Origin: a candidate division FCPU426 bacterium
GTDB taxonomy: Bacteria > Oederibacteriota > Muellerivitia > Muellerivitales > Muellerivitaceae
Assembly (NCBI GenBank): GCA_003152075.1
Contig: PLZG01000111.1
Coordinates: 22,677-86,676, forward strand
Reading direction: 5' to 3'
Length of the DNA: 64,000 bases
Position numbers and translations under genes: made by a program. Below, piece by piece: positions 1 through 64,000 of this stretch. The number at the start of each line of letters is the position of its first letter. Within the stretch, counting starts at the first letter, position 1. Under the pieces are notes generated by a model. The model had not been told where the DNA came from. It saw nothing but the letters and a program-made list of their open reading frames with translations, and made no database searches.

Positions 1-1461
1 TTTTTAGTCATAGGGGCCCTCACCTTTCCAGGCTACCTATTGCGCCAAACCCTGGACACCGCCGCAATCGCCATGTTTTACCTTCTGGCCCTGGTCGGCA
101 TCGCCGTCTGGCTCGGGCGCGGGCCCGCCATCGCGGCTTCCTTCCTGGGCGTCCTGGCGCTGGACTACTTCATCAATCCCCCTTATTTCAGTTTTACCGT
201 TACCAGTTTCGCGAGTTGGATGACTCTCATCCTTATGCTGGTGGAAAGCCTGGTCATCAGTACCTTAGCCGCCCGCTTGAAGGAACAGGTCCGGTGGGCG
301 GAGGAACGGGAGATTTTCACTTCCCTCCTCTATGACTTGGGGCCCCAAATGGTGGAAGAAGGGGGCGAGGGGTATTTCCTGGAAGCCGTCGAGAGCTACC
401 TGGGCCCCGCCGTGGAAGCGAGAGTTAACGTTTTTTTGGCGGACAGGCAAAACCACCTGCAAATCCTTACCGAGTCATCCGATGGAAACTGGGAAGAAGA
501 CGCGACCCGTTGGGCCTACAGCCATGGTCGGAAAACCGGCATGGGTTTCGGTTCCTACCCTCGTTCCCGGAAACTCTACCTTCCCATGCGCTCTTCTCCC
601 CGAGTCCTTGGGGTTTTGGCTTTCGATTTTCCTGATCCCCGAAAAGCCTTTTCAACCGGACAAATGGGAAGGTTGGAGGGTTTCGCGGCACAGATCGCCG
701 CGGCTTTGGAACGCCACCTCCTTTTCCTCCAAGCCGAGGAACACCGGATAGCCGCCGAGAATGAAAAAAACCGCAGCGCCCTCTTAAGCGCGGTCTCCCA
801 TGACCTGAGGACCCCTCTGACTGGGATCATCGGCGCTTCCAGCAGTCTATTGGAAGACAAGGGAAATTTAAGCCTGGAGTCGCGCGTCCAATTGACCCGA
901 TCCATTTACAATGAGGCGGAACGCATGAAGCAACTGATCCAGAACCTCCTGGACATGACCCGCTTGGAGGCGGGGGCTCTCGTGACTAAAAAGGAATGGG
1001 AGTCCATGGAGGAACTGGTGGGTGCCACCGTGAACCGTCTCATACCCCGGCTCGCTACCCATCCCCTCGCCCTTGATCTCCAGCCGGGACTTCCGCTGGT
1101 CTTCGTGGACGGCCTGCTAGTTGAGCAGCTTTTGTTGAATCTTTTGGAGAACGCCCTCAACCATACCCCCGAGGGAGCTTCCCTCCAATTGTCGGCGAGT
1201 GCCACGGATGGGACCCTGAAATTGGAGGTCGCGGACCGTGGACCGGGGCTGGTTTCGGGGGAGGAAAAATCCATATTCGAGAAATTCACCCAGGGTTATC
1301 ATAGTGGCGGCAAAGGGGCTGGGCTGGGCCTGGCCATCTGCCGGGGAATCGTCCAGTCCCATGGCGGAACCATTGAGGCCTCCAACCGCGAGGGAGGCGG
1401 CGCCCTTTTCACCGTCCACCTTCCCACCGGCGGCCGGCCGCCAGTTCTCCAGGAGGAATAA
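1..1461 (+). CDS. kdpD: KdpD-family sensor histidine kinase, C-terminal part (membrane block, GAF-like linker, HisKA, HATPase_c). The gene is 5'-truncated by the window edge.
   Basis: Frame 1 has no stop from base 1. Membrane block FLGVLALDYFINPPYFSF, H-box SHDLRTPLT, and ATPase boxes DRGPGL and GAGLGLAICRGIV. It is collinear with the C-terminal half of the full-length KdpD at 26051..28735. Confidence 0.8.
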   Translation, partial: FLVIGALTFPGYLLRQTLDTAAIAMFYLLALVGIAVWLGRGPAIAASFLGVLALDYFINPPYFSFTVTSFASWMTLILMLVESLVISTLAARLKEQVRWAEEREIFTSLLYDLGPQMVEEGGEGYFLEAVESYLGPAVEARVNVFLADRQNHLQILTESSDGNWEEDATRWAYSHGRKTGMGFGSYPRSRKLYLPMRSSPRVLGVLAFDFPDPRKAFSTGQMGRLEGFAAQIAAALERHLLFLQAEEHRIAAENEKNRSALLSAVSHDLRTPLTGIIGASSSLLEDKGNLSLESRVQLTRSIYNEAERMKQLIQNLLDMTRLEAGALVTKKEWESMEELVGATVNRLIPRLATHPLALDLQPGLPLVFVDGLLVEQLLLNLLENALNHTPEGASLQLSASATDGTLKLEVADRGPGLVSGEEKSIFEKFTQGYHSGGKGAGLGLAICRGIVQSHGGTIEASNREGGGALFTVHLPTGGRPPVLQEE

Positions 1462-1463
1462 AT

Positions 1464-2162
1464 TTGGAAGTTCCAAAACAAATCATTCTTTGCATCGAGG
1501 ATGAGTCACCCATCCACCTTTTCCTTAAAACCAGCCTTACCGCCAACGGTTATGCCTACCTACAGGCTTTCACGGGAGAGGAGGGATTGGTGCAGGCCGC
1601 CACCCGCAATCCCGACTTGATCCTTTTGGACCTTGGCCTTCCCGACATGGACGGCCTGGAAGTTACTCGCCGCCTGAGGGAATGGTCGAAAAAACCAATC
1701 ATCGTCATTTCCGCCCGTGAGCGGGAAACGGAGAAGGTCGCCGCCTTGGACATGGGGGTAGATGACTACCTTACCAAGCCTTTCGGCGTACCCGAGCTCT
1801 TAGCCCGGATCCGCTCGGCTTTACGTCGCGCCAGCTCTTCCGTTGGCCCTACGGAGGAACCCGTCTTTAAACATGGGGATTTGAAGGTGGACTTGGCCCA
1901 CCGGCGGGTCTGGCACGGGGAGGAGGAAGTCCATTTGACTCCCCGGGAATTCAAACTCTTGGCGGCCCTCGTTCGCCACGCGGGAAAGGTAGTTACTCAG
2001 CGCCAGCTATTAACCGAAATTTGGGGAGAGGCCTACGTCAACCAGACCCATTACCTACGAGTGCATATGAATAACCTGCGGCAGAAATTAGAAAAGGACT
2101 CTGGCCGGCCTCAACATTTTCTGACTGAGCCAGGCGTGGGCTACCGTTTAGCGGTGGATTGA
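1464..2162 (+). CDS. kdpE: OmpR/KdpE-family response regulator
   Basis: Receiver motifs ILLDLGLPDMDG and DDYLTKPF. Winged-helix C-terminus LTPREFKLL...GVGYRL. TTG start 2 nt after the kinase stop. Paralogue of 28728..29423. Confidence 0.85.
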   Translation: MEVPKQIILCIEDESPIHLFLKTSLTANGYAYLQAFTGEEGLVQAATRNPDLILLDLGLPDMDGLEVTRRLREWSKKPIIVISARERETEKVAALDMGVDDYLTKPFGVPELLARIRSALRRASSSVGPTEEPVFKHGDLKVDLAHRRVWHGEEEVHLTPREFKLLAALVRHAGKVVTQRQLLTEIWGEAYVNQTHYLRVHMNNLRQKLEKDSGRPQHFLTEPGVGYRLAVD

Positions 2163-2178
2163 GATTTGAATCTTGTCG

Positions 2179-2345
2179 TTTAGAAAAAAATAAAAGTGAT
2201 CAATATAAAAACCGGGATCAGGACAGCCCCGGGCCGAAGTATTTACAGGCCCGAAGGAAGGCATCTTCATTGCGGTTGGCAATTAATAACTTATGTATGG
2301 TTTGAATATTTGAAATGATTGCGCTTGAAAAACCATTATCCAGCT
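2179..2345 (-). pseudogene. Decayed tandem duplicate of the 3' end of the permease gene at 2346..3704
   Basis: The reverse strand reads ..MKMPSFG, then a frameshift and an in-frame TAA, then GAVLIPVFILITFIFF*. The true C-terminus is ..VKMPSFGGYMLWSGAVLIPVFTLITFIFF*. Both DNA copies start TTTAGAAAAAAATAAAAGT on the plus strand. Confidence 0.7.
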
Positions 2346-3704
2346 TTAGAAAAAAATAAAAGTAATCAGGGTAAATACTGGGATCAGAACGGCCCCGGAC
2401 CAGAGCATGTATCCCCCAAAAGAAGGCATCTTCACTCGGGCCTGCTCGGCGATGGCGCGAACCATGAAATTGGGTCCGTTGCCGATATAGGTATTGGCTC
2501 CCATAAAGGATGCCCCACAAGAAATGGCAGCCAAGAGGTTCGGGAACCTGGCCGCTAAGTCACCCAAGTGGTTAGGATTGATGCCGTTTTGTCCCGCCGC
2601 CAGCACCGCGTAGCTCAAGTAGGTCGGGGCGTTATCCAAGAAACTACTAAGAATTCCGGAAGCCCAGAAGAACTGCCAGGGATGGGTCAAGGCGATGGTT
2701 GGCCCTTTGGCTTCCAAGATGGCCAACGAGGGGATCATGGCCCCGAAAATACCGAAAAACAACACTCCCACTTCCACCATGGGCCCAAAGGAAAACTGGT
2801 TTTCCTCGTGGATGTTGGGAGCAGTGGTCTTATAAGAGAGATAAGCCAGCAGGGACATGAGGATGATTTGGAATAATTTTGAGGCCGTTTCGGCCTGTGC
2901 GGCCCAATGGGCATCCAGCCAGGGGTTAAGCCAATAGCTGGATCCTAAGGCAATAAGCATGATCGCCAGAAGGTAAAAAACGTTCGACCATCCTTCGATA
3001 TGAATGGGCTGTTCAGCCTCCTGGATGGCTTGGATGAGGGAGCCCCGGATATGGGTTTCTTCCCCGTCGAAGATCTTATCGTCGATCAGGTGGAAAATAA
3101 AAAGCAGGATCAGGATCGTGAGGGACCATTCGGTGATAAGCCGGAAAGTCCAGAGGAAGGGCACCCCCCTGAGGAACCCCAGGAACAGCGGCGGATTTCC
3201 CAAGGGCATTAAAATACCGCCGCAGTTGGAAACGATGAAAATAAAAAAAACCACTACGTGGGATTTGTGCCGTCTTAACTGGTTGGCTCGAAGCAGGGGA
3301 CGGATCAGCACCATGCTGGCGCCGGTGGTGCCCAGCAGGCTGGCAAGGATACCGCCGAACCCCAGGAACAGGGTGTTGATATAGGGCAAGCCCGCGAAAG
3401 CCCCTGAAATGTGGATGCCGCCGCTGGCGGTGAAAAAGGCCCCCATCAAAACCATAAAGGATAAATAATCTAGATAGGTTTGAAAAATCTTGGAAACGTC
3501 CCCCGTAGGATGGAGGTAGAGGAAGACACCCGAGCCGGCGCAAAGGGCGGCCGTCAGGAATTTGTTTCCCATCTTTTCCCACCAGCCGGCCGTGAAGGAA
3601 ATGAACGGAAGAACGGCGATGAGGACCAGCAAAAGCCCGAAAGGAAGGAAATTCAAGGACACCATTCCCCAGCTCATTTGCTGCCAATAAAGCATTGAAC
3701 TCAT
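2346..3704 (-). CDS. ArsB/NhaD/CitMHS-superfamily ion permease (putative Na+/H+ antiporter-like; substrate unknown)
   Basis: 452 aa and polytopic. Motifs GASMVLIRPLL and SNCGGILMPLGNPPLFLGF are typical of this permease superfamily. Confidence 0.65.
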   Translation of the reverse strand: MSSMLYWQQMSWGMVSLNFLPFGLLLVLIAVLPFISFTAGWWEKMGNKFLTAALCAGSGVFLYLHPTGDVSKIFQTYLDYLSFMVLMGAFFTASGGIHISGAFAGLPYINTLFLGFGGILASLLGTTGASMVLIRPLLRANQLRRHKSHVVVFFIFIVSNCGGILMPLGNPPLFLGFLRGVPFLWTFRLITEWSLTILILLFIFHLIDDKIFDGEETHIRGSLIQAIQEAEQPIHIEGWSNVFYLLAIMLIALGSSYWLNPWLDAHWAAQAETASKLFQIILMSLLAYLSYKTTAPNIHEENQFSFGPMVEVGVLFFGIFGAMIPSLAILEAKGPTIALTHPWQFFWASGILSSFLDNAPTYLSYAVLAAGQNGINPNHLGDLAARFPNLLAAISCGASFMGANTYIGNGPNFMVRAIAEQARVKMPSFGGYMLWSGAVLIPVFTLITFIFF

Positions 3705-3723
3705 AAAACCCTTTCAAAATCCT

Positions 3724-3766
3724 GTCATTGCGAGGAATACCCGCCGCATAGGCGGGTGTTAATGAC
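3724..3766. repeat. Compound hairpin GTCATT..ACCCGCC-GCATA-GGCGGGT..AATGAC between the PII operon and the permease gene
   Basis: Outer 6-bp and inner 7-bp complementary arms read directly. The GTCATTGCGAGGAA-type opening resembles the arm of the hairpin at 17917..17990. Confidence 0.4.
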
Positions 3767-3844
3767 GAAGCAACCCCAGTTTAAATAAGTCTTCTTTGGC
3801 ACCTTGGTTGTTCGCTTTTAATTCATAATTTAAAATTCAAAATT

Positions 3845-3881
3845 GTTGTGGCCTAACCGCGCCTCGCGGTTAGGCCACAAC
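3845..3881 (-). terminator. Rho-independent-type terminator of the amtB/PII unit
   Basis: 17-bp perfect stem (GTTGTGGCCTAACCGCG / CGCGGTTAGGCCACAAC) that includes the PII stop codon. A T-rich tract (CAATTTTGAATTTT) follows on the minus strand. Confidence 0.6.
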
Positions 3882-4211
3882 CGTGTCGCCCTCTTCCCCG
3901 CTGCTGATTTTGTAGGCCTGCTCGATCCGGTGGACGAATATCTTCCCGTCCCCCGTTTTTCCCGTCCGCGCGGATTCCAAAATAGCCTTAACCATTTTTT
4001 CCGCCAAATCGTCCACGACAACGATTTCCAACTTGATCTTATCAATCAGTTCGGTTTTGAATTTCTTTCCGAACCAGTTGTGCTCGATGCCCTTCTGTTT
4101 CCCGTGGCCCTTTACCTCGGTGATGGTGATGCCCGGGTAGCCGGCCTCGGCCAAGGCGGCCCGGACTTCCTCGAACTTCCCCGGTTGGATGATGGCCTCA
4201 ATTTTTGTCAT
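3870..4211 (-). CDS. PII signal-transduction protein, paralogue 2 (Phe at T-loop position 51)
   Basis: 113 aa. MTKIEAIIQP.., GHGKQKG T-loop base, and GDGKIFV B-loop signature. Position 51 is F (..WFGKKFKTE..). Confidence 0.9.
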   Translation of the reverse strand: MTKIEAIIQPGKFEEVRAALAEAGYPGITITEVKGHGKQKGIEHNWFGKKFKTELIDKIKLEIVVVDDLAEKMVKAILESARTGKTGDGKIFVHRIEQAYKISSGEEGDTVVA

Positions 4212-4331
4212 TCCAAACCCCAGTTGACGGTCGACAGCTCAAAGCCGACAGATGACTACCCACAAACAGACGAATGATTCAGGATTTGAAGTCTTTGCTG
4301 CGAACTGTCGACTGCGGACCGCCAACTGCCG

Positions 4332-4673
4332 TTAGGAAACAGCCGTATCTCCCGACTCCCCGCTGCTGATTCGGTAGGCATCGTCAATGGTGTAAACGAA
4401 GATTTTTCCGTCCCCCACTTGGCCCGACGAGGCGCTGGTCAGGATGGCTTTCACCAGCTTGTCGATGTCGGCGCTAGGCGCGACAATCTCCAGCTTCAGT
4501 TTGGGCAGGAACTCCACTTTGTATTTATAACCCTTCCATTGCTGGGAAAGACCCTTTTGCTTGCCGTGCCCTTCGACCTCGGTGAGGGTAACCCCGGTAT
4601 AACCGGCTTCCTCAAGGGCTTTCTTTACGGTGTCAAACTTATCGGGCCGGATGATAGCTTCAATCTTTTTCAC
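4332..4673 (-). CDS. glnK: PII signal-transduction protein GlnK/GlnB-like, paralogue 1 (Tyr51 retained)
   Basis: 113 aa. MKKIEAIIRP.., T-loop GHGKQKGLSQQWKGYKYKVEFLPK with Y51, and GDGKIFV. GTG start preceded by AAGGAG. Confidence 0.9.
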   Translation of the reverse strand: MKKIEAIIRPDKFDTVKKALEEAGYTGVTLTEVEGHGKQKGLSQQWKGYKYKVEFLPKLKLEIVAPSADIDKLVKAILTSASSGQVGDGKIFVYTIDDAYRISSGESGDTAVS

Positions 4674-4947
4674 GGAATCTCCTTAATAGAAAAGACTTAA
4701 ACAGAACCTATTGAGAGGCTGCAGAAAGACTTAACAATAGTGCTACAAAGCAGCCTCTAACCCCAAAAATTCCGCAGGAATTGTGGGGTTTCCAAAACTC
4801 GTCAGTTGAAAAAATCTGGTTTAGAGATTTTTTTAACAGCCTTTATTTACCACCAAGACACCAAGTCACCAAGGAAAATGGATTTAAGAAACCAAAAATC
4901 GTAACTTTCCGAATGTCTTCGTGTTTTGAGGGTGAACCACCGGGAAT

Positions 4948-4975
4948 GAAAAGGCCCCCAAATGGGGGCCTTTTT
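4948..4975 (-). terminator. Intrinsic terminator hairpin directly downstream of amtB (bidirectional shape)
   Basis: GGCCCCC-AAAT-GGGGGCC flanked by A5 and T5. It lies about 30 nt after the amtB stop. Confidence 0.6.
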
Positions 4976-5003
4976 CAAACTTTCGCCTCAACAAACCAAC
5001 TGA

Positions 5004-6635
5004 TTACTTCGAATTAACGTTCTCGGAGGCCGGATCCATCTTGATTCCACAATAGCCCACCGAACCCATTTCAGGAATGTCCAACCCATCGATTTCAGTC
5101 TTGGGATCGACACGGTTCCCGACCAACATATCGGTGGCCTTGAACACGATGAAGGACAAGACAGACAGGGTGACGAAGCAAGTGAAACACCCTATACATT
5201 GGGCCACGAACTGGGAAGAATCGCCGTAGAACAACCCGGTTAAACCCTTGCCCGCCACGCCCATGTACTTGTCAGCGCCCACTCCGTTCCAACCTTGGCC
5301 GTAGGTACCATCGGCGAAAAGGCCGAGGGAAAGAACTCCCCAAGCTCCGTTGGCGCCATGAACTGAAATAGCCCCGACCGGATCGTCAACCTTGAGGGTG
5401 CGTTCCACGAAGAAGCAGGATTCAACCACCAGGATGCCCGAAACCAAACCGATAATGCAGGCGCCCGGAGCGTTCACGAAGGCGCAGGGTGCCGTGATGG
5501 CCACCAAGCCCGCCAACATTCCGTTCACCATCATTCCTGGATCAGGCTTGTTGCCGCGAACGAACCAGATATAGAGCATGGAAGCCAAAGCGCCAGTGGC
5601 CGAGGCCAGCATGGTGTTGACCGCCACGACCGAGATGCGCAAGTCCGCGCCGGCCAGGGTGGAACCGGGGTTGAACCCAAACCAGCCGAAGGCCAGGATG
5701 AAACAACCGGCGATCGCCATCGGCATATTGTGCGCCGGGATGGTGTTGGCCGATCCGTTTTTGTTGTACTTGCCGATGCGGGGCCCGATGATGATGGCGC
5801 CGATCAAAGCGATCACGCCGCCCTGCATATGAACCACTGAGGAACCGGCGAAGTCGCTGTAGCCGTGGCCCAGGCCGAAGTTCACGCCGAGCTGTGACAA
5901 CCAGCCGCCGCCCCAGACCCAGTTACCGAACACGGGATACATGATGGTTCCGATAGCCGCTCCATAGAGGCAGAAAGAAGACCATTTCCAGCGTTCCGCC
6001 ATAGCTCCCGTCGGGATGGTGGCCGTGGTATCCATGAACACCATTTGGAACAGGAAGAGGGTGAAGACGCCAACGTCATAAGCTGGGCCCGTCAGGAAAT
6101 ACCCGACATTGCCGAGCATTCCAAAAGGCTTGCCCAGGATGGTCCAGGTGATCTCATTGCTGAGGCCAGCGTAACCGCCCAAGGTTCCCAAGGATCCCAA
6201 ACCGCCGAACATGAAGGCGAAACCGCAAACATAGAAGCCCAACATGCCGAAGGGATAGATCATGAAATTCATGGTCATGGTGTGGTTCACGTTTTTGGCG
6301 CGGGTCATGCCCGTTTCCACCATGGCGAACCCCGCCTGCATGAACATAACCAAGAAGCCCGTGATCAAGGTCCACATGATGTTGATAGCGACGCGGTTAT
6401 GGCCGACAGCCGCCGCCAATTCCAACGTGGTCGGATTTTTGATGTCCTTGAAGCTATTGAAGGACGTCAAGTCCGAGATTCCGCCGGTGGCCGACCCATT
6501 GGGGTCCGCCGCTTGCGGGGCCGGCGCGGCTGCCGGAGCCGCCGTCTGGGCGTTTACCACCATCGGCACGCTGAGCGCCATTAGGTAGTAAAGCATCAGC
6601 CCGATGCTCCCTATCTTTCTAATTTTAGCTAACAT
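5004..6635 (-). CDS. amtB: Ammonium transporter (Amt family) with a cleavable signal peptide and an Ala/Pro-rich N-terminal extension
   Basis: 543 aa. AGFAMVETG, SVVHMQGG and GFNPGST motifs. AAGGAGG lies upstream of the ATG. Confidence 0.95.
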   Translation of the reverse strand: MLAKIRKIGSIGLMLYYLMALSVPMVVNAQTAAPAAAPAPQAADPNGSATGGISDLTSFNSFKDIKNPTTLELAAAVGHNRVAINIMWTLITGFLVMFMQAGFAMVETGMTRAKNVNHTMTMNFMIYPFGMLGFYVCGFAFMFGGLGSLGTLGGYAGLSNEITWTILGKPFGMLGNVGYFLTGPAYDVGVFTLFLFQMVFMDTTATIPTGAMAERWKWSSFCLYGAAIGTIMYPVFGNWVWGGGWLSQLGVNFGLGHGYSDFAGSSVVHMQGGVIALIGAIIIGPRIGKYNKNGSANTIPAHNMPMAIAGCFILAFGWFGFNPGSTLAGADLRISVVAVNTMLASATGALASMLYIWFVRGNKPDPGMMVNGMLAGLVAITAPCAFVNAPGACIIGLVSGILVVESCFFVERTLKVDDPVGAISVHGANGAWGVLSLGLFADGTYGQGWNGVGADKYMGVAGKGLTGLFYGDSSQFVAQCIGCFTCFVTLSVLSFIVFKATDMLVGNRVDPKTEIDGLDIPEMGSVGYCGIKMDPASENVNSK

Positions 6636-6767
6636 ACTTCCTCCTTAGTTTTCGGGCTCCCTCATCAGGAGTCCGTCTTTCCCGACCCAACACTTCCACC
6701 CTCCCACGGAGGGAACTTCCTTCAACACCACTCAGGGCACAAACAGCCCAACAATCTGCCAGAGAAA

Positions 6768-6783
6768 AGCAAGCCTCGTGCCA
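6768..6783 (-). promoter_or_regulatory. Sigma54 (-24/-12) promoter of amtB
   Basis: The minus strand reads TGGCAC-GAGGC-TTGCT, a full match to TGGCAC-N5-TTGCW. It lies about 135 nt upstream of the amtB ATG. Confidence 0.75.
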
Positions 6784-7108
6784 CACATCAAGAAATCGTA
6801 AAAATAAGTAAAAATGCCGTTAATATGGCGTTGGGATTAATAAATATTTTGTAAAATTATTCCGTTTTCAAGTACAAATATGTAGATATTTACAAGAAAG
6901 GGGTTTTTGCCTAATTTTATCGAATCTTTAAAGTCTCCCCAAAAGCGGTTACCCCGCCTTTTTTGAAAAACAAAGTTGGAATGGCTTTTTTCGCCTTTTT
7001 GTTTTTAAACGGCTGTTAGAATCGTTGGGCATTTAAGACAAGACCCTTTGCTTTCAAATTCGAGAGAATGTTTCGGCCAGCACATAACTTAATTACCGGA
7101 GTTTTAAG

Positions 7109-7672
7109 ATGAAACTGGGAATGATGTTTTACCGCTTTGGAGCCATGGGCCTGCTTTTCTCGCCCGGTGTTTTTTTTGAGGAACCCGTTAAAACCTACCT
7201 GGCCCAGAACCACTCGGCCCTGACAACCCTGCTCCTGCTTTACGGCTTTCCCGTCTTGGTGGGTTTTACACTTTTGATGTTAACCGAGGATTTCTTCCGC
7301 AGGATCGATAGCCGAATTGCCCTATTGGTCAAGGCCCTTTCGGCCCTGACCATATTTTGGTTCATTCTTTGGTGGGTTATCTGGGGCTCCATGGCCCCCC
7401 CCAATAGCGCGGACTTGTTTTTAAAGTATCTGACATACCTGAACTCCGTGGGCCTGGCCCTCGGACTAGCCTTCTTCATTTGGGCTTTGACATCCTCATC
7501 GGCGGGTAAAGGCGTCACCCGCTTCATTATGGCCGCCGGCTGGATGATCAGCTATACCTCCGCCGTCAGCCTTCACGTTCAGCCCACCCTGCGGCATTTC
7601 ATGGGCCCAGGAGTTGGGGGACTTTTACTCCTCCTCGGCGCGATCTTCATCGCTCAGGATTTGAAGGATTAG
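7109..7672 (+). CDS. Hypothetical polytopic membrane protein
   Basis: 187 aa with 5-6 hydrophobic helices. GGAG lies upstream of the ATG. No recognisable family. Confidence 0.5.
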   Translation: MKLGMMFYRFGAMGLLFSPGVFFEEPVKTYLAQNHSALTTLLLLYGFPVLVGFTLLMLTEDFFRRIDSRIALLVKALSALTIFWFILWWVIWGSMAPPNSADLFLKYLTYLNSVGLALGLAFFIWALTSSSAGKGVTRFIMAAGWMISYTSAVSLHVQPTLRHFMGPGVGGLLLLLGAIFIAQDLKD

Positions 7673-7728
7673 GTCCTTTCTTAAGGGGCCTGCCCTGGAG
7701 CCTCTGGAAAGCCTACCCGTTTAAGTCT

Positions 7729-8781
7729 TTAAAAAAGCCGATTAAATAAATAACCCATTATTAAAATACTTAACGTTACGACCCCTACAAAAATCACAAT
7801 CAACTTTGGCCTCAATACTTTGTGCAGCATGATGACTTCAGGGAGGGAAAGGGCGGTTGTCGCCATCATGAAGGCCAAGGTTGTTCCCAAAGCCGATCCC
7901 TTGGCAAGTAAAGCCTGGAGCATGGGAATCATGGCCGCCGAGTTTGAATAGACTGGAACCCCAATTGAGATCGCCATCGGAACCGACCACCAGGCCGATT
8001 TCCCCAATAAAACCACTATGAGGCTTTCAGGTACAAAAGCATGAATGCCCGCGCCCAAAAGCATACCCGCCAGAATGTAGAGCCATACTGCGCCTACGAT
8101 GTCCCACGCGGCTTTCCGACCCCTCTTCATTCTTTCGGGCCAGGAAAGATGTCTTTCGGCGATAACCTTGGCCGCGAGGACCTGGTGAACCCAAGGCTCC
8201 ACTTGGTCGTCCATTGACATCAAGCCAATAAGGTTTCCCGTGGTCAGGGCAACGGTCAGGCCAGTGACCAAATAAACACCCGCTACTTTCCAACCCAGCA
8301 AGCCGAAAAGCAGGATGAGGGTGACCTCATTCACCAGGGGTGCGGCGACCAGGAACGTAAAGGCCACTCCGAGGGGTATGCCCGCCGTGACAAAACCAAT
8401 AAAGAAGGGTACGACGGAACAGGAGTCCAGAGGGGCAAGAATGCCCAAAAGGGCCGCCCGAAAATGCCCGGTCCTATGCCCCTTGACCATGAGTAACCGA
8501 TGTATTTGATCTTTTGAGAAGAAGGTCTGGACGGTGCCCATGACGAAGATAATCAGGGCCAGGAGCATGAGAACTTGGGGGAACTCCAACGCGAAGTACT
8601 CCACAGCGTTGGCCAGGGGCGAATCGGCTTTTAGGCCAAGCCAATCGCGGGTCAAGAGATGGGAGAAAGCTGGAAGGCTTAGGTAATCCGTGAGCCAGAG
8701 TGAAAAACCTAAGGCCAAAACTAGCCAGGCTGAAAAAGTTTTGTGGGAATTAACGGGGGTGGAAGGAGGAAGAGTCTCCAT
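7729..8781 (-). CDS. UPF0718/YraQ-type predicted permease
   Basis: 350 aa and polytopic. VAFTFLVAAPLVNEVTLILL-type motif. Its start abuts the stop of the upstream GT9 gene (TAAATG). Confidence 0.6.
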   Translation of the reverse strand: METLPPSTPVNSHKTFSAWLVLALGFSLWLTDYLSLPAFSHLLTRDWLGLKADSPLANAVEYFALEFPQVLMLLALIIFVMGTVQTFFSKDQIHRLLMVKGHRTGHFRAALLGILAPLDSCSVVPFFIGFVTAGIPLGVAFTFLVAAPLVNEVTLILLFGLLGWKVAGVYLVTGLTVALTTGNLIGLMSMDDQVEPWVHQVLAAKVIAERHLSWPERMKRGRKAAWDIVGAVWLYILAGMLLGAGIHAFVPESLIVVLLGKSAWWSVPMAISIGVPVYSNSAAMIPMLQALLAKGSALGTTLAFMMATTALSLPEVIMLHKVLRPKLIVIFVGVVTLSILIMGYLFNRLF

Positions 8782-9834
8782 TTAACCTGGTATAGCCTTG
8801 CGGATAAATTTCTCCATCGCCTGAAAAACTTGGGAAACGCTGAGCGCGTCCATGGTTTCGTGTTTCTTGCAGTAGCCCACCTGACAGCTGCTGCAATTGG
8901 GGTTTTCTGGGATTAAAACGTTAGCCTCATTTCCCCAGGGCCCCCACCGAACCGGGGTGGCCTCGGGCGCCGGTGAAAAAATCGAAACCGTGGGCGTGGC
9001 CACCGCGGCGGCCAAGTGCATGAGCCCGGTAGAACCGGAAAGGAAACAGATCGCGCCTTGGAGAACCGCCGCCAGCGGCTTCAAACCCAGTTCCCCCGTT
9101 ATCACCACTGGTTTCTGTTCCGCGGGCAGGGAAAAAAGATAGGCGGTTACCTGTGAAACCAATTCGCCCTCATGTGCCCCTCCGGTGATGACCATCCTCA
9201 AACCCTTAATCTGGCACAAGTGGCTCATCATCTGGGCGTACCTTTCAGGTTTCCAGTTTAAAACCGACTTTGGGCTTCCCGGATGCACGACCACATAGGG
9301 AGTTCCCGGGGCAATGCCCTTTTCCTTGAGGAAATCCAAGGCCAGCGCCTTATCCACCCCATTAATCGGAAATTCGATTTTTTTCGGAAATTGGCTGATG
9401 CCTAAAGGCCCTAACATTTCGAAATTGTATTCCACCTCGGGCCGGTCGCAGACCATCCGGTTCACCTTGACCGTGTGAGTTTGGAAAAGGCTATGCCAAC
9501 GCTCGGCGGGCCCAATACGGGTCGGAATTTTGGCCAGCCAAGCCGCCAACACCAACCGGGACCTGGGGAAAAGGGTAATGAATGTGTCGGCGTTTAGCTT
9601 TCGAAGCCGGCCGGCCAGTTTGAAGATTCCCTCTTCCTTTTCCACCAGCTCAATGGCGTCAATGGCGGGGTGCCCCTGGGCCATGGCCTTTGCGGAAGGG
9701 TGGATTAGGGCCGTTAAGCGGGCCTGGGGAAAAGCCGCCCGAAGAGTTTGAAATACCGGCAGGGCCAACAGGACGTCCCCCGGAGCTTCGGTACAAGCGA
9801 CGATGATATGCTGGGGGTTCGGGGGTGGATTCAC
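8782..9834 (-). CDS. Glycosyltransferase family 9 (heptosyltransferase-like)
   Basis: GDVLLALPVFQTL N-terminus, VVVHPGS..W and GSTGLMHLAAAVATPTVSIFSP motifs. The ORF is open to a TTG at 9903, but the GTG at 9834 has a GGAG 8 nt upstream and gives the usual short N-terminus. Confidence 0.7.
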   Translation of the reverse strand: MNPPPNPQHIIVACTEAPGDVLLALPVFQTLRAAFPQARLTALIHPSAKAMAQGHPAIDAIELVEKEEGIFKLAGRLRKLNADTFITLFPRSRLVLAAWLAKIPTRIGPAERWHSLFQTHTVKVNRMVCDRPEVEYNFEMLGPLGISQFPKKIEFPINGVDKALALDFLKEKGIAPGTPYVVVHPGSPKSVLNWKPERYAQMMSHLCQIKGLRMVITGGAHEGELVSQVTAYLFSLPAEQKPVVITGELGLKPLAAVLQGAICFLSGSTGLMHLAAAVATPTVSIFSPAPEATPVRWGPWGNEANVLIPENPNCSSCQVGYCKKHETMDALSVSQVFQAMEKFIRKAIPG

Positions 9835-10017
9835 GCTGGTTTCTCCATGGTGGTTCGTGGATTTAAAGAAGGACAAGATACAGAAGCGTTCCCTTGACGG
9901 CAAGGGGCGCGCCCATTCCCCCTAAAAACCATTTGGGCGCAACCCTTCCCGATACAAAATCGTCAAAATAACGAATATTCACAAACAGGGATATAATAAA
10001 GGTTATGGGAGATTGTC

Positions 10018-10347
10018 ATGCGCTGGAGAAAAAAAATATACCACGGTCCCCGTATTGGGGATCTTCGCGTCCGCAAGCATTTCGCCTTCTTCCCGGTAAA
10101 AATCGGGGTCTTCACGGTTTGGTTTGAGTTTTTTTACCAAGTGGAAAAATGCTGGCACGTTCACGGCGGATTCGCGGGAGCCAGGTGGATGGGGGAATAT
10201 ACTTCCTTCGACCTTCAATCCTCGGTCAATTACGTTTTATCCAACTACGAGACTTATAAATACGTCCGCACCCTGCGGCTATACCGGGATCCTTCCAGCG
10301 TTTACGGCCAAAGCCCCTGGTACCAAAATAAAAACTTTATCGAATGA
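10018..10347 (+). CDS. Orphan hypothetical protein in a locally AT-richer patch
   Basis: 109-aa ORF with GGGAG 7 nt upstream of the ATG. No family recognised. Confidence 0.35.
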   Translation: MRWRKKIYHGPRIGDLRVRKHFAFFPVKIGVFTVWFEFFYQVEKCWHVHGGFAGARWMGEYTSFDLQSSVNYVLSNYETYKYVRTLRLYRDPSSVYGQSPWYQNKNFIE

Positions 10348-10417
10348 TTTTTAGCCGTTTCATCGTAATTCCACTTGACCAGGCGCAGGTATCCTTCGAA
10401 CAAGCTTCCGAAAAAAA

Positions 10418-10530
10418 TTAATGGCCCACTAAAAACTTTCCCCGTCCCAGGACATTGGTTCCACTTTGAATGACGTAATAATAAATTCCCGTTGCGACCT
10501 AAGCGATCAACTTTTGGCCAAGCTGGTGGC
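10418..10530 (-). pseudogene. Relic of a C-terminal sorting domain (CTD), about 40 codons with a frameshift and a stop
   Basis: The reverse strand reads ..AWPKVDRLGR / VATGIYYYVIQSGTNVLGRGKFLVGH*. This closely matches ..AQWKGINTQGRPVSAGIYYYVIQNGINVLGRGKFLISR* at 12072..; the last ~70 nt are about 85% identical by eye. Confidence 0.65.
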
Positions 10531-11841
10531 TTACCTTACCAAAAGTATTCTTTTAATTTTTCGATTAAAGGGCTCGATCAAGTAAAAAATATAAACCCCG
10601 CTGGCGCAGGCGTCCCCGTTTTTGTTGGTCCCGTCCCAGGTATAGGTTTGGTTCACGGGCGCGTTTAGCCTTTTCGCGTCCAAAGTCTTGATGTGTTCCC
10701 CCGCCGTATTGTAAATCCGCAGGCTGTATTCCCCCGGATACTGGTTGTAAGCCACGGTGATGGAAACGGCCTTGTCGCTGGTGGGACTAAACATGTTTTT
10801 GTCCGCGTAAAAGACGTCCACCGGAACGGGCGTATAGGTCACGGTCGGGGTAACCGTGGGGCTATTGGTTGGAGTGAAAGTGATTGTGGGCGTGTTGGTG
10901 ATGGTTGGGGTTGACGTAGGGGTGAAGGTTGGAGTCACCGTAGGGGAATGGGTGGGAGAGATCGTATTCGTGTTGGTAGGGGAAAGGGTCGGGGAATTAT
11001 TGGGCGTAAGGGTGGGAGTCTGGGTGGGCGTGCTGGTCGCCGTATTGGTCGACGGCAGGGTTCCCGTGTTGGTGGGGGAAAGGGTCGGGGAATAGGTGGG
11101 CGTAAGGGTGGGGGTCTGGGTGAGCGTGTTGGTCGCCGTATTGGTCGGCGGCAGGGTTCCCGTGTTGGTGGGCGTGGGAGTGGGTGTGGGCAAACCTGAG
11201 GTCGTGCAGAGATTCAGGGCTTCCGAAACGTGCCCGTCTCCGCCATTATCCCCGCAACAGCAAGTGAGAAGATCATCGATGACGATGGAAATGTTCGAGG
11301 TGGTGGCCGTGAAGGTTAAAAGGTTCGAGGCGGGGTTGGCGATCAGGTAATTAATCGCGGCCGCGGTGGTCGTAAAAATGTAATTCCCGAAAAAACTAAG
11401 GGGAACGGCTTGAAAACAATTAAGGCCGCAACCCGACGCGAAATTGGTCCACATCTCATTGGCGCTTCCCGCTCCCACCGTTCCAATCAAGGCTGCGTCG
11501 CTGGCGCTGGGTTGGGAAAACCCGTAAACCCTCACTTTCGTCCCCATAAAGGATACCCCGACATTGTTAATATCGTGCCCGTAACCAAAATAAACCGCGT
11601 TGTTGAGATTGGTGGTATCCACGGAAAGGGTGTAGGTTTGGCCCGGAATTACCGCGGCTTTGACTCCAGCCTGGGCGAAATTTTGGTCAATGGAGCCTGT
11701 ATTACCATAGCAGTTAGTCAGGGAGTTGACCGTGATGGGCACGCAAGTTTGGGCCTGACAGAGCGAAGTGAATAAGAACGAGGACAATAGGAAAAGGATG
11801 GGGGAAACAACAGGAGAAAACCTTGAATATTTCATATTCAT
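10531..11841 (-). CDS. Secreted protein: signal peptide, Cys-rich unknown N-domain, Pro/Thr linker, CTD (T9SS type-A / FlgD-Ig-like)
   Basis: Signal peptide ..FLFTSLCQA. TPTxT linker. C-terminus ..[31 protein letters not shown]. Confidence 0.8.
10979..11170. repeat. Two tandem 96-bp units inside the linker of the 10531..11841 gene
   Basis: Units 10979..11074 and 11075..11170 differ at 7 positions by my alignment. They encode the duplicated block [27 protein letters not shown]. Confidence 0.85.
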
Positions 11842-12071
11842 ATAGTCTTTTTTTGATACGTCGATATATGAAGAAGTTTTTTTCTTTTTTATCCTGTTGG
11901 GTCGTTTGAGTTAACTATTTTGCCCGGTCCTTGGAGGTCTCAAGCCGGTTGAACGAAAAAACAAAGGAATACAACTGCCTCAACCGATAAAATCATCGCA
12001 GGAACCTTTACGGGTATTTCCTCCAGGACCTTGCCCCCGTGATTTCCCTCGCGGCCGTCGTCAACTATTAC

Positions 12072-14795
12072 TCAACGACTTATTAAAAATTTCCCCCGTC
12101 CCAGGACATTGATCCCATTTTGGATGACGTAATAATAAATGCCCGCCGAGACAGGTCGGCCTTGGGTGTTGATCCCTTTCCACTGGGCCATTCCCCCTAC
12201 CTCATTAGCCTGATTCACCAGTTCCCCGGAAAGGGTATAAAAATTTACGGTTGAACCCGTCGGCAGGCAGCTGATCTTGAGGGAGTTATTAAAAGCGTAT
12301 TGGGGATTGAAGGGATTGGGCCAAACGTGTGTTTCGCAGGTTGGGGTATAAGTAAATGTGGGAGTGAAGGTTGGGGTGATAGTAGCTGTCACCGTGGGGG
12401 TGCCGGTCGGGCTATTTGTAGGGCTCACCGTAGCGGTGGAGGTTGGGGTCAAGGTGGGCGTTATGGTGGGGGTATTGGTAATAGTAGATGTTGGAGTCGA
12501 GCTGGGGGTTGGGGTGGGAGTGTCCACTACCATAACGAATTTCGAAACATACATATATTCTTTCGCGGGGCCGGAGGTAGGTTCATAAACCCCGGCGGTG
12601 ATGGGAAAGTCCGTGGCATAGGTGGAACCCGCCACGTAAAGGGCCCCCGAACCATCCAAGGCGACCTTTGACCCTTCATCCTCGAGATCATAAAGACCAA
12701 TCCCGCCCCAATAGGTGGAATAGAACAACCCCCCCGTTGGACTGAATAAGGACCAAAAGGTGCAATTCAAAGCGGTACCCATGGAGGTTTGAATAGCCCC
12801 GGGGGTAGTCGGAAAATTGCTGGATTGGACGGCTCCCGAAACATAAGTTTTTCCCAAGCCATCCAGCGCGATACCAAGCCCTTTATCCCCTGAAAATGAA
12901 GCGCCCGATCCTCCCAAAAAGGTGCTAAAAACTAAAGTCGTCCCTGTGGGATTTATTTTTGTGACAAAAGCATTTCCATAGGTCGTGCCGAGCGTGGGTT
13001 GATAAGCGCCGGGGGTGACTGGAAAATTAGATGAACAGGTCATCCCGGTTAAATAAGCGTCACCGAAAGGGTCCACCGCGATAGCGAATCCATTATCCCC
13101 GTTACCCGAGGAATTTCCCGACCCCCCCAAATAGGTGCTATAAACCAAGGCCGTCCCCGTGGGGTTTAATTTCGTGACAAAGGCGTTGTAAATCCCCGCT
13201 AGGGTGGGCTGGAAAGCGCCGGGAGTCACTGGAAAATTTGACGAATAGGCAGTACCCGTAATATAAGCGTTGCCGGAGCCATCCACCGCGATGCCAGCGC
13301 TAATATCCCCACTCCCATTGGTGCCTCCCAAAAAGGTGCTATAGACCAGAGCCGTACCTGCGGGATTTAATTTTGTGACAAATGCGTTTCCAGTTGAAGT
13401 GCCCAGCGTGGATTGGAATGCGCCGGGAATCACGGGAAAATTAGCCGAAGTGGCCAGCCCAGTAATAAAAGCATTGCCTAGGGAATCCACCACGATTGCC
13501 TTTCCAATATCGTTAACGCGCCCTCCCAAATAGGTGCTATAGACCAAGGCGGTCCCCGTGGGGTTTAATTTCGTGACAAAAGCATTTTCCACACCACCGA
13601 ATGTGGATTGAAAAGCGCCCGGGGTCGTCGGAAAGTCGCTGGAAAAACTCTCCCCCGTCACAAACGCGTCGCCCGAAGTGTCTACCGTGACGGCATTAGG
13701 ACTATCCATATTGCTCCCACCCAGATAGGTGGTATAAATCAAGGCCGTTCCGGTTGGATTTAGTTTGAGGATTAATACATTTTCGAACCCTTTAGAAGCC
13801 GGTTGATAGGCCCCTGGGGTTGTGATAAATCCGGCTTGATAATATTCAACCAGGTAAGCGTCACCAGCGGGATCCACCGCCATCCCCATCATCTCGTTGT
13901 TAACGTTGGTCACATTCGCGCCCGCATAGGTGGAATAGGAAAGTGTGAAGGACGGGTCGATCACTAAAGTCTTGGTGGGGTCGTATCCTTCCACCTCAAA
14001 ACCCACCGTCCCTTCCCGGTTCCGGACAAACCTTCCGCCCAGCTCCTTCTTCCCGGACCCATCCTCCTGAAAAAGAATTGGGGCTTTGAAGCCCAAGCGA
14101 GTGTCCTTCAAGCGGATATCCAAATCCTTATCCTGGTCCAATTCCAAGCTTTTCATGCCCTCGAACTTAATTTGGATATCCTTGGGGTTCCCCCCCGGCT
14201 TCACCACGAAGTCATATTCCAATTTTCCGTTGGTTCCGTAATAAACCAGGTCGATGTGGGGATAAACCTCCCTGAACTTCACCCTTGCGTATTGGGACAA
14301 ATTCGTATACCAACAGGAAGGGGCTTTCCCGATCAAATAATTACTTTTGCCCGGCAGTTCCTCCAGACCTTCGGCTTCACAGCGCGGATTGGCCCCCCTC
14401 AATTTCATCCAGAGGTATTCGGGTTTTGTCCACCCCCTGTTTTTCATGGCTTTTGACTTGGAATGATGAAGGGGTTTTTGAAAGCACCAAACAGCTTGGG
14501 TGGGGGTCAGGTAAAGGCTATAGCCGCGGCCCCGGGCCGTGAACCTTACGGAAGGGTCGGACTGGCCCTGGTTTTCCTCGAAGGCCATTGCCAACCGTCC
14601 ATAAGCTTTTTCCGCCCGTTCTTTCGAGAGAAGGGTTGAATCAGGTAAAGAACAACGCCGGTCCGAGAGGAACGGCCGGGGGCCGAAACCAAAGATGAGG
14701 GCCATAAAGATCAAGCCCAAAGGGTTGCGAGAAACCAATTTAAGAGTTTGTCTTCGGGGATGGTCATGTGGGTTCATTAAATATTTCCAGGCCAT
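12072..14795 (-). CDS. Secreted SBBP (beta-propeller repeat) protein with Pro/Thr linker and CTD
   Basis: About 9 repeats of GDAxxTGxTxSxxFPxTPGAxQ (SBBP repeat). C-terminus VWPNPFNP...SAGIYYYVIQ..GKFLISR. The ATG at 14795 gives MAWKYL.. plus a hydrophobic segment. The ORF is open to a TTG at 14867. Confidence 0.8.
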   Translation of the reverse strand: MAWKYLMNPHDHPRRQTLKLVSRNPLGLIFMALIFGFGPRPFLSDRRCSLPDSTLLSKERAEKAYGRLAMAFEENQGQSDPSVRFTARGRGYSLYLTPTQAVWCFQKPLHHSKSKAMKNRGWTKPEYLWMKLRGANPRCEAEGLEELPGKSNYLIGKAPSCWYTNLSQYARVKFREVYPHIDLVYYGTNGKLEYDFVVKPGGNPKDIQIKFEGMKSLELDQDKDLDIRLKDTRLGFKAPILFQEDGSGKKELGGRFVRNREGTVGFEVEGYDPTKTLVIDPSFTLSYSTYAGANVTNVNNEMMGMAVDPAGDAYLVEYYQAGFITTPGAYQPASKGFENVLILKLNPTGTALIYTTYLGGSNMDSPNAVTVDTSGDAFVTGESFSSDFPTTPGAFQSTFGGVENAFVTKLNPTGTALVYSTYLGGRVNDIGKAIVVDSLGNAFITGLATSANFPVIPGAFQSTLGTSTGNAFVTKLNPAGTALVYSTFLGGTNGSGDISAGIAVDGSGNAYITGTAYSSNFPVTPGAFQPTLAGIYNAFVTKLNPTGTALVYSTYLGGSGNSSGNGDNGFAIAVDPFGDAYLTGMTCSSNFPVTPGAYQPTLGTTYGNAFVTKINPTGTTLVFSTFLGGSGASFSGDKGLGIALDGLGKTYVSGAVQSSNFPTTPGAIQTSMGTALNCTFWSLFSPTGGLFYSTYWGGIGLYDLEDEGSKVALDGSGALYVAGSTYATDFPITAGVYEPTSGPAKEYMYVSKFVMVVDTPTPTPSSTPTSTITNTPTITPTLTPTSTATVSPTNSPTGTPTVTATITPTFTPTFTYTPTCETHVWPNPFNPQYAFNNSLKISCLPTGSTVNFYTLSGELVNQANEVGGMAQWKGINTQGRPVSAGIYYYVIQNGINVLGRGKFLISR

Positions 14796-14820
14796 ATTTA
14801 CTTCAATAATTATTAAAGGG

Positions 14821-14829
14821 ATTATACCA
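14821..14829 (-). promoter_or_regulatory. Candidate extended -10 promoter (TGGTATAAT) for the SBBP gene
   Basis: The minus strand reads CTGGTATAATCCC about 26 nt upstream of the ATG at 14795. No good -35 element. Confidence 0.3.
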
Positions 14830-14922
14830 GTTTTCGCCAGCCCCTCAGCAGACGTCACCCCCGTCAATTCCTCTGTCTGCTTTCCTGTGCCTTCTTGCCT
14901 TGTTGAGCCTTAAAATAACCCC

Positions 14923-16971
14923 ATGACCCACTTCGGCGATTTTCTCCAGGACCTGGCCCTGGTGATGTGCGTGGCCGCCATCACCACTGTTATTTTTCAT
15001 TGGCTCAAGCAGCCTACCGTCCTGGGTTACCTACTGGCGGGTCTCATTCTCGGCCCCCACGTACCCCTTCCACTTTTCGCCCATGAAGACACCGTGAGGA
15101 CCATGTCCGAGCTGGGCGTCATTCTGGTCATGTTTTCCATCGGGCTGGAATTCAGTATCGAAAAATTTATTAAGGTTCTTCCCACCGCCGGCTTGACCAA
15201 CTTAATCGAGCTTTCCCTCATGACCTGGTTGGGTTACACCGCGGGGCGCCTGATGGGCTGGACCAGTTTGGAATCCCTTTTCACGGGCGCCATCGTTTCC
15301 CTGGCCAGCACCATGATCGCCTCCAAGGCCCTCACCGACCGGCGTACCGATCCCCAATTGATGCGGGTCATCATCGGCATCCTGGTCGTACAGGACATGG
15401 CGTCGGTTTTATTAGTGGCGGTCCTAACACCCCTGGCGGAGGGGGTCCACCTTTCCTTCATGGGCCTGACGATGACCGCCGGAAACCTGCTGGGATTCCT
15501 CGGGCTCCTTTTCGGCCTGGGCTACCTCATCATCCCCCGCGTCATAAGGGCAGTCGTTGCCTTGCGGAGCCCCGAAACCCTGCTGGTGACAACCGTGGGC
15601 CTTTGCTTCGCCATGGCCTTACTGGCCCAAAAGGGCGGCTACTCGGTGGCCTTGGGCGCTTTCCTGGCTGGCATGCTGGTGGCCGAATCAGGCGCCACCG
15701 CCACCATCGACCGGCTGATTCATCCTTTAAGGGATATGTTCGCGGCGGTATTTTTCGTGTCCGTGGGCATGTTGGTGGACCCGGCGGTATTGCTCAACCA
15801 CTGGGGAGCCGTGCTGATCTTGAGTTTCCTGGTGATCGCCGGCCAAACTCTCACCGTGTCCGTGGGAACCTTCTTGAGCGGCCGGCCCTTGAAAACCGCG
15901 CTGCAGTCCGCCATGGCCCTCACGCAGATCGGTGAATTTTCCTTTATCATTGCCCAGATCGGGGTTTCCCACGGGGCTATCGGGGGCTTCCTATATGACG
16001 TCACCGTGGCCGTATCCGTGGTGACGGCCTTCACCACCCCCCTCCTTCTGAAAGCCTCCGAACCCTTCTCACGCTTCGTGGACAGCCACCTGCCCAAGCC
16101 CCTGCAAACTTTCACCGCCCTCTATGGTTCCTGGCTGGAGGGACTGAGGATGGGAAAACAGGAGGAAACCGTTTGGCGCCGTTCCCGCCGCCAGGTACTT
16201 TTAATCATCCTGGACGCCTTTTGTCTCGCCGCCATCATCATTACCACCGCGGCCACGCTTAAGCGGTGGCTTCCCCAGTTGGAAAACCAACTTCATCTAC
16301 CATCCGTTGGCGGCAAAGCCCTTTTGATCGGCGCCGGCCTGGCCTTGTCCGTTCCCTTCTTCCTGGGAATTATTCGTGGGGCGAAAACTCTGGGAAGCCT
16401 CATCGCTTCCGCCGCCATCCGGCCAGGAAAGGATGGCCAGGTGGACTTGGGATTGGCCCCCCGCCGGGCGCTTACCCTTGCCCTTCAATTGGGCGTCTTA
16501 TTCGCCATCGGCTTTCCCCTTTTGGCCTTTACCCAACCCTTCCTGCCCTTTGGTTACAGCCCCGTCGTTTTCGCGGTCTTGCTCACCCTCTTGGGGGTGG
16601 TGTTTTGGAAAAGCACGGTGGACCTCCAAGGCCACCTCCAGGCCGGCGCCCAAATGGTAGCCGAGGCCTTGTCCTCCCACGCGCCCAAAAACCAGGAAGT
16701 TCTCCTGGAAGAAATCAACAGCGTGGTGCCAGGTATCGGGGCGCCTTCTTCTATCGTCATCCAGCCGGGTAGCCCCGCGGCGGGCAAAACCTTGGCCGAG
16801 CTCAACTTAAGAAGCCTAACCGGAGCCAGCGTGATAGCCCTCACGCGTGGCGGGGACCGCCATTTGATGCCAGCCGGCAAGGAATTGGTACAGGCGGGTG
16901 ATACACTGGTTTTGGTGGGAACCCAGGAAGCCGTGGGAATGGCCAAAGACCTTTTGCGAGTTGCCCATTGA
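14923..16971 (+). CDS. CPA2-family monovalent cation:proton antiporter with a C-terminal RCK_C (TrkA-C) domain
   Basis: 682 aa. N-terminus LGYLLAGLILGPH..ELGVILVMFSIGLEFS. C-terminus ..GKTLAELNLRSLTGASVIALTRGG...GDTLVLVG. Confidence 0.85.
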   Translation: MTHFGDFLQDLALVMCVAAITTVIFHWLKQPTVLGYLLAGLILGPHVPLPLFAHEDTVRTMSELGVILVMFSIGLEFSIEKFIKVLPTAGLTNLIELSLMTWLGYTAGRLMGWTSLESLFTGAIVSLASTMIASKALTDRRTDPQLMRVIIGILVVQDMASVLLVAVLTPLAEGVHLSFMGLTMTAGNLLGFLGLLFGLGYLIIPRVIRAVVALRSPETLLVTTVGLCFAMALLAQKGGYSVALGAFLAGMLVAESGATATIDRLIHPLRDMFAAVFFVSVGMLVDPAVLLNHWGAVLILSFLVIAGQTLTVSVGTFLSGRPLKTALQSAMALTQIGEFSFIIAQIGVSHGAIGGFLYDVTVAVSVVTAFTTPLLLKASEPFSRFVDSHLPKPLQTFTALYGSWLEGLRMGKQEETVWRRSRRQVLLIILDAFCLAAIIITTAATLKRWLPQLENQLHLPSVGGKALLIGAGLALSVPFFLGIIRGAKTLGSLIASAAIRPGKDGQVDLGLAPRRALTLALQLGVLFAIGFPLLAFTQPFLPFGYSPVVFAVLLTLLGVVFWKSTVDLQGHLQAGAQMVAEALSSHAPKNQEVLLEEINSVVPGIGAPSSIVIQPGSPAAGKTLAELNLRSLTGASVIALTRGGDRHLMPAGKELVQAGDTLVLVGTQEAVGMAKDLLRVAH

Positions 16972-16987
16972 AAAGGAGAAACTAACC

Positions 16988-17155
16988 ATGAAACGAAACC
17001 CGTTAAGAAACCAAAGAGGCTGGGGCCTGATGGATGTTATTTTCTGGGTCGTGATCATCGCGGTTGGGTACTGGGTGTATCAACAATATATCCTTCACCC
17101 TGAGGGCCTTAACCCAAGGGGCGCTACCCATAGCCAGTATGAGGACAAAAAATAG
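16988..17155 (+). CDS. Small single-pass membrane protein (55 aa)
   Basis: AAGGAG 7 nt upstream of the ATG. MKRNPLRNQRGWGLMDVIFWVVIIAVGYWVY.. It lies 17 nt after the antiporter stop. Confidence 0.4.
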   Translation: MKRNPLRNQRGWGLMDVIFWVVIIAVGYWVYQQYILHPEGLNPRGATHSQYEDKK

Positions 17156-17167
17156 TCCGGCACCGGC

Positions 17168-17641
17168 TTAACTGTCCTGGTTCATTTTCTTTTCAGCGTC
17201 CTTCAATTTCATTTTCGCTTCCGCGTTATCCGGTTCCAGTTTCAAAATATTCCGGTAAACTTTAGCGGCTTCTAGGTGAAGGCCCTGGCGGGTGTAAATA
17301 TCCGCGACCGCGATGGACATGAATCCCCTCCCCAAAGTACTGGTCAGCGTCTCCAATTCTTTTTTCGAAAGCGCGTCCAGGCTTGTGGCTCGGGAGTTGG
17401 GAGTTGGGAGTTGGGGGGAAAGCGTTCCGGCCAATTCCAGGTCGGCGAAGGAAGCCGCGAAAGCGATGACTGCCCTTACCCCTTCGGGAGTCATTCCTGG
17501 ATAGGTCTTGACGATGTTTTCAATTGTATCTCCTAAGGCCAAGTGCCCAAGGACCGCCTTCAAGGTGATTTGGGTGCCCTTAATGACCGGCTGCCCGTCG
17601 CATATTTTCGGATCACGGATAATCCAATCTTTGTAATTCAT
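17168..17641 (-). CDS. DUF433 domain protein fused to a C-terminal TPR-like segment
   Basis: MNYKDWIIRDPKICDGQPVIKGTQITL (DUF433 signature). C-terminus ..EAAKVYRNILKLEPDNAEAKMKL. GGAGG 7 nt upstream of the ATG at 17641. Confidence 0.7.
   Translation of the reverse strand: MNYKDWIIRDPKICDGQPVIKGTQITLKAVLGHLALGDTIENIVKTYPGMTPEGVRAVIAFAASFADLELAGTLSPQLPTPNSRATSLDALSKKELETLTSTLGRGFMSIAVADIYTRQGLHLEAAKVYRNILKLEPDNAEAKMKLKDAEKKMNQDS
17392..17412. repeat. Heptanucleotide tandem repeat (GGGAGTT)x3 inside the DUF433-TPR gene
   Basis: Three perfect copies read directly, followed by GGGGGGA. They encode the PQLPTPNS interdomain linker. Confidence 0.9.
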
Positions 17642-17808
17642 CAATGCCTCCCCACGTTGGACTTGAACCAATGTTCCGCGCCTATTCCAAGAACGATTTT
17701 AATCCTGTCTTGCCACATTCTTTGACGAATTAAATCCCTGGATTCGCCTTCAAAAACCATAGGTTTTAGGAATTCCACTTGAAAACCAAGATCAACCTAA
17801 TCAAGATA

Positions 17809-18056
17809 CTCCGCTTATATGGCCGAGTTGCCCTGTGGTTATGCGGAAACGCGACCGACAGGACAAACGGGGGACCCAAGACGTTTGGGGCTAACACCAT
17901 CCAGGTTTTTGTAGTTGTCATTCTGAATCCGATTTTCGGGTGAAGGATCTATGTTTAAAACATAAATCCTTCACTTCGTTCAGGATGACAGATGAAACCG
18001 ATGGGGCGGCGAGCCATTCGCGCCGAGCCCGACAGCTAACCTCGTAGGCTTCGGAG
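17809..18056 (+). promoter_or_regulatory. c-di-AMP riboswitch (ydaO-yuaA class, Rfam RF00379-like)
   Basis: ACGGGGGACCCA (17867..17878), TGGGGCTAAC (17886..) and GCCGAGCCCGACAGCTAACCTCGTAGGC (18022..18049) match the conserved cores as I remember them. The closing helix pairs CTCCGCTTAT with GTAGGC..CGGAG. Confidence 0.75.
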
Positions 18057-18063
18057 GCTTCAC

Positions 18064-19902
18064 TTGTCCGATTCCAAAACACCCACAATTAAAGTTCACC
18101 AGCTCGGCTGGATCCTGGTTTTCGCGATCGTTTACGCGGATATCGGAACCTCTGTTTTCTACGTTCCCGGCATCCTCTATAACTCCATCGGCAATCTGGC
18201 CACCGTGGCCCAGTTCATCACTACCGGCGTCTTCATTTCCATCGCCTTGAAGTACGTGGAGATCTGCGAGCGCTGCCCGGACGGCGGAGGGGTGGTATCC
18301 GTCGTTCGGGAAGCCTTCTCGGCTTTCGAGTTCCTCCCCCTGGTCGGCGGCTCCTTCATCACCGTGGATTACTTCCTCACCTCCGCCATCTCGGGCGTGG
18401 CGGGCCTCTATTACCTCGCCAGCCTCATGCCTGAGACCAAGGACCTGGTAGTCATGGCCTCCATGGTGCTTTTCCTGGTGCTCATCCTCATCAACATTAT
18501 CGGCATCAAGGAATCGGCATCGGTGACCTCCAGTTTCGCAATGGCTGAAATCATCGTGACCTTCCTCCTGTTGGGCTGGGCCTTTTTCCAGATCACTTTC
18601 AACCAAAAATATTCCTGGGGAGGCTGGTGGCACAGCATCACCCATCCCGGGGTTCCTTTAAGCTTCAGCACCATTATGATCGGCTATGCCACGACGTGGC
18701 TGGCCTACTCGGGGCTCGAGTCCGTGGCCCAGATTTCCGGCGCCATGAAGACCCCCGTGAAATTTACCGCTTCCAAGGCCATGTGGTGGGTTATCGGGAC
18801 CGTCGCCATCGTTTCCTCGCCCATGACTTCAGTCGTTCTTTATATACTTCCCGACTCGGTCAAGCAGTCCCAGTCCGACTCGCTTCTGTCTGCCCTGGGT
18901 TTCCAAATCGGCGGGCCCATCCTGGGCGTGGCCGTGGTCATCGCGGCTTCCGCTTTGCTCTTCATGGCCTGCAATACCGCCATCGTGGGCAACTACCACG
19001 TCAATGTGCGGCTTTCAGACCTGGGGTTCCTTCCCTCCTTTTTGAGAAAGCGCCACCCCACGCTGGGAACGCCCTACCTTTCCATAGTGCTTTCAGGCTT
19101 AATTCCCATGGCCATCATCTTCGTCACCAAAGCGAATGTGGACGCCTTGGGTGACCTTTACAACTTTGGCCTTTTGGGAACCCTCTCCCTTTCCTCGGCA
19201 GCCATCGACAAACTGCGCTGGAGGGACGGGGAAAAGGGATGGAAGTTCTGGTCGGGGCTTTTCACGACGGTGGCGCTTTTGGCCGCTTGGGTCATCAATA
19301 TGGTTCACAAGCCCGACGCGCTTTTATTCGGGGGAACCCTGGCCGCCATCCTGGTGGCTACGGGCGTATGGCACCGGGTAAAGGCCTCCGAAAAAGCCGA
19401 GGTGCAATTCGCCGAGGCCGAATCCACGGTGGCTGACCTGCCTGAGGCTTCCAATATACTTACCCTGGAAGAGGCCATTGAGGCTTCGGCCATGGAATCC
19501 TCTCCCATCATCGTGGCCCTGCGTTACGTGAACGAAAAGCTTTTAGAGGACGCTACTATTTACGCCAAAGGACTTAAACGGACCAATGTTTACGTGATTT
19601 ATGTGGATGAAATGCCCGGCCTTTTCCTACCGCAGGAAGTCAAACCAACCCCGGAAGCCATCAAGGTTTTGGTGGGTTCCTGCGCCGCCCTGGAAAAACG
19701 CGGCATCGCTGGAATCCCCATCTGGCGCATGGCCGAGGACGCCGGTTCCTCCATCGCCGAGGCCGCCCAAGAGCTGAAGGTCAAGCACGTCTTCGTGGGT
19801 TCCTCCCAGCGCACCTTTTTCTGGCGCATGGTGCGGGGGCGCATGCTGAAGAGTTTGGCCAACCACTTGCCCGAGTCCGCCGAGCTAATCATCGTCGGTT
19901 GA
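18064..19902 (+). CDS. APC-superfamily transporter with a C-terminal USP-like domain (possible KimA-like K+ importer)
   Basis: 612 aa. VYADIGTSVFYVPG TM1 motif and 12 TM segments. C-terminus ..VYVIYVDE....VKHVFVGSS..AELIIVG (USP-like). TTG start 6 nt after GGAGG. Confidence 0.8.
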   Translation: MSDSKTPTIKVHQLGWILVFAIVYADIGTSVFYVPGILYNSIGNLATVAQFITTGVFISIALKYVEICERCPDGGGVVSVVREAFSAFEFLPLVGGSFITVDYFLTSAISGVAGLYYLASLMPETKDLVVMASMVLFLVLILINIIGIKESASVTSSFAMAEIIVTFLLLGWAFFQITFNQKYSWGGWWHSITHPGVPLSFSTIMIGYATTWLAYSGLESVAQISGAMKTPVKFTASKAMWWVIGTVAIVSSPMTSVVLYILPDSVKQSQSDSLLSALGFQIGGPILGVAVVIAASALLFMACNTAIVGNYHVNVRLSDLGFLPSFLRKRHPTLGTPYLSIVLSGLIPMAIIFVTKANVDALGDLYNFGLLGTLSLSSAAIDKLRWRDGEKGWKFWSGLFTTVALLAAWVINMVHKPDALLFGGTLAAILVATGVWHRVKASEKAEVQFAEAESTVADLPEASNILTLEEAIEASAMESSPIIVALRYVNEKLLEDATIYAKGLKRTNVYVIYVDEMPGLFLPQEVKPTPEAIKVLVGSCAALEKRGIAGIPIWRMAEDAGSSIAEAAQELKVKHVFVGSSQRTFFWRMVRGRMLKSLANHLPESAELIIVG

Positions 19903-19910
19903 ACAAAAAA

Positions 19911-19935
19911 GGCTCTGCGTGATTGGCGCGGAGCC
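19911..19935. terminator. Bidirectional terminator between the convergent APC gene and the kdp-side unit
   Basis: GGCTCTGCG-N7-CGCGGAGCC flanked by A6 and T3. The minus-strand reading gives a T6 tail. Confidence 0.55.
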
Positions 19936-19954
19936 TTTAAAAACCGCCTTGAAA

Positions 19955-20029
19955 TTAATTCTTCAAATATAAAATTGACATCAAAAGCATAAGTCCCATC
20001 AGTCCGAAAGAAATCCATTCCGATCCCAT
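19955..20029 (-). CDS. Micro-ORF, 24-aa hydrophobic peptide MGSEWISFGLMGLMLLMSILYLKN
   Basis: Perfect AAGGAGG 6-7 nt upstream of the ATG. Single TM-length hydrophobic core. Paralogue-like to 20566..20646. Confidence 0.45.
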   Translation of the reverse strand: MGSEWISFGLMGLMLLMSILYLKN

Positions 20030-20138
20030 TCTCAACCTCCTTTAAATTAGCCTTCCAAGGAAATGTTAAGGTTGAATCACATTAAAATTTCATTAAGAAA
20101 TGGGATCCCATTAAAAAAATTAATCGATTTTAAGGGCT

Positions 20139-20450
20139 TTATTTCCACACCATCATGCAAATTCCTCCCGCCGTCACGAGAAAGCCACCCACCATCCGCC
20201 CTTGGGTTAAGGGTTCATGGAAGACGAAGTAACCGGTCAATTGGGAAACGAGGAAAAAGAGAACGATGTAAATCCCCAATAACTGGCTGAAGTCCCACTT
20301 CGGTTGATTGACAGCCAGGCCATAGGCAAAAAGCACAACCGCCCCCAAAGCAAACCCAACCCAATGACTCGATTTGAGTCCCCAACGGACTAGGGCGTCC
20401 CCTCCCACTTCCAAAAGCGCCGCCCCTATTAAGACAAGTATTGAAACCAT
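20139..20450 (-). CDS. YnfA/UPF0060-like small 4-TM membrane protein (SMR/DMT fold)
   Basis: 103 aa. GAALLEVGGDALVRWGLK N-terminus and a 4-helix pattern resembling YnfA. Confidence 0.5.
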   Translation of the reverse strand: MVSILVLIGAALLEVGGDALVRWGLKSSHWVGFALGAVVLFAYGLAVNQPKWDFSQLLGIYIVLFFLVSQLTGYFVFHEPLTQGRMVGGFLVTAGGICMMVWK

Positions 20451-20565
20451 GGTTTTCTTCCCCCGTTCTTAAGCCCTTTTACCATATCCGCCTTTGGCCC
20501 GGATAAAAAAATTCCCCAGCCAGACTCGCCGGTTGGGGAAAATTCAAAGCGGGTTTTAAGAAAAT

Positions 20566-20646
20566 TTAATCGTTGAAAAACACGTAAAAGACCGCCATGG
20601 CCAGGATCGCCACGATTAGCATGGCAGGAAGCCATACCGAACTCAT
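20566..20646 (-). CDS. Micro-ORF, 26-aa hydrophobic peptide MSSVWLPAMLIVAILAMAVFYVFFND
   Basis: Starts 21 nt after the kdpC stop, with GAAGGGGAA upstream. Shares M-x-S-x-W..L..L-x-M..Y..N spacing with the 24-aa peptide. Confidence 0.45.
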   Translation of the reverse strand: MSSVWLPAMLIVAILAMAVFYVFFND

Positions 20647-20667
20647 ATAGTTCCCCTTCTTGAGCCC

Positions 20668-21252
20668 TTATTTTAAAGAGTCCAAAGCCAGATTCAGTTT
20701 CAAAACATTCACCCCCGGATCGCCGATGAAACCCAGCCAGCGACCATCGGTGTTTTGGGCGATAAGTTCTTCCACTTTCGTCAGGGACAAGCTCCGAACC
20801 TTGGCTACCCGGCTCACTTGGTACTGGGCCGCCGCCGGGCTGATATGGGGGTCGAGGCCAGAACCTGACGTCGTCACCAGATCCATCGGCACCGGAGCCC
20901 CGTTATCCGGGTCGGCTTTTTTGAGGGCGTCCACCCGCCCCTTGACTGTGTTGACGAAATCCGGATTGGTCGGTCCCAGGTTCGACCCGCTGGAATTGGC
21001 GGCGTTATAGGCGTAAGGGGAGGTGGCGCTCGGCCTGCTCCAAAAATATTTGGCGTCGTCAAAGGGCTGGCCGATGATTTCGCTTCCCACTTTTTTCCCA
21101 TTTACCTCGATCAGGCTTCCCCCCGCTTGCCGGGGAAACAGCGTCTGCCCGATCAAGGTTGAAATCCCCGGATAAATCAATCCGATTAAGACCGTGAAAA
21201 CCACCACGAACAGGATTGAGAGTCGTAATTGGGTTCCAATTTCCTTAAGCAT
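20668..21252 (-). CDS. kdpC: K+-transporting ATPase subunit C
   Basis: 194 aa. [10 protein letters not shown] and [16 protein letters not shown] signatures. Confidence 0.95.
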
Positions 21253-21273
21253 ACTGAGCCTCCTTCAATTTAG

Positions 21274-23346
21274 TTAAACCAGTCCAAGTCCTACCAAAAT
21301 CAGGTCGATAATTTTAATTCCCACGAACGGGACCACCAGGCCCCCCACCCCATAGACCAGGAAATTCCGCTGTAACAGATGAGAAGCCGAGGCCGGGCGG
21401 TATTTGACTCCCTTGAGGGCGAGTGGCACCAGGAACACGATGATGACCGCGTTGAATATCACCGCCGAGAGGATGGCTGATTGCGGCGTAGCCAACCGCA
21501 TGATGTTCAAGGCGTTGAGCTCCGGATAGGTGACCGCGAAGGCCGCGGGAATGATGGCGAAATATTTCGCGATATCGTTAGCGATACTGAAAGTCGTTAG
21601 TGAGCCGCGCGTCATCAAAAGTTGTTTCCCGATCTTGACCACCTCGATCAACTTGGTGGGGTTGGAGTCCAGGTCCACCATATTGCCGGCTTCCTTGGCC
21701 GCCTGGGTGCCCGTGTTCATGGCTACCGCCACATCGGCCTGGGCCAAGGCCGGCGCGTCGTTGGTGCCGTCCCCCGCCATGGCCACCAGCCGTCCTCCCG
21801 CCTGAGCCTCGCGGATAAGCTTCAACTTGGCCTCGGGTGTGGCTTGGGCCAGAAAGTCGTCGACTCCCGCTTCCGCCGCGATGGCCGCGGCCGTGAGGGG
21901 GTTATCCCCCGTGATCATGACGGTCTTGATTCCCATGCGACGAAGCTCAGCGAAGCGCTCCTGGATGCCGCCCTTCACGATATCCTTCAAGTGGATGACG
22001 CCAAGCACTTCTTTTCCCTGAGCCACCACCAAGGGCGTACCGCCCAAGCGGGAGATGGAATCCACGCCCCGGCGCACATCCTCCGGATACTTACCTCCCT
22101 GGTCTTTCACGTAGGCCTCGATGGACTCTGCTGCCCCTTTGCGGATGGATCTTTTACCGATGTCCACCCCGCTCATACGGGTTTGCGCCGTAAAAGGCAC
22201 GAAGGTGGCTTTGAGGTCGTGGATTTCCTGGCCACGGAGACCGTATTTCTCTTTGGCCAACACCACGATACTGCGTCCTTCGGGTGTCTCATCGGCTAGG
22301 GAAGAAAGTTGTGCGGCTTCCGCCAACTCCTTCACGTCCACATCGGAAGCGGGAATAAATTCGGTGGCTTGCCGATTGCCAAGGGTGATGGTCCCGGTTT
22401 TATCAAGAAGAAGCATGTCCACGTCGCCCGCGGCCTCCACGGCCCTCCCCGACATGGCAATGACGTTGGCCTGGATCATGCGGTCCATTCCGGCGATACC
22501 GATGGCGGATAACAGCCCCCCGATGGTGGTGGGCGCCAGGCACACGAACAGAGCCGCCAGTACGGTGACCGTCACGGCCTTGCCCGCCCCCGAGGCCACC
22601 ACGCTATAGATGGAAAAAGGAAGCAGGGTGGCGCAGACGATGAGGAACACGATAGTCAGGGCCGCCAGCAATATATTGAGGGCAATCTCGTTGGGGGTCT
22701 TCTGGCGTTTGGCGCCTTCCACCATGGAAATCATGCGGTCTAAGAAGGACTCGCCGGGGTTGGAGGAAACCCGCACGATCAACCAGTCGGAAATAACCCT
22801 TGTGCCGCCGGTCACCGCGCTTCTGTCACCGCCGGACTCCCGTACCACGGGGGCCGACTCACCCGTAATGGCGCTCTCATCCACCATGGCGATTCCAACT
22901 ACGGCTTCACCGTCAGCGGCGATAAAATCCCCGGCTTCCACAAGAATCAGGTCTCCCTTGCGGAGGTCGCCGGATAAAATCTCGGTTTGCTTGGCATCCT
23001 TCTCGGCCTTGGCAAGTTTCTTGGCCTTTACTTCCTGCCGGCTCTTGCGCAGAGTATCGGCCTGGGCCTTGCCCCGCCCTTCCGCCATGGCTTCGGCGAA
23101 GTTGGCGAAAATCACCGTAAACCAAAGCCAAAGCGAAACGGCGAAGATAAAACCGGAAGCCGCTTCCCCCTTGCCAGTGAGGGCTTGAAGCCACAATCCG
23201 GTCGTGAGGATACTGCCGACATACACCGTGAACATGACCGGATTCTTGATCATGTGCAGGGGTCCTAGTTTTTTAAAGGACTCGAGAATCGCCTTGCGGG
23301 TGATTTCCCCCTCAAATAATTTGCGGGCTTTTACGTGTTCCGTCAT
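21274..23346 (-). CDS. kdpB: K+-transporting P-type ATPase subunit B
   Basis: [15 protein letters not shown] and [10 protein letters not shown] motifs. The ATG at 23346 ([13 protein letters not shown]..) has GAGGAG upstream. The frame stays open 40 more codons to an ATG at 23466. Confidence 0.9.
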
Positions 23347-23484
23347 TTTCGTTTCTCCTCTTTTCAATTCGACAAGTACTGGTTTTCCGTCTTTGCTGGT
23401 TTGGGGCACTTTCCGTGTTTTTCGGGCCGTCAGTGCCTTTGGTTTCCGCTTTGATTTTCTTTTCATGTCCCATCACCCATTCCT

Positions 23485-25278
23485 TTACGGGTGGATCATT
23501 TTCAGGTGTTCCACAATGGGTCCCAAGGCCAGCGCCGGGAAAAAGGTCAGAGCCCCCACGATGATGACGGTTGAAGTCAGCATGACCACGAAGAGAACCG
23601 TATGGGTGGGAAGGGTTCCCGCGCTCTCGGGCACCACTTTCTTTTGGGCCAGGCTGCCTGCCATGGCCAGAACCGGGATGGCCAGCCAGAAACGGCCGAA
23701 CCACATGGCCGCTCCGCCCATCAAGTCGTAAAGGGTGTTGCCGGACAACCCCGCGAAAGCGCTGCCGTTGTTGTTGGATTGGGAATCAAAGGCGTAGAGA
23801 AGCTCGGAAAAACCATGTGCTCCCGGGTTGTTGGTGCCCGCGCCGCCCGTGGCCACCGCAACCGCCGTGCAGACGAGGACCAAGAGTGGTGGAATGAGAA
23901 TCATGATGGAGGCCATCTTCATCTCATAGGTCTGGATCTTCTTTCCTAGGTACTCGGGCGTGCGGCCAACCATGAGCCCCGCCACGAAAACCGCCAGGAT
24001 GACGAAAGCCAGCATGCCGTAAAGTCCCGACCCGACCCCACCGAAGGAAACCTCGCCCAGCATGATCATCCACATGGGCACCAGGCCGCCCAGGGGCGTG
24101 AAGGAATCGTGCATGGAATTAACAGAACCGTTGGAAGCGGCGGTGGTGACCGAGGCCCAGATAATCGAACCCGCGATACCAAAACGGGTTTCCTTTCCTT
24201 CCATATTACCGTCACCCAGGGCTTCGCCATGGGCACCCACCGTCAGTTTGTTCAGGAGTGGGTTCCCCGATTGTTCCTGCTGGCCGCAAAGGTACATCAT
24301 GGGTGCCAAAAGGAGAAACATGGCCGCCAGAATGGCCCAGCCCTGCCGCGAATCCTTGACCATCGCCCCGAAGGTAAAACACAAGGCCGCGGGGATGAGG
24401 AGAATGGCTAAAAGCTCGAGAAAGTCGGTGAAGGGGGTCGGGTTCTCGTAAGGATGGGCGGAATTCACGTTGAAATATCCGCCGCCGTTGGTCCCGAGCA
24501 TCTTGATGGCTTCCTGGGAGGCCACGGGCCCCAGGGAGATGGGTTGTTCAGTAACTGTCACGTGCGTCATCTGGGGCTTACCGTCTTTACCGGTAACAGG
24601 TGCGCCTTGGGCGTTCGTCACCGGCTGGTCATAGGAAGTGGGCTGGACCAGCGTGGCGGTGGCCGTATTGGCGAAAGTTTGGGGACAACCCTGCTGGATC
24701 AAGATCACCGTGAAGCTCAGGCTCAGTGGCAAGAGTATATAGAGGGTTCCTCTGGTCATATCGACCCAGAAATTTCCCAAGAATTTCGTTTCCTTCCGGA
24801 TAACCCCTCGGATAAGGGCCATCAGGGTAGCCATACCCGATGCCGCGCAAAGGAAGTTGTGAACGGCCAGGCCCGCCATCTGGGTAAAGTAGCTCATGGT
24901 GGTCTCGCCGCCGTAAAACTGCCAGTTGGTATTAGTAATGAAGCTGATGGCGGTGTTGAAAGCCAGGTCCGGCGGAACCGCGCTTTGGCCTGCCGGGTTC
25001 AGGGGCAAGGAAGCTTGGAGGCGTTCCATCGCGTAAAGGATTAGCCCTCCCACAATATTAAAAAGGAGCATGGCCAGTGCATATCCCTTCCAATCCATCT
25101 CCTGCTTTGCCTTGACTCCGCAAACACGGTAGATCAGTTTCTCAAGCCACCCAAACCACTTGCTGAGGAAGAAGGGCTTGTTCTCGTAAACCTTTGCCAT
25201 GTAGCTTCCCAAAGGAATTGCCAGTACCAAAAGAACTACGAAATAAGCGATGATTTGCATCCATTGATTTGCCGTCAT
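23485..25278 (-). CDS. kdpA: K+-transporting ATPase subunit A
   Basis: 597 aa. MTANQWMQIIAYF.. N-terminus, NTNWQ and GTNGGG selectivity-filter-type motifs. GGAG upstream. Confidence 0.95.
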   Translation of the reverse strand: MTANQWMQIIAYFVVLLVLAIPLGSYMAKVYENKPFFLSKWFGWLEKLIYRVCGVKAKQEMDWKGYALAMLLFNIVGGLILYAMERLQASLPLNPAGQSAVPPDLAFNTAISFITNTNWQFYGGETTMSYFTQMAGLAVHNFLCAASGMATLMALIRGVIRKETKFLGNFWVDMTRGTLYILLPLSLSFTVILIQQGCPQTFANTATATLVQPTSYDQPVTNAQGAPVTGKDGKPQMTHVTVTEQPISLGPVASQEAIKMLGTNGGGYFNVNSAHPYENPTPFTDFLELLAILLIPAALCFTFGAMVKDSRQGWAILAAMFLLLAPMMYLCGQQEQSGNPLLNKLTVGAHGEALGDGNMEGKETRFGIAGSIIWASVTTAASNGSVNSMHDSFTPLGGLVPMWMIMLGEVSFGGVGSGLYGMLAFVILAVFVAGLMVGRTPEYLGKKIQTYEMKMASIMILIPPLLVLVCTAVAVATGGAGTNNPGAHGFSELLYAFDSQSNNNGSAFAGLSGNTLYDLMGGAAMWFGRFWLAIPVLAMAGSLAQKKVVPESAGTLPTHTVLFVVMLTSTVIIVGALTFFPALALGPIVEHLKMIHP

Positions 25279-25346
25279 CTTTTTTTCTCCATTTGCTGTT
25301 GAAAAGGTTTTGCTGATAACTGATAGCTAAAAACTGATGGCTGCCT

Positions 25347-25436
25347 TTAGAACCACTCCGGCTTCAACAATGCCACCACCAGGTAAACCAAAAGCCCCGC
25401 CGCCACAACCGCGCTAATCAAGTAAACCGCGCTCAT
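25347..25436 (-). CDS. kdpF: K+-transporting ATPase subunit F (29 aa)
   Basis: MSAVYLISAVVAAGLLVYLVVALLKPEWF closely resembles E. coli KdpF (MSAG...YLVYALINAEAF). GGGAGG upstream. Confidence 0.85.
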   Translation of the reverse strand: MSAVYLISAVVAAGLLVYLVVALLKPEWF

Positions 25437-25531
25437 AACTCGCCTCCCATCATCCTGTCCAAGGCGCCGATCAATAAAACCGTCGACACCGATAAGGCCA
25501 GGAACAAGGCCACACACCAAAATTCCAACAT
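25433..25531 (-). CDS. Micro-ORF, 32-aa hydrophobic peptide MLEFWCVALFLALSVSTVLLIGALDRMMGGEL
   Basis: AGGAGG 8 nt upstream. Its TGA overlaps the kdpF ATG (ATGA). Confidence 0.5.
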   Translation of the reverse strand: MLEFWCVALFLALSVSTVLLIGALDRMMGGEL

Positions 25532-25533
25532 GG

Positions 25534-25704
25534 TTATTTCCTCCTCTTTCTTCCACTTTTTTTCTTTTTAGTGGGTTTTCGAACAGCGCGTTTTTTATTT
25601 TTCCTTCGCCGAAGGATGACCCAATGGGTGACCAACGCGATCACTAGCCAGGAAAAACAAAAGCCTAAAAAAACTTCCCAAAACAACAGGTGATTCGCGT
25701 TCAT
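25534..25704 (-). CDS. Small membrane protein (56 aa): one TM helix plus a polybasic tail
   Basis: GGGGAG 7 nt upstream. MNANHLLFWEVFLGFCFSWLVIALVTHWVIL followed by RRRKNKKRAVRKPTKKKKSGRKRRK. Its stop lies 2 nt before the next micro-ORF. Confidence 0.45.
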   Translation of the reverse strand: MNANHLLFWEVFLGFCFSWLVIALVTHWVILRRRKNKKRAVRKPTKKKKSGRKRRK

Positions 25705-25746
25705 TTTTTCTCCCCGGGATATTCTCAACCTTTCCCGAAGTCATTC

Positions 25747-25765
25747 TTATGACTCTTGTCATGGA
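25747..25765. promoter_or_regulatory. Candidate operator 1, TTATGACTCTTGTCATGGA (palindrome ATGAC-N4-GTCAT)
   Basis: Lies in the kdpD/kdpF divergent spacer, 43-61 nt upstream of the first kdp-side ORF. Near-identical copy at 25845..25863. Confidence 0.4.
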
Positions 25766-25844
25766 GAAGATAAGGCTAAATCGGATTAGGATGCTGTTAA
25801 GAGGGAACGATAAGACATATGGGAAAGATTAAAATGAAGGGGTT

Positions 25845-25863
25845 TTATGACTCCCTTCATGGA
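25845..25863. promoter_or_regulatory. Candidate operator 2, TTATGACTCCCTTCATGGA
   Basis: 16 of 19 positions are identical to operator 1, 98 bp away. Confidence 0.4.
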
Positions 25864-26050
25864 CAGGCTTCCCTGGCGAAGCGTAAAATCGCCAAAGATA
25901 CATCTGACACGAAAACACTAAGGCGCTAAGAAAGGCACCCAAAATCTTGATCTCCTTTTCTTGGTCTTTAAACACACTTAGTTTTTCTTCGTGTCTTTGT
26001 GCCTTCATGTCGGCATTGGGTTTTCTTTTTTTAGTTTCTGGAAGGTTCGC

Positions 26051-28735
26051 ATGAATGACAAACGTCCCGATCCGGACGCCCTTTTAAACCGGGTTCAAAT
26101 GGAAGCCGCCAAGGAAAAACGGGGGAAGCTGAAGATTTTTTTCGGTGCCTCTCCAGGCGTTGGAAAAACTTATGCCATGCTTGAAGCCGCGCGGGCCAAG
26201 AAGGCCGAAGACTTGGATGTTGTAGTTGGCCTACTGGAAACCCACGGCCGCAAGGAAACCGCTGCCCTCTTAGAGGGATTGGAAATCCTGCCGCCCCAAG
26301 AACTGGATTACCGGGGAACCACCCTGGAGGAGTTCGATATTGACGGGGCTTTGAAACGTAAACCTGGCCTCCTGTTAGTGGACGAGCTGGCTCACACCAA
26401 CGCCCCCGGGGCGCGGCACACCAAGCGCTGGCAGGACGTGCAGGAACTGCTGGACCTGGGCGTCAATGTTTACTCAACCCTCAATGTCCAGCACCTGGAA
26501 AGCTTGAACGATATCGTGGCCCAGATCACGGGCGTCATCGTTCGGGAAACCCTCCCTGATAAGGTCCTAGAGGAGGCTGACGAGGTGGAACTGATCGACC
26601 TTCCCCCCGACGACCTGCTGAAGCGCCTCCAGGAAGGCAAGGTCTACGTGCCCGAGGCGGCCCAAAGGGCCATCCAGAACTTCTTTAGGAAGGGAAACCT
26701 GATCGCCCTGCGGGAAATGGCCCTTCGCACGACCGCCGACCGGGTGAACGATCAGGTCCAGGACTACCGCAAGACCATGGCCATCACCCAGACCTGGGCC
26801 ACGTCGGATCGTCTACTGGTGTGCGTTTCCCCCAGCCCTTCCTCGGCCAACTTGGTGCGGGCCGCCCACCGCATGGCCAAGTCTCTTCGCGCCGACTGGA
26901 TCGCCCTTTACGTGGAAACCCCCGCCCAAATTCGCAAGACCGCCGAGAACCGGGCCCAGGCCATCCGGCACCTGCGCCTTGCCGAACAGCTGGGCGCTGA
27001 AACCGCAACCGTGATCGGAACCGATTTCGCCGAGGAAGTCATGGATTACGCCAAAGAAAGAAACGTCACCAAGATTTTCATCGGCAAACCTCCCTCTTAT
27101 TCCTGGCGCAACCTTTTTTACCGTTCTCCCGTGGACCAGCTCCTTCGCAAAAGCGGGGAGGTCGACGTTTACGCCACCCGGGGAGAGACAGAGGAATCTT
27201 GGAAGGCACGCCCCAAGTCATCAACTCCAGTAACCCAGGACATCGGCTGGCGGGGATATCTCTGGGCGCTCTTCACCGTAGGGCTCTGCACTGGCGTTGC
27301 CTGGCTATTGTTTGCGTTCACCCACGTGGATTTGGCGAACCTCATCATGGTGTACCTGTTGGGAATCCTGGCCGTTTCCTACCGCCAAAGCCTGGGAACC
27401 TCGACCCTAGCTTCTTTCTTAAGCGTGCTGGCCTTCGACTTTTTTTTCGTGCCCCCCCGTTTTTCCTTCGCGGTGGGCGACACCCAATACATCTTCATGT
27501 TCTTCGTCATGCTTCTGGTAGGGCTTTCCATCAGCAACTTGACCGTCCGAATCCGTGATCAGGCCCGCTTTTCCCGCCTGCGGGAACGCCGCACCGCCGC
27601 CCTCTATTCCCTCTCCCGGGAACTGGCCAGCACCTGGGGGACAGCCGAGCTTTTAGACATCGCGGTCAAGCACATATCCGAGGTCTTTGAGTGCTCGGTC
27701 ATCGCCTTTCTGCCTGACGAGAACGGCAGGCTTCAGGTCCAGTGCGGAGCCGTCGCCGACTTCAATTTGACCGCGAAGGAAATGGGCGTGGCCCATTGGG
27801 CTTTTGACCTGGGCCAGACGGCCGGACGGGGCACGGACACCTTGCCGGGCACCGAGGCGCTTTATCTTCCCCTCTTGGCCTCCGGTGAGCCGGTGGGGGC
27901 CCTGGGCGTCAAACCTAAATACCCGGACAAGCTTTTTATCCCGGAGCAATTGCACCTGCTTGAAGCCTTCGCCCATCAAACCGCCCTGGCCGTGGCGGCG
28001 GACAAGCTCCTGCGCAAGCAGCAGCAAACCCAGATGCAGGTGGAAACGGAAAAGCTGAGAAGCTCCCTTTTAAGCTCCGTATCCCACGACCTGCGGACCC
28101 CCCTGGCAGCCATCACGGGCTCCATCAGCAGTCTTTTGGAAAATGGTGAAACCCTTGGTGCCGCTACACGCAAGGACCTCCTCGAGAATGTTTACGACGA
28201 GTCCGAAAGGCTGGAGCGGCTGGTGAACAATCTGCTGGAAATGACCAAATTGGAATCGGGCGCGATCCGGCCGAATAAGGAACTCAATCATCCCGGCGAG
28301 GTCATCGGTTCAGCCATCGCCCGCCTGGAAAAAAAGCTTGAGGGCCGCGCTCTTACCACCCATATCCCCCCGGACCTGCCCCTGGTGCCCATGGACAGCC
28401 TCTTGATCGAGCAGGTCCTGGTCAACCTGCTGGACAATTCCCTCAAATACACCCCGCCTAAGAGTCCTATTGAAATCTCCGCCCGCGGTGGAAAAGGCCA
28501 GCTCGTGGTGGAAGTCGCGGACCGGGGACCCGGATTGCCGGAAGAAGACCTGATCCATCTTTTCGACAAGTTTTACCGCGGCCCCCAGGATGGAAGGACT
28601 AGTGGCGCGGGGCTGGGCCTTTCCATTTGCAAGGGTTTCATTCAAATTCATGGCGGGACCATCACGGCCCAAAACAGGCCAGGCGGCGGCGCCCTTTTCC
28701 GGCTGACCCTACCTTTGGAGTCCAACTATGGTTGA
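26051..28735 (+). CDS. kdpD: Full-length KdpD sensor kinase (KdpD N-domain, USP, 4 TM, GAF, HisKA, HATPase_c)
   Basis: MNDKRPDPDALL..GKLKIFFGASPGVGKTYAML (Walker A), H-box SHDLRTPLA, DRGPGLP. The ORF-track start at 25991 lies in a hairpin, so the ATG at 26051 is preferred. Confidence 0.95.
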   Translation: MNDKRPDPDALLNRVQMEAAKEKRGKLKIFFGASPGVGKTYAMLEAARAKKAEDLDVVVGLLETHGRKETAALLEGLEILPPQELDYRGTTLEEFDIDGALKRKPGLLLVDELAHTNAPGARHTKRWQDVQELLDLGVNVYSTLNVQHLESLNDIVAQITGVIVRETLPDKVLEEADEVELIDLPPDDLLKRLQEGKVYVPEAAQRAIQNFFRKGNLIALREMALRTTADRVNDQVQDYRKTMAITQTWATSDRLLVCVSPSPSSANLVRAAHRMAKSLRADWIALYVETPAQIRKTAENRAQAIRHLRLAEQLGAETATVIGTDFAEEVMDYAKERNVTKIFIGKPPSYSWRNLFYRSPVDQLLRKSGEVDVYATRGETEESWKARPKSSTPVTQDIGWRGYLWALFTVGLCTGVAWLLFAFTHVDLANLIMVYLLGILAVSYRQSLGTSTLASFLSVLAFDFFFVPPRFSFAVGDTQYIFMFFVMLLVGLSISNLTVRIRDQARFSRLRERRTAALYSLSRELASTWGTAELLDIAVKHISEVFECSVIAFLPDENGRLQVQCGAVADFNLTAKEMGVAHWAFDLGQTAGRGTDTLPGTEALYLPLLASGEPVGALGVKPKYPDKLFIPEQLHLLEAFAHQTALAVAADKLLRKQQQTQMQVETEKLRSSLLSSVSHDLRTPLAAITGSISSLLENGETLGAATRKDLLENVYDESERLERLVNNLLEMTKLESGAIRPNKELNHPGEVIGSAIARLEKKLEGRALTTHIPPDLPLVPMDSLLIEQVLVNLLDNSLKYTPPKSPIEISARGGKGQLVVEVADRGPGLPEEDLIHLFDKFYRGPQDGRTSGAGLGLSICKGFIQIHGGTITAQNRPGGGALFRLTLPLESNYG

Positions 28736-29423
28736 CAGCGGATCGGTTTTAATTATTGAGGACGAACTGCCGATCAGGCGCTTTTTAAAACCCTCCCTTC
28801 AAAGCCAGGGCTTCAAGGTTCTGGAAGCGGTCAAGGGTGAGGAAGGCCTGGCCTTGGCCTCCTCCCACAATCCCGATCTCATCCTTTTGGACTTAGGGCT
28901 TCCCGACATGGATGGCCTGGAGGTGGTCAAACGCCTACGGGAATGGAGCAAGACCCCCATCATCGTCATCACGGCCAGGGGAAAGGAACAGGACAAGATC
29001 GCGGGGCTGGACGCGGGGGCTGATGACTACCTGACGAAACCCTTCAGCGTGGGCGAGCTGATGGCCCGCATCCGGGTGGCTTTGCGCCATTCCCAATTGG
29101 TCAAACAGGGGGACCAGGAACCGGTATTTGAAACTCCGGATTTCAAGGTGGACCTGGCGGCCCGGGTCATTACGGTGCGGGGCAAGGAAGTTCACCTGAC
29201 GCCCAACGAGTATAATTTGCTGGCCTTCCTCATCCGTCACGCGGGCAAGGTGGTCACCCAAAAGCAGATATTACAAGAGGTTTGGGGCCCGGCCAGTGGG
29301 GACCAGGTGCAATACCTGCGGATTTACATTTACCAACTGCGCCAAAAGATCGAGGCTGACCCTGACCGACCCCGCTATTTACTTACCGAATCCGGGGTAG
29401 GATACCGGCTCAAAACGGATTAA
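28728..29423 (+). CDS. kdpE: KdpE response regulator
   Basis: ILLDLGLPDMDG, DDYLTKPF and GVGYRL. 8-nt overlap with kdpD. Confidence 0.95.
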   Translation: MVDSGSVLIIEDELPIRRFLKPSLQSQGFKVLEAVKGEEGLALASSHNPDLILLDLGLPDMDGLEVVKRLREWSKTPIIVITARGKEQDKIAGLDAGADDYLTKPFSVGELMARIRVALRHSQLVKQGDQEPVFETPDFKVDLAARVITVRGKEVHLTPNEYNLLAFLIRHAGKVVTQKQILQEVWGPASGDQVQYLRIYIYQLRQKIEADPDRPRYLLTESGVGYRLKTD

Positions 29424-29469
29424 ACTGGCGTCTAAATCAAAGCCATTTCTTACTCGCTAAGGAACCCTT

Positions 29470-30297
29470 ATGTTTAGACGAATTTCCCTAATCGCCTTCT
29501 TCTTTTTATTCCTTAACCCCGCTTTTTCCCAGAACCTCTCCCACTTAAAAGCCGAGTTACTTTGCGAACAAACCTGTGTCCAACCCGGGGGCAGTGTGAC
29601 GGTGGCGGTCCATTTCCGCATGCAAAAGGGCTGGCATGTCTATTGGCAAAACCCGGGTGACTCCGGCCAGGCCCCTTCCATCACCTGGACTCTTCCGGAG
29701 GGCTTCACCGCCGGGGATATCCAATGGCCAGTCCCCCAACGCCTGGTCGCCTCCACCTTGGCCGATTACGGCTATACCAACGACGCGGTTCTACTGGTCC
29801 CCCTCCAAGCCCCGGCCAATCTTAAGCCGGGACACATTGTGCGGCTATCGGCCCGGGTCCACTGGCTGGTCTGCCAAGAAATCTGTATTCCCGGCAGCGC
29901 CCAGATGAACCTGCGCCTGCCCATTCGCAAGAAACCTTCTCCTTATAATTCCCGCTACGCCTCCTTATTTAAGGGTGCCCGCCGGAGCATGCCCATTCCC
30001 CTCCCAGACGACTGGAAAGCTGAGGGATCCCTGGGTGCCAAGGAAATCCATCTTTCTTTTGACACGGGGGCGGCTGTTTCCAAAGCCACGACCGCCCTGT
30101 TCTTTCCGCTCCATCCCAGCCAAATTGACAACGGCGCCAAACAGGTCAGCACCCTATCCGAAAATTCCATTAACCTTTCCCTCAAGAAGTCCGATCAGCT
30201 TTCCGCGGACGTTAAAACCATTGAAGGAGTCTTAGTAACAGAGCAAAAGGGAAGTGGTAAAAAAGGCTACCTTGTTTCAATTTCATTAAACAATTGA
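29470..30297 (+). CDS. Secreted protein with a DsbD N-terminal (DsbC-corrector-type) domain
   Basis: Signal peptide. WHVYWQNPGDSG, WPVPQR and WLVCQEICIPG motifs. Confidence 0.65.
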   Translation: MFRRISLIAFFFLFLNPAFSQNLSHLKAELLCEQTCVQPGGSVTVAVHFRMQKGWHVYWQNPGDSGQAPSITWTLPEGFTAGDIQWPVPQRLVASTLADYGYTNDAVLLVPLQAPANLKPGHIVRLSARVHWLVCQEICIPGSAQMNLRLPIRKKPSPYNSRYASLFKGARRSMPIPLPDDWKAEGSLGAKEIHLSFDTGAAVSKATTALFFPLHPSQIDNGAKQVSTLSENSINLSLKKSDQLSADVKTIEGVLVTEQKGSGKKGYLVSISLNN

Positions 30298-30307
30298 GGA
30301 GAAAAAA

Positions 30308-30931
30308 ATGAAACGGATTCTGACGCTGGTGATGACTCTAATCCTATTTGGTTTCGGATCGCTATCCCATGCGGCCAAGGTGGGAAACCCCGCCCCGGCT
30401 TTCTCGGCGGTCGACAGTCAGGGAAAACCAGTGAAGCTTTCCGATTACAAGGGAAAGTTTGTTGTCTTGGAATGGCATAACCAGGACTGTCCCTTCGTGA
30501 AGGCGCAATACAACAAGGGCAAGATGCAGAACCTCCAGTCCAAATGGACGGCCAAAGGCGTGATCTGGCTGAGGGTGATTTCCTCCGCGCCAGGAAAGGA
30601 AGGTTACCTCATCAGCTCTGAAGTGGAGGAATCCGCAAAGAGGCAAGGGGCCAAAGCTACCGACACCCTTTTGGACCCCGAGGGCGTGGTCGGCCAGGCC
30701 TACGGTGCCAAGACCACTCCCCACATGTTCGTCATCAACCCCAAGGGAACACTGATTTATAATGGTGCCATTGATAACACCCCCCGCGAAGAGGATACCG
30801 TCACTAAGAATGAATCAGGTGAACCCTTCGTCAATTACGTGGACCAGGCCCTTCAGGAATCCATGGTGGAAAAAAAGAAGGTCGCTATCTTTTCCACCCC
30901 ACCCTATGGCTGCGGCGTGAAGTATAAATAA
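30308..30931 (+). CDS. Secreted thioredoxin-fold protein (AhpC/TSA/redoxin-like)
   Basis: Signal peptide. FVVLEWHNQDCPFV, and a C-terminal PPYGCGVKYK typical of this redoxin subgroup. Confidence 0.6.
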   Translation: MKRILTLVMTLILFGFGSLSHAAKVGNPAPAFSAVDSQGKPVKLSDYKGKFVVLEWHNQDCPFVKAQYNKGKMQNLQSKWTAKGVIWLRVISSAPGKEGYLISSEVEESAKRQGAKATDTLLDPEGVVGQAYGAKTTPHMFVINPKGTLIYNGAIDNTPREEDTVTKNESGEPFVNYVDQALQESMVEKKKVAIFSTPPYGCGVKYK

Positions 30932-30962
30932 GTTCTTGAACTAAATTTCATTAGCTAACTGC

Positions 30963-31022
30963 AGCCCACCACAACCCCTTAATTTCTTCATGAAACAAAG
31001 GGGTTGTGGTGGGCTTTTTTAT
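30963..31022 (+). terminator. Rho-independent terminator
   Basis: 18-bp perfect stem AGCCCACCACAACCCCTT / AAGGGGTTGTGGTGGGCT followed by TTTTTTATTT. Confidence 0.85.
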
Positions 31023-31100
31023 TTGACAATTCCCCAAAAGATGAGACAATTTATACGTTAAAACGTAAGGTTAATCGCACATCCCTCTGCTGGAGGATTT

Positions 31101-32198
31101 ATGGCCCTGCGGCCCCTTCAAAAGCAGAGCCTTCTGAAAAAGGCCCTCCGCGAAAAAAAAGTCCTAAGCCAAGAAGTCCTCATGTACCAGCGCCTGATGG
31201 AAGTCATGCGCAACGAGAATTCCTTTGAGGATATTCTCAAGCTTCTGATTACCTCCGTGACTAAGGGTTTGGGTTATGACCGTGCCGGCATCTTCCTCGC
31301 CGATCGGGAAAGGGGTATCGGGCAGCGGATGATCGGCATCGACCGTTACGGTAAGTTCGAGGGCAACTGCGAGGATCTTCCCCTTTCCCCCGTCAAGGGG
31401 ACCCATTGGTTCTCCGACATCGTGCATGGGCACACCAAAGCCTCTTTCACCAACAACCTGCGGGCCAGGATCAAGAAAAAGGATTGGGAGAAGAATATCG
31501 ATCCTGGAGTTTTTTGCAACGCGCTGGCTCCCATTGTAATCGGCAATAACGAGATCATTGGCGTCCTCGCGGTAGACAACCTCTTTACCCGCCGTCGCCT
31601 GAAGAAATCCGACCTACTATCCCTGATGAATTTCGCCACCCAGGCCGGCCTGGTGATCGAGTCCTTCCGCCTACACGAGAAAATCCGAAACTTGACCATC
31701 AAGGACGGGTTAACGGGGGTTTTCAACCGGAGGTATTTCGATAATTTCCTTCCCCGGGAAGTCTTGCGGTGCCGCAGGTACAAGAGATTCTTAAGCCTCC
31801 TTTACGTGGATCTGGATCATTTCAAGAAGGTCAATGATGTCTATGGTCACCTGGCGGGGGATCTGGTCTTAAAACATGTGGCCGACCATTTGGTGAAAGG
31901 ACTTCGAAATGTGGATATGGTAGTGCGCATGGGTGGGGACGAGTTCGCCATCATCCTGCCGGAGGTCGGCCCGGACGGCGCCAAGATGGTGGCCGACAGG
32001 CTTTTCAAGTCTATCATCGAATCCGCCGTTCCTGTGGAAGCGATGCGCCATCGGGGCGAGAAGATCAGCATTAGCATGGGAATGACCTGTTACTCCGAAT
32101 CCATCAGTGATTATAAGGAACTGATGAAACAAGCCGACGAGAGCCTTTACCGCGCCAAAACCTCGGGCCGCAACCGCGTGGGTGACTTGACCGCCTGA
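31101..32198 (+). CDS. GAF-GGDEF diguanylate cyclase (I-site RNVD present)
   Basis: GLTGVFNRRYF, VDLDHFKKVNDVYGH and RNVDMVVRMGGDEFAI. GGAGG upstream. Confidence 0.9.
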   Translation: MALRPLQKQSLLKKALREKKVLSQEVLMYQRLMEVMRNENSFEDILKLLITSVTKGLGYDRAGIFLADRERGIGQRMIGIDRYGKFEGNCEDLPLSPVKGTHWFSDIVHGHTKASFTNNLRARIKKKDWEKNIDPGVFCNALAPIVIGNNEIIGVLAVDNLFTRRRLKKSDLLSLMNFATQAGLVIESFRLHEKIRNLTIKDGLTGVFNRRYFDNFLPREVLRCRRYKRFLSLLYVDLDHFKKVNDVYGHLAGDLVLKHVADHLVKGLRNVDMVVRMGGDEFAIILPEVGPDGAKMVADRLFKSIIESAVPVEAMRHRGEKISISMGMTCYSESISDYKELMKQADESLYRAKTSGRNRVGDLTA

Positions 32199-32235
32199 CA
32201 GATATAAGATAATCCCGGAAAGTGGGAAATCGCCC

Positions 32236-33345
32236 ATGTCAAAACCCCTCCCTCAAAAAACCGACCTTCTCCAAAAAGCTCTGCGGGCCCAGCGAACCCT
32301 AACGCAGGAAGTCCTGATGTATCAGCGGTTGATGGAAGTCATCCGTGAGGACCATAACTTCGAAAACATCCTGAAATTCATCATCACTTCCATCACCAAA
32401 GGCCTGGGTTTCGACCGGGCCGGTATTTTCCTGCCATGCCTTGGCGGCCAAGCCCTGGAGTTGGCCTTGGGGATCAATGACAAGGGAAAATATGAAATGA
32501 ACAACCGTGCTTTTCCCATCGTGGATAGGCCCGGCAAGGACGCCTTTTCGGACATCATGTTTGGGCACAAGAAATACTTCCTATCCAACAATGTCCCCAA
32601 GCGCAGGACCCAAACCGGCAAGTTAAGAAACGTTGATCCGAGGGTGATGAGCCATGCCATCGTGCCCCTGGAAATTGGGGGGGACAAGATTATCGGCCTC
32701 CTGGCCGTGGATAACCTTTTCACCCTGAACCTCCTGAAAAAATCTGACTTGGCTTCACTCATGAATTTCGCCACCCAGGCGGGCTTAGCCATCGAATCCT
32801 TCCGGATTCACGAACAAATCCGTGAATTGACCGTCAGGGACGGGTTGACGGGCGTCTTCAACCGCCGCTACTTTGACGATTTTCTGCTGCGGGAAATCTT
32901 CCGCTGCCGCCGGTACGATCGGGCCTTGAGCCTGCTTTTGGTGGATTTGGATCATTTCAAGGCGGTTAATGATAACTACGGGCACCTTTCCGGAGACGCG
33001 GTCTTGAAATACCTAGCGGGCCGATTGATGAAGGGGGTTCGTGCCGTGGACACGGTGGTGAGGATGGGTGGGGACGAATTTGCCGTGATCATGCCCGAAG
33101 TAGGGATAGAAGGAGTCCAACTCTCGGCGGAACGATTGTACAAGTCGATCAACGAGGCTCCTGCCCTTCCGGTGGAAGCCATGCGCCTCAAGGGCGAAAA
33201 AATCACGGTGAGCATGGGGATCGCCTCCTTTCGCCCATCCATGCAAAGTCACGAAGACCTGGTGAGGCTTGCGGACCAGAGTTTGTACCAGGCCAAAACT
33301 TCAGGCCGTAACCGCATAGGTGAATTGGCCTCCAATAACCAGTAA
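32236..33345 (+). CDS. GAF-GGDEF diguanylate cyclase, tandem paralogue (I-site RAVD)
   Basis: Collinear with the previous gene. RAVDTVVRMGGDEFAV. Confidence 0.9.
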   Translation: MSKPLPQKTDLLQKALRAQRTLTQEVLMYQRLMEVIREDHNFENILKFIITSITKGLGFDRAGIFLPCLGGQALELALGINDKGKYEMNNRAFPIVDRPGKDAFSDIMFGHKKYFLSNNVPKRRTQTGKLRNVDPRVMSHAIVPLEIGGDKIIGLLAVDNLFTLNLLKKSDLASLMNFATQAGLAIESFRIHEQIRELTVRDGLTGVFNRRYFDDFLLREIFRCRRYDRALSLLLVDLDHFKAVNDNYGHLSGDAVLKYLAGRLMKGVRAVDTVVRMGGDEFAVIMPEVGIEGVQLSAERLYKSINEAPALPVEAMRLKGEKITVSMGIASFRPSMQSHEDLVRLADQSLYQAKTSGRNRIGELASNNQ

Positions 33346-33355
33346 GATACCCCCC

Positions 33356-34048
33356 ATGAAAACCCATACCGTCGCTTCCCTCGCCAAGTCCATCGACCAT
33401 TCCCTCTTGAACCCCGTGCTGACCGACCAGGCCATGGTCGAGGGAATCGAGATCGCCAAGAAATACAAAGTAGCCTCGGTTTGCATCAAGCCCTATTTCA
33501 TCTCCATGGCGGCCGAGATATTGAAAGGTTCAGGCGTGGCCGTTGGCGCGGTGATCGGATTTCCCCACGGCGGGCACACAACCTCAATCAAATTCCTCGA
33601 GGCCCAACAGGCCATCCACGACGGGGCCACCGAGCTAGATATGGTGGTTAACATCGGCAAAGTCCTGAGCGGCGATTGGGAGTTTGTGGAGACCGACTTG
33701 AGGGCCGTCGTCAATATCTGCAAGGCCCGGGGCGCCGTCAGCAAGATTATCTTCGAGAACTGTTACTTGGAAGACAAGCACAAGCTGAAGCTCTGCGAGA
33801 TTTCGGAGCGCATCGGGGCCAATTACGTGAAAACCTCAACCGGCTACGGTTCAGGTGGGGCCACCAATGAGGACTTGAAGCTGATGAGGGCCAATGTCGG
33901 GTCCAAGGTCAAGGTGAAAGCCGCTGGGGGCATCCGCACCCTCGACCGCCTGGTAGAAGTGCTGGATCTGGGCGTTTCCCGCGTAGGCGCCACCGCCACC
34001 GTGGCTATCCTGGATGAAGCGGCGAAAAAGTTTGAAAAACCGGCCTGA
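33356..34048 (+). CDS. deoC: Deoxyribose-phosphate aldolase
   Basis: IDHSLL, ELDMVVNIG and YVKTSTGY (Schiff-base Lys) motifs. The ATG at 33356 lies after the upstream stop. Confidence 0.9.
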   Translation: MKTHTVASLAKSIDHSLLNPVLTDQAMVEGIEIAKKYKVASVCIKPYFISMAAEILKGSGVAVGAVIGFPHGGHTTSIKFLEAQQAIHDGATELDMVVNIGKVLSGDWEFVETDLRAVVNICKARGAVSKIIFENCYLEDKHKLKLCEISERIGANYVKTSTGYGSGGATNEDLKLMRANVGSKVKVKAAGGIRTLDRLVEVLDLGVSRVGATATVAILDEAAKKFEKPA

Positions 34049-34190
34049 CAGACGGGCTTTTTAAGCCTCCCGCTATAACCCAACCCAAGTCTTTTTTATG
34101 GAATAAGGGGTAAAATTAAACCTCTATAGTTATGGGCCCGATTCCTTTTTTATGGGATGGCTTTAGATATTTTTCGCCCGGGGATATTCC

Positions 34191-37100
34191 TTGGATTCAA
34201 TTTTTAAACGTTATTTAGCGATTTCCCTGCTCACCACCTTTTCGGTTTTCTTTCCGGCGCAAGCCTTCGCCCTTTCTAACCCGTTAATAGAAGAATCGCC
34301 CCGCCCCGCCAACGCCACTTCAATGCCCTCGGTTAAAAGGGACCGCTTCGTCAAAATTCACGAGGAACAATTCGAATCCCTTCATCCCCGGAACTTTAAA
34401 CCGGGGGTCCGGCCCTCTTTACGGGTCAATTTATTTGACGACGCAGATTACAACCTGATCGCCACCCACTCCGCAATCCGGAACGGGGGGCGAATAGTGG
34501 TGACCGGCCATTTGGAAGGCGTTCCGGGAAGTTTGGCCGTTTTGAGCCATTCCACTGGAGTGGTAACCGGCATACTTTTCATTCCCGGGAAGGGGACCTT
34601 TAAGATCCTGCCTTCTTCCAATGGACTTCACCGGGTCCTGGAAATGGACGAGGAAAATGGTTTTAGTTGCGCCATGGACTCGAAACTTCCCTCGACTTCC
34701 GACCCCCAGGTGCAGGCCAGCCTTCCCCAAGAGGGGATGCCTTACCTTATTCCCCCAAATTACCCGGGGGGCTGCAACTATGCGCAAAACCCCACCGTGG
34801 TGGACCTGATGGTGGTCTACACCCCTTCCGCCCTCGCCTTTATCGGAAGTACCCAGGCCATGGAGTCCCTGATCGACACGGTGGTTTTCTATAACAACAT
34901 GGTTTATTTCAACAGCGGCGTTAACGTCCAACTGAGGCTGGTCTATTCCGGACAGATCGGTTACGCCGAAAGTGGGAGTTTTTACACGGACCTGACGAGA
35001 ATGGGCAACGGCTCCATTCCCGCCATCCAGACCTTGCGAAACACCTATGGGGCCGACTTGGCCGCCATGTGGGTGGCCAATCCGGACCCGGTGATGGGTC
35101 TGGCGAACATGCCGGGTAATTATAGTTGTGAGCACATTTCATTCGCCGAATCCATGATCCACGAGATTGGCCATAACTTCGGCTGCGGCCATGATTTCGC
35201 CAACGGCGGACCAGGGCTTTATTCCTACTCGGCGGGAAACCGCTACACGGTCAATGGCGTCCAATACCGCACCATCATGGCCTACGCCCCCGGGGTCTAC
35301 ACCCCTTACTTCTCCAGCCCCCTGGTCACCTACCTGGGTTCCCCCACCGGCGTGGCCAACCTCACTGATAACGTGCGGACGATCAACCAAACCGCCTCGA
35401 TCATCGCCTCCTCCGAGCCCACCCTCGCCACCCTGCCCACCATCTCCGTCACCGGCCCCACCGACGGGTCGGTTTTCACCGGGCCGCTCAACCTGAACCT
35501 GACGGTCAACGCTTCCAGCGGCGGCTCGATCGTCCAGGTGGATTTTTACGTGGACAGCCAATACCTGGGTTCCACCACCACCTCCCCCTACAGCCTCAAT
35601 TGGCCCCTGGTACCCTCGGGCAGCCACTTCATCACGGCGCACGCGGTGGACAACCAAGGTGCCATGCAATTTTCTTGTCCCGTCAGCATTTACGTGAATC
35701 CCACCCTGCCCAACCCCTGGATCGAGCAGGACATCGGTTGGCTCATGCAAACCACGGTAACGTTCCAGGAATTGAAATACATGGGCCTCTTGGGAAGCGG
35801 CAGTTACTCCGGTGGGGTTTTCACCGTTAACGGGGCCGGGTCGGGTTTGAGCTTGAATTTGGCGGGAAAGGAAGAAGATTCCTTCCAGTTCGTCAATCAG
35901 CCCTTTTGTAATGTCTCCACCTTGACGGCAAGGCTGGCCAGTCTCACGGGCGGGGGAGCCAAAAACGAGGCGGGCTTGATGATCCGCGACAATTCCACGC
36001 CACTTTCCCCCTATGCTTTTGTCGGGGTTGCCAAAAACGGGACCGCTGTTTTCTTCGGGTGGCGTTCCACCGAGGGGGGCAATACCTTGGTCACCCTGGG
36101 TACCCCCTTGGCCATGCCTGTCTGGTTCCAGCTTCAAAGAAATGGAACTACCTTCACGGGCTATGAGTCCACCGACGGGGTCAGCTGGACAAAAGTGGGT
36201 TCGGCGACCATCTCCATGGGTGCCAACGCGGCCGGCGGCTTCGCCGTATCCAGCGCTAATGACGTCTCCCTGGCCACGGCGGTTTTCGACAATGTGACGG
36301 TCACGCTTCCTTGCGTGCCGCCCACCAACACCTTTACCCCCGCGCCCACCTTTACACCCACCCCAACCCCAACTCCAAGTCCTACCCCCAGCCCCACGCC
36401 CACCAACACGCCTTCCTGTGTTGGAATCATCACGACTTACGCGGGAACAGGAGTCGCGGGTTTTGCTGGTGACGGGGGTCCTGCGACCTCAGCGGAACTG
36501 GACCAAAATGAGGGGATCGCGGTGGACGCGGCGGGCAACCTTTATATCGCCGACTCCCAGGGGGTTAGAATCAGGAAGGTCAGCTCCTCAGGGATTATCA
36601 CGACTTACGCGGGAAACGGCAGCTGTTGTTACAGCGGTGATGGCGGTCCCGCCAACGCGGCTTCCATCGGGGTCATTGCCCCTTCCACGGATTGCGCAGG
36701 AAACCTTTACCTGGATAACGCTTATTACAATACCGGCACCGGCACCAATTACGCTTATGTGCGTAAAATTAACACATGCGGAACCATTTCAACCATCGCG
36801 GGAACAGGTCTCAGCGGATATTCGGGTGATGGAGGACCGGCCACGCTTGCCGCAGTAAATTTCCCCTACCAAACCGCCGTGGACAGCCTTGGTAACATTT
36901 ATTTCGCCGATTCCACCAGCGCGGTTGTCCGCAAAATTAATCCGGCGGGAACAATCTCAACGGTCTTAACCCCACCCCTGAGCAACCCTGGCGGGGTAGT
37001 TTTGGACGGCCTGGGGAACCTTTACGTTTCGGATGCGGGCACTGGAAATGTCTTGAAGATCACGCCCTCAGGTTCGGCGGTAACCCTGGCCAACCTGCCC

Positions 37101-37973
37101 TGCCCCGACCAATTGGCGATGGACTGCAACAGCAACCTTTATATTTCCGATTATTGCAGTCGAAAAATAACCAAAATTGACTCCGTAGGAATCATCACCA
37201 CCGTGGCGGGGACGGGAGCCGCCGGTTATATGGGCGACGGCGGTCCCGCCACCTCCGCCACTTTCGGCGAAATCCGGGGGGTGGCGGTGGACCAGGCGGG
37301 GAACCTTTATGTCTCGGATGTCACCTATAACGTCGTGAGAAAAATCACCTCTTGCGTCGCTGAGGGTCCTTGCCCCCTGTGCGCCATTACCCCGGTCTGT
37401 CCCCTTATCATTCCCACCGCCACCCCGACTCCAACCATGACCCCAAGCTCAACCCCAACAGCCTCCCCTACCAATACCCCGACTTCCACGGTCACTGAAA
37501 CCCCGACACCACCCAATCCCCCACCTACAGCCACTTCGACCCAACCCGTGGATGTTCCCATCCCAACGGTGACCGAAACTTTCACCCCCACTAACTCGTG
37601 CACCTCCACGCCAACTTCCACGCCTACCCTGAGCCCCACCATGACTCCCAGTTCCACCGCCTCCAACACGGGGACCCCGACCTATACCCTAACTCCCACC
37701 TGCGTGATTAATATTTGGCCCAACCCTTACCGGCCTAGCAAAGCGATAAATGGGACGCTCAAGATCAGCTGTCTCCCTCTGAACGCGAAGGTTTCCATTT
37801 ATACCTTGTCGGGGGAATGGGTGAATAGCGTCTCGGAAGCGGGGGGGATGGCCAGTTGGAACGGCCAGAATAGCCGGCTCGTTAGCGTGTCCTCGGGCAT
37901 TTACTACTACGTTGTCCTTACTGTGGACGGCCAAATATTGGAGAAAGGGAAATTCCTTATTGTGGATAATTAA
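34191..37973 (+). CDS. Secreted mosaic protein: metzincin (reprolysin/M12B-like) protease, Ig-like domain, concanavalin/LamG-like domain, PT linker, NHL-repeat beta-propeller, PT linker, CTD
   Basis: [11 protein letters not shown] zinc motif. Repeats ITTxAGxGxxGxxGDGGPAxxA...GNLYxxD (NHL-type). C-terminus [26 protein letters not shown]. Confidence 0.85.
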
Positions 37974-38086
37974 CCCTGCCTTTTTCGGAAAGCGGTTTTT
38001 TTCGAGTTTCCCTGAAACGTTAAAGCCTCGCAATGTAGTCGGTTTCCAAAAATAAGACCTCGGGATGCCCCAAAAACCAGGGAACA

Positions 38087-41000
38087 ATGATATTTTTATC
38101 GATACTTACAGACCGAAACCGCGTTGACGCGCGGGATTCCCACGAGGGTGTTTTGAAACGATTTTTACCTATTCAATCCAAAATTTTCAAAAACCTCTTA
38201 GCCTTCTCCTGGTTAATCCTGGGGCTCCTATTCTTTTCAGGTTCCACCCTTTGGGCCCAGACTTCCCTGACCACTTACCACAACAACCAAGCCCGTGACG
38301 GGTGGAACCAAAACGAGACCACCCTCACCACCGCCAACGTTAATCAAGCAAATTTCGGAAAGCTCTTCTCCAACGCGGTTGATGGCCAGGTTTACGCTCA
38401 GCCCCTTTACATGCCCAATATCAGTATCGGCGGCGGCACGCATAACGTGGTTTATGTCGTCACCGAGCACGACAGCGCCTATGCCTTCGATGCCGACAAC
38501 GCCGGGGTGACCTATTGGCACGACACCTTCATCGGGGGCGTCACGATGGTCATATCAACGGCGGCTGACGCCGGCGGTTGCCCTCAGGTTACCCCCGAGA
38601 TCGGAATCACCGACACCCCGGTCATCGACCCCGCCACCGGCACCATGTATTTCGTTGCCATGACCAAAATCGTTTCGGGTGGCGTCACCACCTACCTCCA
38701 ACAGCTCCATGCGGTAGACATCAGCACCGGCAACGAGAAGTTCAACGGCCCCACCACCATTCAGGCCGTCGACCCCAAAAACGCGGCAGTCACTTTTATC
38801 GCCCGCGCCCACAAGGAACGCTGTGCCCTGACCCTTTCGAACGGGGTAGTCTATACCGCCTTCACTTCCCACTGCGACTTCAATACCTGGGGCGCTTACC
38901 ACGGATGGGTCATCGGCTACAACGCTTCTAACATTTCCCAACAAATGAGCGTGTACAACACCACGCCCACCGGGACTAACCCGGAGGGTTCGCTTTGGGA
39001 ATCGGGTGATGGGCCATCGGTGGATGCGGCAGGCAACCTCTATTTCCTGACTTCGAATGGGAACTTTGACCAAACCGCCCCCGTTACGGATTATGGCCAG
39101 TGCTTCCTCAAGCTGAACACTACCGGAAACGCCGTAACGGCGTTGGATTATTTTTCACCCATGAACGAAGCCACCATGAGTGCCGCGGACGATGACGTGG
39201 GTTCGGCCGGGCAATGCCTCTTGCCTGCCTCCTGGGGTTCGGCGGCCCATCCTAATTTGATCCTCGGGGCGGACAAACCCGGGGACCTTTACGTAGTGGA
39301 CACGGCAAACATGGGTCATTTCAGCGCCACCGCCAACAACGTACCCCAAACCGTGGCGGCTATCGGCGGTCGGGGCTACACCACTCCCGCCATCTATAGC
39401 AACGGCGTGACGAAATACGTCTATTGGGGAATGACCGCCTCGCCTTTGAAAGCCTTTACCTTCGCGAACGGCCTCTATGTCACGCCCTTTTCCTCCCAGT
39501 CCACCGCAACTTTCGGAGGGCAAGGTTGCGTGCCGAGTGTTTCTTCCAACGGAAATTCAAATGGTATCGTTTGGGGTCTCGCGAACGGGACACCCGTCAT
39601 CCTTCACGCCTATGACGCCACCAATTTGGGCACCGAGCTTTACAACAGCGGCCAAAACTCCGCGCGGGATTCGGCCGTGGGCGCCGTCGTCAAGTTCGCG
39701 CCACCGAGCATCATCAACGGCAAGGTTTACGTGCCTACCGCCAACAGCCTTGTCGTTTATGGGCTTCTTGTGACGGCAACTTCCACACCGACTGGTTCCT
39801 TCACCGCCACCCCGACGGTGACACCCACCCGGACGAACACGGCCACCAGCACACCCAGCAGAACCGCTACCAACACACCAACACTTACAAGAACCAATAG
39901 TCCCACGAATAGCCCGACGGCGACAGCGTCCCGGACTCCAACAGCCTCTCCTACACAAACTGGGACATCCACCCCCCCCAATAGCCCAACCCGGACGCCC
40001 ACGAACAGCCCCACCAACACGATGGCCAATACCGCAACAAATACCCCCTTGAACACCGCCACCCGGACCCCAACCCCAACAGCCACAAACTCCCCCAGCA
40101 ACAGCGCCACGGCCACACCCACCATCACTCCGTCGAATACGGCTACCCGAACGGCCACCAATAGCTCAACCCCTTCTCCGTCTAATAGCCCAACCCTTAC
40201 TCCTACATCCACCATTTCAAATACCGCAACCAATACACCCCTGATCACCAACACCGCCACCAATACACCAACTGTTTCCCCAACCTCAACGCCCACCAAC
40301 AGCCCCACCCGTACGGCAACTACCACACCCACCAATAGCTTTACTCTTACCTGGACGAATACGCTTACACTGACCGCGACCAAAACGGCTACCCAAACCC
40401 CAACCGTAACCGCAACGAATAGTCCCTCAAATACAACCGTGATAACCAATACCGCTTCAAATACCCCGACCAACACCCCGACATTAACTCCGACCGGGAC
40501 AGCCACCCTATCCCTAACGAATACATTTACCAGGACCGCGACCAACTCTCCCACTCACACCCTGACCAATACGGCCACCAATAGCCCGGTTAATACCGCG
40601 ACCTTCACGCCCACCTCGGTGACGGTGTCGGTGGTTTCCGGACCCGGCGTGCCCTCCAACGGCACAAAGCTTCCCGGAGCCTCAAACGTGCTGGTGGATC
40701 AAGTGGTCTTGAGCAACCCCAGCAGCTCCACGGTAACCTTGACCAACCTGACCATCACCAATACCGGAACAGGGACCGGCTCCACGGGCATTACGAACAT
40801 CACGCTCTCAAACAACGGGACATCCCTTGGAACAATCCCCTTCGCCACCAATACAGCGGCTTTTACCGGGCTTAACCTGGTGATCGGGGCAGGGGCAAGC
40901 GTGACCTTGCAAGCCAATAGCAATTTCTCGGTTGGGGCTCCAAGCGGAACGACTTACACTTTCCAAATCTCCGGAATGGCGGGGACAAACGGCCAAACGG

Positions 41001-41482
41001 TTAATTTCAGCGGATTGCCCTACTCGGGAGCCACGGTGACCATCATGACCGCGACATCAACACCCACCTCCACCCCAACCCCTTCGCCAACCTTCACCAT
41101 CACCCCGACCAGTACCTTTACGGTAACATTCACACCTTCAAATACGTCAACGGCTACGCCGTCGAGTACTCCTTCGGGCATTCCCACTTTCACACAAACT
41201 CCTTCTTCCGCCCCCGTTCTTTATCCCAACCCAGCTCCAGGTGGCAGTTCCACCAACCTGCAATTAACCCTGGGCGCTTCCTCCGACGTCCACTACCGGA
41301 TATTCACCCTTTCCTTCCGGAAGGTTCAGGATCAAACCATTCCCAATGTTCCGGCAGGACTGAACAATTTGAAGATTCCCCTAGTGGATAAGAACGGGGT
41401 GGCCTTGGCCAATGGGCTTTATTACCTGGTTATTAACTACGATGGGAAACGAGTGGTTTTGAAGCTTCTGGTGATTGGATAA
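38087..41482 (+). CDS. Secreted protein: PQQ-like/BamB-like beta-propeller, ~280-aa T/P/N/S linker, Ig-like module, PT linker, CTD
   Basis: LTTYHNNQARDGWNQNETTLT..VDGQVYAQPLY..HNVVYVVTEHDSAYAFDA. C-terminus LYPNPAPGG...NGLYYLVINYDGKRVVLKLLVIG. Confidence 0.8.
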   Translation: MIFLSILTDRNRVDARDSHEGVLKRFLPIQSKIFKNLLAFSWLILGLLFFSGSTLWAQTSLTTYHNNQARDGWNQNETTLTTANVNQANFGKLFSNAVDGQVYAQPLYMPNISIGGGTHNVVYVVTEHDSAYAFDADNAGVTYWHDTFIGGVTMVISTAADAGGCPQVTPEIGITDTPVIDPATGTMYFVAMTKIVSGGVTTYLQQLHAVDISTGNEKFNGPTTIQAVDPKNAAVTFIARAHKERCALTLSNGVVYTAFTSHCDFNTWGAYHGWVIGYNASNISQQMSVYNTTPTGTNPEGSLWESGDGPSVDAAGNLYFLTSNGNFDQTAPVTDYGQCFLKLNTTGNAVTALDYFSPMNEATMSAADDDVGSAGQCLLPASWGSAAHPNLILGADKPGDLYVVDTANMGHFSATANNVPQTVAAIGGRGYTTPAIYSNGVTKYVYWGMTASPLKAFTFANGLYVTPFSSQSTATFGGQGCVPSVSSNGNSNGIVWGLANGTPVILHAYDATNLGTELYNSGQNSARDSAVGAVVKFAPPSIINGKVYVPTANSLVVYGLLVTATSTPTGSFTATPTVTPTRTNTATSTPSRTATNTPTLTRTNSPTNSPTATASRTPTASPTQTGTSTPPNSPTRTPTNSPTNTMANTATNTPLNTATRTPTPTATNSPSNSATATPTITPSNTATRTATNSSTPSPSNSPTLTPTSTISNTATNTPLITNTATNTPTVSPTSTPTNSPTRTATTTPTNSFTLTWTNTLTLTATKTATQTPTVTATNSPSNTTVITNTASNTPTNTPTLTPTGTATLSLTNTFTRTATNSPTHTLTNTATNSPVNTATFTPTSVTVSVVSGPGVPSNGTKLPGASNVLVDQVVLSNPSSSTVTLTNLTITNTGTGTGSTGITNITLSNNGTSLGTIPFATNTAAFTGLNLVIGAGASVTLQANSNFSVGAPSGTTYTFQISGMAGTNGQTVNFSGLPYSGATVTIMTATSTPTSTPTPSPTFTITPTSTFTVTFTPSNTSTATPSSTPSGIPTFTQTPSSAPVLYPNPAPGGSSTNLQLTLGASSDVHYRIFTLSFRKVQDQTIPNVPAGLNNLKIPLVDKNGVALANGLYYLVINYDGKRVVLKLLVIG

Positions 41483-41494
41483 GGAAAAGGCATT

Positions 41495-41589
41495 TACCAC
41501 GAAGTTCACGAAGGACACAAAGCAAGGCTAGAATTCTTTGTGAAAAGCCTAAGGATTTTACTTCGTGATCTTCGTGTACTTCGTGGTGA
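41495..41589. repeat. Long imperfect hairpin with arms built of three tandem 9-mers (nnCACGAAG). Probable terminator or insulator before pqqA.
   Basis: Left arm TACCACGAAGTTCACGAAGGACACAAAG. Right arm CTTCGTGATCTTCGTGTACTTCGTGGTGA. Confidence 0.6.
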
Positions 41590-41631
41590 GAGATTTTGTT
41601 ATAATTTTTTTGTTAAATTAGGGAGGAAGAG

Positions 41632-41730
41632 ATGGAAAATTTATGGATGAAGCCGCAAATCGAGATGGTCAGTGTCTGTTCTGAATGCACCGCCTATTCC
41701 GGCATTGACGAAGGGAACGTTTTGATTTGA
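41632..41730 (+). CDS. pqqA: PQQ precursor peptide PqqA (32 aa)
   Basis: MENLWMKPQIEMVSVCSECTAYSGIDEGNVLI. W-x-K-P N-terminus and the E-x3-Y cross-link motif (ECTAY). GGGAGG upstream. Lies directly upstream of pqqB. Confidence 0.85.
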   Translation: MENLWMKPQIEMVSVCSECTAYSGIDEGNVLI

Positions 41731-41752
41731 GGTTCCCGCTCTAGGTTTTCCC

Positions 41753-42667
41753 TTGTTCGTTCGTTTGCTGGGCACCGCCGCGGGCGGCGGTTTTCCCCAG
41801 TGGAACTGTAACTGCGCCCTCTGCCGGGAAGTCCGTTCGGGGCGTTCCGGAACGTCCCCCCGCTCCCAATCCTCCGCCACGGTCAGCGCCGATGGCAAAT
41901 CCTGGTTCCTCTTAAACGCCTCTCCCGATATCCGCCACCAGATCGAGGCCTTTCCCAAGCTTTTGTCCCCACGCGATCATGTCCGAGGCACCTCCATTGA
42001 GGCCGTTCTCCTTACCAATGCCGACCTGGACCATGTGTTGGGAATTTTCATCCTCCGCGAAGGCGGGGTTCTTCCCCTGCACGCTCCCCCCGGAGTACGA
42101 AAAGCCCTAGACGAAGGCTTAAGAATCTCCGAAGTTTTGAAAGCCTATGGCGGGGTCTCTTGGACAGAACCGCCTTCCACCCTGAAAGCCCTTTTGAAAA
42201 GCAACGGTTCCGAAAGCGGGCTGCTTTATGAAGCCTTCGAAGTTCCGGGCAAACTTCCCCGCTATGCTGGCTCCAAATTCGAGAAAGGAAGCGCTGTGGG
42301 CTATCGCTTGGTGGACCCCCGCACCAAGGGCCGCCTGGTTTTCCTACCGGACACAGCAGGCCTCATTGGCCCGGTTTCGGAAAAGCTCAAGGATTGCGAT
42401 GCCCTCCTATTAGACGGCACCTTTTGGGATGAGGATGAAATGAAAAAGACCGGCACCGGAACCCTCACCGCTTCCCAGATGGCCCATATGCCCTTGGGCG
42501 GGCCCCAAGGCAGCCTCGAAATTCTCCGTAACCTTCCCATCAAGCGTAAAATCTACTTGCATATCAACAACACCAACCCGATCTTGAACGAATCTTCCCC
42601 CCAGCACCGTCAAGTCAAAGAAGCCGGGGTGGAAGTGGGAACAGATGGGATGGAGTTTGAAATTTAG
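41753..42667 (+). CDS. pqqB: PqqB (metallo-beta-lactamase fold)
   Basis: LLGTAAGGGFPQWNCNCALC N-terminus, typical of PqqB. TTG start. Confidence 0.9.
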   Translation: MFVRLLGTAAGGGFPQWNCNCALCREVRSGRSGTSPRSQSSATVSADGKSWFLLNASPDIRHQIEAFPKLLSPRDHVRGTSIEAVLLTNADLDHVLGIFILREGGVLPLHAPPGVRKALDEGLRISEVLKAYGGVSWTEPPSTLKALLKSNGSESGLLYEAFEVPGKLPRYAGSKFEKGSAVGYRLVDPRTKGRLVFLPDTAGLIGPVSEKLKDCDALLLDGTFWDEDEMKKTGTGTLTASQMAHMPLGGPQGSLEILRNLPIKRKIYLHINNTNPILNESSPQHRQVKEAGVEVGTDGMEFEI

Positions 42668-42720
42668 ACTCATGGATATATGGATATATTGAACAAATCA
42701 TTTTTAAAAAGGTTTCGCAA

Positions 42721-43530
42721 ATGAAAATCAAATATCTATTTGCTCTAATCTTAACATTACACTCTCTTCTGGCAATGGCGGCTCCTGAACCAACTCCAAC
42801 TCGTGAGATTTATTCGACACAAAAACCGAGCAGAACAACAACAAAGAGAGCCGTACCTATACTTGCGGTCAAATCGAATCAAAGACCTCATGTATTTCAC
42901 GCCGACAAGGGAGTTAGGGAAATACCTATCGATGAATTAGATAGTTATCAAAAGGAGTCCGTTGAGAAAGCTAAAAAGATTCTGCCGCCCGATGAGACAA
43001 CTATAACTAACACCCGGGTTTACCAAACTCCTTTGGGTTTGTGGATAACAATTGTGGCGCCTGAGAAATCCGGGGCATATTTTGAGTCGTATGAACTGTT
43101 ACGCAAAAAGGATGCTGAACCCATATTATTTTACAAACACGAACGCGCCATCGACATTTTAACCAGCCATCACGGGAGATTGATAGTGGTCAACGACTCC
43201 CCTGCCTCCAAATCTTCCGAGATTCTCGTCGTGGATCTAAAAATAAAAAACAATTGGCAAATCGACCATCAGTTAATAGCCCGGTATCACAAAGAAGTTG
43301 ATGCCGAAGGATATCTTGTCCTTCCTGTTCCAGTTGAATTTTCACCCGATGATCAAAAAGTGTTAATTCGAATGCGGCTTGGATACAACTTTAGTCATCG
43401 GCCAGAGGAAACGGAACTTTTTCAAAAAAAATATGACAACTGGTCCTATGTCGTTGACTCGAAATCAGGAAAAATTCTGAACGAATACAAAGCAAGTTCT
43501 GTCCCTGAAAAATGGTGGTTAAATAATTGA
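42721..43530 (+). CDS. AT-rich orphan secreted protein inserted between pqqB and pqqC
   Basis: 269 aa. Signal peptide MKIKYLFALILTLHSLLAMA. The first 60 nt are about 33% GC by count. No family recognised. Confidence 0.6.
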   Translation: MKIKYLFALILTLHSLLAMAAPEPTPTREIYSTQKPSRTTTKRAVPILAVKSNQRPHVFHADKGVREIPIDELDSYQKESVEKAKKILPPDETTITNTRVYQTPLGLWITIVAPEKSGAYFESYELLRKKDAEPILFYKHERAIDILTSHHGRLIVVNDSPASKSSEILVVDLKIKNNWQIDHQLIARYHKEVDAEGYLVLPVPVEFSPDDQKVLIRMRLGYNFSHRPEETELFQKKYDNWSYVVDSKSGKILNEYKASSVPEKWWLNN

Positions 43531-43555
43531 CGATTTCGTCTTCTGTGGAGAATTA

Positions 43556-44260
43556 ATGGAACAACCCCTGGACCGGGCGGCGCTCGTGGAGCGTCTGCGC
43601 GCCGTCGGCATGACCCACTACCACGATAAGCATCCCTTCCACCGCAACATGAACGAGGGAAAGCTCACCCCCGACCAGGTTCGGGGTTGGGTTATAAACC
43701 GCTTTTATTACCAACGCAATATTCCTATTAAGGACGCGGCACTCATTTCCAACTGCCCCATCCGGGAAGTCCGCCGCGTCTGGTTGCACCGCATCAGCGA
43801 CCACGATGGCCTGAAGGAAGGCGAAGGCGGAATCGAGGCCTGGCTCAAGCTGGGCGAGGCCTCCGGCATTAGCCGGGAGGACCTGCTTTCGGGCAAGGGG
43901 CTCCTGCCCAAGGCCAAGGCCGCGGTTGATTCCTACGTGAATTTTGTCCGTACCAAATCCTGGCCCGTGGGCATCGCTTCCTCCCTCACCGAGCTCTTCG
44001 CACCCGACCTGATGAAGGAAAGAATCTTGGCGTTTGAGAAGTACTACACTTGGGTGAAACCCTGGGGTTTGGAATATTTCCGTTCCCGTGTCAGTCAGGC
44101 CAAGACGGATTCTGACCAGGGCCTGGACCTAGTCTTCACCTATTGCAACACCCATGAACTGCAGGAAGAGGCCGTGAAGGCCCTGTCCTTCAAGTGTGGC
44201 CTGTTATGGGACCTGCTGGATGCCATGGCTGAGGCCTATGGCGGGGGGAAAGCTGAATAA
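43556..44260 (+). CDS. pqqC: PqqC (PQQ synthase)
   Basis: HYHDKHPFHRNMNEGKLTPDQVRGWVINRFYYQ is the classic PqqC N-terminus. Confidence 0.9.
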   Translation: MEQPLDRAALVERLRAVGMTHYHDKHPFHRNMNEGKLTPDQVRGWVINRFYYQRNIPIKDAALISNCPIREVRRVWLHRISDHDGLKEGEGGIEAWLKLGEASGISREDLLSGKGLLPKAKAAVDSYVNFVRTKSWPVGIASSLTELFAPDLMKERILAFEKYYTWVKPWGLEYFRSRVSQAKTDSDQGLDLVFTYCNTHELQEEAVKALSFKCGLLWDLLDAMAEAYGGGKAE

Positions 44261-44282
44261 TCAGTTCCTCTAAAATTGCGGA

Positions 44283-44380
44283 CTCCCTTCTCCCTTGAGG
44301 GGAGAAGGATAGGATGAGGGTGGTTTGAACAACTACAAGCACCCCTCACCCTACCCTCTCCCCCAAGGGGCGAGGGGAAA
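44283..44380. repeat. REP-like compound palindrome (two inverted G/C-rich units) between pqqC and pqqDE
   Basis: CCCTTCTCCCTTGAGGGGAGAAGGATAGGATGAGGGTGG and CACCCCTCACCCTACCCTCTCCCCCAAGGGGCGAGGGG are near reverse complements. Confidence 0.7.
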
Positions 44381-44402
44381 ATGATTTATTAAGGTGCCTT
44401 TC

Positions 44403-45827
44403 ATGAATGAACGTCTCGCTCCCAGGCTGGCGTCCCGGGCCAAACTTCGCAAGGACCCGGCCACCGGCGGATGGGTTCTCCTCTTCCCCGAAGGCCTGAT
44501 GAAGCTCAATGAAAGCGCGGCCGCTATCCTGCGGCTTTGTAACGGCCAAATTCCCCTGCCGTGGATTTTGGAAAAACTTTCCCAGAATTTCAAAACCCCC
44601 GTGGTCAATATAGAAAAAGATGTCCGGGAAGCCCTGGACCAGTTTCTTTCCAAGGGCTTGGTGGAGTGGGTCGAACCTTCACATGGTTCCCTGGATAACA
44701 ACTGGCCACAGGAAAGCGGGTCTCTCCCCTCCCCCTCTTCAAGCCCCCAAACTTACCGGCCCCTGGGACTTTTGGCGGAACTGACCTATCGCTGTCCCCT
44801 CCATTGCCCCTATTGCTCCAACCCCGTCTGGGAACAGGCCTCTCCCCAAGGCTCTGAGCTGACCACGGAAAAATGGAAAGAAGTCCTGAGCCAGGCCCGT
44901 GACCTGGGGGTACTACACGCGCTTTTTTCCGGCGGCGAGCCGCTCCAAAGGATGGACCTGGAAGAACTGGTAGCCCACGCCCATAAACTTGGCCTTTACA
45001 CTAACCTCATTACCAGCGGCCTGGGTCTTTCAGCCAAAAGGGCGGCTGCCCTGAAGGAAGCCGGCCTGGACAGCGTCCAGCTGAGTTTCCAGGCGGATGA
45101 GGAAAAGCTAGCCGATGAGATCGCCGGGACTAAAGCCCACGCGAAGAAGCTTGAGGTGGCCGGGATTATCCGGTCTCTGGAATTGCCGCTCACGGTGAAT
45201 ATCGTCTTGCACCGCTCCAACATCGACAGGCTGGAAACCCTTATCGCCCTGACAGAGGAATTGGGCGCCCACCGGCTGGAGCTGGCCAATACCCAATATT
45301 ACGGCTGGGCTTTCCGCAACCGCGCCAAGCTATTGCCCACCCGGGAACAGGTGATGGCCGCATCCAAAATCGCAGATAAAGCTAAGGCGCGCCTCAAGGG
45401 AAAAATGGAAATTCTTTATGTCATCCCTGATTATTTCTACGATAGGCCCAAACCCTGCATGAACGGTTGGGGACGGCGCTATATCACGGTGAACCCCTCC
45501 GGCCAGGTCCTGCCCTGCCCCACCGCCTACTCCATCAAGTCATTGAAGCTTGAGAACGTGAAAGACAAAGCCCTGGACTGGATTTGGAATGATTCGGATT
45601 CCTTCAACCGCTTCCGGGGTACCGAATGGATGCCCGAGCCCTGCGCCTCTTGTGATTTGAAGGAAGTGGACTTCGGGGGATGCCGTTGCCAGGCTGAACT
45701 GCTAGCCGGGGACCCGACAGTCACCGACCCCGCCTGCGGCTTGTCGCCCTTTAGATCCAAGCTGGAGGAAGCCCTTGCGGAAGTACTGGCTGTGCCGGGT
45801 ACCTGGGACTACCGCCAGAATCCTTAA
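44403..45827 (+). CDS. pqqE: PqqD-PqqE fusion (peptide chaperone plus radical-SAM/SPASM enzyme)
   Basis: N-terminus ..VLLFPEGLMKLNESAAAILRLCNG..DVREALDQFL (PqqD), then a ~30-aa S/P linker, then TYRCPLHCPYCSNP (CxxxCxxC) and a C-terminal SPASM Cys cluster. The ATG at 44403 has AAGGTG upstream; an alternative GTG lies at 44394. Confidence 0.85.
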   Translation: MNERLAPRLASRAKLRKDPATGGWVLLFPEGLMKLNESAAAILRLCNGQIPLPWILEKLSQNFKTPVVNIEKDVREALDQFLSKGLVEWVEPSHGSLDNNWPQESGSLPSPSSSPQTYRPLGLLAELTYRCPLHCPYCSNPVWEQASPQGSELTTEKWKEVLSQARDLGVLHALFSGGEPLQRMDLEELVAHAHKLGLYTNLITSGLGLSAKRAAALKEAGLDSVQLSFQADEEKLADEIAGTKAHAKKLEVAGIIRSLELPLTVNIVLHRSNIDRLETLIALTEELGAHRLELANTQYYGWAFRNRAKLLPTREQVMAASKIADKAKARLKGKMEILYVIPDYFYDRPKPCMNGWGRRYITVNPSGQVLPCPTAYSIKSLKLENVKDKALDWIWNDSDSFNRFRGTEWMPEPCASCDLKEVDFGGCRCQAELLAGDPTVTDPACGLSPFRSKLEEALAEVLAVPGTWDYRQNP

Positions 45828-45830
45828 AAC

Positions 45831-45949
45831 ATTTCACCGCCAAGCTCGCCAAGTAAAAAAAAACAGAACCAAAAAATGTTCTTTTAGTTTCCTTGTTCTT
45901 TCGTTGTTCTTGGCGAACTTGGCTTCTTGGCGGTGAAATAGGTTTTTTT
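45831..45949. terminator. Bidirectional terminator hairpin between convergent pqqDE and the MFS gene
   Basis: 14-bp perfect arms ATTTCACCGCCAAG / CTTGGCGGTGAAAT plus CCAAG-unit extensions, followed by T7. Confidence 0.65.
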
Positions 45950-47165
45950 ATTCCCTGGTTCTTTTGAAGATCAGGTAAACCCCCGCCATCATTAGGAAGC
46001 AGAATATCCCGCCCGCCTGAAGGGCCGTACCCGACCCGGTCTTCCCCGCCAGCCAACCCATGCAATAGCTCCCAATCGGCATGCCGCCCCCGAAAACCAT
46101 GGCCCAGAGCCCCATGATCCTGCCCCGTAAGTGCGAGGGGGATTGGGTCTGCAGCAGGCTGTTGGAGGTGGAAAAGAAAATGGTCAATCCGAAGGCCGCC
46201 CAAAACAACAGTCCATCGGCCGCCCAAGGATTTTTTTGGAACCCGAAAAAAAAAATGAAGAAGCTAAAGAGAGCCACTCCCCCGTAAAGGGTGGATTCCC
46301 TCACCAACCGTTCTCCATGGGTAGCCACCAGCAAGGCCGCCACGCAGGAACCCAACCCAGCGGAAGAAAGGGCGAAGACGTAGCCCCATTCAGCTTGGCC
46401 CAGTTGAATTTTCACGAATGCCGCGAGTTGGGATTGGTAGGCCCATCCGCCCAGGCTCATGATGAAAAGCATCAGCATGGCGCGGAGCATCAGCGGGTTC
46501 TTAAGCACATAGACCATCCCCTCCAGTAGGTGTTCCAGGCGGTTGGTGGGCCTCGGTCGGGGCTCGTGCCTCAAGCGGATACGGTAAAGGCCGTAAAGCA
46601 CGGCGAGGAAACTGAACCCGTCCAGGAGGAAACACCAGGCCGGGCCGAAGGCCGCCAGTAGGGGTCCGCCCAAAGCTGGGCCCAGAATGCGGGAAGCGTT
46701 CACCATGGCGCTGTTCAGGGAAATGGCGTTCACCAGGTCCTTCGGGCCTACCAACTCCATCATGAGGGCCTGGCGGGAAGGCATCTCAAAGGCGTGGGCC
46801 GTCCCCCAAAAGAGGGCGAAAAGCTTGAGCTCGCCGATGGTGATATGGCCGGAAAAAACCAGGATAGCGAGAGCAAGGGAAGAAATGAGGGCGGTCCAGC
46901 TGGCCACCTTGAAGACCAACAATTTGGAAAAACGGTCTGCCACCGAGCCGGCGTAAACCGAGAAGAGGAGGTTGGGCAGGGTGTGGAGGGTGTAAACCAG
47001 CCCCAATTGGTACTCTGAGTGGGTCAGGTTAAAGGCCACCCAGCCCATGGCCATGGTGCGGGCCGCCGTGCCCAGCAGGGAAACGGACTGACCCAGGTAA
47101 AAATATCGGTAGTTGGGAATGCGAAGGGAGGAAAAGGTCCTGGTCCAGGCCGAAGCAGTTTTCAT
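45948..47165 (-). CDS. MFS transporter (EntS/MFS_3-like)
   Basis: 405 aa, 12 TM. N-terminus NYRYFYLGQSVSLLGT..VYAGSVADRF. Confidence 0.8.
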   Translation of the reverse strand: MKTASAWTRTFSSLRIPNYRYFYLGQSVSLLGTAARTMAMGWVAFNLTHSEYQLGLVYTLHTLPNLLFSVYAGSVADRFSKLLVFKVASWTALISSLALAILVFSGHITIGELKLFALFWGTAHAFEMPSRQALMMELVGPKDLVNAISLNSAMVNASRILGPALGGPLLAAFGPAWCFLLDGFSFLAVLYGLYRIRLRHEPRPRPTNRLEHLLEGMVYVLKNPLMLRAMLMLFIMSLGGWAYQSQLAAFVKIQLGQAEWGYVFALSSAGLGSCVAALLVATHGERLVRESTLYGGVALFSFFIFFFGFQKNPWAADGLLFWAAFGLTIFFSTSNSLLQTQSPSHLRGRIMGLWAMVFGGGMPIGSYCMGWLAGKTGSGTALQAGGIFCFLMMAGVYLIFKRTRE

Positions 47166-47251
47166 GACGCCATACTATCATTGAATGAAGGCGCCGATTC
47201 CCGGAAAACTTTGCCCGCTAAGTTTTCGGGCGGTTTATGGCTTAAACCGGA

Positions 47252-50200
47252 TTATTGGATCACCATCAGCTGAAGAGTTTTCCTTCCCATCCATTTTCCA
47301 TTGGCGTCAATCCATTTCACGGTCGCCAGGTAGGTGCCGCTGGCAATCCCCTGCGCTTTCCAGGTGGCCTGGCTAGTCCCCTTCCCGCCATTGACCACTT
47401 TCACCAGTTCCCCGCCGAGAGTGTAAATCCTGGCCGTAAGAGTCGCGCCCAGGGATGAATCAACCTTGAAAGTGGTTTGACTGGAGGTTCCCGACAAGTG
47501 GTTAGGTTGGGCCCAAACAACACCGGTAGCCGCTCCCCCAGTAACAGTGATATCCTTCACAATGGTTCCGTTTCCTCCTTTCCCGTCCTCCCATCGCGAT
47601 TCCACCCAATATTTACCCTGGGTAACTAAAATTCCGCTGTCCGACCTGCCGTCCCAAGTCAAAATCACGGAAGCGGCTCCCGCCGCCGTCACCTGGATTT
47701 GAACCGAAGAGGCGCTGCCCCCCGGAGGACCGGAGGCGCTCAACACGGAGGAACTCAAAACTACGCCCGTCATCTCAGAAGAGGAGGAAGCCGCGACAAG
47801 CGAATATAAGTGACGAACTATTTCCCCGGCCTCATTGTAAATGTTGACCGTCACCCGTGCCAACGAACGGCTCACCATGACCTGTTGGGTCGTGCTGGTG
47901 ACCGCCCCCACCGAATCCACATTTTCCACTTTGATGTGATAAACCCCGTTGAGAACGGGGTCGCCGTTTCCGTTGGTACCATCCCAAGTGACAATCTCCT
48001 GTCCCAGGGCGTAAACCCCCACCAGGCTCCCCGAACCCTGAAGGGCCGAGATAACACTGCCACCGTTTAAGGAAAAAGAGTTGATGGGCTGGGTGGAATA
48101 CCGGACCCATAACTGTTTCACCAATTCCCCAGCCTCGTTATAAACCCCAATTTTGACCGTAACCTGCCCAGCTGGCGTGACTATGGGTGTGGGCGTAAAA
48201 CTAACGGTCCAGGTGACGGTAAAGCTGGGGGTCCAGGTCCAAGTCGGGGTCGAGGTTGAAGTCTTCGTGGAAGTGAGGGTTGGGATGAAAGTAAACGTGG
48301 ATGTTGAAGTCGGAGTATTCGTGGAAGTAGAAGTATTAGTGGGCGTAGGGCTGTTGGTGGAAGTGGGTGTCGCTGTCGCCGTCCAAGTGGCGGTTGGGGT
48401 ATAAGTCTGGGTAAAGGTTAGGGTGAAGCTGTTGGTAGCCGACGGGGTAAAACTGTTGGTGTTGGTTGAAGTTGGTGTGGCCGTATTGGTAGAAGTAAAA
48501 GAATTCGTAAAGGTAGCCGTAAAGCTGTTGGTGAGCGAATTTGTGGGGGTGGAGCTATTCGTCGAAGTAGGAGTGAAGGTCCTGGTAAATGTTGGAGTGG
48601 AGGTGTTCGTTGGCGTGCTGGTAAAGGTATTTGTTGAAGTATAAGTGGGGGTGAAACTATTGGTCGCGGTGAAAGTATTCGTCGGCGGGGAAGTTCCCGT
48701 GAAGGTCATGGTAGGTGTTGGGGTAATGGTGGGTGTGAAGCTATTGGTTGAGGTAAAGGTACTGGTAGGCGTGTTGGTTGAGGTGCTGGTGGAAGTGCTC
48801 GTCGAGGTATAGGTGGACGTGCTGGTGGAGGTGTTGGTCGATGTGAATGTTGGAGTAAAACTACTGGTAGGCGTATTGGTTGAGGTGGGCGTTGAAGTGG
48901 CTGTGGCCGTAAAGGTCTTGGTGGAGGTGTTCGTAAAGGTTGAGGTAAAGCTGTTAGTAGAAGTCGAGGTCGAGGTGGAAGTACTGGTGCTGGTGAAGCT
49001 GGAAGTCGAGGTAGCCGTGGCGGTCGACGTTGAAGTGTTGGTTGAGGTACTAGTCGAGGTCGAAGTAGGCGTACTAGTCTTCGTGGAAGTCGAGGTAGCC
49101 GTGGCTGTCGAAGTAGAGGTACTGGTGGATGTGCTCGTTGAGGTAGAAGTTGAGGTGGATGTGTTGGTGGAAGTGCTCGTCGAGGTTCGAGTGGGGGTAA
49201 AAGTAGAAGTAAAGGTCCGGGTGGCGGTGGAAGTGGACGTCGACGTACTGGTGGAGGTGCTCGTTGAAGTACTCGTTGAGCTAAAGGTCTGGGTAGCGGT
49301 AAAAGTGGGAGTGGCCGTGGGCGGACCCAGCGTGGTAGATTTAGTCGGCGACGGCGTTTTGGTGGGCGTGCACCCTCCCCCCGTGTTGGTGACCGCGTTG
49401 GTGACTTGTCCCCCCGTGAGCACGTCCGTTTCCCAGGCTTGGTTCACGATGTCCTGACATCCCTTCTTGACGGTCACGTCGAAGGTCAGCGTGCCCCCCG
49501 TTCCCGCCGGCACCGTTCCCACATCCCAGCAGATGGTGTCACCCGGACTTGTACCCGTCCAGGTGATGGCGCCCAAGGCCGGGTTTGCGGCGGCCGTGGT
49601 AGAAATAAATTTCGTGTCCGTGGGGATGGAATCGCACACCTGCATGCCGTCGATGGCGACCGTTCCCGTATTGGCGTAATTAATGGTGTAGGTCAGCGTG
49701 TCGCCGGCCATGACTGGTCCTGGCGGATTGACCGACTTGTTGATTTTCAACTGGGGGGTTATGCAGGTCTGCCAGGCTACGTTGTCCAGGTATCCCAGGC
49801 TGTAATGGCCGTCGCCGTCGCAGTCATGGGCGGTAACCACCAGCGTCACCTGCTGCCCCGCGTAAGCGCATAAGTTGACGCTTTGTTCCGTCCAGGGGAT
49901 ATATCCCCAATCCGGAAGGGGGCTGTCGTTGGTGATGGGGCAACCCGAAAAAGTTCCGGCGCCTTGGGTGCCGGTGGGTACCACCAAACTTGTGGAATAG
50001 CCCCAACCGTAACGAATGCTGGAAATCGTTACGCCGCCCGCCCCGCCTGTTCCACCGCCGATGATCACGTCGGCTTCCACGTAGGAGTCCTTGAAGGTAT
50101 CCCCTGTGACATAATGCTTGTCCTCCAAAACTGCGGCGATCCAGTAGGAGAGGCAGCATTGGCCGTTGGAGGGTACGGTGTCCGATTGCCATACTTGGGC

Positions 50201-50632
50201 CCAATCCGCGAAGGCGGCGTCGCCCATGGAGGAGAAAAGCTGGATCGCGTAGGTGCCCGACTGGACCATGGACAATCCCCCCGGGGTTAGGGTGCCGAGC
50301 GAATCAGGAGACGGGCCCATTCCCGTATTGACTACCTTGGAGGTGGGATTACCGCAGACCAGACTGCCCGCGTTTCCCGTGGCAGTGGTCCAGCCAGTCA
50401 GGTTTCCGGTCTCGAATCCTGGATTGACCCAGGCTCGGGCCGGCGTCATTCCCACGGAGATAAATAATCCCAACGCCAAGGCAAAGATATCCTTAAAAGC
50501 CTTTTTCCGGGAAGGACACGTGGGTGCGAAGCCTCGAAAGAAGCTTAATGGAACCGGTTTCATTTGTATCGCGCCGAGTTCAACCGTCGCAAGATTCATT
50601 TTCATTGGTCTTCTCTGGGGTGGAGCCATCAA
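47252..50632 (-). CDS. Secreted protein: jelly-roll-like N-domain, DUF11 repeat, ~390-aa Ser/Thr linker, three FlgD-Ig/CTD-like domains
   Basis: [17 protein letters not shown]11 block [23 protein letters not shown]. (TS)n tract. C-terminus ..[27 protein letters not shown]. The true start is uncertain (50632, 50605 or 50563). Confidence 0.8.
48170..49370. repeat. Ser/Thr-coding low-complexity DNA (TSTSTS / TxT units)
   Basis: Runs of AGTCGAGGT / GGTGGAAGT-type units. This produces the spurious V/E-rich plus-strand ORFs 48153..49457. Confidence 0.85.
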
Positions 50633-50659
50633 GCCCCGCCGGATCTAAAAAGTCGCGCG

Positions 50660-50816
50660 TCCCGCCCGGCGGGAAAATTAACGCTTCTGTGCCGAGACCT
50701 CAAGTCGAGGCACACTCTTTGAATGTGCTAACGCAAAAAGCGTTAGCGCACTTATGCCGAATCCACAAGATGAGGCATAAGCCTTAGCGTGTTGATGCCC
50801 AAACAGGCATCAACGC
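50660..50816 (-). other. Array of five consecutive stem-loops in the GH28-to-DUF11 gene spacer
   Basis: TCCCG/CGGGA; TGTGCC..GAC/GTC..GGCACA; GCTAACGC-A5-GCGTTAGC; CTTATGCC-N15-GGCATAAG; GTTGATGCC-N6-GGCATCAAC. The last one overlaps the GH28 stop. Confidence 0.6.
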
Positions 50817-53533
50817 AGGATTAGTAATTTCTCAACGTAGTGCTTGCCGTCGATGCGCACATCCACGTAATAAACCCCGTTGGCGAGGGCCGCTCCCGTT
50901 TGATCGGTCAAGGGAATGGTGAAATCCACCGTGCCCGGGCCCTTTTGGCCCAGGGTTTCCTTCCAGATTTTGCGCATGGACACGGTAAAGAGTTCCACAT
51001 CGATATAGGAACTGCTCGTCAAACCAGTAATTTGGATATGAGCGGGGGTCAACCCCGTCGAGGGGTTCGGATAAATGACCACTCTAATTCCCGAAACCGG
51101 AGTAAAGGTCGCGGTGGAGGTAACTGTTGCGGTGGGCGTGTTAGTGGAAGTATGCGTTGGCGGAACCGAAGTAAAGGTCGAAGTAAACGAGGGAGTCGCG
51201 GTTCTCGTAAACGTTAGCGTAGGAGGCACCGGAGTTTTGGTGGAAGTGGGCGGAACAGGTGTGAAAGTGGCCGTGGGAGGCACGGGGCTATTGGTTCGTG
51301 TCGGTGTCGGAGTACTGGTGGCGGTGGGCGGGACTGGTGTTTTGGTTTTGGTAGGCGGGATCGCCGTGAATGTCGAAGTTGGAGGCAAAGCTGTATTGGT
51401 GGGAGTTGCCGTTGGTGGAACGGCGGTCGTAGTAAAGGTGGGCGGCACCACCGTAAAGGTATTAGTGGGAGGGACTGGAGTATTGGTATTGCTAGGCAAG
51501 GGAGTATTCGTGGCGGTCGGGGGCACCGGGGTATTCGTCATCGTGGGCGGCAGGGGCGTAAGCGTGGATGTCGGAGGGACCGCCGTGAAGCTGTTGGTAG
51601 GTGAAGGAGTCAAACTGGGCGGCACTGATGTGTTAGTTGGCGTAGCCGAAGGCGTAGCGGTGAGGGACTCCGTAGGCGTCATCGAAGCCGTGGGCGGTAC
51701 AGGTGTGTTCGTATTGGTCGGCGGCACGGGTGTATTGGTCCTCGTCGGTGAAGCCGTAAAGGTCGAAGTAGGAGGAATGGGTGTATTGGTAGGGGTTGAC
51801 GTGGGTGGAACGGACGTAGGGGTAAAGGATGGAGTTGCCGTTTTCGTGAAGGTTGAAGTCGGCGGAACCGGCGTATTTGTCATCGTCGGGGGTACCGGTG
51901 TGTTGGTGGAGGTCTTGGTCGGCGTGGAGGATAGAGTAGGTGTTTGAGTGAAAGTCGAAGTCGGTGGCACAGGCGTATTGGTATTGGTGGGAGGAACCGG
52001 TGTATTGGTTTTAGTGGCCGTAGCCGTAAAGGTCATCGTCGGGGGCACAGACGTATTCGTCGTGGAGAAGGTAAAAGTGAGTGTGGGCGGCACGGGAGTA
52101 TTGGTTTTGGTGAAAGTCATCGTATTCGTGGACGTTGGTGGAATGGGTGTATTGGTCTTGGTAGAGGTAAACGTCGGTGTATTCGTGGGTGGAACCGGCG
52201 TGAATGTGAAAGTCCGCGTGGGAGTGTTGGTCGCGGGCATCGGAGTAAAGGTACGCGTAAAAGTCGGCGTGGGATTCGACCCGCAAGACGGATAGGTAAT
52301 AGTGGCGTCGAAAGAACCAATATCCGTGGGCGGCGCTTGGCCGTCTACGCGGACGTTGCACATGACAGTGACACCCCTGGCGTGGTGGAACTCGAAGTTG
52401 ACCCCGCTGGGGCCGGTCACGGTAACCGCATCCAGCAAAACGTTGGAGACGGGGGCTTCCGGCACGGCCCACATGATACCCGGGCTCTTGGCCCCGCTGG
52501 CCGTCGAGGCCGTAATGTTGCGAAGGGTGATGTTGCTCCAAAAGGGCGTGGTGCTGGTAACAGTGGCCGATGTATCCGATGTGGGCGGGAGGGAGGAAGG
52601 ATTGGGATACCAGCTGGTGAGGAAGAAGGGATAACTCAGGATGCCCGTCATAGTGATATTGGAATAGGTGAGGTTGTCGATGATTCCCCCGCGGTCACGG
52701 CCGGTTTTCCAGCGGATGCCATACTGGGTCCCGGTGAAGGTGCAGCTATCCACCAGCAGGTTGCTCACTCCGCCCTGGGTATAACCGCCGATGGAGAGTC
52801 CGTGGCCTGTCCCGAAGGCGCAATTGCGGATGGTGATTCCCTGGCAATTGTCCGAGCTGCCGCCAATCTGGATCACGTCGTCCCCATCGCTAATATAACA
52901 ATTCTCAATCAGGTAATTTTTTCCCCGCAGGTCGATGCCATCCGTGTTGGGGGAAGGCCAGGCGGCGGTGATGCTCACCCCCCCGATGTAAACACCGTTC
53001 ATGGACCCTAAGGTCTGGACATGGAACTTAGGCGAGTCCTTCACCGTGATCCCCATCAGCGTCACATTCGAGGACTTGGTGATTTCGATCATGGCTGGCG
53101 GCCGGTTGTCCGTACCGCCGTTGTTGAAGGCCGTCCACCAGGCCGCGCCCTGGCCGTCCATGGTTCCGGAGCCGTTGATGGTGAGGTTACTCAAACCCGT
53201 GCCGTAAACGAAATCCGTGTTTTGGGGGAAGGTCCCCATGGCCGTCATCCGCAGGATGGAACCGGCGGCTAGCTGGAAGGTCATGTTGCTTTTCAGGGTA
53301 ACGGGGCCGCTGAGGAAGGTTCCGGAGGGAACCACTACCGTTCCGCCGCTTCCCACCGCGTTGATGGCGGCTTGAATGGCGGAAGCGTTATCGGCACTGC
53401 CCGTTGAGGCGTTATAAGGGGCGGAGGTAATCGTGAGGGTTTGGGCCGATGCGGAAAGAGCGGAAAGGAAAAGAGCGGCGCAGAACAACCGAAAAGACCA
53501 CGCATGGCCGAAAACGTTTTGATAGGTTCTCAT
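50810..53533 (-). CDS. GH28 polygalacturonase-like glycoside hydrolase with a ~400-aa (N)TPVPPT-repeat linker and CTD
   Basis: NTDGID, DGDDVIQIG, GHGLSIGG and IRWKT catalytic signatures. C-terminus IYPNPSTGL...NGVYYVDVRIDGKHYVEKLLILR. Confidence 0.9.
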   Translation of the reverse strand: MRTYQNVFGHAWSFRLFCAALFLSALSASAQTLTITSAPYNASTGSADNASAIQAAINAVGSGGTVVVPSGTFLSGPVTLKSNMTFQLAAGSILRMTAMGTFPQNTDFVYGTGLSNLTINGSGTMDGQGAAWWTAFNNGGTDNRPPAMIEITKSSNVTLMGITVKDSPKFHVQTLGSMNGVYIGGVSITAAWPSPNTDGIDLRGKNYLIENCYISDGDDVIQIGGSSDNCQGITIRNCAFGTGHGLSIGGYTQGGVSNLLVDSCTFTGTQYGIRWKTGRDRGGIIDNLTYSNITMTGILSYPFFLTSWYPNPSSLPPTSDTSATVTSTTPFWSNITLRNITASTASGAKSPGIMWAVPEAPVSNVLLDAVTVTGPSGVNFEFHHARGVTVMCNVRVDGQAPPTDIGSFDATITYPSCGSNPTPTFTRTFTPMPATNTPTRTFTFTPVPPTNTPTFTSTKTNTPIPPTSTNTMTFTKTNTPVPPTLTFTFSTTNTSVPPTMTFTATATKTNTPVPPTNTNTPVPPTSTFTQTPTLSSTPTKTSTNTPVPPTMTNTPVPPTSTFTKTATPSFTPTSVPPTSTPTNTPIPPTSTFTASPTRTNTPVPPTNTNTPVPPTASMTPTESLTATPSATPTNTSVPPSLTPSPTNSFTAVPPTSTLTPLPPTMTNTPVPPTATNTPLPSNTNTPVPPTNTFTVVPPTFTTTAVPPTATPTNTALPPTSTFTAIPPTKTKTPVPPTATSTPTPTRTNSPVPPTATFTPVPPTSTKTPVPPTLTFTRTATPSFTSTFTSVPPTHTSTNTPTATVTSTATFTPVSGIRVVIYPNPSTGLTPAHIQITGLTSSSYIDVELFTVSMRKIWKETLGQKGPGTVDFTIPLTDQTGAALANGVYYVDVRIDGKHYVEKLLILR
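51080..52270. repeat. Degenerate tandem repeats encoding TPVPPT(N/S)T units
   Basis: Dozens of PVPPT occurrences in the translation. These produce the spurious G/V-rich plus-strand ORFs 51075..52295. Confidence 0.85.
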
Positions 53534-53668
53534 TATTCCACCTCGGTTTTTAAGTCCCGTTCTTCAAAACGAGACAAACTTCTATGTCCCTTAGAGACAT
53601 GACCGGGCGGCTTTATTCCCTTGGTAGGTTTTTTTTATAGTTTTTAGTTTATCGATAAAAACGAAGGT

Positions 53669-55009
53669 TTACTTGGACATATTTGAAGCTTTATATTTTT
53701 CCAACCACCCCCGGAGGGGGCTATTATCCGGTTTGAGTTTCAGGACATTCTCGAAACAACGCACCGCGTATTCCTTCTTCCCCAGCTGGTAATAAAGCCT
53801 CCCCATGGCGGACCAAAGCAGGTCGTTTCGGGGTGTTTCCTTCAAGGCTTCGGCGTAGATCTTCAAGGCCTCGTTCCACTTCCCCTCCTTTTCCAGGCCT
53901 TGTCCCTCGGCCAGGGGATCGGTGGAAATTTTGAAGTGCACTTCCACGTCCTTCGGGTTTGAGACAGGTTCTGGCACCGGCTGGAGCACGGTGACAGGCA
54001 CCTGGACCTTCACCACTTCCTTGGGCAGTTCGAACTGATAGGACAGGCTGACGCGGTGGGACACGCCCAAGCTGCCGAAGGGCAGGTAGGCGTAATCCAG
54101 GGACAAGGACTCAATCTTTACGCCGGCTCCGGCGGTGAAATTGGTGAACCCACTGACCTGGTTGTCGGTAAAGGGCAGTTGGTATCCGGCCCTCAAGGAC
54201 CAGCGCTTGTCCAATACCAGTTCCCCTCCCGCCTGCGCCGCTCCCAAGTTGGTGGAAAACCAGGAACCCGAAAGAGCTAAAAGAAACCGATCGCGGGAAC
54301 TCAAATCGAAAGTGGCCGAGGCCCCTCCCTGGAATTGTCCAGTCAGGGAATGGCCTGCGACGGCAGTGCCCAGGTTGGAATAGGCCGCCCCCAGGCGGAA
54401 ATTCTTCACGGGCGACCACAAAACCCCCAGGTCGCCCGCCAGACTGGTATAGAGGTCGTTGACGACTTTTTGCTGAACCGCCCTGACCGCTACCCCTGCG
54501 GAAAATCCCTCAGTCCACTCCATTCCCCAGGCCGCCGTGAGGCCGATGTCCGTATCATTAAAAGCCCCCTGGGAAACACCCGAGCTGTCCCGCAAATCCA
54601 GGGCCCCCCAGTTGATGTAACTCAAGGCCAAGCCCAGTCCCCCCTTGTTTCCGGCGGGAAAGGCCGCCGACAGGGTTTCCTGGAAGGTTCCGGCCAGGTA
54701 GCTGTTGTGGTGCAGGGAAACCTCCGGACTTCGCATTCCGGACAGGCCCGCGCTGTTGTAAAAGAGGGCCGAGCCGTCATCCGCCACGGCCACGAAAGCC
54801 GACCCCATCCCCAGGTCCCGAGCCGAACCTTGCAGGTTCAACAATGGCACGGCGCCACTCGCCGCGCTTGTTGCCGTCTGCGCAACAGCAACACCCAAAA
54901 CAAAAAAGGCCAACACAAAGCCACTAAGACACAAAGTTTTAAATATAAAAAATATCTTTACCTTTTTCTTAGAGACTTCGTGGCTTTGTGTTGGCCTTTG
55001 GTTTTTCAT
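53669..55009 (-). CDS. PorV/PorQ-like outer-membrane beta-barrel fused to a C-terminal TPR module
   Basis: Signal peptide. [29 protein letters not shown] (PorV/PorQ/UPF0164-type N-motif). Alternating beta-strand pattern ending ..SLSYQF. Then TPR ..[25 protein letters not shown]. Its ATG overlaps the upstream stop (ATGA). Confidence 0.6.
54905..54999. repeat. Perfect 20-bp inverted repeat inside codons 4-35 of the PorV-like gene
   Basis: AAAGGCCAACACAAAGCCAC (54905..54924) and GTGGCTTTGTGTTGGCCTTT (54980..54999). Confidence 0.9.
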
Positions 55010-57294
55010 CTCTTGACTGCCAAAACTTTAGGGTCGAACCAGTCTTCCTTCCCCGAGTCATACTTGAGGTCCACCTGGTAGAAATAATGCCCCGGTGCGA
55101 AAGAAGTAATGTCCATCTGGCTTTCCTGGCCGCCCGTGGACTTCACTTCCTGTAAGCTGGCCGCCAGCTGGGCCGAGGCGTTCCAAACCTTAATGAAAGC
55201 TGTCCCGTTTTCGGCCATGGTGTAGACGAAACGCACCGTTGGCCCGCTGGAAGGGTTGGAATAAACGTAAGGAACCCCGTTGGGCACGGGCGGGGTGGGG
55301 CTGGGCGTAGCCGTGTAAGTGGGGGTGGAAGACGGTGTAAAAACTGGCGTAAACGTGGAGGTTGGGGTTGAGGTAGGAATAAGTGTGGGCGAATTAGTTG
55401 GGCTAAGAGTTGGACTGTTGGTCGGTGTTTTCGTCGGCGTATTGGAAGGCGTTGTAGTAGCTGTGCTGGTCGAAGTCTTAGTAGGTGTACTGGTTGGAGT
55501 CGGGGTCGAAGTCCTAGTTGGTGTTGAAGTCGCGCTATTCGTGGGTGTCCTTGTGGTGGAATTGGTTGGGGTAAGAGTTGGACTGTTGGTCGGTGTGTTA
55601 GAAGGCGTTTTTGTAAGCGTGCTGGTCGAAGTCGGTGTTGGACTGTTAGTACTGGTTGGCGCCAGGGTAAGAGTTGGGGTGGGTGTCGGAGTGGGTGGCT
55701 GGGGTATGACTTGTAGCGCGTTGACCTTGGGGCTATCCGCGCTCCCCGGGCTGAAGGAAACCGTGATCAGTCCTCCGGAAGGGGAAATATTATTGAAGAT
55801 CTTGTCGTCCGCTATCCCGGCGCCGCCCGCGTCGGCAAAGGGGTCGAAGTTGGAAAGAACGGGCGAACCGTTCACCGCCACGTTGAAGACCCTTTGGCCC
55901 GCGCCGGTGAAATCTGTTTCCGCGAACTTCAAGGTCAACTGGTAGGAACCCGTCTGCACCGGGAAGGAATAGCTGAAATTATTGGAACTGAAAAGGTTTC
56001 CGTACCGCTCGGTTTGGTAAAGGGCGGCGTCCGAGGTGCTGGTAATGGGGACGGCAGCCGTTACGGCGTAGTTGTATCCTCCCAAGTACTGGGTGTCGGC
56101 GGCCCAAACATTACTCGCCAAATCGGTGTATGCGGGGCCCCCCGCCACAATACGCCAAACGGTGGCCGCTGCGGCCGCGGGTGTGGGGGTGGCGGTGGCA
56201 AGGTTGCCGCAAGGACCCGTCCCGGAAGCCGCCATGGTGGGAACCAGGGCCGGGCTGTCGGGACTGTAGGCGTAAAAGGTCGCGGGATTGAAGGCTGTCC
56301 CGAAAGTATCCTGGGAGCCGGTAGCGGTCGGGTCGAAAAGATTGTTCACAGCCGTCAAGCTGGGTTGATAGGTTGGCGTGGGTGTGCCGATCGCGAAGGG
56401 GTTGATAGCGCTGACCCCGAAATTATTGTTTTCCACCACCATCTGACCCGCCATGGTATCCCAGGCGCAGTATTGGGCCACGTTGGTGTAATAGTTGTTG
56501 AACAGGTGCGCCAGGCCGAACCGGAACCGGGGGGTGCTGATCCAAACATGGTCGAACCAATTGTGATGGTAGGTGACCTTTAAATAACCGATCTCAGCCG
56601 TGTAGGAATCGCTTCTTCCCACCAGGGACGCTTTGTTGTGGTCGTGGAAATGGCACCAGGAAACGGTGACGTAATTAGCCTGGTCGGTGATGTCGCAAAG
56701 GCCGTCCTCGGCGTGGGAAAGATCGCAATGGTCCACCCAGACATGGTGGGCCGAATGCCAGATGGTGATGGCGTCCCAATTGCAGCACTTGCCCAGGGGA
56801 TCGCCGGGAACGTAAATCTGGCCCAGGACCAGGTTTTGAATAATGACGTTGGAGGTCCCATCCACCACCACCGGGCCGTTCACGATTCCTGACCCGCATC
56901 CCAAGCCCAGTAGCGTCGTGTTTGAGGGAACTTTTTCCGTGTTGCCGTAAGGGGTCAGAACAATCAACCCCTGGACGCAGATGGTTAAAGGTGTGGCTTG
57001 GCCCAAGGCCGTTTCCAACTGGGCCTGGGTGGAAACAGTGACAGCCGTCCCTCCCGCTCCCCCGACCGTGCCGCCCGCGATGGACATGCCGATGGAGTTA
57101 TCCCCATCCACCGCCGCGAAGCCGACACAACCTGGCGCCGCCCCATGAAGGGGGGAGGAGAGGAATAGAAAAAGGAACCCAAACGCCGGAATAAAAGAAT
57201 TCCAGCGTTTAAAAATTTGATCTTGTTTTTGGAAATAACACGGCGGCATGAACCCCTCCCCGAAAATCATAGCATCCCCGGAAGGTTTGTTCAT
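55006..57294 (-). CDS. PL1 pectate lyase, malectin-like carbohydrate-binding domain, PT linker, CTD
   Basis: [38 protein letters not shown] (Pec_lyase_C). [26 protein letters not shown] (malectin). C-terminus [25 protein letters not shown]. Confidence 0.9.
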
Positions 57295-57320
57295 ATTTCG
57301 ACAGCAAGAACTGGATTTCC

Positions 57321-57941
57321 CTATTCAATACTGACGGTTTTGGACATCTCGGTAGAGCCGGATTTGACCTGAATACGGTAGTTCCCGGCAGGCGCTTTGG
57401 AACCGTTGTCCAAAAGGCCGTCCCAATGGAGGGACCACTTCCCGGGCTTGAGGCTGCCCGTGAAAAGTGCCCGGATGGTCTGGTTATGGGGATCGAGGAT
57501 GGAGACCTGTACGGAAGAAGATTTCTCCAGTTCCACCACCACGCTTAAGCGATTACCCTCGGCGGTGGAAACCAGGCGTTCGGGAATCGTGATAGGCGGC
57601 GGAAGCAGTTTCACCTTGGGCCGGGAAACGGTTTGGGGAATCATAAACGGCGCCAGGGAAACAACGGCCGGCTTGGACCAGAACCACCAGGCCGTGGTTC
57701 CCAACCCGGCAAAAACCGCGGTCAAGAGGACGGCTTTAATCCAGGTCAGGCTATGGGGGACCGAGGAAGCGGAGGGGGAAAGGGTTTGGGGGTCGGGCAG
57801 GCCTAGGGCAAGGTATTCACCACGCAGCTTCTCGCCGAAACCCAAGGCGTCGCCGCTGGATTTTTCCAACAGTTCTTCCAGGGCTTGTGATTCGCCTTCG
57901 GTCAGGTCACGTTTGAAAAATTCCTCGACGAGTCGGTTCAT
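57321..57941 (-). CDS. Putative single-pass anti-sigma factor with a FlgD-Ig/CTD-like ectodomain
   Basis: 4-nt overlap with the ECF sigma gene. TM segment [23 protein letters not shown]-terminus [41 protein letters not shown]. Confidence 0.6.
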
Positions 57942-58519
57942 TGCTTTCCTTCTTTTAGTATCCGTTCCACTTCCGCCTTGAGTGCGGCGGTGCAGCGCGC
58001 CAGCCGGGACATCACCGTCCCCAGTGGGATCTTCAATTTCCGGCTGACCTCTATATAACTGGCTTCGTCCTTGGCCCTTAGTTCGAGGATTTGGCGGCAG
58101 GGATCACCGATCCCCTTCAAGGCCTTCTTCAGGATTTGAAGCCTGTCTTTTTTCTCCCTTGACCGGTCCGCCTGGTCGGCGGCTTCCAATGACCGGGACC
58201 GGAGGAACCCTTCCAGGTCTTCCTCCGCCTGCGCGGTCACCTGGCTTCGGCTTCGGTAGTGCCGGTAGCACTTATGGATGCAAATCTGCGTCAGCCAGGT
58301 ATCCAGGGCGGACCGGAACTCGAACTGCGGGAGCTTCTGGAAAGCCACCATGAACGCTTCCTGGAGGATATCTTCGATCTCCGGGTCATTGGCGCCCATG
58401 AAGTAGACACAAAAGCTGTGGAGCTTTTGCCGGTAAGCCTGGTAGAACTCGGTCCTTGCCCCTTCGTCGCCCTTTAGGACCCTTTCCACCAATCTCCGCT
58501 CGTCCAATGGAACTCCCAA
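57938..58519 (-). CDS. ECF (group 4) sigma-70 family factor
   Basis: Region 2 ..LHSFCVYFMG..DILQEAFMVAF..WLTQICIHKC. Region 4 SYIEVSRKLKIPLGTVMSRLARC. TTG start with GGAGG upstream. Confidence 0.85.
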   Translation of the reverse strand: MGVPLDERRLVERVLKGDEGARTEFYQAYRQKLHSFCVYFMGANDPEIEDILQEAFMVAFQKLPQFEFRSALDTWLTQICIHKCYRHYRSRSQVTAQAEEDLEGFLRSRSLEAADQADRSREKKDRLQILKKALKGIGDPCRQILELRAKDEASYIEVSRKLKIPLGTVMSRLARCTAALKAEVERILKEGKQ

Positions 58520-58679
58520 TGACTTAGAGCCTCCAGCGGGGAAAATATTCCCTTAAAAGGCCCAGAATTTAATAAACCTGGTGGAATTATAGATGAAACC
58601 GCTTACAAAGCCGAAGTCTTTGGTGGAAAGAGCCGCTAGGACCTTGCCAATTCTTCTTTGAATAATAAACCCATTGAAC

Positions 58680-60533
58680 TTAGATGGTAGGCCGCGGGGC
58701 CGGTTTCAAAGGGGTTGCTACCGGCGTAAGCGCCGGGGTTGGCGAGGGCGGTTTCACTTTTGAGAACCAATAACCTGAGTAAAAGATTCGCGGATTCCCT
58801 TCCTCATCCTCCACCCCGTGCAGGGTTCCCCCGTCCCCGTAAAAAAGCCCCGGCACCACCACATCCTCATCGGAAATGGGCAGGAGGGCGATCTTGAATT
58901 CCTTGTCCTTGATATGAAGCGCCTTGAGGGAGACCTTCAATACCACCGTCAGGTAATCCCCCTTTTGGGCCAAGGTAATCCGGCTGAATTCCATTTGCCC
59001 GTCGGAGTTTTCCAGGACATATTCCCCCTGCCGTTTTTTCCAGGCTTCGGGTATCACGACCGGGGCGATCCTCACGAAAGGAATGGGAAAATGAAGGCCT
59101 CCCAAAAGGATGACGTCCTTCCCTCCCCCGTTGGAAAAAGTCAGGGGATATTGGGGCAGGTCGATGGGAAAGAGGATGAATACGAAGCGGGGGATGAAGG
59201 TGACCTGGGATACGGATAGGAGGTCCAACTGGTGGCCATCAAAATCCAGTCGAAGGTTTTTTTCCCCAAGACTGATACCGGCGAGCTGGGCCAGGGCCGA
59301 GTAGGTGCCGGTGTATTTCGCCAGGGTCTCCCGCGGAACCACCACGAGGGGCGGCATCTTGATTTTCTTTTTTTCCAGGTTCGCCTGGATTCCCTTTTTC
59401 ACCTGGAGCGCCAATTTGAGGGTCCTGGCCGCCAAGTCGTCCGCGATCTTGCCCGCCTCGCTGGAGTTCGAAAGGATGGCCACGCCCAGCCCTTCTTCCC
59501 GGGAAACCATCATGGCCGCGAAATAGCCCGGATAGGTCCCGTCGATCCAGGCCAGGTCCTGCAGCCCGTCAAAGTTAAAACCGCTCAAGTTCCATCCCAT
59601 TCCCACATCATGGCCAAAATCCAGCGATAGTTTCGGGAATTGGGGCGTGAAAAGGCCTTCAATGGAGTTTTCACTCAACGGCGCTTCCTCCGGTGCCTCC
59701 GCGCCGAAAAGGAAGCTGAGGAACTTGGCCAGATCGTTGGCGGAGGAAACCATCCCACCCGCCGGGACATCCCGCAAATGCGCTTGGGCTATGGGATTCC
59801 CCTCAAAGTAACCTTTGGCCGTGGACGCGTCCGGCAGGGGCGTCTCAAAGGCCGAGGAATCCATCCCCAAGTGATCAAAGAAGTCTACCTTCATGGCGAT
59901 CGCGAAGGGCTTTTTGCGGTTGAGTTCCACCAGCCGGCCCAGCAGGTCGTAATCGGTGTAGGAATAGCGGTAGTGGGTCTGGGGCGGATCGTAAAGGTAA
60001 TCGCTTTTCAAGTCCTTGAGGAACTCAGGGAGGGTCTCCGGCTGGTCCACCCAAATTCCCTTGAGGAAAAACCCCGGCAGGCCCGAGTGGCCGGCAAGGA
60101 GGGCGCGGGGCGTGATGGGTTTTGTTTTTGGGAAACGGCTTTGGATGGAAAAACCGGGGACGTAACTTTGAATGGGCTGATCCAACAGGATTTTTCCCTG
60201 TTCGCTCAAATGAACCACCTCGGCCGCGGTAAACACGCGGGAGACACCCCCCAGGGCGTAGCGGGTATTCTCCGTGGCGAGGATTTTCTTTTGCTGGTCC
60301 GCGTAGCCAAAGCCCTTCACCCAGACAACATTGGGCCCGTCCACCAGGGCGATGCTCAAACCCTTCACGTTTTCCTTACCCATTTGCTCTTGGATGTACC
60401 GGGTGAGGTTTTCTTTTAATTGGTCATAGGTATAGGGGACCGGGGTCGGGGTGCCGACAGGGGCTTGGGCATAAGCCTGGATGGAAACGAATAATAAGGC
60501 CGTGGCGAAAGCATGAATTTTATGGTTTTTCAT
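58680..60533 (-). CDS. Beta-lactamase/PBP-fold protein with degenerate catalytic motifs (probable pseudoenzyme)
   Basis: Signal peptide. The SxxK position reads GVSR, the YxN position reads YSY, and the H/KxG position reads IDG. The fold motif LLAGHSGLP is retained. Confidence 0.7.
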   Translation of the reverse strand: MKNHKIHAFATALLFVSIQAYAQAPVGTPTPVPYTYDQLKENLTRYIQEQMGKENVKGLSIALVDGPNVVWVKGFGYADQQKKILATENTRYALGGVSRVFTAAEVVHLSEQGKILLDQPIQSYVPGFSIQSRFPKTKPITPRALLAGHSGLPGFFLKGIWVDQPETLPEFLKDLKSDYLYDPPQTHYRYSYTDYDLLGRLVELNRKKPFAIAMKVDFFDHLGMDSSAFETPLPDASTAKGYFEGNPIAQAHLRDVPAGGMVSSANDLAKFLSFLFGAEAPEEAPLSENSIEGLFTPQFPKLSLDFGHDVGMGWNLSGFNFDGLQDLAWIDGTYPGYFAAMMVSREEGLGVAILSNSSEAGKIADDLAARTLKLALQVKKGIQANLEKKKIKMPPLVVVPRETLAKYTGTYSALAQLAGISLGEKNLRLDFDGHQLDLLSVSQVTFIPRFVFILFPIDLPQYPLTFSNGGGKDVILLGGLHFPIPFVRIAPVVIPEAWKKRQGEYVLENSDGQMEFSRITLAQKGDYLTVVLKVSLKALHIKDKEFKIALLPISDEDVVVPGLFYGDGGTLHGVEDEEGNPRIFYSGYWFSKVKPPSPTPALTPVATPLKPAPRPTI

Positions 60534-60582
60534 AGGTGGTCTTCAAAATTTTACCAGAGCGGCGTCTATCCCGGCAGGTAAA

Positions 60583-62595
60583 TTAATGCCCCGCGCTCTT
60601 GGGAACCTGCTCAAAGACGTAATTTTTTTGGGGCGTCTTATAGGTCATGGTCTTGTGCCCTTCCTTGTCGTTCAATATGAACTCAGACCAGGTCAGGGGA
60701 GGATCCACAAGATAAATATAAGTATCCACCCTGTTTAACGACTCATAACCGGTGATATGCGCTTTCCATTTGCCCGCGTCGAACATTCCGCCCTCCTGGG
60801 TCACTAGGAGGGAAACATGGCCCAAGGCCTCATTGACATAATCCCCCGTGAAATTGTAAAACCAGGATTGGGCCGACTGACTGGAAACTGCCCGGGTCAA
60901 TATATCAGCTTGGGACTTTCGGTAGCTGATATCCCGATCCAGGTGGTCTTGGGCTTGGGATTCCCTTCCGGTAACAAGCTCCATAAACCTCTCATAAACG
61001 GTTCCGCGGAAATACCCCGCCTGGCCGGCGTTAGTCAAAATTACCACTCCTATATTTTGGGCCGGAAGCATGAACATATTAGAGGTATAACCCGTTGAAT
61101 TGCCGCCGTGGCTCACCACCGAAACGCCTTTGTCATCCTCCACCACTAAACCAAGACCGTAAGCCGCCTTGTCCGATATCCGGGCCTGGGGTTCCCGGCG
61201 CTTCAACAAATTCGCTTCCGACACGATGCGGGTACCGTCCGGTCCTATTCCCTTGGCTAATTCCATCAACATATATTGGGATAAATCCTCCACGTTGGAC
61301 CAGGCGCCCGCCGCCGGGGCCACCGGGCCAATCCAATCGTTATAGGTCAGGGGAACGGGAAGGTAATCATAGTCCAGCTTGTAACAATGGGGGCTCCCAT
61401 GCTCGCTTTGGGCGATGGATTGGAAATCCAGGGTGGTGTCTTTCATGCCCAAGGGGCCGAAAACATATTCCTTCATCACCGCCGCGTAGGCCGGGCCCAG
61501 CGGCAGTTCGGGATGAACCACCCGCGCGGCCGCGTATCCCCCCGCCGCCACCATGATATTGCTGTATTGGAAGGTCTCCCCGAATCCGGTGGTGGGAGCC
61601 ATGGTCCTCATTTTTTCAATGACGTCCTCGGGGCTGGTGTATCCGACGGGAAAAACCAAATCCGCATCCTGCCGGGGCAGGCCTGCGCAGGCGCAGACTG
61701 TGTATTTCATGGTCAGTTCACCGGTCACTTTGGGATCGGCCAGTTGAAAACCGGGGATGAGTTGGGTGATTGGGGTATCCCAGGTTAATTTTCCCGCGTC
61801 CACCAGCCGGGCCATCAAGAGGGTCGTCAAGGGTTTGGTCATGGAAGCGATGGAAAAGAGCGTCTTGGTGGTGACGGGGACTTTCTTGTCTTTCTCGCAT
61901 ACCCCAAAACCCTTGGCGTAAACAACTTTACCGTCTTTCACGATGGCCACCGCCGCCCCCGGTATATCACACCGGGTCCGGGCCTGTTCCAGGAAATCCT
62001 CGAAGGTCTTGAAAAAATTGGCGTCCAATCCCCCTGTAGGCGTGGGGACGATTTTCGCTTTTTCTCCCGGCATTTTTAAGCTTCCGAGGATGACATCCAA
62101 TTGGGCGGAGCGTTTGGCCGCGGAGACTCGGTCATAATCGAGAAGACCGACATACCAACGATTGTTTCTTTTCTTGGAAATGGCGTAGAAGCCCCTGGTT
62201 TCACTTGCTTTTCTCGGGTTCTCGTCGCTCGGCACAAAATACCAAACCCGGTACTCTTCATCCCAATCGTCGAGTTTGAGGTTATGTTGCTTATGGGCAA
62301 CCGCCAGGGAAACATCGGGGCTGTAACTTTTCCGGGCATCGTTAATCACGTCCAACCCGTCGCCTTCCTGGCTTTCCGATAAAACCAGGGTCATTTTGCC
62401 GTCTGGATCCTTGAGGATAAATTGACCGTTCTTGGGCTGAACGAGCCATCCCTTGGGAACGTTGAATTGGGCCCCCGATGGCATCGAATATGTAACTTCG
62501 GGATTTAATAGGGTGCCCGTATCTTGGGCCGCGACGAATGAAAATCCGTGGGTGAGAAATAACAAAGCCGGGAATATCACACGAAGGGATTTCAT
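60583..62595 (-). CDS. Beta-lactamase-family serine hydrolase with N- and C-terminal extra domains
   Basis: Intact SMTK, YSN and HGG motifs. Signal peptide. Confidence 0.8.
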   Translation of the reverse strand: MKSLRVIFPALLFLTHGFSFVAAQDTGTLLNPEVTYSMPSGAQFNVPKGWLVQPKNGQFILKDPDGKMTLVLSESQEGDGLDVINDARKSYSPDVSLAVAHKQHNLKLDDWDEEYRVWYFVPSDENPRKASETRGFYAISKKRNNRWYVGLLDYDRVSAAKRSAQLDVILGSLKMPGEKAKIVPTPTGGLDANFFKTFEDFLEQARTRCDIPGAAVAIVKDGKVVYAKGFGVCEKDKKVPVTTKTLFSIASMTKPLTTLLMARLVDAGKLTWDTPITQLIPGFQLADPKVTGELTMKYTVCACAGLPRQDADLVFPVGYTSPEDVIEKMRTMAPTTGFGETFQYSNIMVAAGGYAAARVVHPELPLGPAYAAVMKEYVFGPLGMKDTTLDFQSIAQSEHGSPHCYKLDYDYLPVPLTYNDWIGPVAPAAGAWSNVEDLSQYMLMELAKGIGPDGTRIVSEANLLKRREPQARISDKAAYGLGLVVEDDKGVSVVSHGGNSTGYTSNMFMLPAQNIGVVILTNAGQAGYFRGTVYERFMELVTGRESQAQDHLDRDISYRKSQADILTRAVSSQSAQSWFYNFTGDYVNEALGHVSLLVTQEGGMFDAGKWKAHITGYESLNRVDTYIYLVDPPLTWSEFILNDKEGHKTMTYKTPQKNYVFEQVPKSAGH

Positions 62596-62636
62596 AAAAT
62601 TCCTTTCTTATAATCAAATCAATTGATTCAAATAAT

Positions 62637-63077
62637 TTAACTAGTCAAAGCCTTATCAATCTTATCCAAATGGTTCCGTCGGTGCTGGGCCCGGTGGAGA
62701 TTGCGCTCAAAACCCATTTTGATCAGTTCCTCGGCTTGGGCCGGGGTCAGGCTTTCCACTTCCTTATCAATCGCCTCCGCCGCCGCGATGACAAGGTTAA
62801 CCACGGAAGGCGAGGGAATAAATTCGGAAATAAGGCTGATGGGATCATTGATCGAATCCGCGTCCACCGACACTGGTTTTTTGCCGTCCATGATCCATCG
62901 TTTGAGCATGCTTAACTGGCGCAGGTCCCAAAAGGCCAGGTGAGTGAGGGTTCCCTTAACGGTCCAGCCATTCATCAACCGGCGACCCAGGTCCACCCCC
63001 TTCTTGTTGGTCAGAAGGGCCATAAGCCTTTCCCTTTCCTTGCGGTTGTCTTGGATTATCGTTTGAAGATCAGGCAT
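62637..63077 (-). CDS. DinB-like four-helix-bundle protein
   Basis: 146 aa. TLTHLAFWD and a C-terminal H-rich helix (HRAQHRRNHL). Confidence 0.4.
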   Translation of the reverse strand: MPDLQTIIQDNRKERERLMALLTNKKGVDLGRRLMNGWTVKGTLTHLAFWDLRQLSMLKRWIMDGKKPVSVDADSINDPISLISEFIPSPSVVNLVIAAAEAIDKEVESLTPAQAEELIKMGFERNLHRAQHRRNHLDKIDKALTS

Positions 63078-63096
63078 TGGAAGCCTCCCTTAGAAA

Positions 63097-63366
63097 TTAA
63101 CCGATCAGCTGGTCGTCCCAATCATGTACGGTGTATTTCACCACCAAACCTTCCGTCACGAAAGGGTCCTTATTCACAAAGGCTTCAGCGGCCTCCCGGT
63201 TTTTGAAGATGGCCATGGAGCCGTTCTTTCCCCCGTTGAAAGTGCCAACCCCCAGGACTTCCTTTTGTTCGATGAGGGGGTCCATGACGGCCTTGTGCCG
63301 CGGAAAAGCCGTCCGAAAGGCTTCCACGGGAGTGGTTCCGGTTTCATAAAGCAGTACAGCTTTCAT
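63097..63366 (-). CDS. YciI-like protein
   Basis: 89 aa. ..FKNREAAEAFVNKDPFV..GLV..V.DW pattern. Confidence 0.6.
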   Translation of the reverse strand: MKAVLLYETGTTPVEAFRTAFPRHKAVMDPLIEQKEVLGVGTFNGGKNGSMAIFKNREAAEAFVNKDPFVTEGLVVKYTVHDWDDQLIG

Positions 63367-63375
63367 ATTTCCCCC

Positions 63376-64000
63376 TTAAATTGAGTCAAGTGGTGGGTCA
63401 ATTTCACCCCGAAGAATAGTCACGGCCTTCCCTCCCAGGTATACCCGGTCGCCCTCACAACGGACCTTCAACTCCCCGCCCCGGGACGAGGCTTGGGTGG
63501 CGGAGAAGTTATTCTTGTTAAGCCGGTCCATCCAAAAGGGCCCCAAGGCGCAATGGGCCGAACCCGTCACCGGGTCTTCCGGGATACCGGCCAGGGGCGC
63601 GAAAAAACGGGAAACAAAATCATAAACCGGTTCATCCGAGGCCGCCGTCACAATAACCCCGTGCAATTGGGCGTTCAAGTAGGATTCCATTTTCTTAAAG
63701 TCCGGCTTCAGGTTCCTGACAATCCCGGCGGATTCCAACTCGGCCAAATATTGGGTTCCGTTATGGCCCAGGCTTACCACCTTGGCTCCCAAGGATTCCT
63801 CCAAGCCCGAGATCTTTTCGCAGGGGACTACCGGGGTCGCCGGAAAATCCAGTTCAATCAAGCCGTCCTTTTGGACTGCCTTCAAGAGGCCGCTCTTGGT
63901 AAAGAACCGGGCTTCCTCGTCCTTTTTCAAAAGGCCTTCCTGCCAAAGAGCGTGGGCGCTTGCCAGGGTCGCGTGGCCGCAAAGGGCTATCTCGAGGACC
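63376..64000 (-). CDS. PhzF-family isomerase. The N-terminus lies beyond the window edge.
   Basis: The frame is open to base 64000 (..LEIALCGHATLASAHALW..). EDPVTGSAHCALGPFW motif. Confidence 0.8.
   Translation of the reverse strand, partial: VLEIALCGHATLASAHALWQEGLLKKDEEARFFTKSGLLKAVQKDGLIELDFPATPVVPCEKISGLEESLGAKVVSLGHNGTQYLAELESAGIVRNLKPDFKKMESYLNAQLHGVIVTAASDEPVYDFVSRFFAPLAGIPEDPVTGSAHCALGPFWMDRLNKNNFSATQASSRGGELKVRCEGDRVYLGGKAVTILRGEIDPPLDSI

Follow-up and report, generated by a model that had tools for sequence, protein, structure and literature searches.

The locus lies on the minus strand of a 64 kb stretch of DNA, referred to here as the window. Six ORFs, encoding a sigma factor, an anti-sigma factor, a PL1 protein (the partner), an outer-membrane barrel, a GH28 protein and a TS-rich protein, are read in one direction, and the six co-directional genes described by the initial annotation were recovered at exactly the positions it gave. 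The host is an uncultured wood and soil bacterium of candidate phylum FCPU426. The features, in order of transcription, are as follows.

58523..58551, minus strand: sigma-operon ECF-type promoter, GGAATA-N18-CTAAG, a motif match
57938..58519, minus strand: ECF sigma factor, 193 aa as ORF, Sigma70_r2 and r4, TIGR02937
57321..57941, minus strand: predicted anti-sigma factor, 206 aa, start overlapping the sigma stop, FlgD_ig
55006..57294, minus strand: partner (PL1 protein), with signal peptide, PL1 pectate lyase, malectin, PT/TS linker and private CTD
55009..55302, minus strand: cassette-specific partner CTD, residues 665-762, about 100 aa
53669..55009, minus strand: PorV/PorQ-family barrel, with a 14-strand outer-membrane barrel (96-325), Pro-rich linker (326-364) and TPR domain (365-441)
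53590..53619, minus strand: second ECF-type promoter, GGAATA-N19-CTAAG, 57 nt upstream of GH28
50810..53533, minus strand: GH28 polygalacturonase, Glyco_hydro_28 E 3e-47, PT-rich linker of about 400 aa, general-type CTD
47252..50632, minus strand: DUF11 / TS-repeat / FlgD-Ig protein, DUF11 and FlgD_ig

Both ATGA overlaps noted earlier were confirmed, with 4 nt shared at the sigma/anti-sigma junction and 4 nt at the PL1/barrel junction, and the anti-sigma and PL1 genes are separated by 26 nt. The sigma factor and a co-translated, single-pass anti-sigma factor precede a translationally coupled partner/barrel pair. Further downstream, the gaps are 135 nt (barrel to GH28) and 177 nt (GH28 to the TS-rich gene). 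The proposal that all six genes form a single operon was not upheld: GH28 has its own ECF-type promoter, and the TS-rich gene is preceded by three small hairpins instead of an ECF-type promoter in the 177-nt gap and has no conserved equivalent in the other cassettes. Membership of the TS-rich protein in the unit is uncertain, and the conserved unit is one of four genes (sigma, anti-sigma, partner and TPR-barrel), not six.

Profile searches supported nearly all of the domains assigned previously. For the TS-rich protein, scanning the N-terminal part by itself gave DUF11 at 44 bits (cut-off 24.6), and FlgD_ig was found at E 5e-13; its first two FlgD-Ig domains were clearly related (E 1e-9), whereas the third was only weakly similar. 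The CTDs of the PL1 and GH28 proteins fell below the TIGR04183 (T9SS type A) cut-off of 23 bits, at 17.6 and 19.2 bits, respectively, and FlgD_ig in GH28 reached 21.3 bits against a threshold of 27.

The sigma factor scored 80.5 bits against TIGR02937 (cut-off 42.9), with both Sigma70_r2 and r4 found, and its orthologues in the cassette loci matched at E 1e-64 to 1e-94. Because the -10 element ends 3 nt before the first TTG, the true start is probably the TTG at 58507, 12 nt downstream. GGAATA-N17-19-CTAAG/T has only two matches in the whole window, one ahead of the sigma gene and the other ahead of GH28, compared with 0.44 expected by chance, and both lie in predicted gaps on the correct strand; the background in unrelated loci was 3.1 per 100 kb. 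All 11 related sigma genes examined carried the motif 30-70 nt upstream, and overall it stood ahead of 12 of 12 sigma genes and of most downstream CAZyme genes. At the position equivalent to the GH28 promoter, after the barrel gene, it was present in loci L005, L006, L007, L085 and L090; L001, L086 and L091 have a version with one mismatch. GH28 is accordingly a predicted target of the sigma factor. The -35/-10 consensus is common to all cassettes, so the motif cannot tell which paralogous sigma drives which gene.

We infer the anti-sigma role of the second protein from its position and topology; its N-terminal domain matched no known anti-sigma family in domain-profile or PDB profile searches. 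It consists of a three-helix N-terminal domain (cytoplasmic), one transmembrane segment (residues ~65-88, hydrophobicity peaking at 65-83), a conserved LPPPxxIPxRL motif (112-121) and a periplasmic FlgD-Ig sandwich (131-205). FlgD_ig was found by profile search at residues 126-196 (E 6.5e-13), FlgD was matched by both Foldseek and the PDB profile search, and pLDDT in the AlphaFold2 model was around 90 at residues 1-45 and 131-205. The same architecture was found in 41 full-length homologues, and 25 of 38 invariant ectodomain columns were kept across cassette types. The idea that this sensor shares the fold of the cargo CTDs stood in part. The domain is an Ig-like FlgD_ig, with weak structural matches to entries that contain T9SS CTDs (PorZ, a NucA substrate complex and PorU); in sequence, however, it did not significantly resemble the PL1 or GH28 CTDs, and it matched one domain of the TS-rich protein weakly (E 0.005). 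No obvious co-variation was seen between anti-sigma ectodomain and TPR identities across cassettes.

The barrel scored 138 bits against the PorV/PorQ family model NF033709 (cut-off 90), and TPR repeats were also detected. The AlphaFold2 model contained 14 strands (pLDDT 85.7), Foldseek placed PorV chains 8gl6_F and 6h3i_F on top, followed by FadL/TodX, and the PDB profile search returned PorV at E 2.7e-11 together with canonical TPRs. Profile HMM, PDB profile and fold therefore agree with the earlier identification of a PorV homologue. PorP/SprF family models were absent from its profile matches, and similarity to treponemal UPF0164 was weak and sub-threshold (19.9 bits against 21.4). With 14 strands, both ends of the barrel chain, and so also the TPR, lie on the periplasmic side. 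The FadL/TodX matches behind PorV would be consistent with a FadL-like uptake channel for products made by the partner, with the TPR handing them to periplasmic components. However, FadL-type channels transport hydrophobic compounds whereas oligogalacturonides are charged, most partners are non-catalytic, and PorV, the closest structure, is to our knowledge not a nutrient channel; we regard uptake as very improbable.

The partner in the window matched Pectate_lyase_4 (E 7e-36) and Malectin (E 1e-28) and is probably catalytically active as a lyase, not purely a binding protein. Across cassettes, the partner heads vary (PL1+malectin, PL9-like, L-type lectin, PA14+CBM9, LamG/DUF11, DUF7948+SBBP), and in most the partner is a lectin/CBM protein lacking a catalytic domain, which points to a role in sensing or anchoring and not in the export of enzymes. 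The CTD, in contrast to the heads, was 57-70% identical across most cassettes and was the top-conserved module in 7 of 10 loci. An exhaustive search yielded 15 representatives at E<=2.4e-19 ahead of a drop in score, all of them C-terminal and with varied heads. No significant similarity was detected between this CTD and the other CTDs in the window (GH28, TS-rich).

These data bear on the initial proposal of a barrel that serves as a PorV-type shuttle dedicated to the locus-encoded CTD cargo (PL1, GH28 and TS-rich proteins), with the anti-sigma Ig domain monitoring shuttle occupancy or secretion load. The Ig domain might compete with cargo CTDs for the barrel, so that cargo and shuttle synthesis would be matched. 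The PorV/PorQ family membership of the barrel, with PorV nearest in structure, fits this proposal, as do the FlgD_ig sandwich in both the anti-sigma and TS-rich proteins, the sub-threshold match of the GH28 CTD to the same family and the dedicated shuttles encoded beside their cargo in F. johnsoniae (PMC12618676). Service to all locus cargo is nevertheless implausible, because the private CTD occurs only on the gene translationally coupled to the barrel; the GH28 CTD resembles the one on an unrelated protein encoded outside the locus, at 38087-41482 (42% identity), and the domains of the TS-rich protein are FlgD-type. The lack of conservation of the TS-rich protein, the scarcity of catalytic partners and the dissimilarity of the anti-sigma domain to the PL1 and GH28 CTDs also count against a shuttle, which we consider unlikely. 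Nor did the locus appear self-contained for secretion: neither the window nor its annotated flanks showed SprA/Sov, PorKLMN or PorU, and a PorV-like barrel is not itself a translocon.

The predicted synteny outside the source genome was found. The quartet occurs in at least 11 other FCPU426-type loci, one with permuted gene order: sigma, FlgD_ig anti-sigma, partner and TPR-barrel were present in the window and in L001, L003, L005, L006, L007, L085 (where the start of a second cassette is also visible), L086, L088, L090 and L091, and the most distant homologue, L092 (barrel 28% identical), keeps the four genes in a different order. This is more than a chance arrangement, since it was found again in all related loci that were examined. 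No ECF sigma was found within 10 kb of about 75 PorV homologues in other phyla or of the tail-less FCPU426 barrels in L009, L019 and L071. TPR-tailed PorV-like barrels with no sigma nearby occur in Goldbacteria, Gemmatimonadetes and Elusimicrobia (L018, L021, L028, L029, L056, L057), so the tail need not signal and could be a PorE-like structural adaptor. Literature searches turned up no account of such a cassette, in line with the novelty suggested earlier, and the four-gene FCPU426 unit is apparently undescribed so far.

The sigma-less barrels would suit a second alternative, in which barrel and partner form a sigma-regulated surface-anchoring pair (cf. SprB-SprF and PG1035-PorP-PorE) that exposes a lyase or lectin at the cell surface. 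The TPR would then be a PorE-like link to periplasmic machinery or peptidoglycan, and the anti-sigma factor would independently sense its own signal, e.g., envelope stress or an oligosaccharide. Within the same phylum, L019 and L071 hold pairs of a CTD protein and a PorV-like barrel, fused to OmpA or fn3, and PorE, which contains TPR and OmpA, is bound by PorP (PMC9143113, PMC12204202). On the other hand, the TPR-barrel of the cassette family was in no case seen apart from the sigma/anti-sigma pair, even in the permuted L092, and the anti-sigma ectodomain stays constant between cassettes directed at different polysaccharides, which counts against direct sensing of a variable ligand. We find anchoring without signalling through the barrel doubtful.

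Our preferred reading, to which we assign a probability of about 50%, is that the cassette is a surface-signalling relay, the functional counterpart in FCPU426 of an ECF-controlled polysaccharide utilisation locus. That the cassette forms a conserved unit under sigma control, with the regulon logic described here, is very probable, and it most likely switches on neighbouring genes for plant-cell-wall enzymes, here for pectin. The specific route from partner through barrel/TPR to anti-sigma is more tentative, falling somewhat short of even odds. In the Bacteroidota pairs PorZ-PorQ, PorU-PorV and SprB-SprF, a CTD protein is docked on its cognate barrel. By this route, the partner would likewise be displayed on the cell surface with its CTD docked onto the barrel, and either lyase products or pectin bound by the malectin/PL1 head would alter the complex. 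The TPR tail might pass this change to the periplasmic module of the anti-sigma factor (LPPPxxIPxRL plus FlgD-Ig), whose inactivation would set the sigma factor free to transcribe GH28 and its own operon in positive feedback. GH28 and other CTD proteins would be exported by a general CTD-dependent route encoded elsewhere.

A precedent for this relay is PorA of P. gingivalis, a small lectin-like surface protein with a T9SS-type CTD; it binds PorV and transmits a signal from the surface to the autoregulated ECF sigma SigP (PMC7712824). There, however, the signal passes through the two-component system PorY/PorX with no dedicated anti-sigma factor, PorV is without a TPR tail, and the genes are scattered, with the T9SS itself as regulon (PMC7712824). 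The compact cassette, in contrast, includes an anti-sigma factor and targets CAZyme genes. In SprB-SprF and PG1035-PorP-PorE, as here, the CTD protein gene adjoins that of its own anchoring or targeting barrel, and PorP associates with the TPR-containing periplasmic PorE (PMC9143113, PMC12618676). Those type B CTD/PorP-SprF pairs differ in that the cassette barrel scores as PorV/PorQ with the TPR fused to it, the cassette CTD is nearer type A (PF18962/TIGR04183, near threshold), a sigma/anti-sigma pair is included and the lineage lies outside Bacteroidota.

In the Bacteroides ECF-sigma/anti-sigma/SusC-like loci (PMC2709373) and FecA-FecR-FecI, a barrel with a periplasmic extension similarly talks to a single-pass anti-sigma factor, the freed ECF sigma induces adjacent glycan-degrading genes, and many paralogous cassettes differ in specificity. 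The FCPU426 cassette, in contrast, has no TonB-dependent transducer, N-terminal signalling domain, FecR domain or SusC/SusD pair; its barrel belongs to another superfamily (14-strand FadL/PorV), and a separate CTD protein would recognise the ligand. The several paralogous sigma-I/RsgI pairs of Clostridium thermocellum also sense extracellular polysaccharides, through CBM3, PA14 and GH-type modules, and control cell-wall-degrading enzymes, with a PA14 sensor head common to both systems (PMC6852018, PMC10328401). In that monoderm, however, the sensor module is on the anti-sigma factor and the sigma is sigma-I, whereas the cassette, in a diderm, has an ECF-type sigma and carries the head on a separate protein that would be docked at the outer membrane. 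Finally, in Treponema pallidum TP0548, TP0859 and TP0865 a 14-strand FadL-type barrel is followed by a C-terminal helical extension with TPR motifs, presumptively in the periplasm, as in the cassette barrel, but these proteins have no CTD partner or sigma/anti-sigma context and are proposed importers of hydrophobic nutrients (PMC8407342).

The region comprises six genes on the minus strand. Their positions in the initial annotation were confirmed, and its domain calls were largely upheld when checked against Pfam and NCBIfam.

57938-58519, minus: ECF sigma factor; regions 2 and 4, TIGR02937 80.5 bits against a cut-off of 42.9
57321-57941, minus: candidate anti-sigma, 206 aa; FlgD_ig, E 6.5e-13
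55006-57294, minus: PL1 protein (the partner); Pectate_lyase_4, E 7e-36; Malectin, E 1e-28
53669-55009, minus: barrel; PorV/PorQ family NF033709, 138.1 bits against a cut-off of 90, residues 53-326; C-terminal TPRs
50810-53533, minus: GH28 protein; Glyco_hydro_28, E 3e-47
47252-50632, minus: TS-rich protein; DUF11, 44 bits with the N-terminus scanned alone; FlgD_ig

The ATGA overlaps reported for the sigma/anti-sigma and PL1/barrel junctions (-4 nt each) were also confirmed; the other junctions were +26 nt (anti-sigma/PL1), +135 nt (barrel/GH28), and +177 nt (GH28/TS-rich). All four non-regulatory proteins begin with a signal-peptide-like sequence. No second cassette was found within the 64 kb window. 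In the public gene calls of the source scaffold (L093), the GH28 gene and most of the TS-rich gene are absent, and spurious antisense ORFs are called inside the PT/TS linkers, for example at 51075-51947 and 48813-49457 on the plus strand. Because automated gene calling fails on genes with such linkers, the CAZyme inventories of FCPU426 are probably underestimates. GC skew was strongly positive (+0.22 to +0.32) at 48000-52000, across the TS/PT-repeat coding regions; since it stems from the threonine/serine/proline codons favored in the linkers, it is not a replication feature.

The fusion of a barrel to a TPR tail had about 90 homologues, all in uncultured bacteria, and the nearest genomic relatives of the barrel studied here were candidate division FCPU426 MAGs (related loci L005 and L007, 47% and 39% identity). 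The conserved unit consists of four genes, encoding the ECF sigma, the FlgD_ig anti-sigma, the partner, and the TPR-barrel. This set was present wherever flanks were available (L001, L003, L005, L006, L007, L085, L086, L088, L090, and L091), and the L085 contig carries the start of a second cassette as well. In most cases the partner gene overlaps the barrel gene by 4 nt or 1 nt. Gene order differs in L001, where the barrel comes first and the partner after it, and in the most distant locus (L092, barrel 28% identical), which runs barrel, sigma, anti-sigma, and then a 356-aa protein. Functional coupling is well evidenced, because the four-gene association outlasts gene-order rearrangement. The sigma HMM matched only in the cassette loci and in L030, a variant from a palsa FCPU426 MAG; it gave zero matches within 10 kb of about 75 PorV homologues of other phyla and zero near three tail-less FCPU426 barrels. 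The synteny outside this genome that had been proposed for checking was thus found for the four-gene unit, and no conserved counterpart of the TS-rich DUF11 gene was detected in the related cassettes. The genes downstream of the unit were as follows.

Genes downstream of the four-gene unit
Window: GH28
L085: rhamnogalacturonan lyase, GH43/GH53
L003, L086, L091: GH62, GH30 with CBM3
L090: pectate-lyase-fold protein
L088: none

The L030 locus (9980-15235) encodes two barrels, a TPR-barrel followed by a tail-less PorV-like one, then a member of the same sigma family, and lastly a 351-aa FlgD_ig/CHU_C protein in place of the anti-sigma of about 210 aa.

Alignment of the DNA upstream of the sigma genes yielded the motif GGAATA-N17-19-CTAAG/T, which matched twice in the 64 kb window (0.44 expected).

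58523-58551, minus: motif copy 1, directly before the sigma gene
53590-53619, minus: motif copy 2, in the barrel/GH28 gap, 57 nt before the GH28 start

The motif preceded 12 of 12 sigma genes (all 11 related ones and that of the window). It also preceded the gene immediately following the barrel in L005, L006, L007, L085, and L090, and CAZyme genes in L001, L086, and L091 with one mismatch; unrelated loci had 3.1 matches per 100 kb on both strands. Since the motif precedes both the sigma and GH28 genes, there would be at least two transcription units (sigma-anti-sigma-partner-barrel, and GH28) with the same predicted sigma dependence, and the earlier proposal of a single operon was not supported. 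No ECF-type motif was present before the TS-rich gene. The GH28/TS-rich gap (50633-50809) holds three related small hairpins with 13- and 11-nt arms and 5-nt loops, and a generic scan of the locus for sigma-70 promoters and terminators gave no more matches than the shuffled expectation. The first TTG of the sigma ORF stands 3 nt past the end of the promoter's -10 element (58507-58527); translation of the sigma probably starts from the TTG at 58507, which lies behind GGGAG as in the orthologues. Gene content, its conservation, and the promoter pair were observed; the cassette is very probably a conserved sigma-regulated unit, and the motif would make regulons predictable from sequence.

The barrel was modeled with AlphaFold2 from a 65-sequence alignment (pLDDT 85.7), giving 14 strands at 96-325, a disordered Pro-rich linker at 326-364, and five TPR helices at 365-441. 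The best Foldseek matches were PorV chains of F. johnsoniae SprA-PorV complexes (8gl6_F, E 5e-14; 6h3i_F, E 3e-11), with TM-scores of 0.63-0.65 relative to the target, with FadL/TodX ranking after them. A profile search of the PDB likewise returned PorV (6h3i_F, E 2.7e-11), together with canonical peptide-binding TPRs. Because the strand number is even, the C-terminal TPR is predicted to be periplasmic. The barrel passed the curated cut-off of NF033709, arguing that it is not an unrelated OMP family, and scored below the equivalog cut-offs for PorV (NF033710, 62.4 against 250), PorQ (NF033711, 95.6 against 220), and PorV2 (46.1 against 325). By these profile scores, it is assigned to the PorV/PorQ family as an orthologue of neither PorV nor PorQ. 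A role of the barrel as an uptake channel was also considered, but it was ranked low as unlikely.

Every cassette has a partner that ends in a counterpart of the last 100 or so residues of the PL1 protein (consensus [28 protein letters not shown]...[24 protein letters not shown]; phmmer E 1e-27 to 1e-42). This C-terminal domain (CTD) was 57-70% identical and was the best conserved module in 7 of the 10 loci compared, the corresponding identities being 43-68% for the sigma, 46-64% for the barrel, and 31-61% for the TPR. Neither the GH28 CTD nor the FlgD-type domains of the TS-rich protein nor the other CTDs of the window were significantly similar to it. Among 1.84 billion representatives searched exhaustively, 325 were related to it at E<=1e-3, always matching at the C-terminus, with the top 15 at E<=2.4e-19 followed by a drop in score; a word-indexed protein database search returned only nine short fragments. 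The partner CTD and the GH28 CTD scored 17.6 and 19.2 bits, respectively, against the cut-off of 23 for the T9SS type A CTD (TIGR04183), and three close homologues of the partner CTD (P0182, P0184, and P0185) reached 28.1, 29.2, and 27.2 bits against the PF18962 cut-off of 27. The commonest head on the tight CTD class was PA14+CBM9; the others were PL1+malectin, PL9-like beta-helix, L-type lectin, DUF11/LamG-like, and DUF7948+SBBP, and some were unassigned. A catalytic domain is missing from most heads, which are binding modules. Because the CTD is private and most heads are of this kind, the likely client of the barrel is one cognate CTD protein, not the whole locus.

These results bear on the proposal of the initial annotation that the barrel is a dedicated shuttle for the CTD proteins of the locus, taken together with sensing of secretion load. 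This reading is weakened, since the CTD classes differ, most partners are non-catalytic, and the TS-rich gene is not conserved. The proposal of self-contained secretion also lacked support, as no T9SS core genes (SprA/Sov, PorK/L/M/N, PorU, PorZ) were found in the 64 kb window; none were found in the annotated flanks of the FCPU426-type loci either. Four further secreted proteins of the window, outside the cassette, have CTD-like tails (10531-11841, 12072-14867, 34191-37973, and 38087-41482), implying that CTD-dependent export is heavily used. Two of them, a DUF7948+SBBP protein and a reprolysin+NHL protein, share 53% identity in their tails; the GH28 CTD was 42% identical to that of the unrelated protein at 38087-41482, and the window contains at least three CTD subclasses.

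FCPU426 is essentially uncharacterized in the literature. The source organism is diderm, with a GT9 heptosyltransferase gene in the window and TonB-dependent receptors in related loci. Elsewhere in the window, a pqq-like cluster at 41753-45827 on the plus strand comprises a Lactamase_B_2 gene (PqqB-like), a 269-aa gene, a TENA/PQQC-family gene, and a fused PqqD + radical SAM + SPASM gene (PqqD-E-like). At 20668-29423, kdpABC on the minus strand adjoins kdpD/kdpE on the plus strand. A second KdpD-like histidine kinase (DUF4118 + GAF + HisKA + HATPase_c), in which no KdpD sensor domain was found, lies with a response regulator at 40-2162, and two tandem paralogous GAF-GGDEF diguanylate cyclase genes lie at 31101-33345.

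The sigma is a generic ECF factor (group 4), and no equivalog model was reached. In the model of the anti-sigma, a hydrophobic segment (65-88) separates an N-terminal set of three helices (3-45) from a beta-sandwich (131-205), both predicted with confidence. The sandwich was nearest to FlgD, with weaker matches to T9SS CTD-containing entries (PorZ, PorU, and a NucA substrate complex). None of the Pfam or NCBIfam anti-sigma families (zf-HC2, RskA, FecR, etc.) matched the 206-aa protein, and a PDB profile search returned only FlgD; judged by its sequence, the predicted anti-sigma belongs to no described anti-sigma family, and position and topology make its three-helix N-domain an anti-sigma candidate. 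Among 41 homologues, 38 columns were invariant, 25 of them in the periplasmic part. L112, P115, and P116 were invariant and P120 nearly so in a proline-rich stretch just before the Ig domain, which would be the sort of extended peptide that TPR domains bind. The identities of the TPR and the anti-sigma ectodomain across 10 cassettes showed no clear co-variation, the points being few. The topologies, and a variable head combined with a constant tail, barrel, and anti-sigma, were likewise observed. Because the anti-sigma ectodomain is constant in pectin-type, xylan-type, and other cassettes, it is unlikely to read a variable ligand, and specificity must sit in the head.

PorV-like barrels with TPR-like tails also occur in Goldbacteria, Gemmatimonadetes, and Elusimicrobia MAGs (L018, L021, L028, L029, L056, and L057), with no ECF sigma nearby. 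In L019 (3189-11803) and L071 (8271-11263 and 12098-18211), PorV-like barrels are fused to fn3 or an OmpA peptidoglycan-binding domain, and upstream of each lies a large protein whose tail is of the FlgD_ig, Por_Secre_tail, or CHU_C type, the genes often overlapping. The neighbors of the tail-less FCPU426 barrels in L009, L019, and L071 were fn3/FlgD_ig giants, an eCIS_core protein, and housekeeping genes, with no SprA, PorU, or GldKLMN found beside them. Pairing of a CTD protein with a barrel looks like a general theme of FCPU426. The cassette could accordingly be purely a sigma-regulated anchoring pair with a structural, PorE-like TPR, as the sigma-less TPR-tailed barrels and the FCPU426 barrels fused to OmpA or fn3 beside CTD proteins would suggest. 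However, the strict linkage of the TPR-barrel family to the sigma and the constancy of the anti-sigma ectodomain weaken this explanation.

We instead favor a signaling role. The partner would be held at the cell surface by its CTD docked on the cognate barrel, for which Bacteroidota offer the precedents PorZ-PorQ, PorU-PorV, SprB-SprF, and PG1035-PorP. Glycan bound by the head would then be signaled through the TPR tail of the barrel to the constant periplasmic module of the anti-sigma, and the freed sigma would transcribe the operon that encodes it along with the neighboring CAZyme gene(s). A physical relay from partner to barrel/TPR to anti-sigma has, in our estimation, somewhat less than an even chance of being correct. 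More broadly, the CTD/PorV-type pair, for which type IX secretion is the sole other known setting, may have been co-opted in FCPU426 as a new class of trans-envelope signaling (probability roughly 0.4), in which an exchangeable lectin, CBM, or lyase head on a constant CTD docks to a 14-strand barrel whose TPR tail, in the periplasm, would gate a novel FlgD-Ig anti-sigma together with an ECF sigma. If true, this would be the first regulatory or sensory logic of plant-polymer degradation in FCPU426 (wood, peat, and soil) and would define the polysaccharide utilization loci of an uncultured phylum. The role of the PorV family would widen from shuttling and anchoring to signal transduction, and an exchangeable glycan-binding head on a constant relay would be attractive for sensor building.

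The cassette is apparently undescribed: no published account was found in the literature on T9SS in FCPU426/Goldbacteria, PorV with anti-sigma, or PorV with polysaccharide utilization loci. FecA/FecR/FecI and SusC-linked signaling use a TonB-dependent transducer and a FecR-type anti-sigma, whereas no Plug/TonB_dep_Rec or FecR domain was found in the cassette. Similarly, a Bacteroidota polysaccharide utilization locus has a SusC/SusD pair, but no SusC- or SusD-like genes were found in the window cassette or the related ones. Functional analogues are, in Bacteroides, the SusC/anti-sigma/ECF loci (PMC2709373) and, in C. thermocellum, the RsgI/sigma-I biomass sensors, where PA14 heads occur too (PMC6852018). 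Because the defining parts of the FecIRA, SusC, and RsgI types were tested and absent, the cassette belongs to none of them and resembles them in logic only; the proposed system would be a TonB-independent counterpart of SusC/FecA signaling. It would also link to a pathway of P. gingivalis that offers a precedent for such a relay: PorA, a lectin-like CTD protein, binds PorV, and its signal reaches the ECF sigma SigP by way of a presumed mediator between the surface protein and the inner membrane (PMC7712824).
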